Shown here one piece after another: positions 1 through 64,000 of a stretch of DNA of 64,000 bases. The stretch is from Candidatus Heimdallarchaeum aukensis (GTDB lineage: Archaea > Asgardarchaeota > Heimdallarchaeia > Heimdallarchaeales > Heimdallarchaeaceae): assembly GCA_021513695.1 (NCBI GenBank), contig CP084166.1, positions 896,001 through 960,000 on the forward strand, read 5' to 3'. How positions within the stretch are numbered: position 1 is the stretch's first letter; each line of letters begins with the position of its first letter. The notes beneath the pieces were generated by a model. The model did no database searches. It saw only the letters and a list, made by a program, of their open reading frames with translations, and had not been told where the DNA came from. The position numbers and the translations under genes were made by a program.

Positions 1-25
1 TCTTTCTTACATCTTTTTTTCATTC

Positions 26-1324
26 ATGCAATATACACTTCAAGTTAATTGGACTTTATTCTCAAAGATATACTTTATATTCTTAATGATACTTGTTTTA
101 AAGTCTCTAAACATTATCGTAAGAATTGTATATAAAAGAAATAAAAGAAAGTTATTAAATGATAATAATAAATTAACATACGAAAAACATTATTTTCGTG
201 TATTATCTTATTCAATACTAATTTTTTCATTAACTTGGATACAAGAATTTCATTTAAGCAGACAAAGCTTTTCTTTTTTATTTTTTTTAGCCTTTATAAT
301 AATAATATTTACTACAAGAAGTGTAATCAAATATTTTTTAGTTTTCATAATACTTATTATAACATGTCTGTCTCATTTTGTTACACCAATTATAATCTGT
401 ACAATTTTTATTATTAATGAAATTGTAGAACAATGGAAAAAATATCAGAATAAAGCAATTATAAAAAACTTATTAAGCAAAAAAAAGCATTTGTATTTTT
501 TCACATTAATTTTTATATTGTTAATTTTTTCAGTATCTATTAGTTTTCATTTAATTAGTTTAAGAAATATATATAATAGTTTTTTAAATGCATTTATTGG
601 AACTCAGCCTAGTACAGGTCATTTTATTGTCATCTCTGTGCGAATATTAGTGATTATAGTACAAATATCAATTTTTTTATACTCAATATTAAAGAAAGAA
701 AAAAGTAGCGATAAGATTTTTATAGTAAAGTTTGTTATAATTTCACTAATCTCAATCCTTGGGCCACTTGGTTACTCATTAATATTCGTAGGAGGATATG
801 TAATTTCTAGGTTCTTATTATTTATGTCTGTTTTTGTTTCTTCATCTATTGCGTATATACGAGTAAGTAAGAAAATAAATGTGATATTGCTTATATTTTT
901 ATCAATTTCTACTATTATAGCACCCATAGCAAAATATGGTTCCGATTCTACTGAGATGATGTCAACTAAGGAAGAAGAGATATATGCGCTATTTATTAAC
1001 AAATACGAAAATGTTACTATTCATTGTTTTACTCCTTCAAAGATTTTTATCTCATATCTTTCAGCGCTTAAAAACAAATCAACTTATTATCAGATTTACG
1101 ACATAAAATTGCAGAATAAAGAAAGTTTTAATCCAAAGTTATTATTAAATTTTAGTTTATTTATAAACGACTTTATCTGTTTTTCTATTTCAGACTATCA
1201 TTTTATTGATATTAGGTACGGTTGGGGACAAGAATATTTGAATATATGGAAAATATATAATGAAACAAACTATTACATTATGGGGAATGAATATATTTCT
1301 TTTTATTTTATTGATAAAATATAA
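26..1324 (+). CDS. Polytopic integral membrane protein, possibly an O-antigen/oligosaccharide polymerase (Wzy-like) of the glycan locus
   Basis: 432-aa ORF, extremely hydrophobic with many predicted TM segments, located next to a flippase-like gene. No specific motif recognised. Confidence 0.3.
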   Translation: MQYTLQVNWTLFSKIYFIFLMILVLKSLNIIVRIVYKRNKRKLLNDNNKLTYEKHYFRVLSYSILIFSLTWIQEFHLSRQSFSFLFFLAFIIIIFTTRSVIKYFLVFIILIITCLSHFVTPIIICTIFIINEIVEQWKKYQNKAIIKNLLSKKKHLYFFTLIFILLIFSVSISFHLISLRNIYNSFLNAFIGTQPSTGHFIVISVRILVIIVQISIFLYSILKKEKSSDKIFIVKFVIISLISILGPLGYSLIFVGGYVISRFLLFMSVFVSSSIAYIRVSKKINVILLIFLSISTIIAPIAKYGSDSTEMMSTKEEEIYALFINKYENVTIHCFTPSKIFISYLSALKNKSTYYQIYDIKLQNKESFNPKLLLNFSLFINDFICFSISDYHFIDIRYGWGQEYLNIWKIYNETNYYIMGNEYISFYFIDKI

Positions 1325-1427
1325 CATAAACAAAGTGTTTATTGGTTTAATTTCATATAATTTAGCCTTAGTTAATAACTTTCATCAACCCCCCAGATAT
1401 TAATTAAAGTAGATTCATATATCAAAT

Positions 1428-2687
1428 TTAATTAGATAGATCAGATTCTCTGTTTTTAAGACATATTAAGATCACCGCTAAAAATTCTACAATATTTGCA
1501 ATCAAAATAGAATATCCAACAGCTAAATAACCAATATATATCACGCCTATAATCATCGTTGGAATACAAGTAATTGCATATATTAAATGAAGCTTAAATG
1601 CATATTTTGATTCTCCTTTAGAATTCTTATACATTATAAAGACAAAATTGAACACGGAGAAAAAAATACCTAAAGAAAGCAACATTAAGAGTTTAAAACT
1701 ATATACAGAATAATTTACGCCAAAAAAGTTTAAAAAAAAGTCGCCAAAAATAAAAATTATTATAATTCCAATCACAACGAGTATTAATGCAAAAAATAAT
1801 GTTTCTAAAGCATTCCTTTTACTTGAATCATGTGAAACATGCGCAAGCATAGTTTGCGAAATAATTTTAGGAATCATTGCAATTATAGCGCTAAAAGTCC
1901 CTGCAATAAAGAGATAAGCTGAATATTCAACTCCGACTATTTTTGCAACGATTGTAGGTGCCAATAATCCGGGTACCCTATAAAAAATGGTGGCAAAATA
2001 ATTATCAAACGAAAAATTAAATGTGTCTTTCAGTAAACGAATATTCACTCTACTAGTAATAAAAGCACTAAAAAGGAATTTAAAATTAACGAAAAATAGA
2101 GATAAAACTAGAATCGTGATACCTATAGCTACTCCCCAACTAAGGAGAAGACCAAATACATCTATATCTTTAGTGATAAAAATAAGACCAATTTTTAATG
2201 ATGAAGCTAACGATGCAGAAATCAGGCTATACTTACTTTTATTTGATGCCAAGAAGTACGAATCATAGAAAACATAAGTTACTTGGAAAATGGAAGTAAT
2301 TACAAAAAACAATATTATGGAAAAAGGCAAGTAATATAATAGTTCTTTCATAGTAAGTAAAAGTATTATAATTACTACTGTACTTGTTACTGTGCTGTTA
2401 CATAATAGTAATTTCAAATAGGTTCCAAATAATTCTTCTATTTTATATTGTTCTTTAAATTTAAGTATCGAGATATTTAATCCAATCATAGAAATTAATG
2501 TTATTAGATTAATATTTGATACTAAAGTTGAATTTATACCAATAATATTAGGTGGATATATCCTTGAACCTATTAGCCAAAATATAAAACCTGAAATCGA
2601 ATTTATTGCGAATGAAAGCATTTGATAAATACTATTTTGATATAACGGTTGTTTAATGAAATCTTTCATTGATTTTCTTAATGTCAC
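1428..2687 (-). CDS. Polysaccharide biosynthesis protein / oligosaccharide flippase (MOP superfamily, Wzx-like)
   Basis: 419-aa ORF with about 12 hydrophobic segments; size and topology typical of Wzx/MATE-like flippases; sits in a sugar-modification gene cluster. Confidence 0.5.
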   Translation of the reverse strand: MTLRKSMKDFIKQPLYQNSIYQMLSFAINSISGFIFWLIGSRIYPPNIIGINSTLVSNINLITLISMIGLNISILKFKEQYKIEELFGTYLKLLLCNSTVTSTVVIIILLLTMKELLYYLPFSIILFFVITSIFQVTYVFYDSYFLASNKSKYSLISASLASSLKIGLIFITKDIDVFGLLLSWGVAIGITILVLSLFFVNFKFLFSAFITSRVNIRLLKDTFNFSFDNYFATIFYRVPGLLAPTIVAKIVGVEYSAYLFIAGTFSAIIAMIPKIISQTMLAHVSHDSSKRNALETLFFALILVVIGIIIIFIFGDFFLNFFGVNYSVYSFKLLMLLSLGIFFSVFNFVFIMYKNSKGESKYAFKLHLIYAITCIPTMIIGVIYIGYLAVGYSILIANIVEFLAVILICLKNRESDLSN

Positions 2688-2739
2688 AAGTATTTAGCAA
2701 AAAAGTTTTTTTATATATTTATTGATATTGTTAACTCAA

Positions 2740-3610
2740 CAGATACAAGTTACACTCACGGAGAGATAAAGAGTCAAGAAGACATTCATAAATCTTTTAT
2801 TTTACCAAGGGTAAAGAGACTATGCCTTTAAGGGGACAGGATGTTGTAATAATCACAAAAACGTTGAAGGACAGTGTTACTTACACTAAGTGAGATCTAT
2901 ACGGTTCATCTCTTGGACAATAACTCCAAGGAGATGTTCAACTCTTCAATAAGTTTCAAGGTGATGGATCTGTGAGCTGATGCAGCCGATAACATGGGTT
3001 TGACACCGTTTATCACCATTAGAAGAAGGTACTCGTTTCTCTTTGTATTGTGTGAAAGAGTACTCCATCGTTGGTTAGAATCTGTTGAGGAAGAGCATAG
3101 TTTTGCATAGCTTGATCTAAAAATTGGGACATATCTAAAGTTTTAACTGTGTGAGAATAGAATTTTGTTGCTACATATATCGAACCGTAGGTGATTACTA
3201 ATTACACTCACGAAGTAGAGGTGTTGGCCTTATTCTTCTACCCGAAGGGCGCTCTAATAGATATTCGTCAAAAGTCGTTAGGTTTAGTTTTCTCGAATCT
3301 TTTTGTTCTCTTGTAAAATTAGCTGTTTTTCTCTATTTCTTTTCACTCTTTTTTTATAGTACTTTATTTATTATAAATGCCCCTCCTGTCTTAAGAATAA
3401 GCAATCTTGACTATATTAACTTTATATTTGCTCCTACCTATGATTGTATGTCTTCTTTCTATAACTTTCTTCTTTATTCACTTATTGATGATTTTTCTAC
3501 TTACTATATATTCTCTTGCTATTTAAGCTACTCTCACCCTTACAAAACTTCTTTAACTACTCTTTTCTAAGTTTTCTAGTTTACGTTTAGGTTTCATGTT
3601 TAATTAGTCA
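2740..3610 (-). pseudogene. Heavily decayed IS481-family (integrase-core DDE) transposase remnant
   Basis: The minus strand of this ORF-free, GC-richer segment translates in pieces to MKPKRKLENLEKSS*, IAREYIVSRKIINK, ATKFYSHTVKTLDMSQFLDQAMQNYALPQQILTNDGVLF. These align to MNKPERNLEKLRK, IAHKYMVSRKFVYKWL and GAKFHPFAPRKEQIISLLEEAIKEYGYPESILTDNGALF of the 32336-33046 transposase ORFs. Multiple stops and frameshifts. Confidence 0.5.
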
Positions 3611-3740
3611 CTTGCTCTTTGTAACCCTTTCTTTTACACCATTATCAAGGCTGGTTTAGTAAACAAGGGGTTTCAATTTAAAACATACTATTTAAAAATC
3701 AAATCTAAATTATTTTAAATGCTTTACAATAGTTGTATTT

Positions 3741-4790
3741 ATGGAGAAAAAATTCAAAAAAATTGCAATAGTAGAATTCGTGAGAACTCATTATGATTTT
3801 ATAATTTCAGTTCACGAATATTTATATAAAAAAGGATATAGAGATATTAAAATTCTAACATCATCAGAAATTTGGAAAGATATAGAATATCAACTAATAA
3901 AAATTGAAAATCATATTAATCCTACAAATGTATTTACAGCAGGTAAAGTAAAAAATTATTTCTATATTCTAAAGAATAATTTTGATGTTATTTATTTTAA
4001 TAGTTTTTACTATAGTTGGAAGAATATTATTGGTTTATTATTGCTAAAAATTTTAAAAAGAGACACAGATATAATATTAACTTTACACAATATTAGACGT
4101 CATTTTGAATATAAATCCAAGTTTAAATTTGCTCCTTTGAAAAAAATACTTATAACTGTTATAGATAAAAAAATCAATAAATATATTGTGCTTAACGAAA
4201 AATTGAAAGAATTTGCATCAAAATATACTAAAAAAGAAATTCTTGTAATACCCTTTAAAATACCCCTCAAACAAGAGATACTAACTGTTTACAAATATTC
4301 TTCTAGTTTTTATAAAATAATTATACCTGGTATAATTTCAAATAAAAGAAGAAATTATGATGAGTTAATCAAAGTAATAAAAAATGTTTTAAGTAAACGA
4401 ACAGATTTTAAATTTATACTTCTAGGAAGAATCGTATCAAAAGAGTTAATAGTCCCCCTTACACGTCTCAAACAACAGTTCCCCCAAAACATACAATTTT
4501 TCAGTAGTTATATCGAACAAGAATTGTTTGAAAAATACGTAATTGAATCAGATATTATTTTAGCGCCAATTAGGAAAAATGTCGATAGCAACCCTCAAGA
4601 ACAATATGGTTTAACAAAAGCTTCTGGTATTGAATTTGATGCTTATAAATATAAAAAACCAATATTAATTCCCAGTTTCTATGAAATACAAAATGATAAT
4701 ATTGATGTTACATATTTCAATACATATGATGATCTGACAAAAATACTGTTAAAATATCCGAAAAAAGATAGCTTTTTAATGAGTGCTTAA
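3741..4790 (+). CDS. Hypothetical protein, possibly a glycosyltransferase (weak)
   Basis: 349-aa ORF embedded in the glycan locus; C-terminal region (EQYGLTKASGIEFDAYKYKKPILIP) loosely resembles the GT-B nucleotide-sugar binding segment. Confidence 0.3.
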   Translation: MEKKFKKIAIVEFVRTHYDFIISVHEYLYKKGYRDIKILTSSEIWKDIEYQLIKIENHINPTNVFTAGKVKNYFYILKNNFDVIYFNSFYYSWKNIIGLLLLKILKRDTDIILTLHNIRRHFEYKSKFKFAPLKKILITVIDKKINKYIVLNEKLKEFASKYTKKEILVIPFKIPLKQEILTVYKYSSSFYKIIIPGIISNKRRNYDELIKVIKNVLSKRTDFKFILLGRIVSKELIVPLTRLKQQFPQNIQFFSSYIEQELFEKYVIESDIILAPIRKNVDSNPQEQYGLTKASGIEFDAYKYKKPILIPSFYEIQNDNIDVTYFNTYDDLTKILLKYPKKDSFLMSA

Positions 4791-5529
4791 AGGCTTCTAA
4801 AAACTCTAAGATAATAAATAGTGCTGAGTATAGTGTCGTATGTTCAATTTATAAAGCATAGACTCAGAAAAATAGATGAACACCCACAATTACTTAAACC
4901 TTTATTTCAACCTAGATTCCTTGATACCCCTACTAACAAACAGGTCGAGAAGGAAGATTAAAACAGTGAGAACGGGCTGGATAGTAGCCTTAGCGCTGAT
5001 ATGTGCGTCTTTTTCTACGAGATAAGAACAGTATACAGAGCGGTTAAACCTTGTGAATAAGAAAATACAAAGTATAACACAACATACATTCCGCAAAAAA
5101 CATCCATCTTCAACGTTTGCACAGAGATAAAAAACTCCAAATAGTCCACACAATCACGTTAATAGTAAGAATGCTTTGCTCTTCTCCCGAAACAGTAGAA
5201 GAGGACAGGACAGGATTCAAGGTAAAAGGGGGTTGATTTAGAGTATTGCTAATGGAGTCACGCTTTACATAAAAACAAAGTCATTTTGGAAAGTCCACAA
5301 GATTATAGATTCCCCGATATTCATCCTCTCGGTTGCCCTCTCTCATTTCTACCGTTATAACCCCACACGAACAAGAGCATTTTTCAGAACCTAGAGAAAA
5401 AGACTTCTATGTAGAATTAGAAGATTTCATGCAGATAAAGCCCATCATAACAACAAACTGGGAGGGGGTTTCTCATCCAAGAGAGAATCAAATTTATTAT
5501 CGAACTAAAACGTAAACGTCGATCATGAC

Positions 5530-6400
5530 CTAATTATATAAATCACCTTTTTTTCCTTTGGGGATTGCTAATAAATAACCTTGTATCGTATCTCTAATGT
5601 CTGTGAAATCTCTAAATGGATTAGGATTACCTATAATTATTTCCTTATTTTCGCTTTTAAGAATCTTTGCAATCTGATTAAAAATTACTAAAGTTACAAA
5701 CATAATTTCTCTGTTTGGTCCAGTATTATTATATCCTCTTGTAACAACAATAGGCAATCCATACATACTATGATATTTAAGACTAAATTGTTCAGTAGCT
5801 ACCTTACTAGCTTCATATGGAGACTGTGGTCTAAGCGAATTGTTTTCATTAATAGGTATTTCGCCTAGAGATGGTAATCCATATTCTACACTACTCTCTG
5901 CAATCTGAATATCAATATCTAAATCTGAATTTCTTATTATTTCTAAAAGATTTACAGTACTTTCAATATTTGTACGTACAGCTTCAATAGGCCCCCAAAA
6001 TGAGAAAAGAACAAGACTGTGCTGGTAAGTGAAAGATATAACTTGGTTGGACTTCTTTGATAGTTATTTCTAATGATGAATAATCAATAAGATTAGCTTC
6101 CTTAAGTATAGTTTTATTAAGAAATTTATCAATTTTTGGATTTATTGGATTAGATTGTCTTCTTACAATACTATAAATTTCAACTTCTTGTTCCACAGAT
6201 AGTATTTTTTCTACTAAAGAGCTACCTACAAATCCTAATGTGCCAGTAATCAGAACCTTTTCTTGATGAAAACATGATTTGTCATACAGATCTCTTTTTT
6301 CTTTAGAAAATTTATTTTTATATTCATTAATATTGTCTGGATATATTAAGAATTTGCTTGTTTCTCATATATTTCTCAGTAAATTTTATCTTCAAAGAGC
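5530..6400 (-). pseudogene. Disrupted paralog of the NAD-dependent NDP-sugar 4,6-dehydratase/epimerase at 16601-17704 (one frameshift plus C-terminal truncation)
   Basis: Minus-strand translation gives KVLITGTLGFVGSSLVEKI...IVRRQSNPINP...EANLIDYSSLEITIKEVQPSYIFHLPAQS, then after a frameshift near 6000 ...SPYEASKVATEQFSLKYHSMYGLPIVVTRGYNNTGPNRE...IIGNPNPFRDFTDIRDTIQGYLLAIPKGKKGDLYN*. This is collinear with the intact protein but stops about 85 aa early. Confidence 0.7.
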
Positions 6401-6688
6401 ATAAATAAACTAACGCTTTCTTAGTTTTTAAATTTAATAGCAAGTATTTTAATTTAAACTCATTATTTTTTCAATTTTTTTTTAAAAAAATTTGAAGAAT
6501 AAAATGTAAGAATGAACAAACTTAAAATTAATAATTAAATTCTGCTTCATTAAAATGCATTATTTACTATTTAAATTGTAACTAAATACATAAATACATA
6601 TATACACATATTATTGAAAATAATAAGATAACTTTAACAAACAAATTTATTACAAAAAATAAGAAAAACTTCACATTGGGGGAAATTT

Positions 6689-7387
6689 ATGACAGAAGGA
6701 AAATACAATAATCTAGTTATATTAATTCCAACGCTAAATGAGGAAGATTCTATTGGTTATTTAGTGAACTCATGTAAAAAATTGACAGATAATGTAATTG
6801 TTGTTGATGGGTTATCAATTGATGATACAGTGGTAATCTCTAAGAAAGAAGGGGCAGAAGTGATTTATTGCAAGAAAAAGGGAAAAGGTAATGCTATTAT
6901 AGACGGTTTAAAATACGTATTGAAGAAACCAAATATTGAATATATCGCATATTTGGATGGAGATAGTACATATGACCCTTATGACATAAAAATTCTGTTA
7001 GACAAGATGTTAAATGAAAAAAAACTTGATGTAATAATTGGTAACAGATTACCAAAAAGAGAAAAAGGTTCTATAAAATTTATAAATATAATTGGCAATT
7101 ATTTATTTTCTTTTTTAATTAGTCTAATAAGTAGGGTAAAAATAAGTGATTCACAATCAGGTCTTCGTTTATTATCTAAAAAAGCAACTATGATATATTC
7201 AGATTGTCTAGAGTCTTCTGGTTTTGATATTGAAACTGAAATGATCATTAAAGGGTCGAGAAAAGGTATTAAATTTGGTGAAGTTCCTGTTAGCTATAGG
7301 TGTCGTGAAGGAAATTCTAAACTTAATCCTTTTAGAGATGGATTTAAGATTTTAAAAACGATTATAAAATATAGTTTTAAAAGATAG
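6689..7387 (+). CDS. Family 2 glycosyltransferase (dolichyl-phosphate hexosyltransferase-like)
   Basis: 232 aa; N-terminal LVILIPTLNEEDSIG...VIVVDGLSIDDT and DXD-type YLDGDSTYDP motifs typical of GT2 / DPM1-like enzymes. Confidence 0.7.
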   Translation: MTEGKYNNLVILIPTLNEEDSIGYLVNSCKKLTDNVIVVDGLSIDDTVVISKKEGAEVIYCKKKGKGNAIIDGLKYVLKKPNIEYIAYLDGDSTYDPYDIKILLDKMLNEKKLDVIIGNRLPKREKGSIKFINIIGNYLFSFLISLISRVKISDSQSGLRLLSKKATMIYSDCLESSGFDIETEMIIKGSRKGIKFGEVPVSYRCREGNSKLNPFRDGFKILKTIIKYSFKR

Positions 7388-7579
7388 AATTTATATTCAT
7401 CTTACACTAAACTATAGTAATCAGATTTCTTTATATAAAACTATTTTTAATCCTTCATTCTATAACATTATAAAATTCTCTCCACGTTGATGTTTTAAAT
7501 TTATAAATGATATTAAAAAACTCTTATGGTGCACTTCCAAGGTGTTACAAATACAGACATAGATTGTACTTGAAATAAT

Positions 7580-8309
7580 AGAGAATAAGACGCTTATGAT
7601 GATGGAAGAGAAGACGGTCACGCAACGAGATGAATACAAGTTTGATGAAAACAAAAATGTTTTCTACGGCAGATTTACAGGACACACAGAAGTGTTTTTA
7701 TTTACACAACCAGTGATAAGACTGTTAAAGACGTATTGAACGGTCTTGGAGATAACCTGTCTCATGGGTGGATTCGTGAAAGAAACGATAAAAATGAGTT
7801 AGCAAAAAAATACAAACATATTGATCCAAGATTTCTTTTTGTAAAAAAAAGATATAATTTAAGACCAACTGAAATACAAGGAGCATTTGGAATTCAACAA
7901 CTCAAGAAACTTGAAATATTCTTACGAACTAGAGAAGAAAATGCAAAATTTTGGATAGATAATTTGAACAAATATAGAAGCCTTATTCACATTCCAAAGA
8001 CTGAAACAAATATAAGACATGCATGGTTTGGATTTCCAATAGTTATTTATGAAAAAGCTGGATTTAAACATGATGATTTCATTAAAATATCTTGAAAACA
8101 ATAATATTGAAACTCGTCCAATTATGGCAGGAGATATAATTGAACACCCCGCTATGCACTATTATAACTGGAAACAAGTAAGAACACTAGAAAACTCTTC
8201 AAAGATAATAAAAAATGTTTTCTTCGTTGGAAATCATAGTAGCATTAAACAAAAAGAAAGAGAATACATTATGGATGTAATGAAATCATTTTTGGAAAAA
8301 AACACCTAA
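7580..8309 (+). pseudogene. C-terminal fragment of a DegT/DnrJ/EryC1 aminotransferase paralog (frameshifted, 5' part lost)
   Basis: ORFs 7736-8095 and 8049-8309 read HGWIRERNDKNELAKKY...YNLRPTEIQGAFGIQQLKKLEIFLRTREENAKFW...HAWFGFP and NNIETRPIMAGDIIEHPA in two frames. Both are collinear with the C-terminal third of the intact aminotransferase at 17730-18998. Weak similarity extends upstream to about 7580. Confidence 0.65.
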
Positions 8310-8344
8310 CTTTTTTTTAAATATTCATTAAAATCTTTTCTTTT

Positions 8345-9350
8345 AAAGCATGTCCAAAAATTAATTTTTATTAATGTGGGGGTTTATGTCGGAAGTATGA
8401 GTTTCTTTCAGATCATAGACCCCCACAAAGCAAGAGAATTCATAATCATTAATGAACCTTTCCTTAAGAAACTGGTGAAAGAGGAACCGAGAGAAAGTAA
8501 GAGAGGGAGAAAAAGAATAGCAGAAAGGTGGGTGATACTGGCTTTAGCGATCATTGCGAGAATAGAAGGAATTGCTTGGAGGAAGTTAGAGGAAAAGTTG
8601 TCTTTATGCGATTTTTTGATAGAAGAGGGGTGGATGAAGAAGATTCCTTCCAAATCTACTTTTCATGCAGTGTGGAGAGCGACAGAAAGTAAGTTGCTGG
8701 AGCGGTGGATAATAGATTTAGGTAGGGAAATAGTAAGGAAAAAAGGGTTGAAAGCTATGTCGGTGGATAGTTCAGGTTTTAAAATTCGTCAAGCTTCTGT
8801 TTGGCGTTTTCTCAAGTGGGCAAGAGGAGGACTAAAGAAAACCTCCAAACTTTTCTGGAAGATACACCTTATAGTTGGTTTACCCTCTCGAGCTATAGTC
8901 TCTCTTGCTCATTCTGCTAGTAACACTCACGATAGTAAAGTCTTCGGTTTACTATGGCAGAAACTTCCTTCTGCACTCTTGAGACCTTTCTTGAGATTCT
9001 ATGGAGACTGCGCTTACTGGACAGAAAATATCGTGGGACTTCTTAGCCAACATTCCTTTTTTCCTGTTATTCCTCCAAAAAGTAATGCTCGTTATCCCTC
9101 TCCTCCTCCTCTTGGACCAATAGTTCAAGCTCATCGTCTCTACCCTGGTCTCTATCGTCATAATCACCACCCCGAGTATCGTAGTAGTATTGAACATGTC
9201 TTTGGTCTCCTCAAACTCTCTCTTCCCCCGATTCTTGATCGCTTACCCTCCACCATCCTCTCTACCTTGTACAGTTCTCTTCTCTGTTACAACTACCTTT
9301 TACTCCTTCGGACTGTATAGTTGGTGAAAAAGAATTTTTGGACATGCTTT
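8345..9350 (+). mobile_element. IS element copy 1 (IS4/IS5-superfamily-like), intact, about 1006 bp, terminal inverted repeats AAAGCATGTCCAAAAATT
   Basis: Perfect 18-bp terminal inverted repeats at 8345-8362 and 9333-9350 enclose a single transposase ORF. A second, almost identical copy lies at 15464-16470. Confidence 0.8.
8376..9320 (+). CDS. DDE transposase (IS4/IS5-like)
   Basis: 314 aa; candidate catalytic residues in DSSGF, GDCAYW and YRSSIEHVFGLLK (R-x3-E-x6-K tail characteristic of IS4/IS5 transposases). Confidence 0.7.
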   Translation: MGVYVGSMSFFQIIDPHKAREFIIINEPFLKKLVKEEPRESKRGRKRIAERWVILALAIIARIEGIAWRKLEEKLSLCDFLIEEGWMKKIPSKSTFHAVWRATESKLLERWIIDLGREIVRKKGLKAMSVDSSGFKIRQASVWRFLKWARGGLKKTSKLFWKIHLIVGLPSRAIVSLAHSASNTHDSKVFGLLWQKLPSALLRPFLRFYGDCAYWTENIVGLLSQHSFFPVIPPKSNARYPSPPPLGPIVQAHRLYPGLYRHNHHPEYRSSIEHVFGLLKLSLPPILDRLPSTILSTLYSSLLCYNYLLLLRTV

Positions 9351-9397
9351 TTTAATAGAACATTAAATATTTATATCTATATATTATGTAACTATCA

Positions 9398-10543
9398 ATG
9401 AAAATAGCTATAATTAATCAATTTACCACACCAGAAGCTGGAGGGCACGAAATAAATTTAGCCAAACTATTACATAAAAAAGGACATGAACCTGTAATAA
9501 TAACTTCTGAATATAAGAATCCTAACCTAACCAATTATAAACTTATTAAGGCAGATGTGAAGAAGGATAAAGAACTCTGTTCTTTTAAAATTATAAGACT
9601 AAAAACTATATTTGCCTATTCAGAATTCCCAATTGTGACAGGAATGGATAAAATAATAGCTGAACTTAAACCAGACATTATTAATATTCATGAATTTTTT
9701 CAATACACTAGCTATAAAGGATACAAGTTAGCGAAAAAAAACAAAATACCTATTGTATTAACTCAACACTGTTATTACTTTCCACCCAGTTTTTTGAATA
9801 GATTAGGTATGAAAATTACAACTAAACTTTGGGGAAAAAAAATAATCAAGAATAGTGATGGACTTATAGCTATAGCTGAAAGCTCTAGTAAATTTCTAAA
9901 GGAAGTATCAAAAAATCCAAGATTGAAAGTAAACATAATACCAACGCCATTAGAATTGGATCAATTTCTTGAAATTATACCAGATTTTACTAAAAAATCA
10001 GAAAGTGATATTTTTAGAATATTATATGTTGGAAGAGTAGATGAGAGAAAAGGGATAAAATATTTGTTAGATGCTATGTCAATAGTAACAAAAAGATTCT
10101 ATAAACAAAAAATTGTTTTAGATATTGTTGGAAGAGGAGCAGATTTAAAGAAGTTTAAAAGATATGCAAGAGACAGAAATATTTGTGCAAAATTTCATGG
10201 ATTTGTTGAACATCAAAACATTTCAAAATTTTATAAAAAAGCTAATGTTTTTGTTTTACCCACAATTACAAAAGAACCATTCGGCAACGTAGCAGTTGAA
10301 GCTTTAGCGTCTGGGATCCCAGTTATTGCAAGCAAATTAGGAGGACTAGTAAATATTGTTCAAGAAGGTGCAGGATTTTTAGTTCAACCAAAAAATGCAG
10401 AAGAAATAGCTAATGCAATTACAAAGTTTTTAGATAATCCACTCTTATTAAAAAATTACAGTAAGAATGCAAAAGATCTTGGGTTCAGATTTGCAAATGA
10501 GCCTATAAATTCAATTATAGAGTTATTTCAGAATCTTATTTAA
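9398..10543 (+). CDS. Family 4 (GT-B) glycosyltransferase
   Basis: 381 aa; classic GT4 signature EPFGNVAVEALASGIPVIASKLGGLVNIV. Confidence 0.8.
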   Translation: MKIAIINQFTTPEAGGHEINLAKLLHKKGHEPVIITSEYKNPNLTNYKLIKADVKKDKELCSFKIIRLKTIFAYSEFPIVTGMDKIIAELKPDIINIHEFFQYTSYKGYKLAKKNKIPIVLTQHCYYFPPSFLNRLGMKITTKLWGKKIIKNSDGLIAIAESSSKFLKEVSKNPRLKVNIIPTPLELDQFLEIIPDFTKKSESDIFRILYVGRVDERKGIKYLLDAMSIVTKRFYKQKIVLDIVGRGADLKKFKRYARDRNICAKFHGFVEHQNISKFYKKANVFVLPTITKEPFGNVAVEALASGIPVIASKLGGLVNIVQEGAGFLVQPKNAEEIANAITKFLDNPLLLKNYSKNAKDLGFRFANEPINSIIELFQNLI

Positions 10544-10585
10544 ACATGTTTCTGAACTAAATATTGTTTAAGTAATCACAAAGAG

Positions 10586-11030
10586 ATGGATATAAAAATG
10601 GACATTAATAAATTCAAAAATCAAAACATCTTGATAATTAGTGAAAATGGTTTTATTGGTTCTCACCTTTTTCTAAAGCTTAGACATTTATCTAAAAATA
10701 TTATTAGAACAGTTTATTCACATAATTCAGAGAAAAATCAATTGTACAAATTTTACTATATCCATGTATTATTTGTTCAGCTGATGATTTAGAAGATGAA
10801 TATGCAATTGATGGGATTTAATAGATGTGTTTCATCTATAGGTAAATATTTAGTTTTTCCATAAACCAGACCAGATGATGAAAATACAAATTTTGAATCC
10901 TCTTGATATTTTCTAATGTTTTCCATTATATTTAAAGTTCCAAAAGTATTGACTTGATAACAAAGCTCTGGCTTTTTTATTGATTCATAAACATCAATTA
11001 AACTTGCTAGGTAATATATGATATTGAAAT
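10586..11030. pseudogene. Scrambled remnants of an NAD-dependent epimerase/dehydratase gene: N-terminal fragment on the + strand, internal fragment on the - strand
   Basis: Plus-strand ORF 10586-10792 has the Rossmann motif ILIISENGFIGSHL. The reverse complement of about 10800-11030 translates to ...CYQVNTFGTLNIMENIRKYQEDSKFVFSSSGLVYGKTKYLPIDETHLLNP, typical of the SDR epimerase core. The fragments are in opposite orientation. Confidence 0.5.
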
Positions 11031-11317
11031 TTTAAAATTATTACAATAATATCCTACAAACGATTTGGTTATACTATTAAGATATATAAGTGAAGTAGAT
11101 AAAATAAATAAAAACTACCTCACTTTTAAATCTTTATAAGTTTAGTTCTTTATAAATTTTGGTTAATCTTACTACATTTTTCTCATTATAATACTTTTTT
11201 TTATTATTTTTTTATTTATCATGAGACATTCATGAAATGTAGAGACTAGGTCTAACCTACTGTAACTCAGATCTCTTTTTTTCTTCCTCTCTTATTACAA
11301 TTTTCCCCCTTCACTAG

Positions 11318-12081
11318 GGTAGTGTCTAGTTTTTATACCACCTCCTAGGTAAAAAGGAACTAAGGGGAGGATGTCCCAAGCTCTGATGAGGACGAACGAA
11401 ATTATAATGGAGCATAAAGAGAGTAAGAAAACCAGAAAGATGAGTAGAGCCATAGACGGCACGGATAGGACAAGTGCAGTGGAGAATAGAATGAAACCAA
11501 CGATAACTCTTAAGAGTAGCATTAAAACGTTCAATATAGGAGCGTAAACCACCTTTGATAACGGAGATTTTGATACCTAGACGAAGTAAGACAGGATACC
11601 ATACCCCTGCATCTGTAACGACAATACGGGGCTTAAAACCCCAACATTTGAGCCAATAACGGAAAGTTAGTAAACATTCAAGATTACTCCGTCCTTTAGT
11701 AATACTAAAACCCAGTAAAGTCTTGTTGTAAGGATCTAACGCGAACCACAGATATATTGAGCCTTGAGAGGTCCTAATCTCTGTTTCATCTACTACTATA
11801 ATCTCTGGTATTCCCCCTCTCTCTGCTACAACTCTATGTAAACTTTCCCTAAAGAGCCTGAACTTCTTTACCCAATACCATAATGTTTGATGCGTTAAAC
11901 CATTCTTCCATGCTACTGTCCTCAACCCATTCTTTGAACCAATATATTCATAAATCGCTTTTATTATTATTTTTTTGGGGACTCTGCATCTCTTAAAAAG
12001 AGCAGATAGTTTTTGTGTTTTCATATCTTACTATTAGAGTCCCCACAAATATTTTTGTCGGAAGAAAACTAGACACTACCC
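11318..12081 (-). mobile_element. Intact IS6-family insertion sequence, 764 bp, 17-bp terminal inverted repeats GGGTAGTGTCTAGTTTT, flanked by an 8-bp target site duplication TTCACTAG
   Basis: Perfect IRs at 11318-11334 and 12065-12081. Identical 8-bp direct repeats lie immediately outside at 11310-11317 and 12082-12089; IS6 elements generate 8-bp TSDs. Confidence 0.8.
11326..12024 (-). CDS. IS6-family DDE transposase
   Basis: 232 aa; VVDETEI, IVVTDAG and ERFNATLKS with C-terminal HQSLGH motif, as in the IS26/IS240 transposase family. Confidence 0.75.
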   Translation of the reverse strand: MKTQKLSALFKRCRVPKKIIIKAIYEYIGSKNGLRTVAWKNGLTHQTLWYWVKKFRLFRESLHRVVAERGGIPEIIVVDETEIRTSQGSIYLWFALDPYNKTLLGFSITKGRSNLECLLTFRYWLKCWGFKPRIVVTDAGVWYPVLLRLGIKISVIKGGLRSYIERFNATLKSYRWFHSILHCTCPIRAVYGSTHLSGFLTLFMLHYNFVRPHQSLGHPPLSSFLPRRWYKN

Positions 12082-12467
12082 TTCACTAGCCTCCTAACCT
12101 TCTTATATTAGAGAAATAATTTATTAAAAGAAACATTTTTCTAGTACCCAAAAGTATAACCCATGTCTATCGAGTGAACAACTAGGGAAATAGTAATCAA
12201 AAATTCTTCATATATTGAATAATCTGATATTGGATATTTGAAATTAAGTCCAATTTCCGCTTACAAATTCCTCTTTTGAAGTTTTGTATATACTTCTTTA
12301 TACATGCATATTATAAAATGAAAACATAAGCTTAATTTATATTCTTCTTTTTGACATATTATTTTAATCATTATAGAGAAAAATAGAGTTTCAATTAGAA
12401 AAAATAAATTTTTATTATAGAAAAAAAATATTAACTTGTGAGTTTTATATTGCGTGAGATGATAACA

Positions 12468-13394
12468 ATGAATTCAGATTTATCACTAAAAGACAAGAAA
12501 ATTTTATTAACAGGTGGTAGTGGTTTTTTTGGAAGTTTTATTCTTGATGAATTAAATAAAGAGGAAGTTTCTGAAATTATTGTACCAAGGTCATCAAGGC
12601 ATGATTTACGTAATAGAGATGATGTACAAGATGTAATGGACGGAGTTGACATCGTAATACATGCTGCAGGAATTGTATCTGGTATTGGGGGAATTCAAGA
12701 AATACCTGCAAAAATTTTTTATGATAACGCAATAATGGGCTTGCATATAATGGAAGAAGCAAAAAATTTTGGAATTAAGAAATTAGTAAATATAGGTACT
12801 GCTTGTTCATATCCCAAATTTGCACCTATACCCTTAAAAGAGAAAGATTTATGGGCTGGATATCCTGAAGAAACCAAAGCTTCTTATGGTATCGCTAAAC
12901 GTTTACTAGTAGAAGGTGCAAGAGTTTATCATCATCAATATAATTTAAATGTTATCCCACTAATAATATTTAATCTATATGGACCTCGTGACAATTTTGA
13001 TTTAGCTACCTCTCATGTAATACCTGCTTTAATTCGAAAATGCTTAGAATCAAACAAGTTAGTGGTTTGGGGAGATGGAACTCCAACAAGAAGTTTTTTG
13101 TATGTCAAAGACGCAGCAAAAGCTGTGATATTGGCAACAAAAAAATATAATAAACATTACCCTGTAAATATAGGTACATCTGAAGAAACTAGTATTAAAA
13201 ATCTTGTAGAATTAATAGCTGAATTAACTGGTTTTAATGGTGAAATAATCTATGATAAAACAAAACCTAATGGACAACCTAGGCGATGTGCAGATGTTTC
13301 GTTAGCAAAAAAAGAATTTAATTTTGAAGCTAAATATTCATTAAAACAAGGATTAAAGGAAACAATTGATTGGTATAAAAAAAATTTTAACTGA
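12468..13394 (+). CDS. NAD-dependent epimerase/dehydratase (extended SDR; GDP-L-fucose synthase-like)
   Basis: GxxGxxG Rossmann motif ILLTGGSGFFGSFI and catalytic YGIAKRL (YxxxK); about 310 aa. Confidence 0.75.
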   Translation: MNSDLSLKDKKILLTGGSGFFGSFILDELNKEEVSEIIVPRSSRHDLRNRDDVQDVMDGVDIVIHAAGIVSGIGGIQEIPAKIFYDNAIMGLHIMEEAKNFGIKKLVNIGTACSYPKFAPIPLKEKDLWAGYPEETKASYGIAKRLLVEGARVYHHQYNLNVIPLIIFNLYGPRDNFDLATSHVIPALIRKCLESNKLVVWGDGTPTRSFLYVKDAAKAVILATKKYNKHYPVNIGTSEETSIKNLVELIAELTGFNGEIIYDKTKPNGQPRRCADVSLAKKEFNFEAKYSLKQGLKETIDWYKKNFN

Positions 13395-14202
13395 AAATTT
13401 TGACTTTTTTGTTTAATTTTAATTAATTACTGTTATATCACGATATTCATAAATAAAAGTTATTGATAACAATGTAGAAATAATTAATTATTAGAAATCT
13501 CAATTTTAATTCTTCAGTGATCCTTCTGGAGGAAGTTTTATGTTTTCAGAAAAAAAATATAAATCCATCCCTACCATAAATGATGCGTAAAATCCACGAT
13601 CATAAATCTTTCGCCATACATATGAATTATTTTTGTTTGGTGGATAATTAATAATACAGGATTTATGATTTTAGGGAGAATTAGTGGTAGCAGCATATTT
13701 ATCAATCTTTAAAATTGGCTAACATATACATTAGCATTCTGCATTGTTAGAATATAGCAAAGATAAGAACCAAGAAAAACTGAACCACCAGTTACAAAAA
13801 TACTTTGATTCTCAATTTTTATTTCTCTCTTTTTTAAATTATTGTATTTTAATCTTCATTGATGAATATAAAAATTAATTTGGTTATATATAAAAATCTA
13901 TATCAATTTTAATATGGCTTTTAGAAAATAAAATTTATTTTAGTTTTAAAACAATGAAGAGGATTATTTAAAAGAAAATTGTTAAAAGAAAAAATTAATA
14001 TTCATAAGTTCACATAAAATAGCCACAAACTATTAAGATAATGGAATAAATAGGAAACAGATATTCATATGACTATAAAAGTATATGATTTTTGTCTTTT
14101 AGAATAGAAAATACAAATTTTTTTTGTAGATGTAATTCTAAATATCCCTTTACTTTTAATAAAAACCTAATCTTTATAATAAGATTAGTAATTATTCTTC
14201 AT

Positions 14203-15333
14203 ATGGATAAAGTTATAATAATTGGTCCCTCTTCAAAATTCTTAAGTGGTATCACATATTATACAATTAATATAGCAAATTTGTTAAGAAAAGATAAAAA
14301 AATTTTTATTTTTGAAATAGATCAATTATTACCAAAATTTTTATTTCCTGGGTCAGGAAGAGTGGGTAAAATACAAACAATCTCTACTTATAAAGAAGAA
14401 GTCTCAGTTAGCCATATTAAAATGAAATATTATTCAATACCTTCAATAATTAAAGCAGCAAAGTCTATAAACATGTTAAAACCAAAGGTAGTAATCTTTC
14501 AATGGTGGTCTTGTACAGTAGCACACATTTATTATTTTTTAATAAAACTTATTTCAAAAGAGATTAAAATCATTTTTGAGTTTCATGAAATTTTAGATAC
14601 AAGCGAAGCTTCATTTTTTCTTCTAAAAATTTATACGAGTTTGATGATGAAATTGTTGTTAAAGGAAGTTACAATATTTATAACTCATTCAGTTTCCGAT
14701 AAGAAAAAAGTAATAAAAACTTATAAAATAGATGAAAGCAAAATTCAAGTTATACCTCATCTTACAACAACTACCTATTCTTTAATAAGTAAAAATATTG
14801 CTAGAAAAAAATTTAATTTACCAATGAACTCAATCGTCTTGGTATTTTTTGGATTAATTAGAAAATATAAAGGAATCAACATTTTAGTTAAAGCTTTTGA
14901 ACAATTAAAAATAAACAGCTTAAAAAAGCCATTACTTATTATTGCTGGAGAGATATGGGATCCATTAGACAAGAAAACTAACAAGATAATAAATGAAAAT
15001 AGAAATATTATTCTTATTAACAAATACTTATCAGATGAGGAGGTAGAATATTTAATCTCTGCTGCAGATTGTTTTGTATTACCATATACTAGAGCATCTC
15101 AGAGTGGAGTATTAAGTATAATACATAATACAGGCAAACCTGTAATATTATCTGACATAAAAGAATTCGTGGAAGCTTCAAAACATTATAGTAATTCTAT
15201 TTTCTTTAAGAGAAATGATATTATAGATTTAAAATCAAAAATAGAAAAATTCACTAAAAATCATAATGATTTTAATATTAAGCCAGTTAACAACAATGAA
15301 AGAGTTAAAGAATTATATCTTTCTGTAATGTAA
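14203..15333 (+). CDS. Glycosyltransferase (GT4-like, GT-B fold)
   Basis: Start taken at the internal Met (MDKVIIIGPSS). C-terminal FVLPYTRASQSGVLSIIHNTGKPVILSDIKEF resembles the GT4 donor-binding segment. Confidence 0.55.
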   Translation: MDKVIIIGPSSKFLSGITYYTINIANLLRKDKKIFIFEIDQLLPKFLFPGSGRVGKIQTISTYKEEVSVSHIKMKYYSIPSIIKAAKSINMLKPKVVIFQWWSCTVAHIYYFLIKLISKEIKIIFEFHEILDTSEASFFLLKIYTSLMMKLLLKEVTIFITHSVSDKKKVIKTYKIDESKIQVIPHLTTTTYSLISKNIARKKFNLPMNSIVLVFFGLIRKYKGINILVKAFEQLKINSLKKPLLIIAGEIWDPLDKKTNKIINENRNIILINKYLSDEEVEYLISAADCFVLPYTRASQSGVLSIIHNTGKPVILSDIKEFVEASKHYSNSIFFKRNDIIDLKSKIEKFTKNHNDFNIKPVNNNERVKELYLSVM

Positions 15334-15463
15334 TTATATATTTCTAAAAGAGGAGATAAAATCATTGTTACGCTTACAGACAAGCTATTATGAATCGAAA
15401 TTCTCAAATGAAAGTAATATTATATGTTTTTGTCTATCTTCAATTAAATATTAAATAATTAAT

Positions 15464-16470
15464 AAAGCATGTCCAAAAATTAATTTTTATTAATGTGGGG
15501 GTTTATGTCGGAAGTATGAGTTTCTTTCAGATCATAGACCCCCACAAAGCAAGAGAATTCATAATCATTAATGAACCTTTCCTTAAGAAACTGGTGAAAG
15601 AGGAACCGAGAGAAAGTAAGAGAGGGAGAAAAAGAATAGCAGAAAGGTGGGTGATACTGGCTTTAGCGATCATTGCGAGAATAGAAGGAATTGCTTGGAG
15701 GAAGTTAGAGGAAAAGTTGTCTTTATGCGATTTTTTGATAGAAGAGGGGTGGATGAAGAAGATTCCTTCCAAATCTACTTTTCATGCAGTGTGGAGAGCG
15801 ACAGAAAGTAAGTTGCTGGAGCGGTGGATAATAGATTTAGGTAGGGAAAATAGTAAGGAAAAAAGGGTTGAAAGCTATGTCGGTGGATAGTTCAGGTTTT
15901 AAAATTCGTCAAGCTTCTGTTTGGCGTTTTCTCAAGTGGGCAAGAGGAGGACTAAAGAAAACCTCCAAACTTTTCTGGAAGATACACCTTATAGTTGGTT
16001 TACCCTCTCGAGCTATAGTCTCTCTTGCTCATTCTGCTAGTAACACTCACGATAGTAAAGTCTTCGGTTTACTATGGCAGAAACTTCCTTCTGCACTCTT
16101 GAGACCTTTCTTGAGATTCTATGGAGACTGCGCTTACTGGACAGAAAATATCGTGGGACTTCTTAGCCAACATTCCTTTTTTCCTGTTATTCCTCCAAAA
16201 AGTAATGCTCGTTATCCCTCTCCTCCTCCTCTTGGACCAATAGTTCAAGCTCATCGTCTCTACCCTGGTCTCTATCGTCATAATCACCACCCCGAGTATC
16301 GTAGTAGTATTGAACATGTCTTTGGTCTCCTCAAACTCTCTCTTCCCCCGATTCTTGATCGCTTACCCTCCACCATCCTCTCTACCTTGTACAGTTCTCT
16401 TCTCTGTTACAACTACCTTTTACTCCTTCGGACTGTATAGTTGGTGAAAAAGAATTTTTGGACATGCTTT
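15464..16470 (+). mobile_element. IS element copy 2 (IS4/IS5-like), same IRs as copy 1, transposase inactivated by a 1-bp insertion
   Basis: Inverted repeats AAAGCATGTCCAAAAATT at both ends. Sequence is identical to copy 1 except an extra A in the A-run at about 15847 (GGGAAAATAG vs GGGAAATAG). Confidence 0.8.
15495..16440 (+). pseudogene. Frameshifted transposase of IS copy 2
   Basis: The transposase reading frame is split into 131-aa and 190-aa ORFs whose translations are identical to the N- and C-terminal parts of the 8376-9320 protein. Confidence 0.75.
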
Positions 16471-16600
16471 AATAATTAAATACTAAATAATAATTTAATA
16501 ATTAAATATTAAATAATAAAAAAATTTATTTTGGAATACATATTCTATTTTAATTTCTAAAAGAAAAAAATATAAAAATATTTGAATCTTTACATTAAGT

Positions 16601-17704
16601 ATGTTATCAGAAAAAGAAATTTTCCGTGAAATAAATGCTAAACATAAAAAAATTCTTATAGATCCTGAAAATTTAGATTCTTATTTGTCAAATTTTGATA
16701 AAGAAAAAAAAGATTTATTTGATCCAAAAAAACTAGAAGGTTCTAGGGTTTTAATTACCGGTATTACCGGATTTGTAGGAAGTCATTTAGCAGAGAAACT
16801 TGTAGGATTAGACTCTGATATTGATGTTTATGGTGTTGTGCGAAGACAATCTGTACCTAACTTCCCAAATATTAAACATATTGTTAATGACATAAATCTA
16901 ATAGAAGCAAATTTGATAGATTATTCTTCTTTAGAACATACTATTAATAATGTAGAACCAGACTATATTTTCCATCTAGCAGCTCAATCTTTTGTACCAA
17001 CTTCTTTTATTGCACCAATTGAGTCTGTAACAATAAACATTCAAGGAACAGTAAATTTACTTGAAATTCTTCGTAAAAGTGAAATTAATTTCAGTGGAAT
17101 TCAAGTTGCCTGCAGTAGTGAGCAATATGGACTTGTCTATCCTGATGAAGTTCCAATAAATGAGAACAATCCATTTAGACCACAATCACCTTATGCTGTT
17201 AGTAAAATAGCAACTGAAAAATATAGTTTAACTTATCATAGAGCTTATGGTTTACCAATTGTAATTACAAGAGGTTTTAATCATACAGGTCCAAGAAGAG
17301 GAATAAAGTTTGTTACTTCAGTAATCGCAAGTCAAATCGCAAATATTATTAATGGCAAAGGAAATAAGATAATAATCGGAAACCCCAAACCAATAAGAGA
17401 TTTTACATTTATTGAAGATATGATACAAGGATATATTTTATCAATAATAAAAGGAAAAAGAGGTGAGGTTTACAATCTTGGTCATGGATTTGGAATTAGT
17501 ATAGAGAATTTGATTAAACTTACTGCATCTATTTACGATGTTAGCTATGAAATTGAAATTGATAAATCAAGATATCGACCAGCAGAGGTAAACATTCTTG
17601 TATGTGATTATTCAAAAGCTAAAAAAGAACTAGGTTATTATCCACAATATTCGTTAGTTGAGACTATCAGAAAAATTGTTGAATTTTACTTAGAAAAAAC
17701 GTAA
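16601..17704 (+). CDS. NDP-sugar 4,6-dehydratase / NAD-dependent epimerase (extended SDR)
   Basis: 367 aa; VLITGITGFVGSHL Rossmann motif, SPYAVSKIATEKY catalytic YxxxK; adjacent to a DegT-family aminotransferase (dehydratase + aminotransferase = amino-deoxy-sugar pathway). Confidence 0.8.
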   Translation: MLSEKEIFREINAKHKKILIDPENLDSYLSNFDKEKKDLFDPKKLEGSRVLITGITGFVGSHLAEKLVGLDSDIDVYGVVRRQSVPNFPNIKHIVNDINLIEANLIDYSSLEHTINNVEPDYIFHLAAQSFVPTSFIAPIESVTINIQGTVNLLEILRKSEINFSGIQVACSSEQYGLVYPDEVPINENNPFRPQSPYAVSKIATEKYSLTYHRAYGLPIVITRGFNHTGPRRGIKFVTSVIASQIANIINGKGNKIIIGNPKPIRDFTFIEDMIQGYILSIIKGKRGEVYNLGHGFGISIENLIKLTASIYDVSYEIEIDKSRYRPAEVNILVCDYSKAKKELGYYPQYSLVETIRKIVEFYLEKT

Positions 17705-17729
17705 TCTTAAATTATAGGGTGATTTTATA

Positions 17730-18998
17730 ATGAAGTTAGAAACAGCATTGAATGAAATTAAGAATATTGTAGATATGTATTTCTCTGAAAATGATATTTA
17801 TAAAGATGAAACGAAGATAAGGCTTATTGCTCCTTCATATGGAACTAAAGAAGTGATAGAAGTAATAGAATCACTTCTTTCCACTAATGTAACAATGGGT
17901 AAAAAAGTTAGTGAATTTGAAAATATGTTTTCAACATACTTAAATGTGAAATATGGTACTATGGTAAATTCTGGTTCAAGTGCAAATTTAATAGCTCTTC
18001 AAATTTTATCAAATCCTGCTATTAGAAATAATATTAAACCTAAAGACGAAATTATTACTCCAGCTTTAACTTGGTCTACTACTGTTTTTCCAATGTTTGA
18101 TATTCATGCAGTTCCTGTATTTGTTGATGTGGATCCTAAAACTTTGACTATTGATGTTAACCAACTAAAAAGCGCTTTATCTAAGAAAACTAAGGCAATA
18201 ATGCCAGTTCATCTTTTAGGTCATCCATGTGATATGGACTACATAACAGAATTTGCTGAAGATAATTCATTGTACATAATTGAAGATTGTTGTGAAGCTC
18301 ATGGAGCAATGTGGAAAGGTAAGAAAGTTGGTAGTTTTGGTGATATCGGTACTTTTAGTTTCTTTTTTTCTCATCATATATCTACGATAGAGGGTGGGAT
18401 TGTTGTTACTAATAACGAAGAATATAATCTTTTATCAAAATCTTTGAGGGCCCATGGTTGGATTCGAGAGAGAAAAGATAGGTCGATTTTAGCTAAAAAA
18501 TATCCTTTTATCAGTGAAAAATATCTTTTTATAAATAAAGGATATAATTTAAGACCTACAGAACTTCAAGGCGCATTTGGAATACATCAAATTAAGAAAT
18601 TAGATGATTTCATTAAAATTAGAGAAGAAAATGCAAAATATTGGTTATCTGAACTTGATGAAATAAAGCATCTTATACAGTTACCAACCATTAAGAAAGA
18701 TGTTAAGCATTCATGGTTTGGTTTTCCCTTAATAGTTAAAGATGAAGCTCCATTTAAAAAAGATGACTTAATTCAATATCTTGAATTAAATAACATTGAA
18801 ACTCGTCCAATTATGTCAGGTAACATTACAGAACATCCAGCTTTAAAATATTTCAAATGGCGTAAGATCGGTAATTTGGAAGTATCCTCGAAAGTTATGA
18901 AGAATGGCTTTTTCTTTGGTAATCATCTAGGTATTAAAAACTACGAAAGAGAATTTATTGCGGAGAAAATTAGAGAGTTCATAGATTATAAAACTTAG
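17730..18998 (+). CDS. DegT/DnrJ/EryC1/StrS-family PLP-dependent sugar aminotransferase
   Basis: 422 aa; conserved segments SGSSANLIAL, IEDCCEAHGA, FSFFFSHHISTIEGG, YNLRPTELQGAFG typical of the family. Confidence 0.85.
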   Translation: MKLETALNEIKNIVDMYFSENDIYKDETKIRLIAPSYGTKEVIEVIESLLSTNVTMGKKVSEFENMFSTYLNVKYGTMVNSGSSANLIALQILSNPAIRNNIKPKDEIITPALTWSTTVFPMFDIHAVPVFVDVDPKTLTIDVNQLKSALSKKTKAIMPVHLLGHPCDMDYITEFAEDNSLYIIEDCCEAHGAMWKGKKVGSFGDIGTFSFFFSHHISTIEGGIVVTNNEEYNLLSKSLRAHGWIRERKDRSILAKKYPFISEKYLFINKGYNLRPTELQGAFGIHQIKKLDDFIKIREENAKYWLSELDEIKHLIQLPTIKKDVKHSWFGFPLIVKDEAPFKKDDLIQYLELNNIETRPIMSGNITEHPALKYFKWRKIGNLEVSSKVMKNGFFFGNHLGIKNYEREFIAEKIREFIDYKT

Positions 18999-19081
18999 AT
19001 ATCCTTTAAAATAAACTGTTAAATAATATAGAAATTTCCTAAAAAATACTTCTAACATTTTTTATTTTGTTTTTCTGCTAA

Positions 19082-19903
19082 TTATCTTTCTATAATTATT
19101 ATGTATCTTTTTCTTGTTCCTGCTTTGATTTCTATATAACCACACTCTTTTTTTTCACAAAACAACCTACGTAATTTCTCCAATTGGTTTTTGTTCATTA
19201 ATTGTAAAGTAATCAAATTAATTCTAACGTCATTATTATTCATTGCTTCATTCAGCAATTTAATAGCAAAATCTAACTCTCTCTCTCCAGCAATAAGTTC
19301 AGATTGTACTCCTTTCCACCCCCTTTGTTTTTCAAGTTTCGTCAAATCTGCAGGATAGATGGGTGGGTAACACATTAAAGCTGTGTATTTTCCTTCAGGT
19401 ACAATTTCTTTTATTATTTGCCCTTCTGATTTAATCAAAGTTATTAAGCTGCTTAATTTATTTTTCACTATATTTCTTTGTGCTAGTTGATAAGATATTT
19501 CATTTATTTCTGTAGCTAAAACTTTTCTCTTGTATTTTTTAGCGAGTAGCATTGCTATTGCTGCACTGGCTCCTGTCCCAATCTCGATTATAGGGTAGGA
19601 AAAGTTTGCAATTTTACTTGTGAGCAGTTCATTTATTGCTTCGACGTAAGCCATTCTTAGACTATAAGAAGGAATTAAGTGCCCTTTTGGTAGTTCAATA
19701 TCTAAATCTGCTAATTCTTTAAACAAGCACTTATTAAGTTCTGATAGAGTTTCAGGATCACCCAAATCAAATTTAGGAGGATTTTTGCTTATTAAGTATT
19801 TCTCCAATTTAGGGTATTTAGCAACTAATTTTTCGAATTTCATCCCTAAATGCTTAGCTTCTATAATTTTTAGTGGTTCTTTAATCATGCTTAGTCCTAT
19901 CAT
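19082..19903 (-). CDS. SAM-dependent methyltransferase with (N/C)PPY-type motif (RlmF/METTL16- or HemK-like N-methyltransferase)
   Basis: Motif I EIGTGASAAIAMLL, acidic motif II ATEINE, and CYPPIY resembling the (D/N/S)PP(Y/F) motif of amino-group methyltransferases. Confidence 0.5.
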   Translation of the reverse strand: MIGLSMIKEPLKIIEAKHLGMKFEKLVAKYPKLEKYLISKNPPKFDLGDPETLSELNKCLFKELADLDIELPKGHLIPSYSLRMAYVEAINELLTSKIANFSYPIIEIGTGASAAIAMLLAKKYKRKVLATEINEISYQLAQRNIVKNKLSSLITLIKSEGQIIKEIVPEGKYTALMCYPPIYPADLTKLEKQRGWKGVQSELIAGERELDFAIKLLNEAMNNNDVRINLITLQLMNKNQLEKLRRLFCEKKECGYIEIKAGTRKRYIIIIER

Positions 19904-20102
19904 TTACTAACTATATAATAATCTAGTTATATTTTGGCTAACTAATTTTTTAACAATAAAGGCTTGATAAAAATCCTCTCATTTTTCATAGTTAATATAT
20001 TGAAAATACCAAAAATGCAACAATTTTTTGAACACTAAAAAAGAGTACAAATTAATTTGAAAAAAAAATATTAATTAGAAATAAAAAGTGAAGAAAGTAA
20101 AG

Positions 20103-21059
20103 TTAAATTTTTGCTTTTGATCTAAAAGGTAATTTAGCAGAAATAGCTTTCCAATCCATGATAAAGTATTCTATTACCAAATCAATAACTAGTACAATAA
20201 TAGAAACTATACCAACCAAAGGAATAGTACTGAAAAATCCTAGAGCAAAATAAGTTGCCAGGTAGAGTAAATGAAAACTTGTAAATAAAGCAAAAGGAAG
20301 AATATTAGTTATTTTTTCGATTCTAAAATGTCCCGCAAAAATAGAGATTAGTATAACTGTTAAAGCAATAAAAACAAACAACAGAACAAGATAAAACCAA
20401 TACCAAACAACAATTATTCCTTTAGCAAGAAGAAATAGATTAAAGCGATAAGTTCCTTCAAAAGCTAAATAAAGAGGAATGTAACCCAAAAAAGGAACAA
20501 TTAAGTGATAAACAATTACAAGTAAATTTACTTTGTCTCTCCAAATTTTACGCTCTAAACGTAGTATAGAACTGAAAATTAAAACAATAAAAAACCAACC
20601 CATGTAATTAGTCCAAATAACACCAAAGTAAGTAAGAGGAGAAATATAAGTAGGCAAACCATATCCCCAATCCCAAAATCCACCATCAATTCTAATAGCA
20701 ATAGCATCCATAGTTAGATCAAGTGTTAAAGCTAACAAAGTGTCTAAAAAAGGGCGAGATATAGGATGCAAACCAAAATGGTCAGTAGTATCCATTGAAC
20801 AGGTAATAATCATTGCCCAACAAAAAGCAACAACTAATGGGACATTGTTGGGAGCACGACCAAACTGTAATAGAAAAAGAGTTGAATAGTGATAACTGTC
20901 ATATAAGAAGATACTCAGATACTCAATACTCAAACCAAATAAAGTAGCGGAAAGGAAATTCAACAAACGAGACCATCGCTTAAGAAAAATAAATCTGACT
21001 AGAAATACAAGATAAAGGACTTCAAAATAAATCTCAAAAAAATAAGTAAGCCAAACCAT
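20103..21059 (-). CDS. Integral membrane protein of unknown function
   Basis: 318 aa, 8-10 predicted TM helices; no recognisable motif. Confidence 0.4.
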   Translation of the reverse strand: MVWLTYFFEIYFEVLYLVFLVRFIFLKRWSRLLNFLSATLFGLSIEYLSIFLYDSYHYSTLFLLQFGRAPNNVPLVVAFCWAMIITCSMDTTDHFGLHPISRPFLDTLLALTLDLTMDAIAIRIDGGFWDWGYGLPTYISPLTYFGVIWTNYMGWFFIVLIFSSILRLERKIWRDKVNLLVIVYHLIVPFLGYIPLYLAFEGTYRFNLFLLAKGIIVVWYWFYLVLLFVFIALTVILISIFAGHFRIEKITNILPFALFTSFHLLYLATYFALGFFSTIPLVGIVSIIVLVIDLVIEYFIMDWKAISAKLPFRSKAKI

Positions 21060-21285
21060 TAAGTATTAAAAGAGAGTTTTTTAAAAAAACCTTTTGGGTA
21101 TAGTAAAAAATAGCAAGGGAAAACAATAATTCTAAACATGTTTATGTTATGTTTTCTTGCGTCAAAAGTAGATGGAATAACAATTAGAGTTATTGGGTAT
21201 TTAATTTATAACATATTTCCAAGATAGCTCTTGTTTGGCTAATTTAAAAAACTGTAAATCTATTTGGTGTAAATTACATAACAGC

Positions 21286-21930
21286 TTAAATTTTCTTTGA
21301 TATTGCGTAAGCAGTATATCCTCCAAATGCACTATTAACTAACAACCAAGGTAAACCAAAGTAAGCTATGCCTAGAAACGAACCAGATCCTGTTTGGGGG
21401 TTGACATAAAAAAATGTAAGAGCTACGAGTGTTAGTATAAAATTAGTTAGTCCCATAATTATTCCAGTCAATATTGTACGATTACGCAGATTTAGGTTTG
21501 AGGGAAGAAACTTAAATGAAAGATCTGCTGAAAAACCTGTTGCCAGTCCAAAAACGCACCAACCTACCACTGCCCAAGGACTTACTAAAGACTTTGTTTT
21601 TATCAACTCGTAATAATATTCTACAAAGAAACCAATTATTGCATAAGGCAAATATATTGCTGTTCCCATTCCAAACTGTCTTATTTTAAGAATAGGTAAG
21701 ATAATTATTAGTGCATTAAAATAACCTACCATATATACAAAAAACATTCCTGTTCCTTCTATCTCGCCCATTTTACCGAATCCTACTGTTGCACTTCCTG
21801 CAAAAAAGTCAAAGAAGTATGTTCCTATAGCTGTTACTGTGGATTGTAGGAATCCAAAAATGAGTATAATTTGCCATACTTTTATTTTTTCTTTTTTTTC
21901 TGGTTGTGTAATTCTATCTTTTTTTCTCAT
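21286..21930 (-). CDS. Small integral membrane protein (possible ECF-type substrate-capture or transporter subunit)
   Basis: 214 aa, 5-6 hydrophobic segments. Confidence 0.35.
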   Translation of the reverse strand: MRKKDRITQPEKKEKIKVWQIILIFGFLQSTVTAIGTYFFDFFAGSATVGFGKMGEIEGTGMFFVYMVGYFNALIIILPILKIRQFGMGTAIYLPYAIIGFFVEYYYELIKTKSLVSPWAVVGWCVFGLATGFSADLSFKFLPSNLNLRNRTILTGIIMGLTNFILTLVALTFFYVNPQTGSGSFLGIAYFGLPWLLVNSAFGGYTAYAISKKI

Positions 21931-22355
21931 TTTATCTTACTTTTTATTTTTTTTCTAATAAGTTGTTAGTTTTTAGCTTTTTCCAACTTTTTATTTTTGT
22001 ATAAATATCTTTGATTTGTTTCTTGTTGTTTTTTATAATGTGAGATTATCTTTCATCAGTTAGAATCTAGTTGTTGTTTTCACAAATGGTTTTTTTTACA
22101 ACATGGGGTTCTTTTAGTTCTTGATTGTTTCAATTTTCTTTTTTTTTAGAAAAACTTTAGTGATAATTATTACTTGAGAACTTTTGTTTCTAGTTTTTTT
22201 ATAGTTGATTTAAGCGATAACCTATTATTGATTTTACTGCATTTCCTTCTTTCTCTTTTTTCCATAATTATTCTTTGACTAGTAGAATAGTATTCTTTTT
22301 ATTCTCTAGTTTAGCTATTTTACTCAGTAAGCATCGCTTTAGGAGAAGTGTAGGA

Positions 22356-23588
22356 ATGGAAGAAAGTAAAGACTACTTTTACGACATCCAATTAGATAAA
22401 AAAAATTCTTTAAATAATCAAATGAGAGAAACTCTTCAATCCTTTATTAATTCATTTCCTTTCTATGTTATGCTTATTGACGAGGATCATCACATTCAGC
22501 TTGCTAACAACGCTATCTTAGACCAATTGAAAATGGATCCTACTGCTATTGTTGGTTGTTATTGTCCTTCCAAAATTCACGGTTTAGATTCTCCTTTTGC
22601 TGGTTGTCCTCTTGAAGCATCTAAATCTTCTCTTAAAGCTATTGAACGAGAATATTATTTTAAAGAAGAAGACAGGTGGGTTCGCTCTACTGCTTATCAT
22701 ACTAATATTTTTACTCCTGAAAACAAACGTCTTTTTATTCATCTTACTATTGACATTACTGCTCAGAAGAATGCTGAAAATAAATTGAAGCGTTCTGAGG
22801 AGAAGTATCGTCTTCTTGCTTCTAAATTACAAAAGCTTAATGATTTACATAAGAAATTGAATGAGATCCAAGAGATTTTTATTTACGAACGAGATAAGAC
22901 TTCTTTAATTCATCGTATATGTTCAAAGTTGTCAGAACTTATTAGTTATGATCTTTGTTGGATAGGTATTTTAGATTCAGGTAAGTTAAAGATTTTGGCT
23001 AGTTCTAGTTCTGATTCTGATTCTGGTTCTAGTTCAAGTTCTAGAATTAAAGACTTTTTTACTACTGAAATTGACCTTCATTCCGATGGTCGTTATTCTT
23101 GTTTACATAAGGTTATTGAGCAAAAACAATTAATTGTTATTAACAAGGATAATTTTTCTTGTTCTGATTGTCTATTCCACGACACTTCTTCACCTAATTC
23201 TATCTTAATCTTTCCTATGATTGTTAACGACAATGTTTATGGTATTATCAGTTTATATAAGTCTGAGAGTCACATCTCTGAAAACGAGATATCTATTTTA
23301 CAGACTGTTGCTAATGCTTTAGCTTTTGCTCTTCAATCTATTGAATTAATTGAAAGTCAGAATGAAGCTTTTTCTCAGCTTAAGAGAAATATTGATTATT
23401 TAGAAGATATAATCGATAAAATTAGAAATCCTCTTACTGTTATTCAAGGTTTCGTTGAACTTTATATGAAAGATAAAAGCAGTGCAGCTATCATTAAAGA
23501 ACATATTAACCAAATTGTAGAGATTCTTTCTAAAGTTGACGAAAAATATATTCGTTCTACTGACTTATTCAAACAGTATACTGAATAA
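22356..23588 (+). CDS. PAS/GAF sensor-like protein with degenerate HisKA-like C-terminus (no phospho-acceptor His, no ATPase domain)
   Basis: N-terminal PAS-like region with motif GCYCPSKIHG...FAGCPLE, Ser/Asp low-complexity linker, GAF-like middle, and C-terminal IRNPLTVIQGF resembling the HisKA box but lacking His. Paralog of 29883-31076. Confidence 0.55.
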   Translation: MEESKDYFYDIQLDKKNSLNNQMRETLQSFINSFPFYVMLIDEDHHIQLANNAILDQLKMDPTAIVGCYCPSKIHGLDSPFAGCPLEASKSSLKAIEREYYFKEEDRWVRSTAYHTNIFTPENKRLFIHLTIDITAQKNAENKLKRSEEKYRLLASKLQKLNDLHKKLNEIQEIFIYERDKTSLIHRICSKLSELISYDLCWIGILDSGKLKILASSSSDSDSGSSSSSRIKDFFTTEIDLHSDGRYSCLHKVIEQKQLIVINKDNFSCSDCLFHDTSSPNSILIFPMIVNDNVYGIISLYKSESHISENEISILQTVANALAFALQSIELIESQNEAFSQLKRNIDYLEDIIDKIRNPLTVIQGFVELYMKDKSSAAIIKEHINQIVEILSKVDEKYIRSTDLFKQYTE

Positions 23589-23864
23589 ATAATTTTAACT
23601 TTCTTTTGCAGCTCTATTATAGTTAACAGTCTTAACAATTAATTTATTTTGTCTGTACTTATGATTTTTACTTTTTATGTTTCTTACCTGTTGAAGAGAT
23701 AAGAAAACATTTGAACATTAGTAATAATGTAAATGGTTCTATAGAAAAATCTCTATTTACGCTTGAGATTTAAATGAATTAAAAAACTCTTTTCAAATAT
23801 CTCAAATTTACTTAAATATTTCTAAGCTTTGATTTTTTGGAGTAAACCTCGATTTAATTTTTTA

Positions 23865-24068
23865 CTATCCTTCTGTTATCTTTCGCTTTTTGACCTTTGT
23901 GATTTGAATAGTTCCATCATAAAAAAGTATCCATCTAATTTTATCTCCATTTTTAAGTTCTAGAGCTTCCACAATCTCTTTTGGGACAGTTGTTCTTCTC
24001 CTACTTTCGCGTATTGTCAATGTTGTTTCTGTTACAAATTCTACTTCGTCTAAATCTACTTTTGGCAT
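23865..24068 (-). CDS. AbrB/SpoVT-type (swapped-hairpin) DNA-binding protein
   Basis: 67 aa; RRRTTVPKEIVEALELKNGDKI matches the AbrB/MazE/SpoVT domain consensus. Confidence 0.55.
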   Translation of the reverse strand: MPKVDLDEVEFVTETTLTIRESRRRTTVPKEIVEALELKNGDKIRWILFYDGTIQITKVKKRKITEG

Positions 24069-24276
24069 GTTTATGTGATTAATTTATAACATATATATTT
24101 TTTGGTTGTAATCCAAACTGTTTTGCTAATAAGATAATTAATGTTATCAGAACACATACATGTATTGTCAATTTTTATTCGTCACAAGAACTATCTTATA
24201 CTCCACATTACATTGGTGTGACGTAATACTTATATGGACAATTACCAATGGCCATCAAAACAAGGATAGTGAGATA

Positions 24277-25221
24277 ATGATGGATGCTATTACAACCTTT
24301 TCATTTGGATTATATCTTTTATTTGCATTTATAGCTTTAATTTGTGAATATATTGATTCAGCTTTAGGTGGGGGATATGGAACTATTCTTGTTCCTGTAA
24401 TGATGATCGCCTTTAATATTGATAAGAAATTCCTTATTCCTGCTGTTCTTGTCAGCGAGACAGTCACTGGTCTTGGTTCAGCATTGCTTCATCATTATGT
24501 AGGCAATGCGAATTTTAATATACGAAAAAAGAATAATTCAAGTGAATTCAATAAAACAAATGATATTCTAAAGAGATACAATTCTCCATCTAGTATAATT
24601 AAAGAAAACGGTTACTGTCAAAATTTCTTCTATAGATCTCTAATTACTCGTGCTAAAGATTTTCTTAATAGTTTTAAGGTTTCAGACGACTTTAAAGTTT
24701 CAATGATTTTAGGTTTCTTTGGTATTATTGGTGGCATTTCAGCTGCTTTTCTTTCTTTAAGATTATCTCAAACTTTTGTCAAGATATATATTGGAGCACT
24801 TGTCTTTTTAGTCGGTTTGTTTGTTTTAATAGGTTTCAAATGGAAATTCACGTGGGTTAAAATCTCCATTATTGGTCTAGTTGCAGCGTTTAATAAAGGT
24901 TTATCAGGTGGAGGATATGGACCTCTTATTTCCTCAGGTCAGATTGTTGTAAACCGCAATCCTCGCCAAGCTGTTGCTTCAACTTCACTAGCTGAAGCTT
25001 TAGTATGTATCTCTTCCTTGGTTGTTTATTTTTCTTGCCCAGAAATTACCTTTAATTTTGGTTTCTTGTTTCTCTTACTTTCTCTTTTTATAGGAGCAAC
25101 CCTTTCTGCTCCTCTAGCGGTTCTAACTGTAAAGTATATACCACTTAAGAAAATGCAACCAATTGTTGGACTTGTAACCATGTTATTAGGAATTTTTACG
25201 TTGGTTAAGGTCTTCATTTGA
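24277..25221 (+). CDS. TauE/SafE-family (DUF81) membrane exporter
   Basis: Two internal repeats each carrying a G-x-GGG-Y-G motif (SALGGGYGTILVPV and GLSGGGYGPLISSG) within a polytopic membrane protein. Start moved to the internal Met at 24277. Confidence 0.55.
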   Translation: MMDAITTFSFGLYLLFAFIALICEYIDSALGGGYGTILVPVMMIAFNIDKKFLIPAVLVSETVTGLGSALLHHYVGNANFNIRKKNNSSEFNKTNDILKRYNSPSSIIKENGYCQNFFYRSLITRAKDFLNSFKVSDDFKVSMILGFFGIIGGISAAFLSLRLSQTFVKIYIGALVFLVGLFVLIGFKWKFTWVKISIIGLVAAFNKGLSGGGYGPLISSGQIVVNRNPRQAVASTSLAEALVCISSLVVYFSCPEITFNFGFLFLLLSLFIGATLSAPLAVLTVKYIPLKKMQPIVGLVTMLLGIFTLVKVFI

Positions 25222-25380
25222 AACAAATTTTTATTAATTATTTTATTTTCAGCAAAAGTTCTCTTACTTCAGGTGGGGATAGTTCATACTGCAATTTTCA
25301 CTTTTCACTTGGTGGATACAAAAAGCGAAATAGTAAATTAGTAAAGTAAAAGCAAATAAAACTAGACTTCTTCACTAAAG

Positions 25381-25665
25381 AATATGATATACTAAATCTC
25401 TATACTCTATTCTCTTCTCTTCTCTTTTCTTTTCTTTTCTTTTCTTGGTTGTATGCATGACTTATTTTTTTACGTAAGTTTGTAAAAATTGAATTGAGGG
25501 AGGAGTGAATGTAAAAAAGAAAAAAGAAAAAAGAAAGGAGGAAGGGAGAAGAGAGGAAAATGAGGGGTTTTTATAAGGAAAAAAGGTATAAGTAAGTAAG
25601 AAGAGAAGAAGAAAAGTAAAAAAAAGAAAGAAAAAAAAAGAAAAAAAAGGAAGGAGTAAAGAAGG
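25381..25665. repeat. Low-complexity tract: CT-rich run followed by a long AG-rich run (mirror/imperfect-palindrome purine-pyrimidine tracts) immediately upstream of tnpB
   Basis: (CTCTT/CTTTT)n at about 25381-25450 and (GAAAA/GGAAG)n at about 25500-25665; generates the spurious ORF 25470-25829. Confidence 0.7.
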
Positions 25666-27126
25666 ATGGAGGGCGTCGTTAAAACCTTGAAAGTGAGAAT
25701 AAAGAATGAGGTGTTGACGACTAGAAAAAAGCTAAGGTTAAGGAGAATAACGGGGAGAGACACAAGGATTATAGAAAAGTATGTGAGAATAATACACCAT
25801 AACAGAAGAAAGATATGTATACGAACCAAAAAAGGGAAAATAAGAGTACATAGAGGAAAATTAGATGAGTTGACGCTTACTACTTCAAAAGTTAAAGAAG
25901 AAGAGATGAGAACGACTGTTCCTCACGACCTTAAGAAAATGTTTCCTTACTGTTCTCACAATGAGTTTCAAGAGTGTAGAGATATAGCTGTGCAACTGTA
26001 CGAGCAAGGATATCGACCCAGTTCTAAACGTCCTCTCATAAAGAGAGTAAGAAGGCAACTAATTAATGGAAAAAGATTCATCCTTGTTCATCTACCAAAA
26101 GAAAAGAATAACACTCTTACTCGTTGGTGGGTGGGAATAAGAGACTCGTTAGACACGTGGAAAAGAAATACCCCCTACCATCAGAAGTTGTGGTTACCTT
26201 TAGAGATAAGCACTTTTCATCAGAAAGAGTTGAAAAAAGGACAAGTGAAAAGCCTAGAATTAAGATATAAGCATTCTACACGTGAGTGGTGGGTGTATTT
26301 TCAACTAAAAGTTCTCCCTCCTTCTTCTTTTCTAAGCGATAATTCCTCTTCTTCTTCTCTTCCTCCAGCTGTGCTGGGAATAGATCTGGGGATAAACATT
26401 CCAGGTGCAGGAGTGCTTCTAGCCCCTAAAAAGAAGTTAACTATTAAAGAGATAAAATTCTGGTATACCAAACAGTGGAATAAATTTAATCATAGATATA
26501 AACTTAAACTTTCCCGTCTTCAGAGGAAAGCGGCTTTAAATGACCAGTCGGGTAAAAAACACCAAATTTATCGTTTTCTTGGATATCTTCGAAGAAGATA
26601 TAGAAACGTTAAACGAGCCTATATTCACCAATTTGTAAGCGATATTGTGCGGACAATAGAGAGTTATGCGCAAGTGTATGATCTTTTTGTCGTCGTAGGT
26701 TACCCCAAAAATGTTAGAAAAGGAAAAGGAAAAGAAAAAGGGAAAAGTAAAAGTACTCGTTATTTTCGCAGAAAACTTCATCAGTGGAACTATGCTCATG
26801 TTCTTGGTCTTCTCCGTCGAGCATTGATATTAAGAGGTTTTGCTCCTCACCGCATTCTTATAATAGACGAAAGAGGAACATCTTCTCATTGTTCACGTTG
26901 TGGAAAAGAAGTTTCTCGTCCCGTCAGAGGGTTAGTCTCTTGTCCCTCTTGTAACTATACCTTCCACTCTGATTTAACAGGAGCTAGAAATATTGCTCTT
27001 AAGTTCCTTAGTCATCTTTTTCGTCCCCGTGTTACAACTATTACTGATTACTTTACTGGTCAAAAATTCAGTCTTACCCATTACACTGTTTGCCGAGGGC
27101 TCAGCCATTGGTTGCAGTCCCAGTAG
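25666..27126 (+). CDS. tnpB: TnpB (IS200/IS605-family OrfB, RuvC-like RNA-guided nuclease), solo without tnpA
   Basis: 486 aa. N-terminus MEGVVKTLKVRIKNEV.. matches the typical TnpB start. RuvC-I motif GIDLGINIPGAG. C-terminal zinc ribbon CSRCGKEVSRP...CPSCNYTFHSDLTGARNIA. Confidence 0.8.
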   Translation: MEGVVKTLKVRIKNEVLTTRKKLRLRRITGRDTRIIEKYVRIIHHNRRKICIRTKKGKIRVHRGKLDELTLTTSKVKEEEMRTTVPHDLKKMFPYCSHNEFQECRDIAVQLYEQGYRPSSKRPLIKRVRRQLINGKRFILVHLPKEKNNTLTRWWVGIRDSLDTWKRNTPYHQKLWLPLEISTFHQKELKKGQVKSLELRYKHSTREWWVYFQLKVLPPSSFLSDNSSSSSLPPAVLGIDLGINIPGAGVLLAPKKKLTIKEIKFWYTKQWNKFNHRYKLKLSRLQRKAALNDQSGKKHQIYRFLGYLRRRYRNVKRAYIHQFVSDIVRTIESYAQVYDLFVVVGYPKNVRKGKGKEKGKSKSTRYFRRKLHQWNYAHVLGLLRRALILRGFAPHRILIIDERGTSSHCSRCGKEVSRPVRGLVSCPSCNYTFHSDLTGARNIALKFLSHLFRPRVTTITDYFTGQKFSLTHYTVCRGLSHWLQSQ

Positions 27127-27466
27127 ATAAAAAAGTTCCTTTCTTTTATATCAAGGGATAGGTTCTTTTTTGTCTCTCGTGGAGTGAAGAAAGAAAAAGT
27201 TCTTTTCTTCTTTATGATTCCCATGATTCGTGTATGAGGTCTGTCTCAACCCCTCCCATTCATTGTATTATTGGTTGAGTTCGCAAGAGATCAAACTTTC
27301 TCCTTGCTTGTTTTTTCTCTTGAAAGACTGAGTGCGAAAAACTTACGTAAAAAAGTAAATCATAATCTCTTAATTTGTTAATAACCACACTTATCATTCA
27401 TTCAAGTTGTCTAATAAATGCCTATAGAAATACTCTTTAAGTGATGTTGTTAGATTTTATTTACTT

Positions 27467-28027
27467 ATGCATTTTGTAATTATTTTTGGTCCTCCTGCTG
27501 TTGGTAAAATGTCTGTTGGTAAAGAACTAGCCAATATTACCGGTTTCAAATTATTTCATAATCATATGTCTATTGAACTCGTTTTGACTCTTTTTGATTA
27601 TGGTACTCCTGAATTTAAGCAACTGAATTCTTCTATCCGCAGATTAATTTTCGAAACTGTTTCTTCTAGTAACTTAAGTGGTTTTATTTTTACTTTTGTT
27701 TGGGCTTTTAACATCCCTGAAGATAAACAATATGTTGAATTTGTTTCTGAAATTTTCAGAAAGAATAATTGGAAAGTTTATTTTGTTGAATTACAGTGTA
27801 GTCTTCAAGAGCGTTTAAGAAGAAATAAAACTGAAGAACGATTAAGAGAAAAACCTTCCAAACGCTCAATTAAAGAATCAGAGCAAAGGTTATTGGAGTG
27901 CGAAAAAAAATATGTTTTAAACACTCAGGGAGATTTTTATTTTCCTGAAAAATATATTAAAATTGATAATACTTCCCTTTCTGCTATTGAAGTAGCGGAG
28001 AGAATTAAGAGTTATTTCAACTTTTAA
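27467..28027 (+). CDS. P-loop NTPase, small nucleotide/nucleoside kinase-like (AAA_33-like)
   Basis: 186 aa; Walker A IIFGPPAVGKMSVGKELA at the N-terminus; size and layout like shikimate/adenylate-kinase-fold proteins. Confidence 0.45.
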   Translation: MHFVIIFGPPAVGKMSVGKELANITGFKLFHNHMSIELVLTLFDYGTPEFKQLNSSIRRLIFETVSSSNLSGFIFTFVWAFNIPEDKQYVEFVSEIFRKNNWKVYFVELQCSLQERLRRNKTEERLREKPSKRSIKESEQRLLECEKKYVLNTQGDFYFPEKYIKIDNTSLSAIEVAERIKSYFNF

Positions 28028-28314
28028 GTCGTATAGTATTTTATTGTGTGTTCTTTGCTATTTTTACTATTTTTTATAGTTACTAATTTTTTTCTCAAGT
28101 GTTATTTTTCTTGTTCTTTCAGGTTTGGAAGATTTGTTTATTAGGATCCTTTATTTCATACAGTTGATTTTTTCTAATAAACTATCAAGTGTAAGGAAAA
28201 CAACTAATTCAATTTAATCAAATAAATTTTCTTTAGCTTCTGACTCTTCTCTTATTCTCAAAATTCTCATTTTTTTAACTAAAAACTTTTAAGATTTATT
28301 CAGATAATAACTAT

Positions 28315-29418
28315 ATGGGTCAACTTAACAAACCCCTTGAGCTATTAACCACCTTAAGCAACCATAATGGTTCTATTTCATCTATTAGAGCTGATAAAAC
28401 TTATCTTTACTCTGGTTCGAAAGATGATACTTTAAGAATTTTTAAAAAGAGTAGTTGGGAAGAGGTTACTTCTTTAGTTCATTCGTCTTGGGTTAATTGT
28501 ATAGAAGTAGACACTGAAAAGGTTTACTCTGGCTCTAGTGATTCAACTGTTCGAGTTTGGAAAAAAGGTTCCTGGGGTTTAATTTCTTCCATTAAACATT
28601 CTCGTTTTTCTATTGTTAAAGACATTGCCGTTGATAAAGAGCACTGCTATGTTGTTCTAACTGATCGCTCTTTGATTATCTATTCTAAACAAAAGTTTGT
28701 TGAACAGGATAAACTTACTCATACTGGCATAGTTCAATCAGTAGAGGTTGATAACACTAATATTTATTCATCTCTAAGCGATGGAACAGTTGTTATCTGG
28801 ACTAAGAATAATTACGAAGTGGAGAAAGTATTAACTCTTTCTTCTTTTAAAACAGTAGAACAGCTGGAAATAGATAATGCTTACATTTATACTTCTGTTG
28901 GCAAGAACATTAAAGTTTTTGATAAGAAAAAAAAGGAAGTGGTTAAAGAATTAAAAATCAACAAAGGTATAGTTTCTTTAACAGTCGACGACTCACTTTT
29001 ACTTGTAGCTTCTAAAGACAAGAAAGTTTACATGTGGAAGAAAGAAACATACAAAGAATACTCTCCTCTAATTATTGATAAAGCAATTACTTATATCTAT
29101 TCTGACAATGAATTTATTTATGTGGGTTGCAAAAATGGAGAAATAAAGATTTATACCCATCCAATAAAAAGAAAAACTATAAAAAAACAACCAACAAGAA
29201 CAAAAAAGGTTACTAAAAAAGCTGAAAAAGCCCAAAAAACAGAAGAGCCTATTAAAAAAACTAAAGAAGATAAAAAAGAAAAGAAAAAATCAAAGGATTA
29301 CACTGTCAAAGAAGCAAAAGAGCTTATGAGTAAAATGAGCAATGAAGAGATACTAGAGTTTACAGAAGGAGATAAAAGAGTAACAATACAGAAATATCGA
29401 GAAAAAGAACAAAAATAA
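28315..29418 (+). CDS. WD40-like beta-propeller protein with Lys/Glu-rich C-terminal tail
   Basis: About 7 repeats ending in motifs like DDTLRIFKK, DSTVRVWKK, DGTVVIWTK, KVYMWKK, followed by a 90-aa KKE-rich low-complexity tail. Confidence 0.55.
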   Translation: MGQLNKPLELLTTLSNHNGSISSIRADKTYLYSGSKDDTLRIFKKSSWEEVTSLVHSSWVNCIEVDTEKVYSGSSDSTVRVWKKGSWGLISSIKHSRFSIVKDIAVDKEHCYVVLTDRSLIIYSKQKFVEQDKLTHTGIVQSVEVDNTNIYSSLSDGTVVIWTKNNYEVEKVLTLSSFKTVEQLEIDNAYIYTSVGKNIKVFDKKKKEVVKELKINKGIVSLTVDDSLLLVASKDKKVYMWKKETYKEYSPLIIDKAITYIYSDNEFIYVGCKNGEIKIYTHPIKRKTIKKQPTRTKKVTKKAEKAQKTEEPIKKTKEDKKEKKKSKDYTVKEAKELMSKMSNEEILEFTEGDKRVTIQKYREKEQK

Positions 29419-29882
29419 CTATTTTGCTTTTTTTCTTCTAACACCTTTTTATTTCTTTAATTTTAATATTGGCTATTTTCTTAAATTAGAAAAATAATAC
29501 ATTTTCATAAAGGAAGAAAAGCAGAAATTGACATTGTAATAAAGACTGGCTTCAATTTAACCGTAGTTTCTGTAACAACAAGTAGAACAATAGGTTTGAT
29601 TAAATTAAAACTGTTTGAAGTTCTGCATGTTCTCTTAACCCAGTCCTCACAACTTTCGATATGTTTGTTGACCGGTTGGGTAGAGTCCTGAAGAAATTAA
29701 GTAAAATTTCAACTCATGGAACAAATCAAATTGGAGGAATTCATTCAATGGTTGTTTTGGTCACATTATTGGAAAAATAGCAAGTAGAACAGCTAAAGAG
29801 AGATATCTCTGTTTGAGTTAAAAAATAGAATAAAAATTGTAGGAAAAGAAAAAATAGGTAAGTTATCTGAAATATTACACGT

Positions 29883-31076
29883 TTAAGGTTGATTATACAT
29901 ATCTTGCTCTTTTAGCATTTTTGTTGTTTCTTTATATTTTTTATCTATTTTTTTCATTTTTTTAATAATTTTGTCTATTTGTTCGCGAAAAAGTTGATAC
30001 ATTCCATTTGTTTCGAATTTTAAATCGCTCATTCCTTTCATTACCGTTAAGGGATTTACTATTTGGTCTAGTAATTCTTCTAGTTCTTTTTTGTTCTGTA
30101 ATAATTGGTTTAGCGCTTTTTCTCTTTCTTCGTTAATTTCCAGCATTTCTATGGAAAAACCTAATTCGTTCGCTATTGTGCTAAGAATCACTTCTTCATG
30201 TTCAAAGAACTCTTCCCGTTCTGTTAATAATACCATTATCCCAAATTGTTTCTGTGCTGCGAACATTGGAATAATGACTATATAGCGTGGAGTTTTTCTC
30301 TGTAAAATTGTTGAAGGTACAGCAAGTTCTCTTGCAGAAAAAATTGCATTCTGGTCAAGTTTTACTTTTCTGTTCAATTTATCTAAAAAATTGTATAACT
30401 CTTGTTTTTCTACTTCAGTCAAGTGAGGTCTTGAATTGAGCAATTCTAGCTTTTCATCTTTTTTTCTCAAAATAAAACAATATGTGTAATCGCGGAACTT
30501 ACTTAGTTCTCTAGAGATTGTATCAACCAATACTTGTTTATCTTTAATGTAAATTAGTTTGTTTTGCACAGAAACAGTTACTTTTCCTAACTCGTATATT
30601 TTTTCCAGTTTTTTGGAAAGAAGTTCGAACTTTTCACTTGCTTCAATTAGTTTTTCCTCAGCAAGTTTTCTTTTGGTTATATCAACAGTATAACAAATAA
30701 AGACTCTTTTTCCTTCGTATGTGTAAAAGTTGCTAAAATAAACTCCTGAAATCAACCAACTTTTTTCACCGTATTTGATCTCTCGTTGCACATTTTTTGA
30801 AATCGCTATAGCTTTTTCCAATGGACATCCGCGAAATAGATTATTGACCCCGTGAACAAGATGAGAACAATATCTTCCTATAATTTGTTTTTTTTCTAAA
30901 CCCAATTTTTTTTGGAAAATATCATTAACTAACAGTATGTTATGCTTTTCATCTACTAAAATTATTGGATAAGAAAAACTATCTATGAAACTCTGGATTA
31001 TTGCTATACATTCTTTTGTTAGAATAATTTTCTCTTTTGGTAAACTTACTGGAAAAGTAACATCTTCTCTAATCAT
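29883..31076 (-). CDS. PAS/GAF sensor-like protein, paralog of 22356-23588
   Basis: Shares the N-terminal block FSYPIILVDEKHNILLVN...GRYCSHLVHG...FRGCPLE and C-terminal NPLTVMKGM with the other sensor; no ATPase domain. Confidence 0.55.
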   Translation of the reverse strand: MIREDVTFPVSLPKEKIILTKECIAIIQSFIDSFSYPIILVDEKHNILLVNDIFQKKLGLEKKQIIGRYCSHLVHGVNNLFRGCPLEKAIAISKNVQREIKYGEKSWLISGVYFSNFYTYEGKRVFICYTVDITKRKLAEEKLIEASEKFELLSKKLEKIYELGKVTVSVQNKLIYIKDKQVLVDTISRELSKFRDYTYCFILRKKDEKLELLNSRPHLTEVEKQELYNFLDKLNRKVKLDQNAIFSARELAVPSTILQRKTPRYIVIIPMFAAQKQFGIMVLLTEREEFFEHEEVILSTIANELGFSIEMLEINEEREKALNQLLQNKKELEELLDQIVNPLTVMKGMSDLKFETNGMYQLFREQIDKIIKKMKKIDKKYKETTKMLKEQDMYNQP

Positions 31077-31131
31077 AGTTTTATGTTTAATTTTTTTTTT
31101 TACTTTTAAAGCTCACTATTTAGGAAAAAGG

Positions 31132-31977
31132 TTATCTTTTGCCTTTGAATTTTTTCTTTTTTCTTCTAACCATTAAAAGTACAAAACTTAGAGTTGCAAA
31201 AAAACCTAAATAGACTATCAACTCAAGAGCTGTTGGTTTGTCTTGATAACCAAATAACGATCTTAAGAATCGCCCTATTTCTGTATTTTTATCATCTATA
31301 AATCCACTAGTATCCCATAACTGTTTTTGTAGCCAATATGTTTCTGGCCCAAACCAGTTTATTTCTTGTAGTTCATGTATTCCATAAGTAAACATTCCTG
31401 CAGCAAAGAAAACTAGAAGAATACCTGTTGTTATGAAAAAAGCTTTTATGTTTATTCTCTTTCCTGATAGGAAAACTAAAGCAGCTACTATCAACGCTAC
31501 AACTAGACCTAATACCCCTGACCAAAGCATAGTAAAATAGTTTCCTTCTATTGCTTCTACTCCTGATAGAAACAGAACTGTCTCTACTCCTTCTCTTAGG
31601 ACAGAAAAAACTGTTAATAATAACACCCCGTATTTCTTGCTCTCTTCTAATGTTTGGTCAACCTTTCTTTCTAATCCTTCTTTTATTTTTGACCCCTCTG
31701 AGCTCATCCAGATTATCATCCAACCTAATAGGAGTGAAGCAATGATCATTGTAAAACCTTCAAATATTTCTTCATATCCGCTAAACCCACCTAGTAATAG
31801 TTGGAATAAGACTGCGAAAACGATTGATAGGACTATTCCTATTACCGTTCCTACCCATATCTGTTTTTTCAACTTTCTTTGCTCTATTTTAGAAACATAA
31901 ACTAAAAGTATTCCTACTATTAAAGCAGCTTCCAGAACTTCTCTGAAAGTTATTAGAAAACTGGCTGTGCTAAACAT
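31132..31977 (-). CDS. FTR1/EfeU-family high-affinity iron permease
   Basis: 281 aa, about 7 TM; two REXXE motifs (FREVLEAALIV and LREGVETVLFL) diagnostic of the FTR1 family. Confidence 0.6.
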   Translation of the reverse strand: MFSTASFLITFREVLEAALIVGILLVYVSKIEQRKLKKQIWVGTVIGIVLSIVFAVLFQLLLGGFSGYEEIFEGFTMIIASLLLGWMIIWMSSEGSKIKEGLERKVDQTLEESKKYGVLLLTVFSVLREGVETVLFLSGVEAIEGNYFTMLWSGVLGLVVALIVAALVFLSGKRINIKAFFITTGILLVFFAAGMFTYGIHELQEINWFGPETYWLQKQLWDTSGFIDDKNTEIGRFLRSLFGYQDKPTALELIVYLGFFATLSFVLLMVRRKKKKFKGKR

Positions 31978-32335
31978 TAGACATTTCCATCCTTTTTCAT
32001 TTCCTTAATTTCAATTTTTTAATTATTTCTAATTATTTCGATAATCTCTGATTATCTCTTTTTTACCTTAAACGATTCTTCGGCGAACCGAAATAAACCC
32101 CACTATTAAATTTTTTAAGTTGAAGAAAAACAAAGAAAGCTAGCAAAGAAGGTTAAATGAACTGTTCAAGAGAAAAAAAAATTATTTTGCTAAATTTTAA
32201 CTTAAACTATTAAAGATATTAACTGTTTTCTGGCCAAGGATAGATAAAATTTCTTGCATCTCTTCTTCTATTGTATACTCAACTCACATTGGTAACAAAT
32301 AAATAGAAGTGGGTTACGTGGGTAAGTGATATATT

Positions 32336-33110
32336 ATGAACAAACCCGAACGTAACCTGGAGAAACTAAGAAAGATTGTGGTTAAAAAAGCTTTGGAAGG
32401 AGAGAAGATAAAAGAGATAGCTCACAAGTATATGGTGAGTAGGAAGTTTGTGTATAAGTGGTTGAAGAGGTTCAGAGAGAACCATGAAGGAGAATGGTGG
32501 AAAGATAGATCTTCCAGACCAAAAACTATACACAAAAAAGTAGATGAGGAGTTAAAAGAGAGGATAAGGGAGTTAAGAATAAAACAAGGAATGAATGTGG
32601 AGAAGATAGCTTATTTGTTGAAGAGAGAAGGAAAAGCACTCTCTCAGACGACAGTGACGAAAGTAATAAAAGAGTTAGGTCTTCCTTTATGGGTTAATAG
32701 AAAAAAGAGGAAGAGACCTCGATACAAGAGTTTTGAACGTCAAAAACCTAACGAACTCTGGTAGATAGATGTGAAAGGACCATTCTGGGTAGAAGAACAG
32801 GGACAACATCTCCACCTCATAACCTTGATAGACGACCAGTCACGATTCTGTCTGGGAGCTAAATTCCACCCTTTTGCACCAAGAAAAGAGCAGATAATAA
32901 GTTTACTAGAGGAAGCAATAAAAGAGTACGGTTACCCCGAGTCTATCCTCACGGACAATGGAGCACTCTTCTCTTCCGTTAGAGGGAGGAACAAGTACCT
33001 TCTCCCGTTGGTGCCAAACAGAGGGAATAAAACACATCAGAGCTAGAGTTTTTCACCCCGAAACATGTGGAAAAGTAGAAAGATAAATCTATGACTATAT
33101 CCTTATTATT
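32336..33110 (+). pseudogene. IS481-family transposase pseudogene (in-frame TAG, frameshift, 3' truncation)
   Basis: HTH N-terminus; PNELW-TAG-IDVKGPF where Q is expected; integrase-core block LITLIDDQSRF...ILTDNGALFSS. The conserved HPETCGKVER segment falls in a different frame and the end is overrun by the convergent chelatase gene. Confidence 0.65.
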
Positions 33111-35113
33111 TCTGCTCTTGTGTGTTGTGTTATTAGTTCTAAATATGATGGAGCAGGATCTATTCCTTTTTTGTTTCTTGTATCAAATATTGTCATTTTT
33201 ATTTTCTCTTTATTTATTGTTTGTGATAATTCTTCAATTTCCTTCTTTATACTCTTATTCTGTAATGAAGTGTTAGCTTTTCCATCAGTTATTAGTAACG
33301 CTTCTACAATACTCTTTCTGTTCTTATTGCGGAATTTTTTTGTGATACTTAATAGGGATTGAAATCCTGATGCTAATGGCGTTCTTCCTCCTGTAGGTAA
33401 AGTTTTCAATGCATCTATTACACGACAATAATCTCTTGTAGGAGGTACTGTAACATTAGCTTTCTTTCCTCTGAATGCTATCATACCAATATAGTCTCTT
33501 TTTACATATGCTTTTTCAACAAACTTTTCTGCTAAGCCTTTTGCTACACTAATTCTCCTTTGTAATCCCATGCTACCACTAGAATCTAAGATAATCAAGG
33601 TGAGTTTTGGTAATTGTTGTTTTCTTACTTTTACTCGTATCTCATCATCTGTAATTCTTAGTGGTAATTTCTTCATATTCCCTATAGCAGCATACAAGGT
33701 TCCAGATATGTCAATATCTCGTAATTGTTCCTTCTTATTTGGAGGTACATATGAAACAGGATGGCCTTGTAGTGAACCTACTGTTGTTATTCTAGCACTC
33801 CTTGAACCTCTCCACATATGATCGTCACTTAAGTTCTCATGTGCTCGCTGTATCTTTTTTTTTATCTCAATATCTGTTTTTGCACTCTCAAACGTTTCTT
33901 CATGTTCTCCCATTTTGTTATTATCTATATCGTTAGGCTTTTTTTTTACCTCTCTTTCAGCTTTTGTTTCCTCATTTCTTCCTTCCTGTTTTTCTTCTTC
34001 GTTTTTGTTGGATTCCATATCCTTTGTAATTTTTTCTATCATCTCTTGGGGAGCTATGTTATCAAATGGATTTGTTCTTAATCTATGGGGTAAAGCTAGT
34101 TCCATTGCTTTTTTTATGTCCTCTAATGTTACATCTCTACGTCCATCAAGTGCTGCAATTGCCTTTGCTGTTTTTACTGTAACAATTTCAGCTCTATGTG
34201 TCTTTATCCCTAATTTCATTATTGATTTTATTAAGGAGTTTAACAATTCATCATTAATGATTATTGTATCAATAATTTTCCTTGCATCAGTTACTGCTTT
34301 TCTAATTGTATTCTCTTCTCTTTCATATTCCAAGTAAAATTTATCTGGATTCTTGTGAAACTTTTCGACTCTTCTTATAACCTCAATTCTTTCTTCAAAC
34401 TTCTCCAAAGCCTCAATATTAACGTATAAACCAAATCTGTCCAACAATTGGGGGCGTAATTCCCCTTCTTCAGGGTTCATACTCCCTACTAATATAAATC
34501 TCGCAGGATGTTTTACTGAAATGCCCTCCCTTTCAATAATATTCCATCCCATAGCTGCAGCATCAAGCAATACATCAGCTACATAGTCATCTAAAAGATT
34601 CACTTCGTCAATGTACAAGATATTTCTATTTGCTTCTGCTAATATTCCCAGTTCTAAAGCTCTTACACCTTGGGTTAAAGCTTTTTTTATGTTCAGTGTT
34701 CCAACTAGTCTGTCTACTGTAACAGTTAATGGTAAATCTACTACTCTCATTCGTTTTGATGAGATTTTCAATTTCTGCCCTTCTATTGTCATACCATAAC
34801 AGGAATCGCACATTTCTAAATGATGGTACGGATTACAGTTGAAAGGACATTGTGCTACAACCTCAACCTCTGGTAGGACATATGATAATGCCCGAACAAT
34901 TGTTGACTTACCTGTGCCTTTTTCGCCAGTTAGGAGCACTCCTCCTATCGTTGGATCAACTGCGCAACATAGTAGTGCAAGTTTAGCTTTTTCCTGTTCC
35001 ACTATAGCAGTGAAGGGAAATACGATCTTTCTTTCATTTTTGTTCCTTTCTGTTAGATGTCCCATTTTGTATTCACTCATCTCTTTAGTTTTCATTCTCT
35101 TTGTTTTGAACAA
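33095..35113 (-). CDS. Fused ChlI/ChlD-like class I chelatase ATPase subunit (AAA+ MoxR-type N-terminus + vWA C-terminus), CobS/CobT-equivalent
   Basis: Walker A LLTGEKGTGKST and Cys-rich CPFNCNPYH in the N-terminal ChlI/BchI-like part; C-terminal vWA MIDAS motif ILDSSGSMG; immediately downstream of cobN. Confidence 0.8.
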   Translation of the reverse strand: MFKTKRMKTKEMSEYKMGHLTERNKNERKIVFPFTAIVEQEKAKLALLCCAVDPTIGGVLLTGEKGTGKSTIVRALSYVLPEVEVVAQCPFNCNPYHHLEMCDSCYGMTIEGQKLKISSKRMRVVDLPLTVTVDRLVGTLNIKKALTQGVRALELGILAEANRNILYIDEVNLLDDYVADVLLDAAAMGWNIIEREGISVKHPARFILVGSMNPEEGELRPQLLDRFGLYVNIEALEKFEERIEVIRRVEKFHKNPDKFYLEYEREENTIRKAVTDARKIIDTIIINDELLNSLIKSIMKLGIKTHRAEIVTVKTAKAIAALDGRRDVTLEDIKKAMELALPHRLRTNPFDNIAPQEMIEKITKDMESNKNEEEKQEGRNEETKAEREVKKKPNDIDNNKMGEHEETFESAKTDIEIKKKIQRAHENLSDDHMWRGSRSARITTVGSLQGHPVSYVPPNKKEQLRDIDISGTLYAAIGNMKKLPLRITDDEIRVKVRKQQLPKLTLIILDSSGSMGLQRRISVAKGLAEKFVEKAYVKRDYIGMIAFRGKKANVTVPPTRDYCRVIDALKTLPTGGRTPLASGFQSLLSITKKFRNKNRKSIVEALLITDGKANTSLQNKSIKKEIEELSQTINKEKIKMTIFDTRNKKGIDPAPSYLELITQHTRAEIIRI

Positions 35114-38100
35114 ATTTGTTCCATGTTTGTGTTATATTAGTTAATTTATTCTTCCAGTTTTCTACCTCTTCTGGACTATACATCCTTATTTCTCCCCCTT
35201 GAATCTCTGCTTCTCCACCTAAACTATCCTCTAGTACACCTTCAATATCGGCATATGCTTCTTCTAAATTGTCTTTCATCTCTTCTGTGGGTTGCCACAA
35301 CTTCCTTTCTATTGCTTCAGTAAGTCTTCTAGAAATCTCTTCTGCTGCCCATATATTGTTTTCAGCAAACCATTTTCTCATTTCTTCATCAATTATGTAT
35401 GTTTCTGCAATGTTATCGAATACCCAATCGTTAACTAATTTCGTTGTTGATGACCAGCCGTACAAATGCAAGATTTTCTTTGAGAATTCATTTGCTCCTC
35501 GATAACCATGCTTCTTCATTTCAGATATCCATGTTGGATTTAGCAGTTTTGCTCTTACAATTCTCTCTATCTCTTCTTTTATTCCTCGTATTTCTGCTCT
35601 TGTTATGTCTTTAGTATCTACAACAACTATTTCTACATCGTCTTTACCAGTCAGACTTTTTACTGTATTATAAAAACCTCCATGGGTGGAAAAATAACAG
35701 CAACAATTGAGAATATCATGTTCATCAGTAATATGATTTCTTGTAATAACTTCGACATTTTTCAAGTTCATTATTAAGCCTTCAGGGTTTGGTTCACCAA
35801 ATAGCTTTTTAGTATACATGTAACAGCCCCATTGTACCCACGTTTTAGCTAGATCTTCGTCATCTTTCCAAGCTGACGATTCAATAGCATAATTTACTCC
35901 AGATCCATAAGTACCTGAAGGGCTACACCAAACCCTACATTTTGCAATTTCGTGATTTTTTTCCCCACGTAACTCAGTCAAATATTCAAGATAATGCTTT
36001 TTGACATAATTAACATCTGTTGACTCTTCAAGCATAACAACCTTTGATACTGCTTCATCGATCAACTGAAAATAAATTGGTAGAGTATCTCTTACTATTC
36101 CACTGATTCGAACAGAAACATCGATTCGTGGCCTTCCAAGTTCTTCTAACGGAATAACTTCAACTCCTTTAACTGTTCCATCGGTTCGCCAAATAGGCTT
36201 AGTTCCTAATAAATAAAGAATCTGTGAGATCTGTTCTCCGTCTCCTTTATAACCATCAAGACTCCATAACCATTGACCAATAGTTTCTGGATATTTGCCA
36301 TGATGCTTATCGTAATGTTCAAGTAATTTTTCTGCTGTCTCTATTCCTATCTTCCATGCTGCGCGTGTTGGAATACTTGTAGGATCAATAGCATAAAAAT
36401 TCCTTCCAGTGGGTAGTATCTCTATCTTCCCTCTTGTTATTGACCCTGAGGGGCCAGGTTCTATAAACTGTCCACTTATCCCATATAAGAATCCATCTGT
36501 TTCAACTTTACATTCTTGAATTCTTTTTGCTATTTCTAATGCTCTTTGAAATGCTTCAAGAGCTTCTGCCTTTGAAGTGAATTTTAATTTTAATTCATTC
36601 ACTTTGGAACTCATATTTTCTATTAACTTCTTATGGAGGATTTCTGTGAAAGCTTCCATCGTGAGTTTTTCGTTATTAGTTTCATTTTCAAGAAGAGTCT
36701 TCAAAACCTCTATTGCAACTTTATGTAATATTTTAAGAGTATCTTTATTTAGAAGACCATATTCATTAATAACTAGTTTGTTGTTTCTTAAATGATTATA
36801 ATCAAGCCCAATACACTCTGCAAGACACCTTCTTATTGAATGAAATGAATGGGTATCATAACTCATTGTAGTGACTACATATTCTGCTAACTTTACTGAG
36901 TTTTTAGTGGGGTAGCCAAAAATATGCAATCCCATTTCGATTTGTGTTTCCATTGTCGCGTTTAGATAATTATGGATCTCCTCTACAACATGTTTAGGAT
37001 CTTCTTTTGTGATTGGAATATTGCTTTCTTTTGCTTTTTTTATGAGCTCTTCATATATTACTCTCACCCTAGCATTGTCACCCAGTTGTTCTGCTTTAGA
37101 ATATTCAGTTAATAATGAATCGATTTCGTCAAGCACTTCTGCCATTGCTAAAGGAGGGTACATGTGATCCACTATAGTGGCATAGCTTCTTCTCTTAGCT
37201 ATTACTCCTTCCATCGGATTCGAAACATTATAGACATATAGATGAGGAATATCATCAATAGATATTTCTGGCCAACATGAAGGTGATAAACCTACTCCTT
37301 TACCTGGTCTAAATTCAAGGTATCCATGTGTTCCAAAATGAACAATCATGTTTGCCTTCCAAATTCTTGAAATCCATCTATATACTGCAAACCATTGATG
37401 TGGAGGTGAAATCGATGGGTCATGAAGAATTTTGCATACATTGCCATCACAAGCTGCACCCGCACAGCCAGGCTTTGGTTGCGTGATAACTAGAACATTT
37501 CCAAAACTTATACCTGGTATGACAAACTTATTGTTATAAACCATACCAATTAACGGTTTAGGAGCTTTTCCCAAAAGAATATCCTCAGGATAGCCCCAAT
37601 CTTCTTGAATTTTCTCTTTAGTATCTATAGGTAGCTCGTTAAACCAGTTCATATATGTTTTAAGATCAGAATAACCAACTGCTCCACCTTTTTTCACTAT
37701 TTCGTCAACAGATGTCCAACGAAACTCACTTATTGCTTTTCGTTCAGTGAACATCTCAACTAGCTCTTTTCCATCCTTTGGAAGCGTTTCACCAATATTG
37801 TAACCTCTCTTCTTTAAGTCTTTAAGAAGTCGAACAACACTTTCGGGAACATCAAGGCCAAATCCAACACCAATACTTCCTTCAAGACTCTTACATGGCG
37901 GAGTTATTAGGACAATTGCTATTTTTCGCTTCTCTGGAGGAAGATATCGTAAAGTGATCCATTTCTTTACACGTTTAGCGATATATTGGGCATGGTGTTC
38001 AAAACATTCGTACCTCTTTATTCCTTGGGGATCAATCTTTGCACCACCTAAATATATAGGCTCAATAATCCCATCTACTTCAGGCATGATTACTGTATAG

Positions 38101-38987
38101 ATTTGACTCATGTAACTGATGCCTGTTTCATCAGAGAGCCAATCGTTGATACCTTTAGAGAAGTCTCGTACTCCTTGAAGTATTGGTATATTCATCTTTT
38201 TAAGTAATTCAAGCCCTCTCACACTTTTGAATCCTTCAGATTTTAATCGTATTATTTTTCTACTAAGTAAAAAGAAACTAGTTAAATTGATTAGAACATC
38301 GATAGTTGGCTTTTCATCTTTTATGAAAAAAGTTTGAATTGTACTTTCACTATCTGGAGCATCTACTCTTGTATCGCCAAAGGAATATGTGAATACAGGT
38401 ATAACGCCTATTCCTTCTTCTTCTAACGCATCTATAATCGGTTTCACATAATCAGTGTTGCCATATAGCCAAATCGATCTGTAAAACATTATCCCTACAA
38501 ATTTCTTTTCATTATGTGGATAGATCTTTAAATAATCATTTAGTTCGTTGAAAGTGCCATATTTAGGATGCCATATTCCATGCCATGGAACTTTTTTTAA
38601 TCCATCAACTTCAATATTTTCCCCCAAAGCTTGCAAAAGCAAGCGAATAAGTTGTGTAAGATTCTGCTCTCCTCCGAACTTATAAAATGCAATAGCCTTA
38701 CTGATTACCTCATTTGTAGCTTTAGAGAGATGAACTGTTGAGTCGGATCCAGAAATTATAATCTTTGCACTGCTTTGACTAATTGCTTTCTCAACATCTG
38801 TAGAAAGGCCAGCAGAATAGATAAAAATGGCATCTGCATTCTTAATGAATTCTTCGTGTTTTGTGGCTTGAGAATCTGTTGTAATAATATACCTGAATCC
38901 ATTTTTTTCTGATTCCTTTGACAAGGCTTTTGATAGTGATGGTATTGCTGTTCCACTATAACCTATGATAAATGCTAAATTAATCAT
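35085..38987 (-). CDS. cobN: CobN/ChlH-family large chelatase subunit (cobalto-/nickel-chelatase, class I)
   Basis: 1300 aa; conserved HFGTHGYLEFRPGKGVGLS (CobN H-x-G-T-H-G-x-x-E-x-x-P-G-K) motif; size typical of CobN. Confidence 0.85.
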   Translation of the reverse strand: MINLAFIIGYSGTAIPSLSKALSKESEKNGFRYIITTDSQATKHEEFIKNADAIFIYSAGLSTDVEKAISQSSAKIIISGSDSTVHLSKATNEVISKAIAFYKFGGEQNLTQLIRLLLQALGENIEVDGLKKVPWHGIWHPKYGTFNELNDYLKIYPHNEKKFVGIMFYRSIWLYGNTDYVKPIIDALEEEGIGVIPVFTYSFGDTRVDAPDSESTIQTFFIKDEKPTIDVLINLTSFFLLSRKIIRLKSEGFKSVRGLELLKKMNIPILQGVRDFSKGINDWLSDETGISYMSQIYTVIMPEVDGIIEPIYLGGAKIDPQGIKRYECFEHHAQYIAKRVKKWITLRYLPPEKRKIAIVLITPPCKSLEGSIGVGFGLDVPESVVRLLKDLKKRGYNIGETLPKDGKELVEMFTERKAISEFRWTSVDEIVKKGGAVGYSDLKTYMNWFNELPIDTKEKIQEDWGYPEDILLGKAPKPLIGMVYNNKFVIPGISFGNVLVITQPKPGCAGAACDGNVCKILHDPSISPPHQWFAVYRWISRIWKANMIVHFGTHGYLEFRPGKGVGLSPSCWPEISIDDIPHLYVYNVSNPMEGVIAKRRSYATIVDHMYPPLAMAEVLDEIDSLLTEYSKAEQLGDNARVRVIYEELIKKAKESNIPITKEDPKHVVEEIHNYLNATMETQIEMGLHIFGYPTKNSVKLAEYVVTTMSYDTHSFHSIRRCLAECIGLDYNHLRNNKLVINEYGLLNKDTLKILHKVAIEVLKTLLENETNNEKLTMEAFTEILHKKLIENMSSKVNELKLKFTSKAEALEAFQRALEIAKRIQECKVETDGFLYGISGQFIEPGPSGSITRGKIEILPTGRNFYAIDPTSIPTRAAWKIGIETAEKLLEHYDKHHGKYPETIGQWLWSLDGYKGDGEQISQILYLLGTKPIWRTDGTVKGVEVIPLEELGRPRIDVSVRISGIVRDTLPIYFQLIDEAVSKVVMLEESTDVNYVKKHYLEYLTELRGEKNHEIAKCRVWCSPSGTYGSGVNYAIESSAWKDDEDLAKTWVQWGCYMYTKKLFGEPNPEGLIMNLKNVEVITRNHITDEHDILNCCCYFSTHGGFYNTVKSLTGKDDVEIVVVDTKDITRAEIRGIKEEIERIVRAKLLNPTWISEMKKHGYRGANEFSKKILHLYGWSSTTKLVNDWVFDNIAETYIIDEEMRKWFAENNIWAAEEISRRLTEAIERKLWQPTEEMKDNLEEAYADIEGVLEDSLGGEAEIQGGEIRMYSPEEVENWKNKLTNITQTWNKFVQNKENEN

Positions 38988-38989
38988 GA

Positions 38990-39781
38990 TTAATCGGTCA
39001 CCTCGACTGGATAAACACTGATTGGATAGACAATTTTACAATGATTGTTGTTGATTATTCTCGCGTTTATTCCATATGCTTTTGCGATATTTGCTTCATT
39101 AATGACTACTTCTGGTTTTCCTGCCCCTATTATTTGACCTTTAGCAAGTATAACAATAAAATTTGAAAATCTCAATGCTAAATTAGGATCATGTTGGCTC
39201 ATTATTGCGCATATTTTTCTTTCTTTTACAATCTTGTTAATTATAGTCATAACTTTTAGTTGGTTTTTCAGATCTAAATGTGCAGTTGGTTCATCAAGAA
39301 TCAACACTTCTGGCTCTTGAGTTAAAGCTCTTGCAATTAATAATAATTGGCGTTCTCCTCCGCTAATTTGAGTATATGACCTGTCTCTCATATGGTAAAG
39401 ATTAACAAGTTTCAGCATTTCTTCAGCTTTAGAATAATCCTCTTCTGATGGCAGAGAAAACATTGAAGTGTAGGGAGTTCGCCCTAAAAGAACAAAATCT
39501 AGAGCAGAAAGAGCAAATAAAGGATTGTGATTTTGAGGAACATACCCGATTATTTTTGCCCTTTCCCTTTGTCCTATCTCGAAAATACTTTTCTTGTCTA
39601 TAAAAATACAGCCTTTTTTTGGCTTTAGAAGAGTACAGATGCATTTTAAAAGTGTAGTCTTGCCAGAACCATTTGGACCCAGTAGACTAACGACTCCACC
39701 TTTTTCAACTTGTATTTTTATCTCTCTTAATTCAAATTCAATATCATACGAAAATGAAAGATTATCAATTACTAATGCCAT
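38990..39781 (-). CDS. ABC transporter ATP-binding protein (FepC/BtuD/FhuC type)
   Basis: Walker A LLGPNGSGKTTLLK, signature LSGGERQ, Walker B LILDEPTAHLD. Confidence 0.85.
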   Translation of the reverse strand: MALVIDNLSFSYDIEFELREIKIQVEKGGVVSLLGPNGSGKTTLLKCICTLLKPKKGCIFIDKKSIFEIGQRERAKIIGYVPQNHNPLFALSALDFVLLGRTPYTSMFSLPSEEDYSKAEEMLKLVNLYHMRDRSYTQISGGERQLLLIARALTQEPEVLILDEPTAHLDLKNQLKVMTIINKIVKERKICAIMSQHDPNLALRFSNFIVILAKGQIIGAGKPEVVINEANIAKAYGINARIINNNHCKIVYPISVYPVEVTD

Positions 39782-40800
39782 ACGCCTTTACTCCTTTTTC
39801 TTAACAGGTAAAGAAAGAATGGTGCTCCACACAAAGTTGTGAGTATACCAACTGGAATTTCATAAGGTAGTAATGACCTTGCTATATTGTCAGCGAGTAA
39901 AAGAATAGATGCACCAGTTGCTGCAGATAGTGGAATTATTTTTCTATTATCAGCAGTTTTGAAGAGCATTCTTATTGTGTGCGGAATTATCAGTCCTATC
40001 CATCCTATAATGCCACATACTGAGATCAAAGAAGCAGAAACCAATGTTGCTGCTCCTAGAACTAGTAATCTCTCTTTCTCAACATTTATACCTAACGTTT
40101 TTGCTTCCTCATCCTTCATAGACAATGCATTAAGCCTCCATCTCATACCAAATAGAATTAAGGAACCTATTAAGATTGGAGGAAAAATTTGTAACACTTC
40201 TTTCCATGATATGGTTGAAAACCTTCCCAATAACCAATATACAATATCTGCAACATGGTTGGGTTCTACAATAAATTTAATAATAGATAAGCATGCTGAA
40301 AAAAGAGAAGAGACTATTATTCCTGCCAAAATAAGTGAAATTACTTGCACATCTCCCTGAGTTTTTGCTACCAAATATGTCGTACCAAATGCTATTATAC
40401 CAAATATGAAAGCAAATATTTGGACAAGAAATGAATCTAATAATAATAAAGAAATTGCAAGGGCTGCGCCAAACGCAGAACCAGCTGAAACACCTAGAAT
40501 ATACGTGTCTACAAGCGGGTTCCTAAAGACTGCTTGTAATGATGCACCAGAAACTGAAAGTGCAATTCCACCTAATACTGCTGCAATAATTCTAGGTAAT
40601 CTGATTTCGAAGATAATTACTTCATATGCTCTAGGCCATGATTTTTCTGGTGTGAGTGAAAAAATCTTAGAAATTATTATTCTTAGCACTGTTCCAGCTG
40701 GAATGTATAATCGACCAATAAAAATTGAGAAAAAAACTATAAGTAGTGGGGAAAAATAAAGAAAATAAAGAATTGCTTTTTTAGGTACTGATAGTTTCAT
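39772..40800 (-). CDS. FecCD-family ABC permease (BtuC/FepD-like)
   Basis: 342 aa, about 9-10 TM, Gly-rich helices typical of FecCD permeases; overlaps the ATPase gene by a few codons. Confidence 0.8.
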   Translation of the reverse strand: MKLSVPKKAILYFLYFSPLLIVFFSIFIGRLYIPAGTVLRIIISKIFSLTPEKSWPRAYEVIIFEIRLPRIIAAVLGGIALSVSGASLQAVFRNPLVDTYILGVSAGSAFGAALAISLLLLDSFLVQIFAFIFGIIAFGTTYLVAKTQGDVQVISLILAGIIVSSLFSACLSIIKFIVEPNHVADIVYWLLGRFSTISWKEVLQIFPPILIGSLILFGMRWRLNALSMKDEEAKTLGINVEKERLLVLGAATLVSASLISVCGIIGWIGLIIPHTIRMLFKTADNRKIIPLSAATGASILLLADNIARSLLPYEIPVGILTTLCGAPFFLYLLRKRSKGVWH

Positions 40801-40832
40801 AGTAACTCACATGTAAATTTTGGTAACTAACT

Positions 40833-41894
40833 TTATTGCCATTCAAAGGGATCATTGATACCATAAATATTCATGAAGAGATTATTTGAAACAGTTTCAA
40901 AATTTATATCAGTAAATAAGTCTGGATAAGCCCACATCCCCATGCGTAGCACAATAAGTGGTGAAGCAGGAGACCATGTACTAAGTTTAGGGTATTGGAA
41001 GACCTTTTGATTTTGAACCGCACTGATACTTTGCCATTGTGTGTCATTCAATATGTCTTCAGGAGTATATTTTGCTGATCCCCAAATTACAATAACATCA
41101 GGATTCCATGCGATGATTTCTTCAATTGAAACCTCAGCATATTTTTCTTTAATATCGACAGCAGGATTGATACAACCGCATATGTGTATGTAAGTGTTTG
41201 TTACACCAAGCCCGCCTGTTACTTTTGTTTTGCTGCTCCATAAGTGAATCATTTTTAGTTTTGAATCTATTGTAAGATCATTTGTCTTTGAGGAAGGTAT
41301 ATCCATTGTTTTTTTCATATAAGTGATGATTTCACTAGCCCTGTCACTCACATTGAATATTTCACCTAAAAGCTCTATGCATTGATATAAATCATCTAAG
41401 TTGTCTAAACTAATCAGCACTACGGATATGTTTAATGCTTCTATTTGAGGAAGTATGTCTTGCATATGAGAACTTGCATAAGCTATAACAACTTCAGGAT
41501 CTTCCAGAACTAATTCCTCGATGTTCACACTAAATGAGGAACCTGGTGAGGGAACATCTGTAAGGTTGAAATTATATTGTTCATCGGCAGCTACTAAGAT
41601 TGGATTACTATAAGCGTATTTTGAGATACCAACGACTTTATCCCATTGTCCTAAGGCATATACGATATCGTAACTCTCTAAAACTACTACTCTGTTGACT
41701 TCATAGGGAATTGTTACATTGCGCCCTTCAAAATCAGTAATAACCTTATAATCTGGGAGACCAAGATTATGTGATGATAAGTAGTATAGACCAACTATAC
41801 CGCCAGTTACTATACTAGCTATAATTATTCCAATTATTATAGCTCTTGAATTTATTTTTCTCAACAAGGTCATTTTTGCTCCTATGTGCCCCAA
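40833..41894 (-). CDS. Substrate-binding protein of the corrinoid/siderophore/metal-chelate ABC importer (class III SBP, BtuF/FepB-like)
   Basis: 353 aa, N-terminal signal/TM anchor, operon position upstream of FecCD permease and ATPase. Confidence 0.65.
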   Translation of the reverse strand: MGHIGAKMTLLRKINSRAIIIGIIIASIVTGGIVGLYYLSSHNLGLPDYKVITDFEGRNVTIPYEVNRVVVLESYDIVYALGQWDKVVGISKYAYSNPILVAADEQYNFNLTDVPSPGSSFSVNIEELVLEDPEVVIAYASSHMQDILPQIEALNISVVLISLDNLDDLYQCIELLGEIFNVSDRASEIITYMKKTMDIPSSKTNDLTIDSKLKMIHLWSSKTKVTGGLGVTNTYIHICGCINPAVDIKEKYAEVSIEEIIAWNPDVIVIWGSAKYTPEDILNDTQWQSISAVQNQKVFQYPKLSTWSPASPLIVLRMGMWAYPDLFTDINFETVSNNLFMNIYGINDPFEWQ

Positions 41895-41912
41895 ATTGGA
41901 TAAGTTATAAAA

Positions 41913-41939
41913 GTGTTACGATTTTAATATTCGTAACAC
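41913..41939. promoter_or_regulatory. Perfect inverted repeat GTGTTACGA-N9-TCGTAACAC in the promoter region of the transporter/chelatase operon (candidate metal-regulator operator)
   Basis: 9-bp arms, perfect dyad symmetry, about 20-45 bp upstream of the SBP start and next to a TTTATAA-like element. Confidence 0.4.
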
Positions 41940-42058
41940 ATTGTTTGTATCCGAAAAAGATTAGAATAAGAACTTTTTAGGAACAAAGCCCCTGTCTCTC
42001 AAAAATTATTTGCCAATAGATCTATAAATAGAAAAGAAAAAAAGCAAGAAGAAGAAAT

Positions 42059-42338
42059 TATCTTCTAACTATAAACTTCTTGGAGATAAAAAAACCTAAA
42101 CAAAGTAAAACTACAACACAAAAAATGGCTCTAGTAGATAAACCAAATTTACCAGGGTAAGAATCAGCATTAAGAGGGTCTAAACCATTTTGTATCTCTT
42201 AATAATCTGAATAACCATCTCCATCAGTATCAAGATTGTTAGGGTCTGTGTTATAATTGTATTCCTCTAAATTGGTTAAACCGTCATTATCACTATCTTC
42301 ATCTGCATCATGGTTTTTGTTAGCTCTGTTTTAGCATA
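42059..42338 (-). pseudogene. C-terminal fragment of a cell-surface protein: thrombospondin-type-3-like Ca-binding Asp repeats plus a PGF-CTERM-like anchor, with an in-frame TAA; the 5' part is replaced by the CRISPR array
   Basis: Minus-strand translation gives ...DADEDSDNDGLTNLEEYNYNTDPNNLDTDGDGYSDY*EIQNGLDPLNADSYPGKFGLSTRAIFCVVVLLCLGFFISKKFIVRR* (a PG-F/K motif, then a TM helix and basic tail). Upstream it runs directly into the first CRISPR repeat. Confidence 0.55.
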
Positions 42339-42341
42339 CTC

Positions 42342-45300
42342 ATTTTCACACTACTTAGTTCAGCTTAAACCTCGTACTTGCTTGCAGAAGCACCTAGCAC
42401 GTAGTAATTTTCACACTACTTAGTTCAGCTTAAACCTTTCGATAATGATGGTGTTAGTGGTGAAGTGCAAAATTTTCACACTACTTAGTTCAGCTTAAAC
42501 AATCTATCAAGTGTCTCATTTTTTACGTTTCCTAGATTTTCACACTACTTAGTTCAGCTTAAACAATAACGTTTGAACATTGTTCTCGAATTCTTCATAA
42601 ATTTTCACACTACTTAGTTCAGCTTAAACAGTTGATGAAGGTGTGACAAAGTGTGACACTTCGATATTTTCACACTACTTAGTTCAGCTTAAACATTCTA
42701 CTTTTTTCTCAATCAATTTACAAGTTAGAGCGTCATTTTCACACTACTTAGTTCAGCTTAAACAGAACTAGGATCAGTCTCGGTCCATTCAGAAACTCGA
42801 TTTTCACACTACTTAGTTCAGCTTAAACTCCTAAAATAATAACTGATCCTAAGAATCCTGATAAGATTTTCACACTACTTAGTTCAGCTTAAACCCAGAG
42901 TGAGAACGGGGTTATAGGTCAATAATAAAGAAATTTTCACACTACTTAGTTCAGCTTAAACTTTGTTTTGATTTTTCTTTCTTTCAGGATAGCATCAATT
43001 TTCACACTACTTAGTTCAGCTTAAACAAATGGCTAAAAGAACCACAAGAACTTCAAGAAAATAATTTTCACACTACTTAGTTCAGCTTAAACTTTACATT
43101 TATATAACTTCCCCAGAAGATTATATATAATTTTCACACTACTTAGTTCAGCTTAAACCAGCAATGTTGGCACATCTCCCCACTCTACTTTCTCATTTTC
43201 ACACTACTTAGTTCAGCTTAAACATTACTCTTTTTTCTTTACAAAACATTTATATATTATATTTTCACACTACTTAGTTCAGCTTAAACGTTATATTAAG
43301 TGTTAAATAGTTCTCTTTTCCTTCTTATTTTCACACTACTTAGTTCAGCTTAAACGTAAAAAAATGAGTAATTCAGAAGAACATTTTCACACTACTTAGT
43401 TCAGCTTAAACTGAAAACCTTATAGGCTGGCGTGAATACGCAAACCTAATTTTCACACTACTTAGTTCAGCTTAAACACGTTTCCAAGTAAATCTGTTAC
43501 TATTTCAAATTTATTTTCACACTACTTAGTTCAGCTTAAACTGATTTACGTTACCCTCATGTTTGTTATGTTTATTTATTTTCACACTACTTAGTTCAGC
43601 TTAAACGAATTTACTTTACACAATGATCGTGCTGATACTGTTTTATTTTCACACTACTTAGTTCAGCTTAAACACATTGCTTGATATTGGAATTTTATAT
43701 CTTAATATATTTTCACACTACTTAGTTCAGCTTAAACCTGACTTTTTTGGAGAATTTGGTTTCGCTGATAGTAATTTTCACACTACTTAGTTCAGCTTAA
43801 ACTAGAAAATTGTATTCTTCAAACTATACGTATAGATATTCCATTTTCACACTACTTAGTTCAGCTTAAACCTTAAATTATCTTCAAACCAATCAGAATA
43901 ATAAAGTTCATATTTTCACACTACTTAGTTCAGCTTAAACATAAATATCGCTATTTCTCCTTTCTTAACTGTTCTTAATTTTCACACTACTTAGTTCAGC
44001 TTAAACCATAATCTATCATAAAAAAGTCTCCTATATCATAAGTATTTTCACACTACTTAGTTCAGCTTAAACACTATTTTTCCACCTTCTCTTTCTTCCC
44101 ATTCTCTCTTATTTTCACACTACTTAGTTCAGCTTAAACTTTGTACTTCACTGTGCTTAATATCTCTACTTATACTATTTTCACACTACTTAGTTCAGCT
44201 TAAACTTTATCACCCCTCATATATTTATTATACTTCCTAAAATTTTCACACTACTTAGTTCAGCTTAAACCGTACACCCATTCCTTAGGTGTCCAGTCTA
44301 ATACTTATTTTCACACTACTTAGTTCAGCTTAAACTCACCTATATATATGATGTTCTAACACATAAAAATCATTTTCACACTACTTAGTTCAGCTTAAAC
44401 CTGACTTTTTTGGAGAATTTGGTTTCGCTGATAGTAATTTTCACACTACTTAGTTCAGCTTAAACTAGAAAATTGTATTCTTCAAACTATACGTATAGAT
44501 ATTCCATTTTCACACTACTTAGTTCAGCTTAAACCTTAAATTATCTTCAAACCAATCAGAATAATAAAGTTCATATTTTCACACTACTTAGTTCAGCTTA
44601 AACATAAATATCGCTATTTCTCCTTTCTTAACTGTTCTTAATTTTCACACTACTTAGTTCAGCTTAAACCATAATCTATCATAAAAAAGTCTCCTATATC
44701 ATAAGTATTTTCACACTACTTAGTTCAGCTTAAACACTATTTTTCCACCTTCTCTTTCTTCCCATTCTCTCTTATTTTCACACTACTTAGTTCAGCTTAA
44801 ACTTTGTACTTCACTGTGCTTAATATCTCTACTTATACTATTTTCACACTACTTAGTTCAGCTTAAACTTTATCACCCCTCATATATTTATTATACTTCC
44901 TAAAATTTTCACACTACTTAGTTCAGCTTAAACCGTACACCCATTCCTTAGGTGTCCAGTCTAATACTTATTTTCACACTACTTAGTTCAGCTTAAACTC
45001 ACCTATATATATGATGTTCTAACACATAAAAATCATTTTCACACTACTTAGTTCAGCTTAAACCTCATAACAAATGGATAAAGACTATTGAAATCAAGAA
45101 TTTTCACACTACTTAGTTCAGCTTAAACCAATTATTATCGCAACAGCCATCTCAAGATCACCTTATTTTCACACTACTTAGTTCAGCTTAAACGTTTTTG
45201 AATAACAGTCTGTGAAGAGAGAGAAGCAAATTTTCACACTACTTAGTTCAGCTTAAACGTCTTATTTCGTTAAAATCTTCAACAATAGCTTGTTGATTTT

Positions 45301-48300
45301 CACACTACTTAGTTCAGCTTAAACACTTTAGACGTGAAAAATTGGTTAATGGTTTTAGGTGATTTTCACACTACTTAGTTCAGCTTAAACGTAAAGAGAA
45401 AAGAAGAAAGAAAAAGAACGATAAAAGAATTTTCACACTACTTAGTTCAGCTTAAACGAGATATTGCAACATTTTGCTACAAAAATATCTAAAAAATTTT
45501 CACACTACTTAGTTCAGCTTAAACTTTGAAGTATCTGTGATGTCTTTTGTGACTACTCCTGATTTTCACACTACTTAGTTCAGCTTAAACCTTACAGAGG
45601 GAGAATATGCGGGACAATATATTATTACATTTTCACACTACTTAGTTCAGCTTAAACATAGAAGAAGAGCTCATTACAACTTTCCTTTTCCGTGATTTTC
45701 ACACTACTTAGTTCAGCTTAAACAAGCGTCAGTAGCACCTACAAGCGGGACATTCACAAGATTTTCACACTACTTAGTTCAGCTTAAACTCTATTTTATA
45801 TACTTTCTCTAATTCTAAACTTCTACTATTTTCACACTACTTAGTTCAGCTTAAACAGTAGAAATGAAGGGGGGGTTAGGAGCTAGAAAAAATTTTCACA
45901 CTACTTAGTTCAGCTTAAACCAATTCTGTTAATTTGTTTATTTCTTCCCATCTTTCATTTTCACACTACTTAGTTCAGCTTAAACGATAAATGGTACAAT
46001 CGTTTGAACCCTTTTAGAAGAAATTTTCACACTACTTAGTTCAGCTTAAACAAGGTTATCGCCTTTACATTTAGGGTTCTCACAAGTAATTTTCACACTA
46101 CTTAGTTCAGCTTAAACTATTTATGTAAAAGTCCTCTTCATCTATTATTAAACTATTTTCACACTACTTAGTTCAGCTTAAACACTATAACTTTAAGCAC
46201 TTGTTTTACTATATCGAAAAATTTTCACACTACTTAGTTCAGCTTAAACAGTCCGTTCTCGTTTCTTATTTCTTCGTCATCGGTTCTAATTTTCACACTA
46301 CTTAGTTCAGCTTAAACATGATTTTGTATAGTTTCCTCTCTTTATAAATGAAAATTTTCACACTACTTAGTTCAGCTTAAACTCAGCGTTTTGTAGTTCT
46401 ATTTTTCGTAAGTCGTCATATTTTCACACTACTTAGTTCAGCTTAAACCATTTCTCCACCTCTTTTTCATTTCTACTTGTTCTAATTTTCACACTACTTA
46501 GTTCAGCTTAAACTTGCTCTCTAAATATATTGCATACATTCCTTTTCTGATTTTCACACTACTTAGTTCAGCTTAAACTGAACAAACACTCACAATCTTA
46601 TCTAATCTTTCAAACGTATTTTCACACTACTTAGTTCAGCTTAAACAAACTGAAGTCATGTCAAAGTTAGAAGCCCAACTATATTTTCACACTACTTAGT
46701 TCAGCTTAAACGAGCTTTTACTGAAGCAGAACTAAAAAGAAATACCCCAAATTTTCACACTACTTAGTTCAGCTTAAACCATTGAATTCCTCTTTCTTCC
46801 TCTGCACAATAGTGAATTTTCACACTACTTAGTTCAGCTTAAACACGGTGCTCTGAAATGATGGAGTTTGAACAAAAATATTTTCACACTACTTAGTTCA
46901 GCTTAAACGTACAATTATGTTAAATATAGAAGAATAAAAAGGAATTTTCACACTACTTAGTTCAGCTTAAACGATAAAAATGGTAGAAGAGCATAAGAAG
47001 AATGAGCTTAATTTTCACACTACTTAGTTCAGCTTAAACTCTATCCTCCTTTTTTTTGGTTTGCAGTTTATACAAGAATTTTCACACTACTTAGTTCAGC
47101 TTAAACTTCATAGAACTTGATGTTAGGGTTAGGAAAAACCTCATTTTCACACTACTTAGTTCAGCTTAAACTGTAGCTTTGAAAGTTTATCATAGTTATG
47201 TGAGAATTATTTTCACACTACTTAGTTCAGCTTAAACAGATGAAATTTCCGAATTAGTTACTTTATTTCCGTCTGATTTTCACACTACTTAGTTCAGCTT
47301 AAACATTGGAGCTCTTCCCTTGACAATACAAATATTACAAATTTTCACACTACTTAGTTCAGCTTAAACGAACGATTACAGTATAGAACAGACGAATATT
47401 ATTATATTTTCACACTACTTAGTTCAGCTTAAACATCAGCAACTCTTTGCTGGTTCTCAAGAGCTTTTTGATTTTCACACTACTTAGTTCAGCTTAAACG
47501 TGAAAAGTCTCTTGTGTAGGTATATCGTGCTGCGTATTTTCACACTACTTAGTTCAGCTTAAACAGGTTCTCACTTTGGACAAAAGAAGCAAGTTTAGAC
47601 GAATTTTCACACTACTTAGTTCAGCTTAAACTTTCTCCTGAAAGAAGATCGTATGGTAACGAATACGTATTTTCACACTACTTAGTTCAGCTTAAACTCT
47701 ACCACAATGAAGATCATGAGAAGAAACCCACACATTTTCACACTACTTAGTTCAGCTTAAACATTTTTTTCACCCATAATCATTTCCACCCCTCTTTGAT
47801 TTTCACACTACTTAGTTCAGCTTAAACTCAAGGTCAAAATGGGGAAAAAGGTCGAACTATGGTATTTTCACACTACTTAGTTCAGCTTAAACAACGCTTG
47901 TTTTGGGGTTTCACACCCCAAAATCTTATTTTCACACTACTTAGTTCAGCTTAAACTCTGCTTTATCTTCTTCTTTTTCACAATCTCTATGAATTTTCAC
48001 ACTACTTAGTTCAGCTTAAACTTTGCACCTATTATATTTTAAGAGTAAAGAATATAATTTTCACACTACTTAGTTCAGCTTAAACCAGAGAAAGACGCGG
48101 GTTCAATTTCGTATAAGTAAGTAATTTTCACACTACTTAGTTCAGCTTAAACTATCTTCTTTATCTCTTTTTCTACTAACTCATTCTTATTTTCACACTA
48201 CTTAGTTCAGCTTAAACTAGATAAAGGAAGTTTAGATAAAGCGATACAAGAATTGCTAAATTTTCACACTACTTAGTTCAGCTTAAACAAGCGAGTTCAG

Positions 48301-48420
48301 TATCTTCTTTTTCCTCATAGACCTTAATTTTCACACTACTTAGTTCAGCTTAAACATTTATTCCTGCTATACGCAATAGACTTGAAAACGTATTTTCACA
48401 CTACTTAGTTCAGCTTAAAC
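42342..48420 (-). CRISPR. CRISPR array 1: about 92 copies of the 29-bp repeat ATTTTCACACTACTTAGTTCAGCTTAAAC (+ strand) with 35-40 bp spacers; leader at the 48420 end, so it is transcribed on the - strand
   Basis: Perfect periodic repeat of about 66 bp seen directly; the transcribed orientation is GTTTAAGCTGAACTAAGTAGTGTGAAAAT, identical to array 2. Confidence 0.95.
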
Positions 48421-48535
48421 GAAGTTTATTTTCTTTTCTAGCTATATTTTTCTCTCGTTTTGTCACTCACCTTCCTGGTCGACCTCCAATAAGGTATTAA
48501 CTTTATAAATATTGACCAGATACATAAACGTTTAC
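48421..48535 (-). promoter_or_regulatory. Leader of CRISPR array 1 (about 115 bp conserved with the array 2 leader; contains a TTTATAAA TATA-like box and a GGTCGACC palindrome)
   Basis: GAAGTTTATTTTCTTTTCTAGCTATATTTTTCT...TTTGTCACTCACCTTCCTGGTCGACCTCCAATAA...CTTTATAAAT is about 90 percent identical to the reverse complement of 60858-60971. Confidence 0.6.
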
Positions 48536-48569
48536 CTTATAAACAATGACTAGTACCATTAAATTTGCT

Positions 48570-50075
48570 TTATTTTTTTGCTATTTTCTCTGCAATTACA
48601 GGATGTTTTTCGTTTACTGCATACCAGAATTTTGCCTTTCCTTTTAAATTTGGTTTTATTATTATCCATCCCTTTTTTTCCATATCTACTAGGATTCTTG
48701 GTTTATTCATTTTGAATTGATTTATGTTTATTTTTTTATGATCATGGTATTTATTTTCTTTTTGCATCCATTCATTTATTTTCCTGAAGCTCCCTGCAGC
48801 TAATCCACCTATCAAGATTGACCCATCCATACAGAGTTTGTATTCTTTTGGTTTTTCCAGTACTGACATGTATTTATCTATCATAAAGTCTAAAATTATT
48901 TCATGTTCTCCCTCTGGCCTTTCGAACATTTTTTCTTTTGTTCCTTCTTTAATTATTTTATTTTTTAGTTTGTCTAGTTGACTATTTTTTTCAAGAAGCA
49001 ACCTATTTTTTTCATGTGGGTCCCATAAATTTATTTTCTCAATTAATATTTGTTCTAAGTTTTGATACTCTCTTTCAATTACTAATTTTGTACTTATTTT
49101 CTTGAATATTTTTCTCTGGTAATTTTGTGGCAGGTAGTATGATCTTCTTCCTATAGAGTGATATAGAATTGGATTTAGGGTATTAACTATATAGTTTACT
49201 AGAGCTATTTTTTCTTCCATGTTTAGCTCCGAAAAGATATTTTCTTCTATTATTGATACTATTCTTTGTATTAGAGTTTTAATCATGAAAGCTGTTAGAA
49301 TAGCTTTTTTTACTCTCTTTTTGAATAATTCATTTTTCTTTTTGTAATGTACTATAGCATAAGTATCAATTCCGAGGGATAAAACGTCTATTTTTTCCTT
49401 TGAGCTATATATCTTTTCTATGTTTTTTTCTTCTAACTTTTGAAAATGAACACTAGGTAATTCAATTATTGAGATGACATTTGAAGATTCTAAATAAATA
49501 TTACTAAATTCTTTAAAGAATGCTCTAAGCAAACAAAATTTTACCTGTTCATTTTTCTTTTTTTTGCCTTTTTCATTTGTAAATATTTTTATTATTTCCC
49601 TTCGTAAATTTTCTAAACTCTCTTCTTCCAGAATTTTTTCACTTAAAATTACTTTCTTTTCTACTTCAGCTATTAATGATGGATAAATGTTTATCTTTTT
49701 TAATCCATTTACGATTTTAACTACTGTTCTTGGTTCATTCCAATAAACAGTTCTTGTTTCAATTGGAATAAGCGGTCTTAAAGGCACTCTTCTAAAAAAT
49801 AAATATTTTTTAGCGTAATAGTACAGATATGAATCATTAGTCAATTTCAGAAAAAGACTTGAGTAGTATGGAATGAAAATGTCGAACTTTTTTCTACCTT
49901 TTCTTATTACCATTTTTATTCTTTTTTTGAACTCTGTTTCTGATTTAAGGAAAGAGAGTTCTTTTCTAATCTTTTTTGAATAAAGGATTTCTGGAATGGC
50001 ATAAAACTGATGGAAAGAGATTTTTATTGTATTCATTTTATTCTCCCTAATACCATTTTTGAAGAGTAGTATCAT
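48570..50075 (-). CDS. Uncharacterised 501-aa Lys-rich protein encoded inside the CRISPR-cas locus (between the array 1 leader and cas6)
   Basis: Long ORF with coding periodicity; it overlaps the upstream ORF by 29 bp (operon); no recognisable catalytic motif. Confidence 0.5.
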   Translation of the reverse strand: MILLFKNGIRENKMNTIKISFHQFYAIPEILYSKKIRKELSFLKSETEFKKRIKMVIRKGRKKFDIFIPYYSSLFLKLTNDSYLYYYAKKYLFFRRVPLRPLIPIETRTVYWNEPRTVVKIVNGLKKINIYPSLIAEVEKKVILSEKILEEESLENLRREIIKIFTNEKGKKKKNEQVKFCLLRAFFKEFSNIYLESSNVISIIELPSVHFQKLEEKNIEKIYSSKEKIDVLSLGIDTYAIVHYKKKNELFKKRVKKAILTAFMIKTLIQRIVSIIEENIFSELNMEEKIALVNYIVNTLNPILYHSIGRRSYYLPQNYQRKIFKKISTKLVIEREYQNLEQILIEKINLWDPHEKNRLLLEKNSQLDKLKNKIIKEGTKEKMFERPEGEHEIILDFMIDKYMSVLEKPKEYKLCMDGSILIGGLAAGSFRKINEWMQKENKYHDHKKININQFKMNKPRILVDMEKKGWIIIKPNLKGKAKFWYAVNEKHPVIAEKIAKK

Positions 50076-51525
50076 ATCTTGAAGTTGGCAGATTTACTCT
50101 TTTAGTATACATAAAGCTGGTTATAAAAAAATAAGGTTCTTCTTCTTCAAAAATCGAAGAAAACAAATCTATGAAATTAATTACTAATTCATTGGGTATT
50201 CTTACTGTAACAATTAGTCCCTTTTCATCTGTTATTAAATTAGTAAACGGTTCAGAATAAACTTCTGGAAACAGAGATAATCTATCATGAATCTCTTTTT
50301 GATCCACTTTTTTCTTAAATATAATCATCACATCGTTAGTTCCAAAAATTGGTATTATATTTACTCTTTTTATGTATAGTTGTTCATTTGTGAAGTGTTT
50401 CAAATATTTTCTTATTGTGCTCTGTGAAATATTAGTTTCCTTCTCTATTCTACTTACAGTCAAATCTCTATTCTTAATTATATATTCAAGTATCTTAAGG
50501 CCAGGCTTAGTTAATTTTAATTCACTTTCTTTTGTGTCTTCGAATCTAGGTTTCAATTCATTCTTTGTTTTACTCTTATTATGAAGTGCAATTGCAATTT
50601 CGCTTATCGAATAATTCCAATTTTTGTTTTTATAATCATATTTTGAATAATCAAACGTTGTTATCTGTTCTTCTCTATGCAGAACTAAAATTTCATATTT
50701 TGTTATTTCTTTTTTCTTGATTGACAAGTCAAAAAATTCACTTATTCTCCTACATATCTCCTTCAACAAGGGCACTGGGAATGAGTAGTAGAGTAACAAT
50801 GCCTTGCATGATGTATTCAGTGTCATCGATTTTCTTAAGAACATTTTAGGGAAATTTTCTTTTTTATGTATTGAAGAGAGTTCATCAAATCCATAAACAA
50901 TCACAAGAAGCAAGACAAAGTTTGTCTTTTTCAAATTCAAACTTATTCCTTCATAGATTATTCCTTTATCAAAGAGTAATTTTTTTGTTCTTGTTATATT
51001 TCCTGCATCTTTATTCAAAATTTTACTTAATTCTTTGGTTGAAGTAATTTGATATTTGATCATTGCTTGTAGTAATGAAAACTCTGCTTTTGTTAGACTA
51101 GGCTTGATTCTACTCCTTAATGTAAAAAAGAATCTCAGGAAAAGAGACCAATTTTCTAATAGTATTTTATTTTTTTTATATTCTAAAATAGAAAGTAATT
51201 TATTAGCTGTTTCTTCATCTTGAAGAAACTGTTTATATGACGAGAATATTACATATTTCAAATCATTATATTCTTTCTCTGTACTATATTCAGACCAAAA
51301 ATTCAACCATTTTTCTAATTGTTGTCTAGTTATGCTTTTTTTTCCTTTATTTTTCTGAAAATAAAGTATTCTATATATTTTAAAACATATTAAATCCCAA
51401 GCAGGTGTTTTTGGAACTATATTTAGTTCTTCAACTTTTTTTTTAAAAAATTTAAAATGTGATCCTAAGATTTCTCTCCCTTTCTCTAAAATTACTTCTC
51501 TTTCTTTTATTTGAGAATATTTCAT
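50047..51525 (-). CDS. Uncharacterised 492-aa protein with at least two winged-HTH modules and an Lrp/AsnC-like C-terminal arrangement (putative DNA-binding regulator) inside the CRISPR-cas locus
   Basis: HTH-like segments AEFSLLQAMIKYQITSTKELSKILNKDAGNITRTKKLLFDKGII and LKILEYIIKNRDLTVSRIEKETNISQSTIRKYLKHF, the latter followed by a beta-rich region as in AsnC-type regulators. Confidence 0.5.
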   Translation of the reverse strand: MKYSQIKEREVILEKGREILGSHFKFFKKKVEELNIVPKTPAWDLICFKIYRILYFQKNKGKKSITRQQLEKWLNFWSEYSTEKEYNDLKYVIFSSYKQFLQDEETANKLLSILEYKKNKILLENWSLFLRFFFTLRSRIKPSLTKAEFSLLQAMIKYQITSTKELSKILNKDAGNITRTKKLLFDKGIIYEGISLNLKKTNFVLLLVIVYGFDELSSIHKKENFPKMFLRKSMTLNTSCKALLLYYSFPVPLLKEICRRISEFFDLSIKKKEITKYEILVLHREEQITTFDYSKYDYKNKNWNYSISEIAIALHNKSKTKNELKPRFEDTKESELKLTKPGLKILEYIIKNRDLTVSRIEKETNISQSTIRKYLKHFTNEQLYIKRVNIIPIFGTNDVMIIFKKKVDQKEIHDRLSLFPEVYSEPFTNLITDEKGLIVTVRIPNELVINFIDLFSSIFEEEEPYFFITSFMYTKRVNLPTSRYDTTLQKWY

Positions 51526-51724
51526 CCAAGTTTAAATTTATTGTCAGTTTAAATTTTTTTTGTAATACTGACCTTGAACTATTGTCCAAAATAGACAAAG
51601 CTTATCCTTTTAGTTTTATTCTATTTCAAGCCTTCTAAGTAGATAGTTTTTAAATTACTTCACAGACATTTTCGATTTTTTGTTGTCCAGAGATGTATTG
51701 TCACAATTAAAAAGAGGTGACAAA

Positions 51725-51799
51725 ATGAAAAAGGATTATTATCTTCCTCCTCCTGAAGATGATGAACCAAATGATCCAGAACCATTTCCTTTTCCTTAA
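51725..51799 (+). CDS. Candidate small ORF (24 aa, MKKDYYLPPPEDDEPNDPEPFPFP) with strong SD-like GAGGTGA 5 nt upstream
   Basis: ATG at 51725 preceded by AAGAGGTGA; acidic Pro-rich peptide; followed by a hairpin and T-run. Speculative. Confidence 0.2.
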   Translation: MKKDYYLPPPEDDEPNDPEPFPFP

Positions 51800-51817
51800 A
51801 AGGGATAAAGAAGGTAT

Positions 51818-51885
51818 TAAAACCTTCACGTTCTTCTACTAACAACCTAAGAACGTCCAATTATACAATTGGACTTCTTTTTTTA
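51818..51885 (+). terminator. Two stem-loops (ACGTTCTT-N13-AAGAACGT and CCAATT-ATAC-AATTGG) followed by a T-rich run; terminator-like, upstream of cas6
   Basis: Inverted repeats and a T-tract (CTTCTTTTTTTATTTTTTTC) read directly from the sequence. Confidence 0.3.
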
Positions 51886-52022
51886 TTTTTTTCTATCAAA
51901 CTACTTATCATACTAGAATTTTTGTTGGTTTACTTTAATTTAAAAAAAGCTCAAATTCTAATAATTCTTTTTTTAAACTCTTAAAACTCTATTAAAAGTT
52001 TTTATAGTTTGTTGAGATAAAA

Positions 52023-52745
52023 TTGTTGATGAGGATTCTTATTTCTTTTAAGCCTAAATTTGATGTTTCAGAGGATGCCATAGTAAAACATGATATTCAA
52101 GGATTTATTTATAATCTAATCAAGTACAAAGATACTAAAGTTCTTTTAGATCATGATAAACATCATTTCAAATTTTTTTGTTTTAGCGATATTTTTCCTC
52201 AAGGTGATTTTAAAAAAGGAGAGACAAAAAATCTGTTAATTAGTTCTCCTACAAAAGAGCTAATAAATTTAATTGATGATAATCTTCCTCTTGAGAAATC
52301 CTATAGATTAGCTGGATTAACCATCGAAGTTATATCCAAAAAAACTTTTAACTTTCCCACAAAAAACAACTTTATTTCTGGAAGTCCTATAGTTTTATAC
52401 AAAGATAATACAAAGAATGAATATTTTAGCTTTAAGAAACACAAAAGTCTTAATTTCTTTCTCAATAGATTACAAGAAAATGCTGTGAAAAAGTATCAAA
52501 TTTACTATAACGATCCTGAATTTCAATTGTCTGGAAAGATTTTTGATACAATTGAATTTAGAAAGGAGGTTGCAGTTCACAACAGGAAACAAGGAAATGA
52601 ATTTATTCACATTGGCACTCTTTGGAAAAAATTAGAAAAAGAATACATAAAGAAAGAAGAAAGAAGGTTTTATCATTTTATCATGGAAAGTGGTCTTGGC
52701 GAAAAAAATAGTATGGGTTTTGGTTTTTTAAATCCTATTCAATAA
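52023..52745 (+). CDS. cas6: Cas6 (crRNA endoribonuclease), type I-B
   Basis: 240 aa; C-terminal glycine-rich loop GLGEKNSMGFGFL; first gene of the cas operon. Confidence 0.85.
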   Translation: MLMRILISFKPKFDVSEDAIVKHDIQGFIYNLIKYKDTKVLLDHDKHHFKFFCFSDIFPQGDFKKGETKNLLISSPTKELINLIDDNLPLEKSYRLAGLTIEVISKKTFNFPTKNNFISGSPIVLYKDNTKNEYFSFKKHKSLNFFLNRLQENAVKKYQIYYNDPEFQLSGKIFDTIEFRKEVAVHNRKQGNEFIHIGTLWKKLEKEYIKKEERRFYHFIMESGLGEKNSMGFGFLNPIQ

Positions 52746-52850
52746 ATTGTATTTTTTTGTTTAAATTTTACAATTAATTTTTGAAAAAACAACCTTTAAA
52801 ATATTTTTTTCTTTCTGTTTTACCAATAAAACTTAATTATTGGTGTTCCA

Positions 52851-54863
52851 TTGATACAAGCAGTTAAACAATTAGGAAAAAAAATACGAGAGATTTATCC
52901 TGAAAAATATGCAGATTTTGTCGATGTCTTTATTGCAGATGTAAAAACAGATTTATTTTTGATAGAATTAGAGAAAAAAGAAAACGATTTTCAATATAAT
53001 AAAATTGTTTGGATGGAACCAAAACCTGAGATAATTCCTAAATTACTTTATAAAGACTTTGGGAGAAATATCAAAATTAGACCTGCGCCTGTAGCTAAAG
53101 TAGGTTATTTCCAGACCAAATCAAAAGATGGTAAAATTTCAGAAAAAGAGCTCGAGAATCACAAGAAGAAAATAAAAAGCGAACTAGACGCTTCCATAAT
53201 TAAATGGTTTTCTCAAGAAATTGATAGAAGAAAAGAAGGTAGTGAAAAAAGAATTTTCTTGGAAAATATAAAAAAAGGAATACTCAATTCATTAGATAAT
53301 ATAATTACAGATATTAAAGAACAGATGGATTTTTCAGGTCAAAATAAGAAAAAAAATGAAAAGTGTATAATAACACTACAATTTTTGGAAGGTGGTAAAG
53401 AATATTACCTTCGTGACTTTGATATTTTTTCTAAAGCTTTTTTAGATAAAAACTTGGAACGTTACGCAAATAAATGGGGAATAACTTCTAAAGGAGAAGA
53501 TGCTGTTTGTTCATTATGTCATGAGAAAAAAGAAGAAGTCTTTGGTTGTGCCTCAGACATTTTTAGCTGGTACACTCTTGATAAAAGAGGATTTGCACCA
53601 TTCTTTGATCAGACTTTAGGATGGAAACTATTTCCTGTCTGTAAAGAATGTATTATTGATCTAGAGATAGGCAAAAAATTTGTTTTAAACAATCTACGTC
53701 TTAAGTTTAATGATTTTACTAACTTTTTCTTAATTCCAAAGCTTCTAAATCCTAAAATTATCGATAAGGGTATTTTGAGAAGATTTGAGCTTTTCAAGAG
53801 TATTTCAGTTGAAAATAATGAACTATTGGAAAAATATAGGAAAAAAGAAGAGATACTTAAGAGAGCTACAAAAAGCACAATTGAAATGATCGGAGAACAA
53901 GAAAAAGATAACAATTTTACGCAGAATATGATTTTCCTGAATTTAATTTTCTTTGATGATGATGGAAAATCTATAAAGATTCTACGTAGTATTGAAGATG
54001 TTCTTCCTTCCAGGTTTGTTCAGATAACTGATGAGCTATATAAAATAAATAAGGATGAAACTTTGGACAGCTATAAAATTTATTTGCAATTAGTTTTAAA
54101 CATCTTATATCTGGAAAAAGAAAGTAAACGCGGTTCTACAATTGATAAAAAGTATTTATCTACAATCGATTCTCTTCTTAAAGATGTACCTTTAGATTAT
54201 GATGTTCTTATAAAGGATATCGCTTCAAGTTGTCAAGAGATAGTAAAGGAAAGTTATCTTTCTGATAACAATCTAAAAAAAATAGCTAAAAAAATTACAA
54301 ATATTGACAAAGGTAATAATGACGTAGAATTTGGCAACTCTTATGAGTTAATAATTAATGCTTATTTAAAATATTTAGTTTTATTAAAAAGATTAAATCT
54401 AATCCAAAAATGGAGGGTATCAAAAATGATTGATAAAACAGGACTTGAAGAAGAAATATCAGATAATAAGAGTCGACTAAGCATCTTAAATTCAATATTT
54501 AATGCTTATTCTGACTTTTTTGATCAACCCATTATTCGTGCTGTCTTTGTATTAGGCATTTTGACTAAGCTATTGATGAATATTCAGTATCGCAATCTCA
54601 ATGCTACGCCTTTTTTCAACAGGTTAAATGGGTTAAAATTGAATAAAAGAATAATAATCAAACTTGTTTCCGAAGTAAAAGGAAAACTAAGTGAATACTC
54701 TATAGCTTATGTTGATTTAGAAGAAGAGATGGCTAAATACTTCTTAGAAGCTGGTCACAATTGGCTGGTTTCTGATGACGAACTTAGTTTCTTCTTCGCT
54801 TTGGGAATGAATAACGCGAGTAAATTTAAATCAGAAACAAAAGAAGGTGAAGAAAATGAGTGA
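52851..54863 (+). CDS. cas8b: Cas8b (Csh1/Cst1 large subunit), type I-B
   Basis: 670-aa protein between cas6 and cas7, with Cys-containing region CSLCHEKKEEVFGC...CKEC; its position and size define the I-B large subunit. Confidence 0.75.
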   Translation: MIQAVKQLGKKIREIYPEKYADFVDVFIADVKTDLFLIELEKKENDFQYNKIVWMEPKPEIIPKLLYKDFGRNIKIRPAPVAKVGYFQTKSKDGKISEKELENHKKKIKSELDASIIKWFSQEIDRRKEGSEKRIFLENIKKGILNSLDNIITDIKEQMDFSGQNKKKNEKCIITLQFLEGGKEYYLRDFDIFSKAFLDKNLERYANKWGITSKGEDAVCSLCHEKKEEVFGCASDIFSWYTLDKRGFAPFFDQTLGWKLFPVCKECIIDLEIGKKFVLNNLRLKFNDFTNFFLIPKLLNPKIIDKGILRRFELFKSISVENNELLEKYRKKEEILKRATKSTIEMIGEQEKDNNFTQNMIFLNLIFFDDDGKSIKILRSIEDVLPSRFVQITDELYKINKDETLDSYKIYLQLVLNILYLEKESKRGSTIDKKYLSTIDSLLKDVPLDYDVLIKDIASSCQEIVKESYLSDNNLKKIAKKITNIDKGNNDVEFGNSYELIINAYLKYLVLLKRLNLIQKWRVSKMIDKTGLEEEISDNKSRLSILNSIFNAYSDFFDQPIIRAVFVLGILTKLLMNIQYRNLNATPFFNRLNGLKLNKRIIIKLVSEVKGKLSEYSIAYVDLEEEMAKYFLEAGHNWLVSDDELSFFFALGMNNASKFKSETKEGEENE

Positions 54864-55785
54864 AATAATAAAAAATAGGTCTGAAATAGTTTTTTTGTAT
54901 GATGTTAGAGACGGTAATCCAAATGGTGACCCTGCTGATGGGAACAAGCCTAGGATTGATGAAACCAGTGGTATCAACATAGTAACTGATGTTCGACTAA
55001 AGAGAACAATAAGAGACTATATAAACAAGGTTAAAGGCCATGAAATTTTTGTTAAAAAGATAGAAGACTTAGAAGGGATAATCCAAACTTCTAAACAACG
55101 AGCACAAGATTTTCAGAATGATCCAGATAAGATTCTTTCTGAATGCGTGGATGTCAGGATGTTTGGGGGAACTATACCAATAAAAATTTCTGATAAGAAA
55201 GATGGTAGCATTACTTTTACTGGTCCCGTTCAATTCTCTATGGGGAGATCTCTTCACAGAGTCGAGTTAAAACATGTTAAAGGAACAGGAGCTTTTGCTT
55301 CTTCAGAAGGAAAGAAACAACAGACTTTTCGAGAAGAGTGGATACTACCTTATTCACTAATAAGCTTTTATGGTGTAATAAATGAGAATGGTGCAGAAGA
55401 TACACAGTTAACCGAAGAGGATGTTAAGCTTCTTGTAGAAAGTATCTGGAATGGGACTAATGATTTGTTAACAAGAAGTAAGATGGTTCATAGATCTAGA
55501 GTTCTTTTACAAATTATTTACCAAGAGAAAAACTTCCATGTCGGAGAGCTTGACAAAAAGATTAAGATGAAGGCTAAAGTTGAAGATGAAAAAATTAGAG
55601 GTACGGATGACTACACTCTTGAATTTGATAATTTTGTAGAAGCGATCAAAAATAACAAAGAAAAAGTAAAAATTATTCGTTACAAAGTAGATGACAGTAT
55701 TAATCTTGAATTTAATGGTGACAAAAAGACTATAGAAGAGATTCTAAAACTTACAGAATGTGAATTGGAAGAGCTGAAATTTTAA
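54847..55785 (+). CDS. cas7: Cas7 (Csh2/DevR-type backbone subunit), type I-B
   Basis: N-terminal FLYDVRDGNPNGDPADGN signature of Cas7 family proteins. Confidence 0.9.
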   Translation: MKKMSEIIKNRSEIVFLYDVRDGNPNGDPADGNKPRIDETSGINIVTDVRLKRTIRDYINKVKGHEIFVKKIEDLEGIIQTSKQRAQDFQNDPDKILSECVDVRMFGGTIPIKISDKKDGSITFTGPVQFSMGRSLHRVELKHVKGTGAFASSEGKKQQTFREEWILPYSLISFYGVINENGAEDTQLTEEDVKLLVESIWNGTNDLLTRSKMVHRSRVLLQIIYQEKNFHVGELDKKIKMKAKVEDEKIRGTDDYTLEFDNFVEAIKNNKEKVKIIRYKVDDSINLEFNGDKKTIEEILKLTECELEELKF

Positions 55786-55791
55786 TAATAG

Positions 55792-56553
55792 GTGAGACTA
55801 ATGCTAAAACAGGAAGCTGAAGTAAGAGAAGTTTTAGTTTTCGATATTTGGGGTGATTTTGCTCATTTTAAGAAAAACTATGCTACAACTTCAGCTCTTA
55901 CATACAATTTTCCTCCTCGAAATACTATTGCAGGAATAATTGGAGCAATTTTAGGTTTAAAGAGGGCAGATTTTCCTGAAAAATTGTCTCCTGAAAAGAG
56001 TTACATTGGTGTTTCAATACTCTCTCCAATAATGAAAAAAACTATTACAATGAATCTTATTCACACTAAACCTTCTGAATCACTTATATTCAAAAATAAT
56101 TTTGGTTATTTCAAAAAGCACACACAGATTCCTTTTCAATTTTTATCTAATATCTCATTTAGGGTGTATTTTTCAACTGACGATGAGGAAATGTTTTCAC
56201 AACTATATACATATCTTAAAAACCATAAGTCTCATTATACAGTTTCGTTAGGTTTGAGCAATCTACTTTGTAACTTTAAGTTAATAGGAAAAAAAACAAT
56301 AAGAAAAAAAGAAGTAGCTAACAAAGAAGTAGAGGTTTTAACAGTAATTCCGATGAACAAAGTCAAAGAAGTAAATGTGTTTAAAAATCCTAAAATGAAT
56401 ATCGAGAATTTACCCAGATTTATCGATAGTTCAAGAACAGTTCATGAATACCAGGAAGTTCTATCAAGCATGGATCCAGAAAAACCTCTTTTTGTAGTCC
56501 CTAGAGATACCTTATGGGAGATTGAAAATGACAAATTCATCAGTTTCCTCTGA
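55792..56553 (+). CDS. cas5: Cas5 (type I-B)
   Basis: 253 aa; N-terminal VLVFDIWGDFAHFKK...PPRNTIAGIIGAILG typical of Cas5. Confidence 0.85.
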   Translation: MRLMLKQEAEVREVLVFDIWGDFAHFKKNYATTSALTYNFPPRNTIAGIIGAILGLKRADFPEKLSPEKSYIGVSILSPIMKKTITMNLIHTKPSESLIFKNNFGYFKKHTQIPFQFLSNISFRVYFSTDDEEMFSQLYTYLKNHKSHYTVSLGLSNLLCNFKLIGKKTIRKKEVANKEVEVLTVIPMNKVKEVNVFKNPKMNIENLPRFIDSSRTVHEYQEVLSSMDPEKPLFVVPRDTLWEIENDKFISFL

Positions 56554-58990
56554 AAATCAGATAAACATTTTTTCTCACCCTAATAAAAATATTTTAGAAC
56601 ATTTAAGTGAGACAGAAAGAGAAATTCTAAATATCCTTGAAAAACTACAGCCCAATTTTTCAATCAAAAAAAACATTATTATCGAAATCGCTAGAATTTT
56701 AGCTTTAACACATGATATTGGAAAATGCACAATCTTTTTTCAAGAATATCTTCATTCAAACGAAGAAAATAACTTCAAAAAATTGGGAGAATATCAAAGT
56801 TCAAAACTTCACCACCATGGACTAATCTCTGCAGTTTTTACCTATTATACACTAAAGAAACTTTTAAATTCAAATAATGAGCAGTTCTATGACCTGAATA
56901 GTGGATATAAAGACCTATTACCTCATATAGGCTTTTTAACAACAAAAAAACATCATGGTAATTTAGGAAATTTTTATGATGAGATTATTATAAACAGAAC
57001 AAGTGAAGAAAAGATTAGACAGCAACTAGAAAATTTCCATCCCCAATTCGAAAATGTTGTCGAATTCATAAGAAATAAAATTAATATAACAATTTCATTT
57101 AATGAATTTTCAGAATCCTTTGGAGATTTAATTGATGAATTAGCTTTCAGTGATGAACTATTATTGAACTATTATGAAAATAGTAGAGATTGTGAACTTT
57201 ATCTATTTACTTTATTTTTACATTCAATCTTAACAGATGCAGATAAAACTTCTGCTATTGGTGTCTCTAAGCCTATTCTTCCATTTATTTCTTCTAACAA
57301 AATTATCAAAAACAGGAAAAAAATAATCCAGAAAAAAGGAAAAAAGACATATTTAGATAACTTAAGAGAGAATATTTACAAAGAAGTAATTGCAAAGATA
57401 GAAAAAACACCTTTAGATAACAAAATATTTACATTAACAGCTCCTACAGGTTCAGGAAAAACTCTCACAGTTTTTGAAGCAGCATTTAGATTGAAAGATA
57501 AAATTTTAAGGAGAACTAATATAGAAATGAAAATTATTTATTGCCTTCCATTTCTCAGCATCATTGATCAAAATGCTCACATTATTAACCAACTGCTAGA
57601 TCCTGACTCAGTTAAGTTTCTTCCTTCAACTCAACTACTAATTCATCATTACTTGGCAGAAGTTCAATACAGCTCTTATGAAGAAGATTATACCTTTGAT
57701 GAAAGTAGATTCCTAATTGAGGATTGGCATTCTTCAGTTATTATTACAACCTTTATTCAGCTTTTTCATAGTATTTTTACCAATAGAAATAGCAAGATAA
57801 GGAAACATCACAATATACAAAATTCTATCATAATACTTGATGAAGTTCAAAACATTCCTCATAAGTATTGGTTATTGATCAGGGAAGTTTTTCAAAGATT
57901 ATCAGAGATCGAGAATGTTTATATCATTTTTACAACAGCCACACAGCCTAAAATTTTTAGTTCAGAAGAGAAAGTTGTTGAATTACTTGAAAATAAGGAA
58001 AAATACTTTGAACAGTTAAGTAGAATTACTTTAGAACCAAAAATTGATAACAATATCACACTCAACGAGTTTATTTTAGAAATTAATGAGAAACTGCAAA
58101 AGAACAGTGACAAGGATATTCTAATTGTTGCGAATACAATCCGAGAAGCTCAAGAGATTTTTGACAGTATTAATTTTAAAAAAGATCATGATAAGTTATT
58201 TTTCCTTTCAAGTCAAATAATCCCTAGAAAGAGGAAAGAAAGAATTGAAGAAATAAAGAGAAAATTAGAAAAAGAAAAAGATAAAAGAGAGAGTAATGAA
58301 AAACGAATTATTTTAGTAACTACCCAATTAATTGAAGCAGGAGTAGATATCGATTTTGATATTGTAATAAGAGATTTAGGACCAATAGATTCTATAAATC
58401 AAGTAGCAGGAAGATGTAACAGAAACGGAGAAGAAGAAAAGGGAAAAACAATTGTTTATTCAGTCATTGACCAAAAAACAAAAAGATTATTTGCTTCATA
58501 CATTTATGACGGATTTATTTTAAGTAAAACGAAGGATGTTCTAAAAAACAAAAGAGTGATAGAAGAACAAGAATTCCTCAAAATCATTGACGATTATTAT
58601 TTAAGCATCGAAAAGACAGGGGACACAATAACCTCCACTAATATACTAGACTCTATCTTTAATTTAGAGTTTGATGAAATAGGTAAATTTAGCCTGATAG
58701 AAGAAAGAGCTGATCAAGTTCCTGTTTTTATTGAGATAGATAAAAAGGCAAAGGAAATTTGGGCAGAATATTTGGAAATATGGAATATTAAAGATTGGAA
58801 GAAAAGAAATGAGAAATTTATAAAAATCAAAAATGATCTCTATAGTAACTTAATTAACGTAGACAAGAAAAAAATCAAAACAATTGAGCAAATAAAGGGT
58901 TATTATTATATCGATTTTCAAAATGCTAGGAACTACTACGACAATGAAAAAGGTTTCATTGGGAAAGAAAAAGATGTTATTTTATTATAA
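56522..58990 (+). CDS. cas3: Cas3 (HD nuclease + DEAD/DEAH-box helicase fusion)
   Basis: HD-domain motifs LTHDIGK and HHHG; helicase motif I LTAPTGSGKT and motif II IILDEVQ; 822 aa. Confidence 0.9.
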   Translation: MKMTNSSVSSENQINIFSHPNKNILEHLSETEREILNILEKLQPNFSIKKNIIIEIARILALTHDIGKCTIFFQEYLHSNEENNFKKLGEYQSSKLHHHGLISAVFTYYTLKKLLNSNNEQFYDLNSGYKDLLPHIGFLTTKKHHGNLGNFYDEIIINRTSEEKIRQQLENFHPQFENVVEFIRNKINITISFNEFSESFGDLIDELAFSDELLLNYYENSRDCELYLFTLFLHSILTDADKTSAIGVSKPILPFISSNKIIKNRKKIIQKKGKKTYLDNLRENIYKEVIAKIEKTPLDNKIFTLTAPTGSGKTLTVFEAAFRLKDKILRRTNIEMKIIYCLPFLSIIDQNAHIINQLLDPDSVKFLPSTQLLIHHYLAEVQYSSYEEDYTFDESRFLIEDWHSSVIITTFIQLFHSIFTNRNSKIRKHHNIQNSIIILDEVQNIPHKYWLLIREVFQRLSEIENVYIIFTTATQPKIFSSEEKVVELLENKEKYFEQLSRITLEPKIDNNITLNEFILEINEKLQKNSDKDILIVANTIREAQEIFDSINFKKDHDKLFFLSSQIIPRKRKERIEEIKRKLEKEKDKRESNEKRIILVTTQLIEAGVDIDFDIVIRDLGPIDSINQVAGRCNRNGEEEKGKTIVYSVIDQKTKRLFASYIYDGFILSKTKDVLKNKRVIEEQEFLKIIDDYYLSIEKTGDTITSTNILDSIFNLEFDEIGKFSLIEERADQVPVFIEIDKKAKEIWAEYLEIWNIKDWKKRNEKFIKIKNDLYSNLINVDKKKIKTIEQIKGYYYIDFQNARNYYDNEKGFIGKEKDVILL

Positions 58991-59002
58991 CGAAATGATG
59001 GA

Positions 59003-59031
59003 GTTCAAGCTAAACTAAGTAGTATGAAAAT
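59003..59031 (+). repeat. Orphan degenerate CRISPR repeat (26/29 identity to the array repeat) between cas3 and cas4
   Basis: GTTCAAGCTAAACTAAGTAGTATGAAAAT compared with GTTTAAGCTGAACTAAGTAGTGTGAAAAT; same orientation as array 2. Confidence 0.6.
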
Positions 59032-59073
59032 TAGAGGTAGAAGTAATGGTATTAAATTCTTGGTGAAATTGTA

Positions 59074-59604
59074 ATGGTGGAGTTAAATCATATTAGCATT
59101 AAGAATACTGATTTTGCAGTAACTGGAGTAATGGTTCAATATTTATTTTCATGTAAAAGAGAATTGTGGTTTTTTACCAAAAAAATTGATTTCAACAAAG
59201 AGGATCAGAACATTCAAATTGGCAAAATAATACATGAAACAAGCTATAAACGAAATAAAAAAGAGTTTGACTTAGGTTTTGTAAAATTTGACTTAATTGA
59301 AACAAAAAACAGGATAATAATTTCTGAAATAAAAAAATCTTCAAAACTTTTGGAACCTGCAAAAATGCAACTTTTGTATTATGTTTACATTTTAAGTAAA
59401 ATAACTGAAAAAGAAGTAGAAGGAGAAATTAGAATTCCAAAAGAGAGAAAAAAAGTAAAGATTCAATTGCAAAACGAAGAAGAAAAATTAATTCAAAAAG
59501 CTTTGAGAGAGATTAAAGAAATTTCCTTACTGGAAAGACCTCCCAAAGCAGAAAAAAAATTTTATTGTAAGAATTGCGCTTATTACATTTTTTGCTGGGT
59601 TTGA
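59074..59604 (+). CDS. cas4: Cas4 (RecB-like nuclease with C-terminal Fe-S cysteine cluster)
   Basis: 176 aa; N-terminal Cys (FSCKREL) plus C-terminal CKNCAYYIFC; position between cas3 and cas1. Confidence 0.85.
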   Translation: MVELNHISIKNTDFAVTGVMVQYLFSCKRELWFFTKKIDFNKEDQNIQIGKIIHETSYKRNKKEFDLGFVKFDLIETKNRIIISEIKKSSKLLEPAKMQLLYYVYILSKITEKEVEGEIRIPKERKKVKIQLQNEEEKLIQKALREIKEISLLERPPKAEKKFYCKNCAYYIFCWV

Positions 59605-60591
59605 GTGAAAAAAATGAAAGATTCTATTTACATTACAAAGGAAGGAGTAATTTACAGAAAAGATAATACTATTGTTTTTCAAAATCAAGAACAAAAGCAT
59701 ACTTTACCTATCGAAGCAGTGAAAGATATATATTGTATTGGCAAAGTAACTATAAGATCTGGAGCAGCTTATCAACTAATGGAAAAAAGGATTCCTGTAC
59801 ATTTTTTCGGAAAATATGGACACTATAGAGGAACATTACAACCAAAACAAGATCTAATCTCTGGAGAAGTAATAGTAAAACAAGTTCAACATTATACTGA
59901 TTACATAAAAAGAATAAAAATTGCAAAAGAGATGTTTAAAGGAATAAAACACAACATTCTCTGGGTTCTAAAATATTACAAATCAAAAAGAGATATAGAA
60001 GATGTAGTTGAAAAAATTGAACATGTTAATATTCAAGAAGAAATATTAAAAATAAATACATTAAGAAGTTTAGAAGGTCAAATATGGGAACTTTTCTATC
60101 AAGCTGCTGATACAATTTGTCCTTCATGGGGTTTTAGAAAAAGGACTAGAAGGCCTCCTTTAGATGAAGGAAATGCACTAATATCTTATGGAAACTCAGT
60201 TCTATATGGAAAAACAATTTCTGAAATATTCAAAACTTATCTTCATCCTGCAATTTCGTTTATACACGAACCAAGTGAAAGAAGGTACTCTTTAGCCTTA
60301 GATCTAGCTGATATTTTCAAACCAGTAATAGTTTTTAGAACAGTCTTCAGGCTTATAAATCAGAAAATAATTTCAAAGAAAGATTTTGAAAAAGAAGTAG
60401 GAGTCCAAATTTCAGAAAAAGGAAAAAAAGTATTTATCACAGAATTAGAAAAAACATTCACAACTACAGTAAGACATCCAAATCTGAAAAGAAATACCTC
60501 ATACCAGTTTTTGATAAGACTTGAAGGACTAAAAATAATGAAACATGTTCTAGGAGATAAAAAATATGAAAGCTTTAAAGCATGGTGGTAG
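59605..60591 (+). CDS. cas1: Cas1 integrase
   Basis: 328 aa; start abuts the cas4 stop; length and position between cas4 and cas2 consistent with Cas1. Confidence 0.85.
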   Translation: MKKMKDSIYITKEGVIYRKDNTIVFQNQEQKHTLPIEAVKDIYCIGKVTIRSGAAYQLMEKRIPVHFFGKYGHYRGTLQPKQDLISGEVIVKQVQHYTDYIKRIKIAKEMFKGIKHNILWVLKYYKSKRDIEDVVEKIEHVNIQEEILKINTLRSLEGQIWELFYQAADTICPSWGFRKRTRRPPLDEGNALISYGNSVLYGKTISEIFKTYLHPAISFIHEPSERRYSLALDLADIFKPVIVFRTVFRLINQKIISKKDFEKEVGVQISEKGKKVFITELEKTFTTTVRHPNLKRNTSYQFLIRLEGLKIMKHVLGDKKYESFKAWW

Positions 60592-60857
60592 AGATATACG
60601 TGATAATCGTTTATGACGTGGGAGAAGAAAGAGTAAATAGAATACATAAATTCTTGAAAGCATATTTAACATGGACACAAAATTCAGTATTTGAAGGAAA
60701 AATAACAAAAGCAACATTAGCTCAAATAAAAACAGGAATAAAAAGCATAATAAAAAAAGAAGTCGATTCAATAAAAATATTCAAAATAAAAGGAGAACAA
60801 TGGATGAATATTGAAATAATGGGAGTAGAAAAAAATAAGTTTCAGAATATAATTTAG
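60582..60857 (+). CDS. cas2: Cas2
   Basis: 91 aa; N-terminal MVVEIYVIIVYDVGEERVNRIHKFL typical of Cas2; overlaps the cas1 stop. Confidence 0.8.
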   Translation: MVVEIYVIIVYDVGEERVNRIHKFLKAYLTWTQNSVFEGKITKATLAQIKTGIKSIIKKEVDSIKIFKIKGEQWMNIEIMGVEKNKFQNII

Positions 60858-60971
60858 GTAAATCGTAAGAATCAGGTCGACATTTATAAAGATGATACAT
60901 TATTGGAGGTCGACCAGGAAGGTGAGTGACAAAAGGAAAGAAAAATATAACTAGAAAAGAAAATAAACTTC
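60858..60971 (+). promoter_or_regulatory. Leader of CRISPR array 2 with ATTTATAAAG TATA-like box and two GGTCGAC elements
   Basis: Sequence directly after cas2 is the reverse complement of the array 1 leader (about 90 percent identity over about 115 bp). Confidence 0.6.
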
Positions 60972-63900
60972 GTTTAAGCTGAACTAAGTAGTGTGAAAAT
61001 TTCTTTTGTTCTTTGGAGGAGGACAACCTTCAACGAGTTTAAGCTGAACTAAGTAGTGTGAAAATCAGTCTGGGTATATTTTATGCCCCTCAATATTTTG
61101 AGTTTAAGCTGAACTAAGTAGTGTGAAAATTGCTGGCTGGACTGGGCATAATTTCCAGAAATCTCTGTTTAAGCTGAACTAAGTAGTGTGAAAATAGTAA
61201 AATAGCTTTTATTTATTCCGTAGTAATATATGGTTTAAGCTGAACTAAGTAGTGTGAAAATCGCTATTGTAGTCGAGTTAGAAGATGGAGAGATTGAGTT
61301 TAAGCTGAACTAAGTAGTGTGAAAATAAATATATTGTGATGAATTGGATAAAAGAACTAAAAGTTTAAGCTGAACTAAGTAGTGTGAAAATAAACCAGAA
61401 GGAATGACTTTCATTCCTGCTACAGGTTTAAGCTGAACTAAGTAGTGTGAAAATTAATCAGAATAAAATGCTCATAATCATTGGTATAATAGTTTAAGCT
61501 GAACTAAGTAGTGTGAAAATGCAAAGCAATGAAAGGAGTGTTTTGTCTGGTGAGGTCGTTTAAGCTGAACTAAGTAGTGTGAAAATCAATCAGATTTGAG
61601 GGACAAAATAGTCCCGTTGGGACGTTTAAGCTGAACTAAGTAGTGTGAAAATACTGAAGAACAAGAAAAGAATATAAAAAGAACCAAGGTTTAAGCTGAA
61701 CTAAGTAGTGTGAAAATTAATATATCTATCGACTTGAACAAATTAGTTGAAGAGGGTTTAAGCTGAACTAAGTAGTGTGAAAATGGTAAATCCCCCAACA
61801 ATCCTGAAAGTGTTAAATTTGTTTAAGCTGAACTAAGTAGTGTGAAAATATTGTTCTTTTTTCAAATCATCTATTTTTTTTGCTCGTTTAAGCTGAACTA
61901 AGTAGTGTGAAAATTACAATTGACAGTAGTCACACACAAACCATTTAGGTGTTTAAGCTGAACTAAGTAGTGTGAAAATAAAATTCTTCGTGTGTCATAT
62001 AAAAGGCATCATCAGTTTAAGCTGAACTAAGTAGTGTGAAAATAGATCAGAGAGACTTGGGTAGAGTTAGTGAGATCTATGTTTAAGCTGAACTAAGTAG
62101 TGTGAAAATTACATATTTTTGAATAATTGAGACATGCATATGACGTTTAAGCTGAACTAAGTAGTGTGAAAATACAGCTCTCAACTGATAAGAGCGTTCT
62201 TTTTCATTGTTTAAGCTGAACTAAGTAGTGTGAAAATTTGTCAAAGTGTTTGTATAAGTGTCAATATAATCTGTTTAAGCTGAACTAAGTAGTGTGAAAA
62301 TATGTCTTTAGAGACTTGTTGAAGAGCAGGATTGTCAGGTTTAAGCTGAACTAAGTAGTGTGAAAATCAAGCATTTCTGCGATAACGACACCAGAACCAT
62401 TAAGTTTAAGCTGAACTAAGTAGTGTGAAAATTAAATGTGGTCGTGTATCGTTATATGGTGCTCTGAAATGTTTAAGCTGAACTAAGTAGTGTGAAAATA
62501 TATCTCCAGAGTGCCAAATTTCAACATTTGACACGTTTAAGCTGAACTAAGTAGTGTGAAAATCCAATTAATTAAGCCGCTGTTTCAAAAGGTGGTTCAG
62601 TTTAAGCTGAACTAAGTAGTGTGAAAATTTCGATGGATCCATAAAGGTAAATTAGGATCCCAAAAGTTTAAGCTGAACTAAGTAGTGTGAAAATAAAAAG
62701 CCAAGAGATGGATTGATGAACAAAAAAACCGTTTAAGCTGAACTAAGTAGTGTGAAAATCAGTCTGGATAGAGTTTGTGCCCATTAATATTCTGAATTGT
62801 TTAAGCTGAACTAAGTAGTGTGAAAATAGAGTAGGATTGTCAGATTGATCCATAAGGTATAGAAGTTTAAGCTGAACTAAGTAGTGTGAAAATGGTGACG
62901 CCACAAGCGAGGCATTCCCAAGCTCAATAGTTTAAGCTGAACTAAGTAGTGTGAAAATGGATTAAAAAATATGTCTCCTCTCGCTCGTTACGGGTTTAAG
63001 CTGAACTAAGTAGTGTGAAAATAATATCTTTAGATACCTGTTGAAGAGCGGAGTTGGTTTAAGCTGAACTAAGTAGTGTGAAAATCCAAAATTCTCGACT
63101 GCCTCTAAAGCAAATGAGAAAGTTTAAGCTGAACTAAGTAGTGTGAAAATTTTTTTTTCTGTCTGTTATTTCTTCTACTTCTTCTGTTTAAGCTGAACTA
63201 AGTAGTGTGAAAATTTATGATATGCGAACGTTTGCATGTTTGCGAATACAAGTTTAAGCTGAACTAAGTAGTGTGAAAATAGAAAACGTTTGGCTCGAAT
63301 GGATTGGTTTCTATGTCGTTTAAGCTGAACTAAGTAGTGTGAAAATTTGCTAAACCCGCCGCATAATCTTTTTTCTTTTATTTTGTTTAAGCTGAACTAA
63401 GTAGTGTGAAAATTAACCTGCAGAAATATCTTGTAAAATCTTGAATTCAACCTTGTTTAAGCTGAACTAAGTAGTGTGAAAATTAGTTTTGATTTGTAAA
63501 AGACGGATATCCACTTGTTGTGCTGTTTAAGCTGAACTAAGTAGTGTGAAAATATCAACACGTGGGTTTCTATCCAAATCTAATCCTCTGTTGTTTAAGC
63601 TGAACTAAGTAGTGTGAAAATAGCGATATAAAGAAGTTATCCTTTTCAGTATAATAAGGTTTAAGCTGAACTAAGTAGTGTGAAAATAAATTTCTAAAAA
63701 TATTGAAAGGTCAAAATCAAGATTGTTTAAGCTGAACTAAGTAGTGTGAAAATCTAACATGTGTAAGATTCATTGGGCCAATCCAAATTGTTTAAGCTGA
63801 ACTAAGTAGTGTGAAAATCTAAACACAATTTGCATGATGCCATGCTTGTTTTTTGTTTAAGCTGAACTAAGTAGTGTGAAAATGTTGGTTGTGTATAGTG

Positions 63901-64000
63901 TAAATAGATTTTTCTGATTGGGTTTAAGCTGAACTAAGTAGTGTGAAAATTTCTACTTCAAAGAATGAGCACCAATAGTTAAACCAGTTTAAGCTGAACT
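60972..64000 (+). CRISPR. CRISPR array 2: at least 46 copies of GTTTAAGCTGAACTAAGTAGTGTGAAAAT with 35-40 bp spacers, leader-proximal end at 60972, continues beyond the window end
   Basis: Perfect periodic repeat seen directly; transcribed on the + strand away from cas2. Confidence 0.95.

Follow-up and report, generated by a model that had tools for sequence, protein, structure and literature searches.

Sequence analysis of a 64,000-nucleotide stretch of archaeal DNA (the window) indicates that five tightly packed genes on its minus strand probably form a nickel-starvation operon, repressed by nickel-loaded NikR and serving to import chelated nickel for processing by a CobN/ChlID pair. By Pfam, the genes encode a substrate-binding protein (SBP), a FecCD permease, an ABC ATPase, a CobN protein and a ChlI/ChlD-type AAA+/VWA protein (ChlID). 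The evidence points to nickel rather than to cobalt or a corrinoid, because the promoter carries a match to a NikR box, a B12 riboswitch is missing, the scores of the chelatase proteins fall below the relevant family cut-offs, and CobN has relatives in a group of organisms whose surveyed genomes are free of tetrapyrrole biosynthesis genes. From these observations we infer NikR binding, repression by nickel, what the importer takes up and in which direction the CobN reaction runs.

A compact cluster of importer and chelatase genes

All five genes lie on the minus strand. The first (40833–41873) encodes a class III SBP (Peripla_BP_2, Pfam 9.8e-29) with an N-terminal membrane anchor, and is followed by those for a FecCD/BtuC-type permease (39772–40800; Pfam FecCD, 5e-90), an ABC transporter ATPase (38990–39781; Pfam ABC_tran, 4.4e-33), a 1300-residue large subunit of the CobN/ChlH family (35085–38987; Pfam CobN-Mg_chel, 1141 bits) and a 672-residue motor subunit that combines a ChlI-like AAA+ and a ChlD-like VWA part in a single polypeptide (33095–35113; Pfam AAA_lid_2, Mg_chelatase, AAA_5 and VWA_2). 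The gaps between successive genes are only +32, −10, +2 and −29 nt, and because of these sizes we infer that the five genes are co-transcribed. An initial annotation of this DNA had described a CobN and a fused ChlI/ChlD encoded with a FecCD-type ABC importer, and the Pfam assignments bear out both the gene content and the tight packing. The linkage of chelatase and importer that it had drawn attention to is indeed conserved across distant lineages despite shuffling of the gene order, and the five-gene type of operon is also found in T. paralvinellae and in a DHVE2 archaeon. M. maripaludis has a 52% orthologue of CobN-ChlID, beside which lie Gate, ABC and SBP genes.

The SBP is likely to start at the ATG at 41873, 5 nt ahead of which the sequence reads AGGAG, a Shine-Dalgarno-like motif (41879–41883, minus strand); an ORF listing also offers a TTG at 41894, and the gene caller of the sequence collection picked the same 346-residue product. 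The exact CobN sequence is on record only on one 9.3-kb Logan contig.

A candidate NikR operator at the promoter

Upstream of the SBP gene, the annotation had reported a perfect 9-N9-9 palindrome, which we find exactly as claimed at 41913–41939 with arms GTGTTACGA-N9-TCGTAACAC. It is unique within the window, even when 3 mismatches are allowed. The same 27 bp can be read as GTGTTAC-N13-GTAACAC, matching at 14 of 14 positions the NikR consensus GTGTTAC-[N13/14]-GTAACAC, predicted upstream of nikMNQO, in which two 7-bp half-sites are spaced by 13 or 14 bp for a total of 27–28 bp (Rodionov et al. 2004, Genome Biol 5:R90). This suggests that the palindrome is a candidate operator of the type attributed to NikR, a ribbon-helix-helix repressor that responds to nickel. 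What speaks against this reading is that the assignment of the consensus to NikR is computational and was made for delta-proteobacteria, and the host here is an archaeon. No nikR gene (RHH plus NikR_C) is present within the 64-kb window.

The location of the site would suit an operator. A TATA-like box read from the sequence, TTTTATAA (41905–41912, minus strand), lies directly 3' of the right half-site, which itself occupies the position expected for a BRE, and the ATG of the SBP follows 39 nt downstream of the right arm on the operon strand. The proposal that a palindrome lying over the BRE/TATA is a good candidate operator thus holds up and, among the three regulator families that had been put forward for it (DtxR, NikR and MntR), NikR is the one whose box the sequence matches. 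The BRE consensus is purine-rich. That the half-site is merely a BRE was considered and rejected, as TAACAC does not resemble such a consensus and bacterial loci contain these heptamers too.

The window site shares with the GTGTTAC-type NikR operators of Rodionov et al. (2004) identical half-sites, the spacing (13 bp, and 14 bp in an orthologue) and placement in a metal-uptake promoter. Its promoter position and its recurrence at homologous operons likewise fit a NikR box, with the nickel specificity of the transporter being itself a presumption. It differs in that it would control a FecCD-type importer joined to a class I chelatase operon and not nikMNQO, nikABCDE or NiCoT, and in that it overlaps an archaeal BRE/TATA instead of −35/−10 elements.

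As a bare palindrome, the site is within chance in this AT-rich window: perfect inverted repeats with 9-bp arms and a spacer of up to 20 nt number 19, against 20.8 ± 5.8 in Markov simulations of the window, and those with at least 4 G+C per arm number 2, against 0.94 expected. Its identity to the NikR box is beyond chance: counting both orientations, 64 kb should contain only 0.0005 perfect matches to GTGTTAC-N13/14-GTAACAC, and one arose in 1 of 2000 simulations. In the mechanism that we propose, nickel-loaded NikR on the site abutting the TATA-like box would block TBP/TFB and thereby silence all five genes; when nickel becomes scarce, the repressor would be released and the operon expressed.

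A NiuBDE-like importer joined to a class I chelatase

The combination of a class III SBP, a FecCD permease and an ABC ATPase encoded together, all three recognised by Pfam, is also that of Helicobacter NiuBDE (CeuE/FecDE), a FecCD-type nickel importer that is a target of NikR and takes nickel as a complex rather than as the free ion. The best PDB matches of the SBP are 4ovk (8e-31), which is uncharacterised, followed by 4ino, 4inp and 4ls3 (1.5e-26), all of them H. pylori nickel-binding CeuE/NiuB. Judged by these matches, CeuE/NiuB is the closest named solved relative of the SBP, a relationship of overall homology that does not fix the ligand. The two systems differ in that the window SBP is anchored by a transmembrane helix and in that Helicobacter NiuBDE works without a chelatase partner. 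In its bacterial versions the cluster also contains a TonB-dependent receptor or ExbBD-TonB, an argument for the import of a chelate rather than of a free ion.

CobN covers positions 2–1089 of the 1090 in the CobN-Mg_chel profile, and its ChlID partner has intact Walker A (GEKGTGKST), Walker B (ILYIDEVN) and MIDAS (DSSGS) motifs. A full-length CobN-Mg_chel protein with such a partner places the pair in the class I chelatase superfamily. At the equivalog level of NCBIfam, CobN qualifies neither as a cobaltochelatase CobN (NF004646, 1234 vs a cut-off of 1468; TIGR02257, 778 vs 822) nor as a Mg-chelatase ChlH (BchH TIGR02025, 764 vs 829). ChlID aligns over its full length (1–638 of 641) with TIGR02442, 'putative cobaltochelatase', and scores 641.6 bits, short of the cut-off of 779.45. 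Cysteines conserved in the clade are present in CobN at C508, C513, C518 and C1095–1097.

Compared with CobNST and ChlHID/BchHID, the window system has the same parts, a full-length CobN/ChlH-family subunit and an AAA+/VWA motor with Walker A/B and MIDAS intact, but the I and D functions reside in one polypeptide, the genes are linked to an importer and not to cob or bch genes, and operons of this type also occur in organisms without tetrapyrrole synthesis. A second comparison is with HmuS and BtuS of Bacteroidota, CobN-family proteins that are able to remove metal from a chelate and are likewise encoded with an uptake system, serving to harvest a metal in short supply from the chelate that is taken up. 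HmuS, which carries a Met-rich insertion, is anchored to the membrane in the periplasm; it depends on NADH instead of ATP and works without a ChlID partner. The window CobN, by contrast, has an ATPase motor and is, on the prediction of neither a signal peptide nor an N-terminal anchor, cytoplasmic. Nor does it qualify as a HmuS/BtuS heme dechelatase in other respects, as it has 1300 residues vs 1463 and no hmu genes accompany it. Its PDB matches rank Mtb CobN (521 bits) and ChlH (448) above the dechelatase HmuS (329), and the match to HmuS 9d26 consists of two stretches, the better of which spans only residues 829–1258.

These comparisons also bear on a cobalt or corrinoid role, which had been among the original suggestions. 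Here, the importer would take up a corrinoid or porphyrin, CobN/ChlID would insert cobalt or swap the metal, and the palindrome would bind a regulator other than NikR. We regard such corrinoid or metalloporphyrin salvage as unlikely. The best NCBIfam match of the permease is BtuC, the ATPase matches corrinoid and heme transporters, the top-scoring models and the best PDB match of CobN are cobaltochelatases, and a CobN-like protein, BtuS, found beside Btu-like transporters, has been proposed to act in metalloporphyrin salvage. However, the NCBIfam scores that lend this support are all below equivalog cut-offs, for the permease in every family and for CobN and ChlID in every cobalto- or Mg-chelatase family; the SBP is far nearer to CeuE/NiuB than to BtuF (3e-6); and an Rfam scan of the whole window at the gathering threshold returned neither a cobalamin riboswitch nor any other family. 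Moreover, the operator is an exact match to the box of a nickel regulator, homologous clusters contain nikR or NikR_C genes, and induction of a CobN paralogue has been observed when nickel is limiting.

A probable nickel connection beyond methanogens

This induction was seen in M. marburgensis, where nickel limitation raised CobN1 (MTBMA_c06860) ~300-fold, a transporter ~40-fold and NikR1 ~30-fold (Nature 2025, PMC12350162); the proteomics paper reports neither an operator nor a function. Although the organism is a different one, its stimulon resembles the system proposed here in that a transporter and homologues of both CobN and NikR respond strongly to nickel limitation. Three CobN/ChlID/FecCD clusters homologous to that of the window, at L046, L052 (two genes) and L093, contain genes that encode NikR or proteins with a NikR_C domain. 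Neighbouring genes connected with nickel enzymes include an Mbh/Mrp hydrogenase cluster, which adjoins the homologous operon of T. paralvinellae, and HypD, which adjoins CobN-ChlID at L051.

The annotation had suggested a methanogen, with metal delivery to the F430 or cobamide pathway, and this frame finds no support. The window contains no methanogenesis gene, and all seven organism-named homologues of an RlmF-related methyltransferase, the one phylogenetically informative gene, are from Heimdallarchaeia. The nearest named relatives of CobN include those of Thermococcus, Pyrococcus and Palaeococcus, and from the surveyed genomes of Thermococcales all tetrapyrrole biosynthesis genes are absent.

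The same observations weigh on the possibility that the operon encodes a nickel chelatase working in the forward direction. Such a class I enzyme, driven by ATP and under NikR control, would load a tetrapyrrole with nickel when the metal is scarce, the acceptor being either sirohydrochlorin on the way to F430 or a macrocycle taken up from outside, and would offer higher affinity than the small CfbA chelatase. This possibility shares the nickel evidence with the operon that we favour. CobN-like chelatases were proposed as nickel chelatases in Methanothermobacter (Kaster 2011), the CobN clade takes in Methanococcus and a Nezhaarchaeales cluster sited among methanogenesis genes, and, as true chelatases do, the motor protein retains its Walker and MIDAS motifs. 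We nevertheless consider it quite unlikely, since the host is probably a Heimdall-type Asgard archaeon and the operon is also found in T. paralvinellae, which belongs to a group without the tetrapyrrole pathway in the genomes surveyed, and in the DHVE2 archaeon. Furthermore, F430 synthesis is already explained by CfbA-E.

In the nickel-starvation operon that we favour, the SBP with its membrane anchor and the FecCD/ABC importer, of the NiuBDE class, would bring chelated nickel into the cell, where cytoplasmic CobN, powered by the AAA+/VWA motor of ChlID, would act on the imported metal-chelate. The action that we prefer is that CobN strips or transfers nickel out of the chelate, with nickel insertion into an organic ligand as the alternative. 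A broader and decidedly more tentative proposal, which we put forward as a possibility, is that archaea other than methanogens (Asgard, Thermococcales, DHVE2), along with some anaerobic bacteria, use NikR-controlled class I 'chelatases' as ATP-powered nickel harvesters: a NiuBDE-like importer would take up a very stable nickel chelate, perhaps a nickelophore or an environmental Ni-tetrapyrrole such as F430-derived or geoporphyrin nickel, and CobN with ChlID would extract the nickel for maturation of hydrogenase and CODH. If so, archaea would have a third route for nickel in addition to NikMNQO/NikABCDE and NiCoT, and the enzyme would be the first dechelatase driven by ATP.

Archaea and strict anaerobes that lack the aerobic cobalamin and chlorophyll pathways widely carry CobN/ChlH homologues, whose function was called unclear in a 2025 structural study of the family. 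That an exact NikR box precedes CobN/ChlID and a NiuBDE-like importer would tie the family to nickel starvation, which gives the archaeal CobN homologues a testable nickel-related function and would agree with the ~300-fold rise of CobN1, so far unexplained, in Methanothermobacter short of nickel. If the host is a Heimdall-type Asgard archaeon, the site would also be a first candidate metal-responsive operator in that group.

Recurrence of the site at homologous clusters

The NikR-type site is intact in the 98% strains (L001–L003). At L004, an orthologue with 65% SBP identity, a motif scan located GTaTTAC-N14-GTAACAC in the same place, a match at 13 of 14 positions with the other allowed spacing. 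The DNA upstream in L004 differs from that of the window, yet the box is kept and, because of this and the alternative spacing, the candidate site appears to travel with the operon.

A total of 1.42 Mb of loci carrying homologous clusters yielded 9 paired sites with at most 2 mismatches, 6 of which lie within 80 bp upstream of cluster transporter genes (the window, L004, L012, L019, L068 and L069). The last four are everted repeats of the heptamers, that of L012 being perfect and located at −42 to −16 of the SBP ATG; everted variants of the NikR box have been reported for Desulfotalea (Rodionov et al. 2004). Among archaeal loci, L023 has the direct repeat GTGTTAC-N14-GTGTTAC and L021 two copies of GTAACAC, while a TATA box follows aTGTTAt-N13-aTAACAC in L011 and a half-site in both L017 and L026. 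The arrangement of (G/A)TAACAC followed by TTAAAT or TTATA is common to L004, L005, L011, L017 and L026. Archaeal occurrence and testing of the GTGTTAC-type box are reportedly covered in work by Rodionov from 2006 and by Benanti and Chivers from 2010, the latter on Geobacter NikR.

Since the base composition upstream of genes is not that of coding DNA, we relied on composition-matched permutations and rejected as inflated a Poisson enrichment (14 hits vs 1.5 expected, p ~1e-9). With the discovery loci excluded, the heptamer ranked 2 of 420, with 11 hits vs a mean of 3.1, and the paired motif gave 3 hits, as many as only 4 of 420 permutations produced (mean 0.33). Replication with composition-matched controls therefore stands at p ~0.005–0.01. 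Many homologous clusters are without the motif; the GTGTTAC-type box was found neither in the nikR-containing clusters L046, L052 and L093 nor in those of M. maripaludis (L013) and T. paralvinellae (L015).

The varied arrangement of the heptamers is informative about whether the inverted repeat acts as RNA, with a hairpin and U-tract that would end or insulate read-through from an upstream CRISPR array and gene remnant, and with no operator role. The sense strand folds at −14.8 kcal/mol (z = −4.9) into a hairpin followed by UUUU, and the 93-repeat CRISPR array is, from the orientation of its repeats, probably transcribed toward the operon. However, the heptamers at other loci are direct (L023), everted (L012, L068, L019 and L069) or single half-sites next to a TATA box, none of which could pair in this way, and at L004, where no CRISPR array lies upstream, the stem has a mismatch and an altered spacing while the heptamers persist. 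It is the sequence rather than the pairing that is conserved, and we judge an RNA role very unlikely. That the palindrome is a functionless accident of AT-rich intergenic DNA is extremely improbable: the chance-level frequency of perfect 9-bp-arm repeats and the uniqueness of the site in the window would agree with it, but not the exact match to a published consensus at an expectation of 0.0005 per 64 kb, its retention with alternative spacing in the 65% orthologue or its recurrence upstream of homologous clusters.

A footprint among close strains is suggestive only: of the 9 substitutions in a 98% strain, 5 fall in the spacer or the immediate flank and none in the arms, a sparing that, with 9 differences overall, is not significant alone.

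A candidate NikR operator at the operon promoter

Pfam assigns five genes on the minus strand, as the initial annotation had them in both coordinates and content: a substrate-binding protein (SBP; Peripla_BP_2, 40833-41873) with a membrane anchor at its N-terminus, a FecCD permease (39772-40800), an ABC ATPase (38990-39781), a full-length CobN/ChlH-family protein of 1300 aa (35085-38987) in which we found no signal peptide, and ChlID (672 aa, 33095-35113), which joins a ChlI-like AAA+ module to a ChlD-like VWA domain and has intact Walker A (GEKGTGKST), Walker B (ILYIDEVN) and MIDAS (DSSGS) motifs. Because the gaps and overlaps along the operon are +32, -10, +2 and -29 nt, a single transcript is likely.

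The palindrome claimed upstream of these genes, GTGTTACGA-N9-TCGTAACAC, lies at 41913-41939 and is unique within the window; on the operon strand it is followed directly by TTTTATAA, 21 nt, AGGAG and the ATG at 41873. As a bare palindrome it is not beyond chance: the window holds 19 perfect inverted repeats with 9-bp arms and a spacer of ≤20 nt (20.8 ± 5.8 in Markov simulations), 2 of which have at least four G+C per arm (0.94 in the simulations). Parsed as 7-N13-7, it reads GTGTTAC-N13-GTAACAC and is identical to the NikR signal, a consensus derived computationally in bacteria; Rodionov et al. obtained it upstream of delta-proteobacterial nickel transporters as a 27-28 bp inverted repeat, GTGTTAC-[N13/14]-GTAACAC (PMC545781). 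The chance expectation per 64 kb, with both orientations counted, is 0.0005 perfect matches and 0.017 matches with at most one mismatch. What was initially annotated as a candidate operator for a metal-responsive repressor is letter for letter a putative NikR box, and we take this identity, not palindromicity, to be the decisive point. No NikR gene was seen within the 64-kb window.

Both arms are kept in 98%-identical strains (contigs L001-L003), where nine substitutions occur across ~225 nt, five of them within the spacer or in the 4 bases flanking the left arm, a placement that is suggestive, not significant alone. A 65%-identical orthologue on a JGI metagenome contig (L004) carries GTaTTAC-N14-GTAACAC, with the other spacing that the consensus allows, at an equal distance from the start codon. 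Since this site is retained amid upstream DNA unrelated to that of the window, it belongs to the operon promoter and not to the CRISPR array upstream.

Sites and gene order in homologous clusters

Loci carrying an SBP or CobN gene related to those of the window were gathered (~100), and BLASTP with the five window proteins served to annotate them. In most of them CobN adjoins the FecCD, ABC, SBP and ChlID genes, in shuffled order. The complete five-gene operon is present in a DHVE2 archaeon and in Thermococcus paralvinellae, where it lies beside an Mbh/Mrp hydrogenase cluster; one Nezhaarchaeales cluster has the order CobN-ChlID-SBP-FecCD-ABC, and methanogenesis-type genes (Mch, Mer-like, Fwd subunits, MfnB) surround the cluster on the Nezhaarchaeales contigs. 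CobN clusters also occur in Desulfomonile (with ExbBD-TonB) and Thermodesulfatator. In several archaeal loci (L005-L007, 4133-8034; L023, L025, L026, L051) CobN is split at the same point into two overlapping ORFs of ~800 and ~500 aa.

Paired sites with ≤2 mismatches number nine in 1.42 Mb of non-redundant loci, and six of these lie ≤80 bp upstream of cluster transporter genes. Besides those of the window and L004, they are an everted site without mismatches, GTAACAC-N13-GTGTTAC, spanning -42 to -16 relative to the SBP start on a Syntrophomonadaceae contig (L012), aTAgCAC-N13-GTGTTAC 3 bp before an FmdE-SBP-FecCD-ABC operon in Thermodesulfatator (L019), GTAACAC-N14-GTGTTtC located 19 bp 5' of an SBP gene (L068) and GTAgCAC-N13-GTGcTAC in a divergent ABC/FecCD intergenic region (L069). 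Everted NikR sites are described in Desulfotalea by Rodionov (PMC545781). Having rejected a Poisson enrichment of p ~1e-9 as too optimistic, we used composition-matched permuted heptamers instead, leaving out the discovery loci. GTAACAC then ranks 2 of 420 (11 matches in 8 loci, mean 3.1), and the paired motif has 3 matches (mean 0.33), a count reached by 4 of the 420 permutations. Replication of the motif is thus real but moderate (p ~0.005-0.01), and many of the homologous clusters are without it.

In the window and several archaeal relatives the promoter-proximal half-site stands immediately 5' of the TATA box (L017, GTAACAC-TTATAAAC; L026, aTAACAC-TTAAATG; L005, aTAACAC-TTATATAC; L011, aTAACAC-TTAAATAT); L023 has GTGTTAC-N14-GTGTTAC just 3' of it, and L021 two GTAACAC heptamers in a divergent Gate/CobN intergenic region. 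A NikR tetramer on the two half-sites would sit over BRE/TATA and exclude TBP/TFB. Other archaeal repressors bound over BRE/TATA act by such exclusion.

The palindrome could also be an RNA terminator or insulator, a role compatible with that of an operator: its sense-strand RNA can form a hairpin of 9 bp (-14.8 kcal/mol, z = -4.9) with UUUU after it, and the CRISPR array upstream is, by repeat orientation, probably transcribed towards the operon. Elsewhere, however, the heptamer sequence is kept in inverted, everted and direct arrangements, not all of which can form hairpins.

Links to nickel

Several observations outside the promoter also point to nickel. NikR or NikR_C-domain proteins are encoded inside three metagenomic clusters: a full RHH plus NikR_C protein in L093, one full NikR and, at the end of ChlID-FecCD-ABC, a NikR_C protein in L052, and a NikR_C protein directly after CobN-ChlI-ChlD in L046; HypD neighbours the cluster in L051. 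The short NikR_C-only proteins at the ends of the CobN/ChlID/FecCD operons (L052, 5189-5530; L046, 17204-17494) have no RHH match and could be nickel sensors or carriers rather than DNA-binding regulators, and the L046 ORF may be a frame-shifted full NikR.

The best solved relative of the SBP is the uncharacterised SBP 4ovk (8e-31), followed by the nickel-binding CeuE/NiuB of Helicobacter pylori (4ino/4inp/4ls3, 1.5e-26); NiuBDE is a FecCD-type nickel importer and a NikR target (PMC5140060). Under nickel limitation in M. marburgensis, CobN1, a CobN paralogue that may be orthologous to the window protein, rose from ~7e6 to ~2.5e9 (~300-fold) in the source data of a 2025 study, the predicted transporter MTBMA_c10530 rose ~40-fold and NikR1 ~30-fold (PMC12350162). 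Two genes away from MTBMA_c10530 are chelatase-like genes for which a nickel-chelatase role was once put forward (PMC3087415). Repression by Ni-NikR would agree with the direction of this response.

Possible functions of CobN/ChlID

The window CobN and ChlID belong to the class I chelatase superfamily and score below every curated cobalto- or magnesium-chelatase equivalog cut-off. Among relatives with an organism name, the closest come from Methanococcus maripaludis (52%) and from Thermococcus, Pyrococcus and Palaeococcus (~53%). Storbeck et al. found every tetrapyrrole biosynthesis gene absent from the Pyrococcus and Thermococcus genomes surveyed (PMC3004389); in such hosts there is thus no tetrapyrrole of the cell's own for the enzyme to metalate, and whatever macrocycle or chelate it uses has to be imported. 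Because bacterial clusters include TonB-dependent receptors or ExbBD-TonB, gene content points to a chelate, not a free ion, as the imported substrate. The CobN family includes a proven metal-removing member, the heme dechelatase HmuS, with structures solved (9d26), and BtuS, required for heme-iron use. HmuS is periplasmic, ATP-independent and without a ChlID partner, so the window CobN, which has that partner and lacks a signal peptide, falls outside its subfamily. Given an imported chelate and metal-removing relatives, we favour, by inference only, ATP-driven extraction or transfer of nickel from that chelate, with forward nickel insertion by CobN/ChlID as the main alternative.

Corrinoid salvage is less likely and has no specific support: no riboswitch was found in the window, the SBP matches BtuF far more weakly (3e-6), and the operator candidate is a nickel-type box. 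The methanogen framing of the initial annotation is not supported, as a search of the window yielded no methanogenesis genes. An RlmF/METTL16-related methyltransferase (19082-19903, minus strand), whose seven named homologues are all from Heimdallarchaeia (46-59% identity; closer ones are metagenomic), and a WD40-repeat protein near it (28315-29418) suggest an Asgard host, not a methanogen. The organism is probably an AT-rich member of that group living in hydrothermal or marine sediment, a host call that rests on one gene.

In the 15-member CobN clade alignment C508, C513, C518 and C1095-C1097 are invariant (GCAG-RCDG-VCKILHDP and NCCCYF) and could be Fe-S cluster or metal ligands; ChlID has a Cys-rich insert, CPFNCNPYHHLEMCDSC. 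Fe-S cluster binding is reported for some BchH proteins.

NikR boxes, NikR-controlled FecCD-type nickel import in Helicobacter, class I chelatases and the linkage of CobN-like genes to Btu-like transporters are already known. Our literature search found no description of a NikR box before a CobN/ChlID-importer operon and no nickel-starvation role assigned to this archaeal CobN clade, though Rodionov 2006 may hold related predictions. According to a 2025 paper, it is unclear what the archaeal homologues of CobN/ChlH/HmuS do.

Genomic surroundings

The window also contains a type I-B cas operon, a CRISPR array, a glycosylation island, IS elements and a TnpB-like gene. Immediately downstream of ChlID, two plus-strand ORFs (32336-33046; HTH_32/HTH_28, then an rve integrase core fragment) are apparently a broken IS481-like transposase, and an FTR1-family iron/lead permease and a PAS/GAF protein (29883-31977, minus) lie just beyond, on the operon strand. 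Archaeal CobN-ChlID loci repeatedly have as a neighbour a membrane protein of ~315 aa with a Gate domain (PF07670), which may be the nickel-limitation-induced 'predicted transporter' of M. marburgensis. As its gene stands next to the CobN cluster in L013 (M. maripaludis, 15903-16859), L017 (1816-2778), L020 (746-1696) and L021 (2704-3642), a partner gene may have been lost or displaced downstream of ChlID here.

The 6.6 kb immediately upstream of the operon, a region without ORFs, is taken up by the very large CRISPR array (42342-48420). Its 93 repeats are identical 29-mers (plus strand, ATTTTCACACTACTTAGTTCAGCTTAAAC), and its 92 spacers measure 27-42 nt, most of them 35-40; one block of 10 spacers occurs twice in tandem (43738-45064). 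A surface-protein C-terminus remnant at 42060-42300 (minus) shows DxDxDG repeats like those of thrombospondin type 3 and a sorting signal resembling PGF-CTERM (PGKFGLSTRAIFCVVVLLCLGFF); as a stop interrupts it and the last CRISPR repeat adjoins it, the array seems to have cut the gene short. The cas operon (52023-61000, plus) encodes Cas6, Cas8b/TM1802, Cas7, Cas5, Cas3 and Cas4 by Pfam, then ORFs of 328 and 91 aa, lengths that would fit Cas1 and Cas2. Between it and the array (48570-51525, minus) are two ~500-aa ORFs without family matches, one with a weak wHTH match. A DDE_Tnp_1 IS element is present twice (8376-9320 and 15495-16440, the second split into two ORFs), with an identical 27-nt context around 8920 and 16040; both copies, and a 486-aa TnpB-like protein with a Cas12f1-like TNB domain (25666-27126), sit within the glycosyltransferase/sugar-modification island.

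Follow-up and report, generated by a model that had tools for sequence, protein, structure and literature searches.

The old end of CRISPR array 1 in Candidatus Heimdallarchaeum aukensis PM71 borders the tail of a surface-protein gene that has lost its 5' part. Positions refer to the window, the 64-kb stretch of DNA that was analysed (Table 1). The remnant is regarded as a decaying relic, without function, of a large gene for a secreted, membrane-anchored surface protein. As judged from parsimony at one codon and 14 substitutions, this gene was most likely dead before its junction with the array was formed. The junction itself was most likely made by a later deletion or by replacement of a CRISPR-Cas module.

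Table 1. Positions in the window of the gene remnant, CRISPR array 1 and associated features.
Feature	Position	Strand	Remarks
Periplasmic-binding-protein (PBP) gene, FecCD-type ABC importer (UJG41600.1)	40833..41873	minus	Pfam Peripla_BP_2; downstream neighbour
T-rich 3' flank of old gene (TTTCTTCTTCTTGCTTTTTTTCTTTTC)	42031..42057	minus	conserved; alignments of L004, L005 and L072 run through
Pseudogene remnant	42058..42311	minus	last 83 codons and original TAA stop of surface-protein gene
In-frame nonsense codon TAA	42199..42201	minus	ancestral codon GAA (Glu), motif DGYSDYEE
Stub (GAGTATGCTAAAACAGAGCTAACAAAAACC)	42312..42341	minus	30 nt between terminal repeat and remnant, unrelated to gene
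Leader-distal (oldest) repeat of array 1	42342..42370	minus	perfect copy, not degenerate
CRISPR array 1	42342..48420	minus	93 repeats (GTTTAAGCTGAACTAAGTAGTGTGAAAAT, transcribed minus strand), 92 spacers
Leader of array 1	48421..48537	minus	88% identical to sequence directly upstream of array 2
Type I-B cas operon, between the two arrays	52023..60857	plus	cas6, cas8b, cas7, cas5, cas3, cas4, cas1, cas2
Sequence directly upstream of array 2	60856..60971	plus	88% identical to array 1 leader

The remnant and its relatives

The minus-strand frame translated as NRANKNH, followed by DADEDSDNDGLTNLEEYNYNTDPNNLDTDGDGYSDY, a stop codon, EIQNGLDPLNADSYPGKFGLSTRAIFCVVVLLCLGFFISKKFIVRR and a final stop codon at 42060..42058, the original stop of the lost gene. 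In translation, the remnant comprised two TSP3 calcium-binding repeats, a linker, a C-terminal hydrophobic helix and the basic tail KKFIVRR. The Asp-rich calcium-binding repeats that the earlier note had read on this strand were recovered by Pfam TSP3_bac (PF18884) as two repeats, with 55.2 bits and an E value of 6e-15, above the gathering score (cut-off 25 bits). Because the frame held no ATG, GTG or TTG start codon, no minus-strand ORF of at least 25 amino acids was listed for 41895-42642, the span covering the remnant. With no start codon and with an internal TAA at 42201..42199, the nonsense codon that had been noticed before, the remnant failed as an intact translatable gene. No other pieces of the same gene were found in the 64-kb window.

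DNA homology to related contigs began sharply at 42311 in all three relatives aligned (L004, L005 and L072). The closest relative was L004, a gene for a NosD-like beta-helix, TSP3 repeats and a transmembrane tail on the JGI contig Ga0366835_1096285. The remnant matched its tail with a tblastn E value of 2.7e-32. DNA identity was 77% over the tail and 3' flank, and amino-acid identity was 68% over 92 residues, including the DGYSDY-E-EIQNG motif and the FF-I-x-KKFI tail. L004 differed in spanning approximately 3.2 kb of the gene (483..3712), with a NosD/Beta_helix match (E=2e-81) and many more TSP3 repeats, and it had another downstream neighbour than the window. Taken with the 94% DNA identity over 283 nt to a sister strain, the tblastn value indicates that the homology of the remnant is far beyond chance. 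Judged from the span in this closest longer relative, the window lacks roughly 90% of the gene. The lost protein probably comprised a NosD-like right-handed beta-helix, followed by TSP3 calcium-binding repeats and a C-terminal transmembrane helix. Alignment across the junction with an intact ortholog, as suggested by the earlier note, was achieved in part: it placed the break at 42311, but the L004 frame was itself broken in three places within the repeats, which is either real or an assembly error, and a clean intact close ortholog was not found.

Uninterrupted frames for TSP3 surface proteins were present in other Asgard archaea, among them Heimdallarchaeota MAGs (L006, 939 codons; L014, 1113 codons), Promethearchaeum syntrophicum MK-D1 (L037, 872 codons) and a Thorarchaeota MAG (L023, 1864 codons). 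All four carried TSP3 repeats of the DxDxDG...E type, as in the window. L006 and L014 also shared the tail: their last repeat read DGYSDYEE and was joined by a short linker to a hydrophobic C-terminal helix that carried basic residues. L023 carried the DGYSDYEE repeat and L037 ended in a hydrophobic tail. The homologues held N-terminal signal or transmembrane segments and large ectodomains (LVIVD, FG-GAP/beta-propeller and others), whereas the window retained the last 83 codons alone, which lack a start codon and contain a premature stop. Homologous to only part of longer genes elsewhere, as a unitary pseudogene remnant would be, the remnant is 5'-truncated, as had been proposed; its homologues, L004 included, continue past the breakpoint instead of ending there. 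A scan with the fragment of a genome-contig collection that did not contain the source genome returned distant TSP3 proteins only.

The tail had also been described as a PGF-CTERM-like membrane anchor. Its C-terminal helix was confirmed and its identity as PGF-CTERM was rejected. The PGF-CTERM profile (TIGR04126) gave no match at E<=10 with the 90-aa fragment or the isolated 40-aa tail, nor did the tails of four relatives match it. No sorting-signal model matched the remnant, and NCBIfam searches of the relatives' tails gave sub-threshold bacterial anchor models on L004 only (NPXTG E=0.031, LPXTG E=5.1). Pro-Gly-Phe was not conserved before the helix, which was preceded by PGKF in the window and by LGKF, with Leu for the proline, in the sister-strain contigs L005 and L072; the motif was absent in L004. 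The likeness to PGF-CTERM/archaeosortase A signals was one of superficial shape alone, with P-G-(K)-F, a hydrophobic helix and C-terminal Arg-Arg.

On the chromosomal side, the remnant end, the intergenic region and the PBP gene were found together in a 97% identical strain (L060), and the remnant stays linked to the PBP gene in other strains. Searches for PBP homologues at 65%-98% identity found none and thus no copy from the sister species (H. endolithica). Related contigs with the transporter operon all ended at most approximately 200 nt upstream of the PBP gene, short of the junction. The T-rich 3' flank may be a candidate oligo-T terminator of the old gene, now located downstream of array 1 on its transcribed strand.

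The nonsense codon in two lineages

The sister-strain remnant was present in two separately assembled samples, on the ENA contigs k141_314519 (L005) and k141_2284 (L072), with DNA identities of 94% and 94.5%, respectively. It stopped at the same codon and had the same 3' flank. The sister remnant measured approximately 510 nt compared with 254 nt in the window and kept approximately 230 nt more of the gene. The stop was TGA where the window has TAA, and a second TGA was present as well. On its 5' side, the sister remnant was bounded by a 32-nt IS end and the region upstream of a WD40 gene instead of a CRISPR array, and no CRISPR repeats were detected over 960 nt upstream of the breakpoint. A public protein, P0081, was this sister pseudogene translated with TGA read as Trp.

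The nonsense codon was TAA in the window, TGA in L005 and L072 and GAA in L004, and distant homologues carried DGYSDYEE at this position. The expected residue was therefore Glu and not the Leu (TTA) given in the earlier note. By parsimony, an ancestral G-to-T change followed by A-to-G takes two steps, compared with at least three for independent origins.

Window and sister lineage differed by 14 substitutions in the remnant, a small sample, with 4/7/3 differences at codon positions 1/2/3; nine were non-synonymous and three synonymous. The adjacent WD40 gene showed 15/6/25 differences at the same positions, and the two patterns were distinct (Fisher p=0.005). The remnant substitutions were thus without codon-position bias (n=14), a neutral pattern that fits decay dating from before the lineage split.

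CRISPR array 1 and its distal end

The repeats of array 1 were 29 nt long with no mismatches in 93 of 93 copies, and the spacers measured 35-42 nt, except for one of 27 nt. Ten repeat-spacer units were perfectly duplicated in tandem; this duplication and the 27-nt spacer are other internal rearrangements of the array. Both arrays had a common 118-nt leader, 88% identical, that abutted the cas-proximal repeat. Because this shared leader sits at the cas-proximal ends, the end at 42342 is the leader-distal, old end, and the remnant abuts the old end of array 1 as the earlier note had stated. New spacers enter at the leader end of arrays. Since this end lies approximately 6 kb from the remnant junction, array growth, which had been offered as one cause of the gene loss, cannot have been responsible.

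The operon between the arrays contained the type I-B set, with Pfam matches to Cas6, TM1802/Cas8b, Cas7, Cas5, Cas3, Cas4, Cas1 and Cas2; NCBI names the Cas8b protein 'type I-B Cas8b/Csh1'. Array 2 ran off the window end and the far end of the module lies outside. A search with Cas2 returned only a short contig, which broke at the array. Among 137 spacers queried for self-targeting, just partial matches of 14-19 nt with marginal E values (0.001-0.006) and no whole-spacer match were obtained. For a solo repeat-like element near cas4, no promoter target was found within the window. Passages of Wu et al. 2022 (PMC8813620) describe Ca. Heimdallarchaeum CRISPR-Cas loci as highly variable in the two genomes, where integration is site-specific and complete operons are swapped locally. 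The locus analysed here belongs to the same genome (proteins UJG41593-UJG41608) and is of type I-B, with an array on either side. In the passages of that paper on pseudogenes, CRISPR arrays, spacers and HeimM1, the remnant and the distal junction of array 1 are not mentioned, and its supplements gave no match for the HeimM1 coordinates.

According to the earlier note, the surface-protein frame runs straight into the first repeat. This had to be corrected: homology ends at 42311, and the unrelated stub holds an in-frame TAA at 42333..42331, so the frame is not open into the repeat. Of the 92 array 1 spacers, 91 are longer than the stub, and its GC content of 37% falls inside the spacer range. 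In the simplest reading, the stub is what remains of a truncated old spacer, namely its first 30 nt. This does not prove it to be a spacer, as it matched nothing searched: neither the spacers and the rest of the 64-kb window nor, with its 26-nt core, viral contigs. Two other origins of the stub were rejected. As diverged gene sequence it gave no alignment to the upstream DNA of L004 or L005, and as a copy of the sequence past the WD40 break at 28248 its local alignment score was reached by 18-19% of controls. A degenerate terminal repeat at the trailer end is common, not obligatory. No degenerate extra repeat was found within 41874-42341, where the best match of 16/29 was equalled by 80% of shuffles; at this chance level, the idea that the stub or the sequence after it conceals a degenerate repeat was rejected.

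Repeat, stub and remnant were joined in the same way in two independent short-read assemblies, with 100% and 99.7% identity. Metagenome contigs scanned with the remnant pattern and the CRISPR repeat yielded no hit; the scan also failed to recover the contig of L004 itself. The CRISPR repeat had no match in viral contigs.

Origin of the junction and its meaning

We lean towards an explanation in which the gene was dead first, drifted neutrally and was joined to the array by a later deletion inside an old spacer and the pseudogene. A GAA-to-TAA nonsense mutation would have knocked out the gene before the split of Ca. H. aukensis PM71 and the 94%-identical sister lineage. After the split, the dead gene would have continued to drift and lost its 5' part to a different extent in each lineage, with the break at the 32-nt IS end in the sister lineage. 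For PM71, we infer an illegitimate-recombination deletion that joined the pseudogene to the leader-distal end of array 1. One endpoint would have been in an old spacer, leaving the 30-nt stub, and the other in the pseudogene, so that the original distal end of the array was taken together with upstream pseudogene DNA. The perfect terminal repeat with no degenerate repeat after it, and the 30 nt of the stub compared with spacers of 35-42 nt, are consistent with a deletion in the array, as are its other internal rearrangements; the perfect terminal repeat is not proof of it.

A possible, though on balance unlikely, alternative is that array 1, the cas operon and array 2, the whole type I-B module, moved in together as a mobile unit, newly or by a swap. 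One end of the module would have come to lie inside the gene, dead by then, and taken the place of its upstream part, and the stub would be the module's own flank. The variable, integrating and swapping loci described in passages of Wu et al. 2022 (PMC8813620) suit this, as does the sister lineage without a CRISPR repeat in the 960 nt upstream of its breakpoint. The failed PBP search points the same way, as the neighbourhood may not be conserved in the sister species. However, no integrase, tRNA gene, target duplication or element terminal repeat was seen at the junction, and the terminal CRISPR repeat is perfect and followed by unique DNA of spacer-like length. It is doubtful that the remnant marks a recombination hot spot at which blocks of DNA were exchanged, with a complete mobile type I-B module on one side, the stub as its integration scar, and a 14-kb iron/cobalt-uptake block (28249..42311) on the other. 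In the sister strain, the 32-nt IS end links the two ends of this block head to tail, an arrangement to be expected if the block were an IS-bounded circle or duplicated in tandem.

The same-codon stop in the sister lineage, which has no array at the spot and a longer remnant, makes it improbable that a working gene was lost to array insertion or growth, as the earlier note had considered, and acquired the nonsense codon afterwards. The array end does occupy the place of the gene's 5' part, and stops build up in pseudogenes after inactivation. Against this stand the neutral substitution pattern between the lineages and the position of the growing leader end at 48421, away from the junction; growth inserts DNA without replacing neighbours. 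It is very improbable that the remnant still has a function, be it through a small membrane peptide, through read-through of the stop codon or because selection keeps it as a terminator or an insulator that separates array 1 from the transporter operon. The frame was open for 46 codons past the stop in both lineages, and the T-rich tract after the old stop was conserved on the transcribed strand of array 1. Yet the lineages differ by just 14 substitutions, without indels, at 94% identity, and by default the frame would be expected to stay open. The missing start codon, the lack of a listed ORF, the excess of amino-acid-changing substitutions and the second stop in the sister lineage also speak against function. 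No Rfam family reached threshold, and no bacterial-type hairpin terminator was found.

The finding has little consequence for biology, and the remnant is a gene relic of an ordinary kind that marks a boundary. As the earlier note had anticipated, it is a good landmark of the locus boundary, and the exact distal boundary of array 1 is fixed at 42342. For annotation, P0081 calls for caution as a pseudogene in the public protein record. The relic gives one dated example of surface-protein gene decay in an Asgard archaeon. The rearranged distal end bears on the use of the array as a chronological record, in which the oldest spacers may be missing.

Truncated gene and its relatives

Minus-strand positions 42330..42058 were translated as NRANKNH-DADEDSDNDGLTNLEEYNYNTDPNNLDTDGDGYSDY*EIQNGLDPLNADSYPGKFGLSTRAIFCVVVLLCLGFFISKKFIVRR*, with the asterisks marking stop codons. 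The Asp-rich calcium-binding repeats that an earlier note had read on this strand were identified as two TSP3_bac repeats (Pfam, E=6e-15, 55.2 bits, cut-off 25). The frame of this surface-protein remnant contained no ATG, GTG or TTG, and no minus-strand ORF of at least 25 aa was listed for 41895-42642, which includes the remnant. Of the PGF-CTERM-like membrane anchor proposed earlier, the hydrophobic helix with a basic tail was present at the C terminus. PGF-CTERM membership was rejected: no NCBIfam sorting-signal model matched the tail, the proline of its 'PGKF' was Leu in the sister-strain contigs L005 (k141_314519) and L072 (k141_2284), and the motif was absent from the JGI contig L004 (Ga0366835_1096285). 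Among the relatives' tails, the sole NCBIfam anchor models listed were NPXTG (E=0.031) and LPXTG (E=5.1), both bacterial and sub-threshold, on L004.

L004 was the closest relative, with 77% DNA identity across the tail and 3' flank. In its ~3.2-kb gene (483..3712), a region of NosD/right-handed beta-helix type (E=2e-81) was accompanied by many TSP3 repeats and by a C-terminal helix as in the window. The frame was broken three times within the repeats, either genuinely or by assembly error. In more distant Asgard homologues the frame was open throughout, at 872 to 1864 codons. Two Heimdallarchaeota MAGs shared the window's tail layout (last repeat DGYSDYEE, linker, TM helix), a Thorarchaeota MAG carried the same DGYSDYEE repeat, and Promethearchaeum syntrophicum MK-D1 ended in a hydrophobic tail. 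The homologues continued past the junction, bearing out the proposed 5' truncation at the array. When all pieces of the L004 gene were compared with the window by tblastn, the sole match was 42061..42309; judged from this search, ~90% of the gene is missing from the 64-kb window.

Nonsense codon and order of events

The in-frame TAA was present, but Leu, the residue expected in the earlier note, was not the one replaced. The codon was GAA in L004, and homologues from several phyla carried the DGYSDYEE motif; by this alignment the lost residue is Glu, via a single G-to-T change. L005 and L072 originated from two separately assembled samples and represent one lineage with 94-94.5% identity to the window. 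On the 5' side of the window's breakpoint they retained a further ~230 nt of the gene, and in L005 the 960 nt upstream of this breakpoint held no CRISPR repeat. Both carried TGA at the exact codon of the window's TAA and a second TGA further upstream. Two steps suffice if the shared ancestor changed from GAA to TAA and one lineage later went from TAA to TGA; stops that arose independently would require at least three, all at one particular codon out of 84.

The 14 substitutions between window and sister lineage were distributed 4/7/3 over codon positions 1/2/3, with nine non-synonymous and three synonymous, compared to 15/6/25 in the adjacent WD40 gene (second versus third positions, p=0.005, Fisher's test). 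This pattern indicates that the remnant has drifted without protein-level constraint since before the lineages split. Given this and the same-codon stop in the sister lineage, the gene had most probably lost its function by the time the array came to adjoin the remnant.

No function is indicated for the remnant by its sequence, because it lacks a start codon and amino-acid-changing substitutions are in excess. Rfam families at threshold and a hairpin terminator were searched for in the region and not found. A conserved T-rich tract followed the old stop, downstream of array 1 on the strand from which the array is transcribed; as a side effect, it may stop transcripts that run past the array before they reach the transporter operon.

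The public 169-aa 'protein' P0081 (L072 24..533) was the pseudogene translated with both in-frame TGA as Trp; its stored product was not reproduced under table 11, and the gene caller apparently picked an alternative genetic code. L005 was chimeric, with a Nextera adapter (…AGATGTGTATAAGAGACAG, ~1242..1320) linking the Heimdallarchaeum part to unrelated DNA with Peptidase_M50 and DeoC genes. Contig L061 also began with adapter sequence.

Junction with CRISPR array 1

DNA homology to L004, L005 and L072 started exactly at 42311. The frame had been described as running straight into the first repeat; instead, an unrelated stub intervened, and since it held an in-frame TAA, the frame was not open into the repeat. 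The stub aligned neither to the relatives nor to any spacer or other part of the window, a 26-nt core of it was unmatched in viral contigs, and no degenerate repeat was found in or after it. Repeat, stub and remnant were recovered, at 100% and 99.7% identity, in two independent short-read assemblies, which shows that the window's junction did not arise from misassembly. Spacers of array 1 measured 35-42 nt, except one of 27 nt. The leaders of arrays 1 and 2 were 88% identical over 118 nt, and both finished with ...AGAAAAGAAAATAAACTTC beside GTTTAAGC.... As these shared leaders lay at the cas-proximal ends, the 42342 end is the leader-distal, old end, as previously noted.

Coordinates of features in the window
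Feature	Position	Strand	Description
T-rich tract	42057..42031		after old stop
Original stop	42060..42058	minus	surface-protein gene
Internal TAA	42201..42199	minus	remnant frame
Stub	42312..42341		GAGTATGCTAAAACAGAGCTAACAAAAACC, 30 nt, between homology start and terminal repeat
CRISPR array 1	42342-48420		93 perfect 29-nt repeats, 92 spacers
27-nt spacer	43356..43382		array 1
Tandem duplication	43709..44371 = 44372..45034		array 1, 663 nt
Leader of array 1	48421..48537	minus	118 nt abutting cas-proximal repeat
Two ORFs	48570..51525	minus	between array 1 leader and cas6
Solitary repeat and the next 42 nt	59003..59073		cas3-cas4 gap
Leader of array 2	60856..60971		118 nt upstream of array 2
IS copies	8345..9350 and 15464..16470		~1 kb, DDE_Tnp_1 transposase, 24-nt inverted ends
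TnpB-like ORF	25666..27126		486 aa, Cas12f1-like TNB domain
WD40 gene upstream region	28249..28945		matches sequence beyond IS end in L005/L072
Transposase fragment	32336..32764		142 aa, helix-turn-helix

CRISPR arrays gain new spacers at the leader end, without replacing neighbouring DNA. With the leader 6 kb away, array growth was rejected as the cause of the junction. The earlier proposal that array growth or insertion destroyed the gene also conflicts with drift predating the split and with the stop at the same codon in L005, where the 960 nt before the breakpoint hold no CRISPR repeat. A deletion is favoured, with one endpoint inside an old spacer of array 1 and the other inside the pseudogene. 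It would explain the junction best because the terminal repeat shows no mismatch, the stub starts exactly at the position expected for a spacer, only the 27-nt spacer among the 92 is shorter than the stub, and array 1 holds other internal rearrangements, namely a tandem duplication and the 27-nt spacer. The latter suggests an internal deletion. The duplication, perfect over its ten repeat-spacer units, may reflect genuine recombination or may have been introduced by the Nanopore-scaffolded assembly. Alternatively, the entire CRISPR-Cas module may have arrived or been swapped in, creating the junction, for which there is a precedent within Heimdallarchaeum (PMC8813620); the far end of array 2 lies beyond the 64 kb.

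Locus setting and mobile DNA

The two inverted arrays flanked a type I-B operon of cas6, cas8b, cas7, cas5, cas3, cas4, cas1 and cas2. Exact protein matches were CobN (UJG41597.1), the periplasmic-binding protein (PBP) of the FecCD-type importer beside the remnant (UJG41600.1), Cas8b (UJG41604.1) and Cas4 (UJG41608.1), all from Candidatus Heimdallarchaeum aukensis, whose genome was described in Wu et al. 2022 (PMC8813620). The ORFs next to cas6 encoded 501 aa without Pfam match and 492 aa with a winged-helix domain, and may be the variable island that Wu et al. (PMC8813620) mention beside the cas operon. A solitary degenerate repeat, GTTCAAGCTAAACTAAGTAGTATGAAAAT, with 3 mismatches lay in the 83-nt cas3-cas4 gap. 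The next 42 nt ended in GGTGAAATTG, resembling the repeat 3' end, and had no partial target within the window. This repeat could be an array remnant or a CRISPR-derived regulatory RNA.

In L005 and L072, the remnant stopped at a 32-nt copy of the end of the IS that the window carries twice, followed by the region upstream of the WD40 gene. The window's two IS copies were near-identical (two 300-nt stretches at 100% identity) and both located in a glycosyltransferase/sugar-epimerase cluster; the ORF of the second was split. Through the IS end, the WD40 upstream region (window position 28249) was linked to the remnant at its 5' end (L005 1..960, L072 1..280), so that the ends of the 14-kb block 28249..42311 met head to tail in two separately assembled samples. 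Simple inversion does not account for this arrangement, which fits an IS-bounded circle, tandem duplication or relocation. The TnpB-like ORF and transposase fragment are further signs of mobile DNA near the block. All related metagenomic contigs with the transporter operon (L060, L063, L064, L066 and L067) broke off within ~0-200 nt of the PBP gene on its upstream side; the upstream region appears repetitive or variable in all of these populations.

Overall, the earlier observation was real and well placed, and its causal story needs correction. The remnant is an ordinary gene relic within a published genome. It is useful as an exact boundary marker, the landmark role foreseen for it, and the junction hints at loss of the oldest part of array 1.

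Follow-up and report, generated by a model that had tools for sequence, protein, structure and literature searches.

A ten-unit tandem block in a type I-B CRISPR array of Candidatus Heimdallarchaeum aukensis is probably a genuine segmental duplication

We analysed a window of 64,000 nucleotides (positions 896,001 to 960,000 of contig CP084166.1) of Candidatus Heimdallarchaeum aukensis, which has two CRISPR arrays with a cas operon between them. Array 1 (42342..48420, minus strand) is composed of 93 repeats of 29 nt and 92 spacers of 27-42 nt, and has its leader at the right end. Its repeats are identical in 93 of 93 cases, with no mismatch at all. The repeat reads ATTTTCACACTACTTAGTTCAGCTTAAAC on the plus strand and GTTTAAGCTGAACTAAGTAGTGTGAAAAT on the minus strand, and has the form GTTTAAGC...GTGAAAAT in the direction of transcription; none of the Rfam CRISPR-DR families matched it at gathering score. 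The array 1 leader (48421..48530, minus strand) has about 100 nt conserved with the array 2 leader in inverted orientation, and the leader regions of the two arrays share an exact inverted match of 50 nt that includes the first repeat. Because the stretch of roughly 100 nt just to the right of array 1 recurs as its reverse complement directly before array 2, array 1 is read on the minus strand, leftward from about 48.5 kb. Array 2 (60972..64000, plus strand) has at least 46 repeats, which are the reverse complement of the plus-strand repeat of array 1, and it continues beyond the window. The spacers of the two arrays have a mean length of 36.7 nt.

The cas operon is of type I-B and spans 52023..60857 on the plus strand, as measured by the longest ORFs. 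Its genes all match NCBIfam models above cut-off and are all encoded on the plus strand. Specifically, they are cas6 (52023-52745), cas8b/csh1 (52851-54863), cas7/csh2 (54847-55785), cas5b (55792-56553), cas3 (56522-58990, matched for both core and HD domains), cas4 (59074-59604), cas1b (59605-60591), and cas2 (60582-60857). An identical cas gene order is found on an independent Logan contig. By these matches, the locus between the arrays is a complete type I-B system including the adaptation genes cas4-cas1b-cas2. The window's protein accessions include UJG41610.1 for Cas2, UJG41608.1 for Cas4, and UJG41597.1 for CobN. The interval from array 1 to cas6 hosts two more genes on the minus strand, which encode a putative membrane protein and a winged-helix protein. 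The operon itself holds one solitary repeat. We considered this repeat as a regulator acting via a pseudo-spacer and rejected the idea, as it has no target of at least 12 nt within the window.

Array 1 contains a block of ten spacer-repeat units that occurs twice, head to tail. Copy 1 occupies 43738..44400 and copy 2 occupies 44401..45063, both on the minus strand and each 663 bp in length. The initial annotation had described two 663-bp blocks of ten units in the same order; its coordinates and the spacer starts it quoted are exact, and the exact alignment it proposed as a check, run here as a direct comparison of the two halves, gave zero mismatches in 663 bp. The ten units have the same order and orientation in both copies, and the block spacers are, in order, 36, 40, 40, 37, 37, 38, 37, 36, 36, and 36 nt long. 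The identity between the copies extends 29 nt leftward, through the trailer-side bounding repeat (43709..43737, minus strand), and just 2 nt rightward past the repeat. A self-comparison of the whole window at k = 40, which is independent of the pairwise check, returned the same structure as a single 694-bp direct repeat with an offset of 663. The spacers bordering the duplicated block are located at 43674-43708 and 45064-45099. Both breakpoints of the block thus fall in repeats, which makes the duplicated segment an integer number of units, namely ten. As the identity of the copies continues through the bounding repeat at 43709-43737, the crossover may sit anywhere within a repeat.

We then compared the complete spacers of both arrays with each other, 92 from array 1 and 45 from array 2. 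The ten block spacers are the only exact duplicates, array 2 having none within the window, and the next-closest spacer pairs outside the block are at least 9 edits apart in both arrays. Chance is excluded as the origin of the ten-spacer recurrence. Counted from the leader, copy 2 comprises spacers 52-61 and copy 1 comprises spacers 62-71 of the 92, and hence the block lies in the array's older half. The only sequence that a hypothetical single-copy array would lack is the back-junction (44336..44436, minus strand), where block spacer 10 is followed by a repeat and block spacer 1. Its diagnostic 69-mer is TGTTCTAACACATAAAAATC-ATTTTCACACTACTTAGTTCAGCTTAAAC-CTGACTTTTTTGGAGAATTT, that is, TGTTCTAACACATAAAAATCATTTTCACACTACTTAGTTCAGCTTAAACCTGACTTTTTTGGAGAATTT when written as one string; the corresponding 69-mers at the left and right flank junctions are GGAATTTTATATCTTAATATATTTTCACACTACTTAGTTCAGCTTAAACCTGACTTTTTTGGAGAATTT and TGTTCTAACACATAAAAATCATTTTCACACTACTTAGTTCAGCTTAAACCTCATAACAAATGGATAAAG, respectively.

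The spacers were also inspected for their targets. Scans of viral contigs with block spacers or 24-25-nt pieces of them gave no match, and the whole array gave none among phage records. Among plasmid records the whole array gave a lone match, which we judged to be due to chance. There are no self-targets within the window, where the longest matches are at most 19 nt. Likewise, the paper describing this genome reports no viral matches for its spacers (PMC8813620).

How this sequence was assembled bears on the reading of the block. The genome, that of Ca. Heimdallarchaeum aukensis PM71, is a circular MAG of 3,081,793 bp (Wu et al., 2022; PMC8813620), obtained from an enrichment where this archaeon accounted for 4-7% of 16S reads. 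Seven CRISPR-Cas systems were reported across the two Heimdallarchaeum genomes of that study; spacers were de-replicated there at 100% identity, and the duplication goes unmentioned (PMC8813620). The assembly was made with metaSPAdes from PE150 Illumina reads at k = 21 to 99, scaffolded by LRScaf in two passes on Nanopore reads of MDA-preamplified DNA, one run of which was also PCR-amplified, and polished with Pilon at 346x (PMC8813620). The caution of the initial annotation that an assembly artefact should be considered is thus justified, since the array was built by short-read graph assembly and Nanopore scaffolding on MDA-amplified DNA. As an exact repeat of 663 bp is longer than a 150-nt read, the copy number of the block rests on depth or paired-end heuristics. 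The back-junction itself does not call for the long reads that the initial annotation named as a check, since any 150-nt read running from the last part of spacer 10 through the repeat into spacer 1 is diagnostic; copy number is to be had from depth. The absence of mismatches says nothing about the age of the duplication, because a de Bruijn graph merges both copies into one edge, which is then output twice.

We also looked for the locus in other assemblies and in relatives. Exact searches for block spacer 10 and for the 29-nt repeat found neither in the genome and JGI metagenome contig collections. The exact sequences of the trailer-side binding protein (start at 41873) and of Cas2 are present only on Logan contigs of the runs SRR15988954, SRR15988958, and SRR15988959, which belong to DNA sample FW4588. 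Being built at k = 31, these contigs break off, as is to be expected, in the shared leader or at the terminal repeat. An exact protein look-up of the ORF at 43677-43790, which crosses the left block junction, returned no record. The flanking binding protein has a 98%-identical counterpart in ENA, whose contig runs out 203 bp upstream of that gene and so falls short of any array. The related Heimdallarchaeaceae MAG GCA_054387415.1 has the same repeat beside cas2, and none of its nine spacers is common to the window; a lone 15-nt match to the window was attributed to chance (22 of 39 positions).

We consider it probable that the block is a genuine tandem segmental duplication in the type I-B array, carried by a substantial part of the population or more. 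In array 1, the repeated (k-1)-mers at k = 55, 77, and 99, three of the k-mer sizes that metaSPAdes used for this genome, all fall inside 43709-45065. As no repeated (k-1)-mer exists beyond the block at k = 55-99, a single-copy array would assemble as a linear path, with nothing at the edges of the block to make it break or branch, and the second copy therefore needs a read-supported back-edge that runs from block spacer 10 via the repeat to block spacer 1. This pattern argues for a real back-junction, and we infer that the junction exists in cells and not just in the assembly. That the organism instead has one copy of the block, the second having arisen by untrimmed joining of two contig paths that each contained it or from chimeric long reads that misled the scaffolder, with Pilon leaving the result in place, seems unlikely to us. 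The combination of metaSPAdes on PE150 reads, two rounds of LRScaf with MDA- or PCR-amplified Nanopore DNA, and Pilon speaks for such an error. So do the exact identity of the two copies, which a graph assembler yields by construction, and the fact that none of the Logan assemblies of the three runs spans the array. Moreover, direct chimeras of MDA favour identical same-strand sequences less than 10 kb apart, as in a CRISPR array (PMC9984789), and erroneous CRISPR loci have been reported for over a third of the complete genomes of M. tuberculosis (PMC7968741). MDA chimeras, however, are individually random and unique (PMC9984789), and should fail a support threshold. LRScaf as published merges overlapping contigs (negative gaps) and fills positive gaps with N, with no long-read sequence pasted in (PMC6902338); a scan of the window found no N, and the region has no residual long-read errors, all repeats being perfect. 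An artefact would furthermore demand two separate failures, one in the overlap removal of SPAdes and the other in the contig merging of LRScaf. Whatever probability lies beyond a real duplication and an artefact reflects chiefly doubt over copy number or over how frequent the duplication is in the population. The junction could be real and the structure as written not be that of every cell, the second copy being present in part of the population or of the genome copies, or the block being present in three or more copies of which one traversal of the graph loop was reported. We hold this to be quite improbable. It fits a genome that is a metagenome consensus from an enrichment, an exact repeat whose copy number is not directly readable from short reads, and the expected instability of duplicated spacers (PMC11472070); against it, the sequence bears no sign of such variation, and the array has no other ambiguity. 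This reading overlaps with the one we prefer, as the mechanism is shared and only frequency or copy number differs.

A real duplication could in principle have come from the adaptation machinery, and Cas1-Cas2, together with Cas4, would then have taken the same ten spacers again from the same invader. The intact adaptation module cas4-cas1-cas2 would allow this. Acquisition, however, inserts single spacers at the leader-proximal repeat, whereas the block lies 52-71 spacers away, and each of its ten spacers comes back with the same ends and length, in unchanged order and orientation. Real repeated sampling looks different in this very genome: array 2 has pairs of similar spacers (for example 61066 versus 62760, and 62302 versus 63023) that are shifted, divergent by 9-10 edits, and non-adjacent, which is repeated sampling of one protospacer region. 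We therefore rejected an origin by Cas1-Cas2 on the position of the spacers and their ordered exact recurrence, and regard it as next to impossible. Repeat slippage or recombination in place of Cas1-Cas2 acquisition had already been proposed in the initial annotation, and the distance of the block from the leader and its ordered, repeat-bounded run support that proposal. It is also very doubtful, in our view, that the duplication is real and not neutral, block amplification being for this archaeon a recurrent and selectable way of raising the dose of particular crRNAs against an active mobile element, maybe aided by multiple genome copies. If that were true, block copy number should vary frequently among the arrays of Heimdallarchaeum populations.

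For the genuine duplication that we prefer, we infer that one of the 93 identical 29-bp repeats paired out of register with another that lies ten units, or 663 bp, away. Misaligned pairing of repeats fits the ordered ten-unit block, the breakpoints in repeats, and the location far from the leader. The nascent strand may have misaligned at a replication fork, or unequal exchange may have taken place between chromosome copies, whether sister or homologous; as the products of slippage and unequal exchange are identical, both routes fit the sequence equally. Resolution would leave the ten spacer-repeat units in two head-to-tail copies with Cas1-Cas2 uninvolved. Lovett (2004, as cited in PMC11472070) is said to have ascribed rearrangement at direct repeats to slipped misalignment or unequal sister exchange. 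Such rearrangement yields a tandem duplication with short identical direct repeats at its bounds, and the reciprocal product is the block deletion common in arrays. The mechanism is characterised in bacteria, and we know of nothing on it in Asgard archaea. For simple slippage, an offset of 663 bp is towards the demanding extreme when the continuous homology is no longer than 29 bp. An excised circle was also considered as the source of the back-junction and rejected, since it would fail to replicate and to attain assembly-level coverage.

The expected consequences of the duplication are modest. Transcription of array 1 is predicted to proceed from the leader, at about 48.5 kb, with Cas6 processing the transcript, and ten crRNAs would thereby gain a second template. 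No new immune specificity would be added, and the functional effect is probably small. Since the two copies form a direct repeat of 663 bp (694 bp with the shared flanks), the block should readily collapse to a single copy.

Duplicated spacers are known from other arrays. In CRISPRCasdb, duplications affect about 3% of spacers, and one or more candidates occur in 162 of 333 array groups; simple duplications account for 86% of complex events there and are ascribed to repeat misalignment, and the same process is thought to yield the much commoner block deletions (PMC11472070). The CRISPR Comparison Toolkit assigns duplication an event type of its own (PMC10457644). Internal segmental duplications had been called uncommon in the initial annotation; this calls for a qualification, as spacer duplications in general are found in about half of the array groups surveyed, though a ten-unit block is at the long end. 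If duplication lengths follow the geometric distribution with a mean of 2.7 units that was fitted to deletions, ten units would be in about the top 1.6% (PMC11472070). The events reconstructed with SpacerPlacer in CRISPRCasdb resemble the present block in being non-polarised, located mid-array, and ascribed to replication misalignment, and differ from it in block size, their mean of 2.7 units again being a fit to block deletions, versus ten here (PMC11472070).

Another of the closest likenesses is with the DR locus of the M. tuberculosis complex, where multi-unit blocks are likewise duplicated with breakpoints in repeats (PMC7968741). In M. tuberculosis, DVR14-20 is duplicated in tandem between spacers 20 and 21, a block of seven units, and a duplication of 25 DVRs is also on record; CRISPRbuilder-TB recognises such events by a junction of later spacer, repeat, and earlier spacer and by doubled k-mer depth (PMC7968741). 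The M. tuberculosis complex cases rest on many strains, on inheritance consistent with lineage, and on evidence at the level of reads, whereas the present one comes from one metagenome-derived genome and is known from its assembly. Besides, the type III-A locus of the complex no longer acquires spacers, whereas the array described here belongs to a type I-B system that is apparently active.

The block duplication is hence an ordinary and already documented kind of array rearrangement, which differs from known cases only in its host, an Asgard archaeon, in the subtype I-B, and in the length of the block. To our knowledge, it would, if real, be the first example of repeat-mediated CRISPR block duplication in an Asgard archaeon. 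Models of array evolution already include this class of event. The practical relevance of the present case is limited, and it opens no long-standing question. The locus offers a handy spot check of accuracy for a reference Asgard genome that was built from short reads and MDA-derived long reads. If the duplication is real, the spacer count of this genome is inflated by ten, and any array chronology or strain typing of Ca. Heimdallarchaeum aukensis must count the block as one event.

The type I-B cas operon (52023-60857, plus strand) is bracketed by arrays 1 and 2, whose conserved leaders of about 100 nt (48421-48530 and 60860-60971) are inverted relative to each other. The two arrays are transcribed outwards in opposite directions. 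In the Logan short-k assemblies, the breaks fall within the leader sequence common to both arrays. On the minus strand, the stretch from the leader of array 1 to cas6 contains two large genes (48570-51525), both of them retained on the same-strain Logan contig. One encodes a 501-aa protein whose sole match, a weak one, is to a WxPxxD-family membrane protein; the other encodes a 492-aa protein with winged-helix HTH matches to HTH_24 and Mga, and weak ones to Sta1 and HVO_A0114. The two proteins may be regulators associated with the CRISPR-Cas locus. In SRR15988958, one of three runs with this organism, the ABC ATPase gene adjoining the array is broken into pieces of 76 and 157 aa (2588-3378 of the Logan contig); both the window and the remaining runs give a product of 263 aa. 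The split is due either to an assembly error confined to this run or to a variant present in the sample.

Within the operon, 83 bp separate the stop of cas3 from the start of cas4, and this gap hosts a lone 29-mer (59003-59031) that resembles the array repeat, matching it at 26 of 29 positions. The related MAG GCA_054387415.1 has a solitary repeat-like 29-mer at the equivalent cas3-cas4 location (3463-3491 of its sequence), with 28 of 29 positions matching, whereas the stretch from the repeat to cas4 differs between the two genomes. For the sequence downstream of the repeat, no partial target was found within the window. The solitary repeat may serve as a Cas6 cleavage site, splitting the operon transcript into interference and adaptation parts; other possibilities are a regulatory element derived from CRISPR or the leftover of an array.

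The spacers of both arrays are 34-42 nt long, except for one of only 27 nt in array 1 (43356-43382). Array 2 contains pairs of spacers that are alike but not identical, for example 61066-61101 and 62760-62798, and 62302-62338 and 63023-63056. The members of these pairs are shifted and 9-10 edits apart, and look as though homologous sites in related invaders had been sampled independently. Such pairs contrast usefully with the ten spacer-repeat units of array 1, which are duplicated exactly as a block.

Away from the CRISPR-Cas locus, two near-identical copies of an IS element of about 1 kb, differing by one indel, lie in direct orientation at 8344-9350 and 15463-16470. The element encodes a DDE_Tnp_1 transposase; in the second copy, a frameshift divides the coding sequence into two ORFs (15495-15890 and 15868-16440). 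The copies enclose glycosyltransferase and epimerase genes spanning roughly 6 kb, in a composite-transposon-like layout.

On its trailer side, array 1 ends in a repeat (42342-42370) that is perfect, with no sign of degeneration. Immediately adjoining it, within the stretch 42040-42370 that covers both, is the decayed 3' fragment of a minus-strand gene for a surface protein. The fragment has, in order, calcium-binding DxDxDG-type repeats, an in-frame stop, and a PGF-CTERM-like hydrophobic tail. This arrangement suggests that the surface-protein gene was truncated by the array or by the CRISPR-Cas island.

Follow-up and report, generated by a model that had tools for sequence, protein, structure and literature searches.

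What is the function of the two genes that lie between a CRISPR array and cas6 in the type I-B locus of Candidatus Heimdallarchaeum aukensis? In the 64-kb stretch of DNA that we analysed (hereafter the window), a complete type I-B set (cas6–cas8b(TM1802)–cas7–cas5–cas3–cas4–cas1–cas2) occupies positions 52023–60857 on the plus strand, with the cas6 start at 52023, and is divergent from the gene pair, here called A and B. Array 1 (42342–48420, minus strand) comprises 93 repeats, GTTTAAGCTGAACTAAGTAGTGTGAAAAT as read on the minus strand, and its leader of approximately 117 bp (48421–48537, minus strand), which contains a TATA-like ATTTATAAAG, is conserved with the leader at 60855–60971 of array 2 (60972–63950, plus strand; at least 46 repeats). 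Examination of the locus bore out the preliminary description in that A and B sit between the conserved leader of array 1 and cas6 and are both transcribed towards that leader, which starts 32 bp past the B stop codon. Between the B stop codon and the first repeat we found no oligo-T tract (T5 or longer) and no terminator, so read-through from A–B into array 1 is possible. Rfam returned no family matches across the 64-kb window, and the interval between the array and cas6 held no repeat-like sequence (up to 9 mismatches) that would mark a cr-like element.

Both open reading frames proved real (A, 50047–51525, 492 aa; B, 48570–50075 in its longest form, 501 aa; both on the minus strand). The A product has the same sequence as UJG41602.1 (Ca. 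Heimdallarchaeum aukensis) and is predicted to fold into an N-terminal helical domain (residues 1–137) followed by two Lrp/AsnC-like modules (approximately 146–291 and 340–476), each composed of a winged helix-turn-helix (wHTH) and a RAM domain, in agreement with the wHTH/AsnC-like modules assigned to it earlier. Pfam HTH_24 matched residues 343–381 with 27.9 bits (cutoff 21.9), a second wHTH at 139–191 gave weaker matches (HVO_A0114, MarR), and both wHTHs are visible in the model. For the RAM region, the A4 profile spanned whole Lrp/AsnC regulators twice at a marginal E of approximately 1e-3, with 2cyy 11–150 aligned to A 336–473 at E 1.4e-3; Pfam AsnC_trans_reg did not match A, and the model nonetheless shows a RAM-type fold twice. 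Searches of A against core and accessory Cas profiles (Pfam, NCBIfam, PADLOC) returned generic wHTH matches only, as did PHROGs: the PADLOC Csa3/CasR/CARF3 models touch only the second wHTH of A (for example, model positions 133–173 of 194), and NCBIfam cas_HTH scored 10 bits against a cutoff of 60. Canonical Lrp/AsnC proteins are single modules of approximately 150 aa that assemble into homodimers or octamers. Compared with the archaeal regulators of this group (PH1519/FL11, LrpA, ST1022), A is a single-chain intramolecular pseudo-dimer with a family-specific N-terminal helical domain of 137 residues and, unlike them, is obligatorily paired with B. A is thus a derived architecture, two fused modules plus the N-terminal domain, and not a canonical member of the Lrp/AsnC family.

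The 29-bp overlap initially ascribed to A and B is an artefact of taking the longest open reading frame. The alignments of all 24 B homologs start at query residue 14 or beyond, GGAG lies 6 nt ahead of ATG 50036, and A and B in the related contig L001 are called with a 9-nt gap; we therefore place the real B gene at 48570–50036 (minus strand, 488 aa), 10 nt after the A stop codon. Elsewhere A and B overlap by up to 4 bp or are up to 10 nt apart, and A usually directly precedes B, with translational coupling between them. Even without the 29-bp overlap, the two genes are tightly coupled. The 501-aa frame is lysine-rich, as had been noted (15.6% K, pI 9.75), and both proteins are basic (pI 9.5–9.8); A and B are unrelated to each other (hhalign probability 0.3%). 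A confident predicted model divides B into an N-terminal alpha/beta domain (1–230), a helical domain (236–400) and a C-terminal winged helix (414–487), and the invariant residues of the family are R87, L121, E192, R241, Y292, Y306, R308, W423 and N475. Only the C-terminal winged helix, of the ORC/Cdc6/MarR type, resembles anything known; the likeness to the C-terminal winged helices of Orc1/Cdc6, ORC2 and Sir3 is one of domain only, and B lacks an AAA+ ATPase domain and Walker motifs. Neither the window protein nor any of the 19 aligned members matched Pfam, NCBIfam or PADLOC, and PHROGs gave nothing for B. The judgement that the pair has no similarity to core or accessory Cas families therefore stands.

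Word-index homolog searches with A, B and a B profile found only the same-species copy, the lysine-rich composition swamping the prefilter, and an exhaustive HMMER search was therefore needed; across 1.84 billion representatives it revealed 25 relatives of B, every named one heimdallarchaeial. Scans of GTDB representative genomes with B returned nothing, and a Cas6 scan of the same representatives recovered only a 43%-identical Methanobacteriaceae locus (L002) without the cassette. We counted genomic context over 11 mutually diverged B members, each from a different 50%-identity cluster. cas operons of I-B, I-D, III-A/I-B hybrid, I-B-like and cas6+CARF make-up immediately adjoin 9 of the 11 (binomial P < 1e-7 even if 10% of the genome is counted as 'cas-adjacent'), which confirms the recurrence beside I-B and other cas operons that the preliminary description had proposed as a check. 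The other two members lie beside metabolic genes (L007) and beside a mad3-like defence-type ABC ATPase (L008), so the cassette is not strictly CRISPR-dependent. A, where present, adjoins B in all seven loci and cas genes in six of them.

The cassette is placed almost exclusively 5′ of cas effector operons, which belong to three types. It diverges from the first gene of the I-B or I-D operon in the window, L003, L005, L010 and L012, across a common intergenic region of approximately 200–650 bp, and is co-directional with and just upstream of cas8b or cas7b operons in L009, L013 and L014; the window, L003 and L012 have an array directly after it. In the B tree, I-B, I-D and III-A/I-B members form separate clades, so that phylogeny tracks CRISPR type. 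By this recurrent, non-random linkage the cassette is CRISPR-associated, with at least three CRISPR types. As a three-gene unit it has not previously been described: PADLOC holds no model for it, it is likewise absent from Pfam, NCBIfam and PHROGs, and the publication of the genome does not treat it. HeimM1, a mobile element reported next to a Cas operon, is described as a CcmA efflux-pump island with A and B unmentioned (PMC8813620).

The third gene is a micro-ORF (51725–51799, plus strand) that is divergent from A–B, co-directional with cas6 and 224 nt upstream of it, and encodes a 24-aa peptide of pI 4.0 (MKKDYYLPPPEDDEPNDPEPFPFP, then stop). Divergent micro-ORFs are present in 10 of the 11 diverged loci, each with a strong Shine–Dalgarno (SD) sequence (G)AGGTG 7–9 nt ahead of the start, and their products are acidic, proline-rich peptides of 14–24 aa with the C-terminal end P-[NDE]-D-P-[DE]-P-Φ-P, loosest in L007. 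The N-terminus varies, the C-terminal core is strictly conserved and the gene is always found beside B; retention of the core P-[NDE]-D-P-[DE]-P-[FWYV]-P with synonymous third-position changes shows selection at the protein level. The micro-ORF is also rich in PPP, DP and PP-stop motifs. Just upstream, the 3′ arm of an inverted repeat TTGTCAC-N12-GTGACAA (51698–51723, plus strand) overlaps the SD (GAGGTGA, 51714–51720); in RNA this repeat could mask the SD, or it could be a second site for protein binding, and L010 and L007 have comparable inverted repeats that overlap the SD. The micro-ORF and its downstream hairpins did not feature in the preliminary description.

Within 8–14 nt of the micro-ORF comes a first hairpin, in most loci followed by a second hairpin and a U-tract. 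Hairpin 1 of the window (51810–51827, plus strand) reads GAAGGT-ATTAAA-ACCTTC, the family consensus being GAGGAG-(A/T-rich loop)-CTCCTC. Of the 10 loci with a micro-ORF, 9 have a hairpin of the GGAG/CTCC type after its stop codon, the arms remaining complementary despite sequence change (AAGG/CCTT in the window, GGAGTTTC/GAAACTCC in L009, GGAGC/GCTCC in L012). Hairpin 2 (51855–51895, plus strand; GTCCAATT-ATAC-AATTGGAC) runs into an oligo-T tract, and a second hairpin with a T-rich run occupies the same place in most other loci. Hairpin 2 and its oligo-T tract probably terminate the micro-ORF transcript or act as an attenuator in front of cas6; the bacterial promoter scan being uninformative for an archaeon, we kept only its terminator-like matches. 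The micro-ORF is upstream of and co-directional with an operon in 6 of the 10 loci, and three loci have nothing downstream of it; in L008, L009 and L013 it converges with its neighbour and hence cannot be the leader peptide of a downstream operon there.

Operator-like palindromes of approximately 17–22 bp, particular to each locus, lie upstream of A or B in six loci including the window, where TTGTCCAAAATAGACAA (51582–51598, unstranded) lies 57 bp ahead of the start codon of A. They fall between the micro-ORF and the start of A or B, also in loci with B only, and are perfect in L008, L010, L013 and L014. Their sequences are unrelated between loci, except that the closest I-B relative, L003, has TTGTC/GACAA half-sites in common with the window. 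The window palindrome is the sole such site in 64 kb, where 0.5 would be expected by chance, so its weight rests on the recurring position across loci. An operator motif common to the leaders or the cas6 promoter was considered and rejected, the palindrome being a single site; as it is absent from the leaders and from near the cas6 promoter, direct control of cas or array promoters is only a possibility.

We propose, as a reading of function with an even chance of being correct, that the micro-gene, A and B form a portable, autoregulated DNA-binding cassette, specific to Heimdallarchaeia, that controls the adjacent CRISPR operon or array. This proposal draws on the HTH_24 and Lrp matches in A, the winged helix of B, the basic pI of both proteins, the position and recurrence beside cas operons, the B clades that follow CRISPR type, the palindromes and the conserved micro-ORF, hairpins and U-tract. 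The three parts, B, A and a divergent micro-gene with hairpins and oligo-T, are arranged around one divergent promoter region, and A would offer two wHTH DNA readers and two RAM ligand-type domains in a single chain. A and/or B might bind the palindrome of their own locus and from it govern how the A–B operon, the micro-gene, and the adjacent cas operon and/or the array after B are transcribed, with a signal received by the RAM domains or by the N-terminal domain of B. The micro-peptide could be a partner or ligand of the basic A and B proteins or, alternatively, a stall-prone leader peptide; formation of the downstream terminator in front of the cas operon would then depend on ribosome occupancy. 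The N-terminal 400 residues of B, which have no recognisable function and are large for a mere co-regulator, count against such control, as do the two members away from cas genes (L007, L008). A more elaborate and more doubtful version is a three-component sensor, in which the micro-protein or arrest peptide would report translation or infection state, A and B would read the signal, and each CRISPR type would have its own co-evolving copy; if true, CRISPR-ancillary systems would gain a new class, and an archaeal immune operon would, possibly for the first time, be seen under peptide- or translation-coupled control.

The same genes could instead constitute an independent immune or abortive-infection system that happens to share defence islands with CRISPR, with the N-terminal domain of B as effector and A and the peptide as regulator or antidote. 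The occurrence of the cassette without cas genes in L007 and beside a non-CRISPR ABC ATPase in L008 would suit such a system, as would the large conserved domain of B with its unmatched fold and invariant R/E/R/Y residues and the small acidic peptide near basic proteins, reminiscent of antitoxin-like control. Random defence-island neighbourhood does not, however, predict B subfamilies that track CRISPR type or a fixed orientation 5′ of the effector operons, no library searched gave a nuclease, NTPase, protease or toxin signature, and PADLOC has no model of such a system, which leaves this explanation unlikely. The peptide may also be central in another way, as a substrate or ligand recognised or modified by A/B through wHTHs akin to RiPP recognition elements, the CRISPR link being secondary. 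Its strict core, variable N-terminus and constant place beside B agree with this, and the invariant aromatic and arginine residues of B could grip an acidic proline-rich peptide, but domains of modifying enzymes, proteases and transporters are absent and the CRISPR-type-specific phylogeny is left unexplained, making this very improbable.

A role in adaptation, which the preliminary description had offered alongside regulation, would make A/B an architectural factor on leader or repeat DNA that directs spacer integration or pre-crRNA transcription, for which IHF (type I-E/I-F) and Cbp1 (Sulfolobales) are models. The cassette does lie directly between cas operon and array in the window, L001, L003 and L012, A and B together contain three winged-helix domains, and the short, terminator-free interval from B to the array fits as well. 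Against this, array 2 has the same leader and no adjoining cassette copy within the window, the promoter palindrome and the leaders have no common motif, no array was present in the retrieved DNA (short contigs) of L005, L010, L009 and L014, and in L007 the cassette is away from any CRISPR locus; we consider this role rather improbable. On domain content and gene position only, a regulatory module is better supported than an adaptation-ancillary one. The suggestion that A and B came to lie beside the array as cargo of a mobile element or as what is left of a plasmid, for example a Rep/partition pair, is nearly refuted. Heimdallarchaeum CRISPR loci have been reported to be mobile and variable (PMC8813620), and there are several paralogs per genome; these are only 24–35% identical to each other and hence ancient rather than recently transposed. 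Signatures of Rep, ParA and ParB are absent from both proteins, the pair is accompanied by neither an integrase nor flanking repeats, tblastn against 72,556 plasmids and 50,697 phage genomes recovered no relatives, metagenome contigs and viral contigs (IMG/VR) scanned with the A profile gave nothing, and the best match of B among BFVD viral folds had E 0.1. The relatives are for the most part cas-linked and not confined to non-CRISPR or plasmid contexts, and the Rep/partition idea is rejected.

Comparison with known systems places the proposed control cassette among several partial likenesses. The best fold match of A is NirDL (PDB 4czc, 11% identity), and the tandem Lrp-like fold is common to A and the siroheme decarboxylases NirDL/AhbA–AhbB; NirDL catalyses a step of heme d1/heme biosynthesis, and its genes lie in nir/ahb clusters. 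That the best fold match is an enzyme and not a regulator counts against a control function. A has an extra N-terminal domain and is linked to cas operons rather than heme genes, with nir/ahb genes beside none of the seven A-containing loci. Csa3/CasR and the repeat-binding Cbp1, which control cas, adaptation or array transcription, are likewise wHTH proteins at archaeal CRISPR loci, but A and B have no CARF domain, the matches are confined to the wHTH, and the searches made brought up no similarity to Cbp1. To our knowledge, these belong to a handful of factors known to regulate archaeal CRISPR–Cas (Csa3, Cbp1), none of them in Asgard archaea, the closest prokaryotic relatives of eukaryotes. 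Portable regulators upstream of immune operons also include CapH/CapP and CapW/BrxR. The two-gene CapK/CapS regulator cassettes lie upstream of diverse immune operons (PMC13373217), and the likeness to these is in layout: a small gene set with a DNA-binding part, 5′ of unrelated immune operons (here I-B, I-D, III-A/I-B and one mad3-like defence locus), often divergent and with sites, here the putative palindromes, in the shared promoter. There is no relation in sequence or fold, however; the host is archaeal, both proteins are approximately 490 aa, a micro-peptide gene is added, and A/B have no recognisable kinase, protease or WYL sensor domain.

For the micro-gene, we know of no experimentally established coupling of proline-peptide translation to termination in archaea. 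In bacteria, proline-rich leader or arrest peptides provide EF-P-dependent coupling of translation and termination (PMC5021804), and Pro-Pro pausing occurs in leader peptides (PMC8129111). The likeness lies in a short, SD-driven, proline-rich ORF followed by hairpins and a U-tract, with an operon downstream in 6 of 10 loci; the differences are a peptide core stricter than stalling alone needs and the 3 of 10 loci with nothing downstream. The cassette adds two new protein families to the CRISPR-linked set, one with an unmatched N-terminal fold, makes a strongly conserved archaeal micro-protein available for direct testing of its role, and offers a concrete handle on immunity switching in Heimdallarchaeia. 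It is compact and easily synthesised, consisting of the micro-gene, A, B and a defined 500-bp control region.

The two overlapping genes of the preliminary description lie on the minus strand beside a type I-B CRISPR–Cas locus, where their longest ORFs, at 48570–50075 (501 aa, gene B) and 50047–51525 (492 aa, gene A), stand as claimed. A complete cas6, cas8b (Cas_TM1802), cas7, cas5, cas3, cas4, cas1, cas2 operon occupies 52023–60857 (+), and the two flanking arrays, oppositely oriented, are built of the same 29-nt repeat: array 1 (42342–48420, read on the minus strand) has 93 repeats and array 2 (60972–63950, +) at least 46. Their leaders (48421–48537 and 60855–60971) share approximately 117 conserved bp with a TATA-like ATTTATAAAG within. 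Both genes do point into the array-1 leader, and 32 bp separate its start from the stop codon of the 501-aa ORF; no oligo-T run lies between the B stop and the first repeat, and read-through from A–B into the leader is possible. The 29-bp overlap of the genes, however, did not hold: the alignments of all 24 B homologs begin at query residue 14 or later, a GGAG lies 6 nt upstream of the ATG at 50036, and the A–B gap is called as 9 nt in the near-identical L001, a 3.7-kb JGI contig from a close strain that carries the same locus (93–99% identical to the window). We therefore reassigned B to 48570–50036 (488 aa), 10 nt from A. Elsewhere the junction varies between a 4-bp overlap and a 10-nt gap, indicating that A and B form a tightly coupled operon. 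Protein A exactly matches UJG41602.1 of Candidatus Heimdallarchaeum aukensis, encoded on a 3,081,793-bp contig and annotated solely as "winged helix-turn-helix domain-containing protein". Wu et al. 2022 (PMC8813620) circularised two Asgard genomes, of which the source genome is one; their paper catalogues seven CRISPR–Cas loci and describes a 'HeimM1 CcmA island' in Heimdallarchaeum; the A–B pair goes unmentioned there.

Pfam matched A in wHTH segments alone (residues 139–191 and 338–387), and the PADLOC Csa3/CasR models aligned to A through their wHTH part and no further. A profile of 12 family members matched whole archaeal Lrp/AsnC regulators twice (approximately 134–268 and 334–473), and the AlphaFold model (pLDDT 83, pTM 0.79) revealed a helical N-terminal domain (1–137) followed by two wHTH plus beta-alpha-beta-beta-alpha-beta modules. 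These results bear out the multiple wHTH/AsnC-like modules first noticed in A, which is thus predicted to be a single-chain Lrp/AsnC pseudo-dimer with an N-terminal domain peculiar to its family. Searches of Pfam, NCBIfam, PADLOC, PHROGs and PDB sequences with B as a single sequence, as a 19-member profile or with each member separately gave no match. The confident model of B (pLDDT 86, pTM 0.85) comprises an alpha/beta region (1–230), a helical domain (236–400) and a C-terminal winged helix (414–487), and the best Foldseek match to viral structures had an E of 0.1; from these null profile, PDB-sequence and viral-fold searches, the first 400 residues appear to be without a recognisable relative. 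The invariant residues R87, L121, E192, R241, Y292, Y306, R308, W423 and N475, among which Y306 and R308 fall inside a near-invariant YQR motif, suggest no obvious catalytic set. Both proteins are strongly basic (A, pI 9.5, 13% Lys; B, pI 9.75, 16% Lys), and they show no relatedness to each other.

When 1.84 billion cluster representatives were scanned exhaustively with HMMER, 25 relatives of B were recovered, mostly full length (~485 aa) and 24–35% identical; word-indexed homolog searches returned the same-species copy only. All 12 relatives with a named source are from Heimdallarchaeaceae or "Heimdallarchaeota" MAGs, and the MAG ACTSP3 has at least four B paralogs. GTDB species representatives contained no relative of B, and their nearest Cas6, in a scan reaching close relatives only, was 43% identical and from a Methanobacteriaceae MAG. 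To place the family in context, the DNA around 11 B members, each from a different 50%-identity cluster, was surveyed (retrieved pieces carry L numbers). The cassette is divergent from cas6 in type I-B loci (the window and L001; L003/L004) and from cas10d in type I-D loci (L005/L006, L010/L011 and L012). L009 and L013 have it between a III-A csm operon with csx1/csm6 and a co-directional cas8b-cas7-cas5-cas3 operon, L014 immediately upstream of a cas7b-cas8b-cas7b-cas5 operon, and L015 next to cas6 and a CARF protein; in L008 it adjoins a mad3-like defence ABC ATPase, and in L007 it sits amid metabolic genes with no cas within 10 kb. Nine of the 11 members are therefore cas-adjacent (binomial P < 1e-7, even with 10% of the genome taken as "cas-adjacent"), and this recurrence beside cas operons, which is the check put forward in the preliminary description, supports the proposal made there of a candidate novel CRISPR-associated module. 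A neighbour-joining tree of B resolved I-B, I-D and III-A/I-B clades, with the cas-less L007 copy nested in the I-D clade, which indicates a lasting linkage specific to CRISPR type and not a chance presence in a defence island.

Seven of the 11 loci have gene A adjacent to B. In L012 A is inverted and downstream of B, and in the L009 clade A and B are separated, one at each side of the effector operon: an A-family paralog (L009 83–649, −), divergent from cas6, occupies the far end of the III-A operon, and B the cas10 end, behind csx1/csm6. An array directly follows the cassette in the window, L001, L003/L004 and L012. L005 also carries a solo A-family paralog (12665–14113) just downstream of its I-D-linked A–B pair. 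At 90% identity this paralog clusters with H. aukensis UJG41612.1, which lies beyond the window end and 10 accession numbers from the window's A; given this proximity and the L005 arrangement, a single super-locus may join the I-B and I-D loci side by side and contain three paralogs of A and two of B.

When the intergenic stretches preceding A were aligned, a micro-ORF that the preliminary description lacks became apparent on the opposite strand (51725–51799, +); it encodes MKKDYYLPPPEDDEPNDPEPFPFP up to its stop codon and follows a strong Shine–Dalgarno sequence, GAGGTGA. It is present in 10 of the 11 diverged loci (all save L015), including those listed as A-less (L008, L009, L012 and L013) and the non-cas L007. 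The peptides (14–24 aa) are acidic (pI ~4) and share the C-terminus P-[NDE]-D-P-[DE]-P-[FWYV]-P-(x)-(P/Q), to which L007 fits most loosely. Differences between loci in this core are mostly synonymous (CCA/CCT/CCC/CCG, GAT/GAC), indicating that the micro-ORF is translated and under purifying selection. In 9 of 10 loci a GGAG...CTCC hairpin with an A/T-rich loop begins 8–14 nt past the stop, its arms remaining complementary despite variation (AAGG/CCTT in the window, GGAGTTTC/GAAACTCC in L009, GGAGC/GCTCC in L012), and most loci continue with a further hairpin and an oligo-T tract; the window has two hairpins, extending to ~51895. The micro-ORF reads in the same direction as the adjacent operon and precedes it by 150–405 nt in the I-B and I-D loci and in L007; in L008, L009 and L013 it is convergent with the facing gene.

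Six loci have a palindrome between the micro-ORF and the start of A (or B): TTGTCCAAAATAGACAA in the window (51582–51598), TTGTCT-N6-AGACAA in L003, ATCATGTAA-TT-TTACATGAT in L010, ATCTCCTAG-TG-CTAGGAGAT in L014, TATCTTCTA-N4-TAGAAGATA in L013 and TAACAAGAAA-T-TTTCTTGTTA in L008. TTGTC/GACAA half-sites are common to the window and L003, its closest I-B relative, and the palindromes of L010, L014, L013 and L008 are unrelated in sequence; these promoter-region elements are mostly specific to their locus. A further inverted repeat, TTGTCAC-N12-GTGACAA (51698–51723), overlaps the Shine–Dalgarno sequence of the micro-ORF, as do repeats of like kind in L010 (8330–8372) and L007 (8330–8366), and may serve translation control of the micro-ORF or protein binding.

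The cassette consists of three parts around a single divergent promoter, A and B both carry DNA-binding folds, and the whole is fixed at the 5′ end of CRISPR effector operons and co-evolves with CRISPR type. We give an even chance to a regulatory cassette, a function that we infer from these features: bound to the palindrome, A and/or B would control not only their own operon and the micro-gene but also the adjacent cas operon and/or array, with a signal received by the RAM domains of A or the uncharacterised domain of B. The micro-peptide may act as a ligand or partner of the basic A/B proteins, a role that would fit both its strictly conserved core and its occurrence in loci with nothing downstream. 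Alternatively, it could serve as a leader peptide on which ribosomes tend to stall; translation is slow through PPP, DP and Pro-stop motifs. Ribosome occupancy would then set whether the hairpin/U-tract terminator forms before the cas operon, and such translation-coupled control of termination is documented in bacteria (PMC5021804, PMC8129111). As a kind, ancillary or regulatory modules that accompany immune operons are already familiar. CapH/CapP and CapW/BrxR are portable regulator cassettes upstream of bacterial immune operons. CapK/CapS is another, found upstream of many such operons (PMC13373217), and the A/B cassette is alike. Its composition is new, combining a tandem-Lrp protein, a protein with an unmatched fold and a winged helix, and a conserved Pro/Asp micro-protein, and it is restricted to Heimdallarchaeia; as families, A, B and the micro-ORF are absent from Pfam, NCBIfam, PADLOC and PHROGs, and literature searches found no description of the cassette.

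The L007 and L008 contexts and the large uncharacterised domain of B would suit an independent defence or toxin-like system residing in defence islands, but this is unlikely, as the B phylogeny tracks CRISPR type and no effector signature was found. The position of the cassette beside leaders suggests instead an architectural factor acting on the leader or array, in adaptation or pre-crRNA synthesis; array 2 has the same leader and no cassette, and the cassette has no motif in common with the leaders, which makes this role quite improbable. We consider a RiPP-like peptide-maturation system very doubtful, since matches to RiPP enzymes were weak and at wHTH level only and enzyme domains are absent. 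Mobile-element or plasmid cargo, including the Rep/partition pair first entertained, is essentially refuted: 72,556 plasmids contained no relatives of A or B, 50,697 phage genomes none of B and IMG/VR none of A, and viral folds came no closer to B than the E of 0.1. Separately, L008 (3613–9618) has a B-only cassette beside a 1420-aa protein without a PADLOC match and the mad3-like ABC ATPase (PADLOC E 4e-50); here a defence system other than CRISPR may have taken up the same cassette.

L001 is 99% identical to the window over the first half of the locus and only 94% over the second, and carries two in-frame deletions relative to it, of 90 bp (30 aa) in the second RAM-like domain of A (window 50116–50207) and of 11 aa in B (alignment columns 146–156). 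Within array 1, the multi-spacer blocks 43774–43940 and 44437–44603 are identical and ~663 bp apart, indicating an internal duplication of several repeat-spacer units; just 114 bp separate cas2 from the start of array 2. Array 1 is adjoined by genes for a CobN/Mg-chelatase large subunit (1300 aa), a ChlI/VWA-type subunit and a FecCD-type ABC importer operon (33095–41894, −), and upstream of the CRISPR region lie a TnpB-like ORF with a Cas12f1-like TNB domain (25666–27126, +, 486 aa) and a small transposase-like HTH ORF (32336–32764, +, HTH_32/HTH_28).

Follow-up and report, generated by a model that had tools for sequence, protein, structure and literature searches.

What does a single copy of a CRISPR repeat do between the effector and adaptation genes of a cas operon, and how did it come to lie there? 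The question is raised by a locus of Candidatus Heimdallarchaeum aukensis, studied here in a 64,000-nucleotide stretch of DNA (the window, to which all coordinates refer). The locus is a complete type I-B CRISPR-Cas system, in that cas6, cas8b, cas7, cas5, cas3, cas4, cas1, cas2 and arrays are all present. Cas6, Cas7/Csh2, Cas5b, the core and HD domains of Cas3, Cas4, Cas1b and Cas2 score above their NCBIfam cut-offs, and Cas8b/Csh1 reaches 122 bits against a cut-off of 104. On the forward strand the effector block begins with an intact cas6 (52023–52745; TIGR01877, 108 bits), encoding the endoribonuclease that would be expected to recognise both the array repeat and the lone copy, and continues with cas8b (52851–54863), cas7 (54847–55785), cas5 (55792–56553) and finally cas3 (56522–58990, with Cas3' helicase and Cas3'' HD domains). 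The adaptation block follows on the same strand and comprises cas4 (59074–59604; TIGR00372), cas1 (59605–60591) and cas2 (60582–60857). Directly downstream lie the leader (60858–60971) and the 46 perfect repeats of array 2 (60972–63950, forward strand, extending to the end of the window). Array 1, upstream of cas6 and on the reverse strand (42342–48420), has 93 perfect repeats, its terminal repeat included; its leader starts at 48421, on the upstream side, and is near-identical to that of array 2 over at least the repeat-proximal ~100 nt (alignment 48417–48552). The leaders share two GGTCGAC boxes that flank TTTATAAA, together with GAAAATAAAC adjoining the repeat; within the window these motifs are confined to the two array leaders, and the boxes around TTTATAAA are conserved even in the more distant locus L003 discussed below. 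A scan for tRNA genes returned none in the window.

The lone copy, which we term psiR, occupies positions 59003–59031 on the forward strand (29 nt, GTTCAAGCTAAACTAAGTAGTATGAAAAT). Both arrays of the window use one 29-nt repeat, GTTTAAGCTGAACTAAGTAGTGTGAAAAT, to which psiR is identical at 26 of 29 positions; the changes, all three of them transitions, fall at repeat positions 4 (T>C), 10 (G>A) and 22 (G>A). Searching the window with up to three mismatches allowed returns 140 sites, namely the 139 perfect array repeats and psiR, where shuffled sequence is expected to yield 0.00, and in a gapped scan outside the arrays psiR scores 23 with the runner-up at 13. psiR is a genuine copy of the CRISPR repeat of its own locus. 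The initial annotation had described a single 29-bp copy with three mismatches to the array repeat, and this is confirmed, psiR being the sole imperfect site of the 140; its placement of the copy in the 83-bp gap between the effector (cas6–cas3) and adaptation (cas4–cas1–cas2) modules is borne out by the gene calls. Within that gap (58991–59073, 83 nt), psiR begins 12 nt 3' of the cas3 stop codon, and 42 nt separate its end from the cas4 start codon. The 12-nt spacer (58991–59002, CGAAATGATGGA) lacks the leader motifs, and the 42 nt of the cas4 5' untranslated region (59032–59073), which take the place that a spacer would have after an array repeat and are called here the pseudo-spacer, contain a GGTGA Shine-Dalgarno-like motif at 59062–59066. 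The orientation of psiR is sense, matching that of the cas genes and of array 2, such that it forms a direct repeat relative to array 2 and an inverted repeat relative to array 1.

psiR has no partner in its surroundings: within ~300 nt nothing else on either strand resembles the repeat at 11 or fewer mismatches, the best other match having at least 12 mismatches in 29. Membership of an array or mini-array is excluded on three counts (no second repeat, no leader motifs, and cas3 ending 12 nt upstream). A very degenerate repeat that might be discerned by eye in the cas6–cas8b spacer (~52759–52789) was rejected, its score in the gapped scan being no better than background. An Rfam scan of the whole window gave no family at threshold, array repeats included. 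The exact psiR sequence has no match in the GTDB representative genomes, so that it is not the canonical repeat of another sampled system, and the 19-mer AACTAAGTAGTATGAAAAT finds nine matches in JGI metagenome contigs, all by chance at gene starts.

Single, near-cognate and located outside the arrays, psiR qualifies as a standalone repeat-like sequence in a cas locus, and on its sequence we classify it as belonging to this known class of elements, to which it makes a modest addition. Shmakov et al. 2023 (PMC10120712) found that such standalone sequences arise sporadically in many loci, and that the stray repeats of type I-B are enriched around cas6, mostly in the form of mini-arrays whose spacer matches the cas6 or cas8 promoter. 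psiR resembles these elements in lying outside the arrays, within a type I cas locus and close to its own repeat; it departs from those of type I-B in being single, in its position between cas3 and cas4, and in having no detectable target. A literature search for the phrases 'between cas3 and cas4' and 'upstream of cas4' turned up no earlier account of a repeat there. Passages of Wu et al. 2022 (PMC8813620), which presents circularised Asgard genomes, that of the present host among them, record seven CRISPR-Cas loci, which vary markedly, and a 'complete local operon swap' by which the two species differ; those of its passages that concern CRISPR, PAM, protospacers and repeats make no mention of psiR. 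The solitary repeat units known as Racrs, which are borne by phages and plasmids and act against the host (PMC10651486), offer a second comparison. Like them, psiR is a single partnerless repeat that could in principle bind Cas6 and Cascade subunits; unlike them, it sits in the host's own chromosomal cas operon. A Racr carried by a mobile element is excluded here, a search of viral contigs with the 3' 19-mer (R at position 22) having given one chance match.

To place psiR among its relatives, loci were gathered by Cas4 and Cas3 protein searches followed by inspection of genomic context, covering all public contigs close to the locus; a look-up of the window's exact Cas4 sequence returned no recorded entry. 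All five related Heimdallarchaeum-type contigs with a cas3–cas4 junction (L001, L002, L044, L045 and L046) carry a sense copy of the repeat in the same place. Three alleles are represented: that of the window, GTTCAAGCTAAACTAAGTAGTATGAAAAT, with changes at positions 4, 10 and 22, is shared by L001, L002 and L044; L046, whose Cas3 is 84% identical, has GATTAAGCTGAACTAAGTAGTGTGAAAAT, with a change at position 2 and two extra nucleotides upstream; and L045, from a Heimdallarchaeaceae assembly with a Cas3 85% identical, has GTTTTAGCTGAACTAAGTAGTGTGAAAAT, with a change at position 5. In L045 the gap measures 62 nt and psiR lies 19 nt from the cas4 ATG, there being no counterpart of window positions 59032–59054 (23 nt). 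The canonical repeat is identical to that of the window in all the array-bearing relatives (L001, L002 and L045); the contigs of L044 and L046 stop short of an array.

No psiR-like element was found in the more distant I-B loci surveyed. L003 has a Cas4 61% identical and an identical 29-nt repeat, yet its cas3–cas4 gap is 8 nt and holds no psiR; in L004 and L005 the two genes overlap. A Cas4 profile built from a seven-sequence alignment recovered 28 GTDB loci, in which cas3 and cas4 abut, overlap or sit too close for a repeat, and none of the distant loci whose repeat is known has an isolated repeat at the cas3–cas4 junction. Because psiR is missing from distant I-B loci, including one with an identical repeat, it is dispensable for I-B function; because it is missing where cas3 and cas4 abut or overlap, it is a derived insertion at the module boundary. 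The initial annotation had named a repeat at the same position in homologous I-B loci as a check, and the comparison is positive in the five close relatives and negative in all distant loci surveyed.

How such an insertion could come about is indicated both by differences between strains and by a separate set of loci. Compared with L001, L002 and L044, the window shows 5–14 differences per 100 nt through cas3, which stop abruptly at 58861; beyond this point there are zero differences for ~590 nt and then about 1.3%. The comparison with L046 yields its final differences at 59040 and 59049, and from there on the sequences are identical, the first 90 nt of cas4 included. Breakpoints of strain-to-strain recombination thus lie at ~58861 and at 59049–59163, flanking psiR within about 150 nt, none falling inside it. 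At the protein level, window and L046 share 98% identity in cas6, 76% in cas8b, 83% in cas7, 88% in cas5 and 84% in cas3, such that the cas8b–cas3 block is far more diverged than cas6; it is also far more diverged than the adaptation genes or their 5' part, where these can be compared in near-identical haplotypes. Set against the conserved cas6 and cas4 start, this divergence suggests that the cas8b–cas3 block has been exchanged, or is evolving, separately from cas6 and, as far as these haplotypes go, also from the beginning of the adaptation block. In Mahella-type loci, meanwhile, a repeat at an array end is found upstream of cas4: a Mahella metagenome-assembled genome (L016) has a copy with three mismatches 22 nt upstream of cas4, 370 nt past the end of a same-strand array, and in its relatives an array leads into a truncated terminal repeat that lies ~95 nt upstream of cas4. 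These loci reveal a way in which array-end repeats can naturally end up just upstream of cas4, and also that such a copy need not be conserved. psiR has the few mismatches of a degenerate terminal array repeat and the same layout as the Mahella-type array-end repeats (22–95 nt upstream of cas4); it differs from a terminal repeat in that no array adjoins it now, and the terminal repeat of array 1 in the window is perfect.

Taken together, most likely psiR originated from an array end, or by repeat-mediated recombination, at the boundary of the effector and adaptation genes, a repeat of this kind having then, we propose, been fixed between cas3 and cas4 as one unit in the Heimdallarchaeum I-B lineage. 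The suggestion that it marks an ancient junction of the two modules therefore holds in part: derived insertion, flanking breakpoints and the Mahella parallel all speak for a junction, whereas restriction to one Heimdallarchaeum clade means that it is not ancient across type I-B.

The recombination breakpoints also bear on whether psiR acts on DNA, either as a homology patch for exchange, inversion or deletion with the arrays or as a seed for Cas1–Cas2 integration. The clustering of strain breakpoints within about 150 nt of psiR, and its standing as a direct repeat of one array and an inverted repeat of the other, would suit such a role; the mapped breakpoints (58861 and 59049–59163) are nonetheless near psiR and not in it, no contig has a psiR-derived mini-array or a deletion or inversion ending in psiR, and the array leader motifs are absent there. 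We regard a role at the DNA level as the least probable of the explanations considered.

A more serious contender is that psiR is an inert scar, the remnant of a collapsed array or of a repeat-mediated joining or swapping of modules, which decays slowly or is gene-converted, and at which any cutting by Cas6 would be incidental. Much of the above is what a scar would predict, namely the limitation to one clade with abutting or overlapping cas3 and cas4 in distant relatives, the breakpoints on either side, the mosaic of cas8b–cas3 divergence against its neighbours, and the Mahella-type degenerate or truncated array-end repeats that are not conserved among relatives. The pattern of substitution in psiR itself was examined for signs that the element is being kept. 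Synonymous p-distances between the window and L045 are 0.42 in cas3, 0.29 in cas4 and 0.37 in cas1, and 0.51 in cas3 between the window and L046. Pairwise comparison of the psiR alleles gives 4, 4 and 2 differences in 29 positions, where 8–15 differences would be expected from the synonymous rates of the flanking genes (0.29–0.51); binomial P values range from 3e-5 to 0.05, the statistics being thin with only three alleles in public data. psiR has thus accumulated far fewer differences than synonymous sites of either flanking gene, which sits poorly with a scar, and it has taken no indels, against two (of 2 nt and 23 nt) in the surrounding gap. The changes are moreover polarised to the 5' third: positions 2, 4, 5 and 10 vary within 1–10, and only position 22 varies within 11–29 (Fisher P = 0.036, on three alleles). 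Across the three alleles hardly any change is seen in the 3' 19 nt, which would hold the predicted Cas6 cut site and the 8-nt handle.

Other features of the same alignment are as a scar would have them. Substitution density in psiR is not significantly below that of the 31 other alignable gap positions, whether counted as 4/29 against 7/31 (P = 0.5) or, alternatively, as 2/29 against 7/31 (P = 0.15). Each of the three alleles carries private, unshared changes, a star-like pattern that slow neutral decay from one canonical ancestor would also produce, and gene conversion from the more than 139 array repeats could keep psiR near-canonical without selection. We consider the evidence that psiR is being kept within the Heimdallarchaeum clade to be moderate, on these sequence comparisons, and the inert scar to be nearly as likely as the explanation that we favour.

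The favoured explanation, which we put forward tentatively and with a little less than even confidence, is that psiR is a captured array-end repeat that is co-transcribed with the cas genes and cut by Cas6, uncoupling the effector and adaptation mRNAs. That the copy might be a site bound or processed by Cas6 which separates the operon transcript had been suggested in the initial annotation, and the sequence lends this partial support. The first step would be transcription within the cas operon mRNA. This is probable because psiR is in sense orientation and the 83-nt gap has no terminator-like T-run: the longest run of T between cas3 and cas4 is 3, against two T7 runs after the cas6 stop codon (52752–52758 and 52804–52810). 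Runs of the T7 type are of the kind that terminates archaeal transcription, and with no long T-run in the gap, read-through from cas3 into cas4 is the simplest expectation. In the second step Cas6 would bind psiR and cut it at 59023/59024 (repeat positions 21/22), leaving 8 nt on the 3' side, as judged from the 8-nt handle of type I systems and from type I-B biochemistry in Haloferax. Binding and cutting would be expected because the 3' two-thirds of the repeat are almost unchanged. The predicted crRNA-type 5' handle (59024–59031) reads AUGAAAAU, the canonical one GUGAAAAU. In the I-B system of Haloferax, the best studied among archaea, Cas6 leaves an 8-nt 5' handle whose first nucleotide varies between loci and can be deleted, a 7-nt handle still working, and Cascade can be loaded without a 3' handle or a downstream repeat (PMC6546412). 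The sole 3' change of the window allele, G22A, is at that first handle nucleotide, a position tolerant in Haloferax (PMC6546412), and this placement is a further point against an inert scar. Cas6 itself is 98% identical between the haplotypes that share the repeat.

The predicted cut would split the mRNA ending in cas3 from that of cas4–cas1–cas2, and the latter would gain a crRNA-type 5' handle upstream of the cas4 ribosome-binding site, with 19–42 nt to the start codon depending on the allele. The net effect would be a post-transcriptional uncoupling, and probably a down-tuning, of adaptation relative to effector genes, by altered stability or translation. In RNA folding, the predicted hairpin of the canonical repeat is weak (-1.5 kcal/mol, z = 0.08) and that of the window psiR allele is stronger (-4.0 kcal/mol, z = -2.35), because T4C and G10A convert G-U pairs to Watson-Crick pairs; the chance of two such pair-improving changes among three random transitions is ~0.1 by a rough estimate. 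In view of this estimate, and with the outer stem disrupted in the L045 and L046 alleles, we make no structural claim for psiR.

If psiR is cut, the product might serve as a guide instead of as a processed message, and here the closest precedents are CreR (Cas-regulating RNA) and the CreA of CreTA modules in archaeal type I-B. psiR shares with them the form of a degenerate ectopic repeat in an archaeal type I-B cas operon that could give rise to a Cas6-processed, Cascade-loadable RNA. On this account the psiR handle and the pseudo-spacer from 59032 would direct Cascade to repress a cas promoter or another promoter without cutting. Degenerate ectopic repeats in cas loci do act in this way, archaeal I-B included, and some CreA genes have a single repeat (PMC10120712; PMC9458426; bioRxiv 10.1101/2023.03.10.532045); the loading of Haloferax Cascade without a 3' handle (PMC6546412) would likewise permit it. 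In the 64-kb window, however, no PAM-proximal seed match to the 36 nt following psiR reaches 10 nt, the best seed runs being two of 9 nt, inside cas8b and an array spacer, which is about the number expected by chance. The pseudo-spacers of L045 and L046 are likewise without a seed match, promoter regions of the locus included, and the seed is not conserved, L045 lacking the first 23 nt of the pseudo-spacer. The position of the would-be spacer is taken up by the ribosome-binding site and start codon of cas4. psiR thus differs from CreR and CreA in having no seed-matched target, conserved pseudo-spacer or toxin, in being far less degenerate (1–3 mismatches), and in preceding the 5' untranslated region of a protein gene where they form a small RNA. 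psiR is also unlikely to belong to a CreTA module, since the 83-nt gap (62 nt in L045) is filled by psiR and the cas4 ribosome-binding region, with no creT and no room for a toxin gene. Of the 212 spacers of the window, L001–L003 and L045, which might have revealed the PAM, none had a convincing protospacer in the sequence searched. We judge a guide function very unlikely.

A further alternative assigns the 3' part of psiR to the expression of cas4, either as the start of an upstream ORF, its ATG created by G22A, or as a transcription start site inside psiR. The ATG at 59024 indeed opens a 16-codon ORF whose TAA (59072–59074) overlaps the cas4 ATG as TAATG; the same frame starts with GTG in L046, and the GTG of L045 is in frame with cas4. 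A TATA-like string, TTTTATTATAA, at 58979–58989 in the end of cas3 is conserved and might start transcription within psiR, and the confinement of most variation to the 5' third would be compatible with either form. Against this, 59024 is not preceded by a Shine-Dalgarno-like motif at a suitable spacing, L045 does not keep the upstream ORF as such, and conservation of the TATA-like string tells us little, since the string also encodes part of Cas3 and the genome is very AT-rich. A scan of 58600–59300 for sigma-70 promoters and intrinsic terminators gave 4 hits against 4.2 expected, and such bacterial models are in any case not applicable to an archaeal host. We give this role in cas4 expression as little credence as the guide.

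Processing of the message by Cas6 may also be taken one step further, to psiR as a feedback sensor that couples adaptation to the state of the interference machinery; this extension we hold to be improbable. Cas6 would cut at psiR as above, whereupon Cas5 and Cas7 would assemble at the 8-nt handle and form a coat over the following ~36 nt. The coat would cover the cas4 ribosome-binding site and, in L045, also the start codon (19 nt past psiR); in the window the cas4 start codon, 43 nt after psiR, would lie just outside. Free Cascade subunits would in this way silence or destroy the cas4–cas1–cas2 message, and expression of the adaptation genes would rise when the subunits were titrated by abundant crRNA or blocked by anti-CRISPRs. 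Such a sensor would parallel CreR autoregulation at the level of mRNA, with the adaptation genes of an Asgard archaeon as its target.

Even as a scar, psiR marks a recombination-prone boundary, across which strains appear to swap cas8b–cas3 while keeping cas6, the repeat and, where comparable, the adaptation genes. Should Cas6 cut here, as we tentatively favour, the operon would have built-in differential expression of adaptation and effector genes that needs no separate promoter or protein regulator. Such differential expression matters because self-targeting spacers are more likely to be acquired when adaptation genes are over-expressed (bioRxiv 10.1101/2023.03.10.532045). The processing of an mRNA, in place of the production of a guide RNA, would be a new variant in the mode of action of standalone repeats if confirmed, and it would extend functional stray repeats to a position directly upstream of cas4, and to the Asgard archaea.

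Comparison with the related contigs L046 and L044 revealed that between-strain divergence is mosaic over window 52851-58861. Protein identity is just 76-88% for cas8b, cas7, cas5 and cas3, with dS of 0.7-1.2, and in the same strain comparison cas6 is 98% identical at the protein level. Downstream, the first 90 nt of cas4 are 98-100% identical between the window and L046 (the comparison being of those 90 nt), the adaptation genes are 98-100% identical between the window and two further related contigs (L001 and L002), and those of a third, L045, are less close at about 93-97%; the CRISPR repeat is identical in every related contig that includes an array. From these sequence comparisons, the interference block (cas8b-cas3) seems to behave as a cassette, either swapped or fast-evolving. 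The 105-nt spacer at 52746-52850, following the cas6 stop, carries two T7 runs (52752-52758 and 52804-52810), so that cas6 and cas8b-cas3 may have separate transcripts.

At the other end of the block, 40 nt are missing from the cas3 3′ end in L001 (L001:1100-1160, equivalent to window 58822-58861). This deletion coincides exactly with the recombination breakpoint, shifts the frame and ends cas3 prematurely; L044 has an indel at the same site. A second type I-B operon (L003:421-8520), from a more distant contig sharing its metagenome of origin with L002, is quite different from that of the window (identities of 43% for Cas3, 61% for Cas4 and 65% for Cas1), and its 29-nt repeat is exactly the window repeat, with leader motifs also common to both. 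The cas3-cas4 junction of this second operon lacks a repeat copy.

Within the solitary degenerate repeat of the window (psiR, 59003-59031, plus strand), the G22A change creates a new ATG, the start of a 16-codon upstream ORF, MKIRGRSNGIKFLVKL (window 59024-59074), whose TAA stop overlaps the cas4 ATG as TAATG; L045 has GTG at the equivalent site, in frame with cas4. An independent instance of a solitary repeat, with 3 mismatches, was observed in a Mahella sp. MAG (L016:5943-5972). Only 22 nt, which include an AAGGAG ribosome-binding site, separate it from the downstream cas4, and a 75-repeat array ends 370 nt before it. This copy shares bases with the stop codon of a 96-aa ORF, and is not conserved among the relatives L048-L053.

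None of the 139 repeats of the two window arrays (42342-48420, minus strand, and 60972-63950, plus strand) has a mismatch; this holds for the terminal repeat of array 1 too, such that no degenerate last repeat is found at that end. Immediately past it (42341 downwards, minus strand), a protein-gene-like 3′ end (...DTDGDGYSDY*) can be read by eye, as if array 1 adjoined or truncated a gene.

Two large overlapping minus-strand ORFs of 501 and 492 aa (48570-51525) lie in the interval that separates the array 1 leader from cas6; a Pfam scan of the 501-aa ORF alone gave zero matches, and NCBIfam matches for both (WxPxxD membrane protein; Sta1 regulator) were all sub-threshold. Elsewhere, a 486-aa plus-strand ORF (25666-27126) is, judged by its Cas12f1-like TNB domain (PF07282, E = 2.7e-10), TnpB-like.

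Both array leaders contain a conserved module (60875-60915 and 48477-48484), running from GGTCGAC through a TTTATAAA TATA box to GGTCGAC (palindromic), which is present too in the L045 and L003 leaders. Within the 64 kb, GGTCGAC is confined to the array leaders (5 matches against 0.6 expected), and the module may constitute a binding site of a leader-specific factor.
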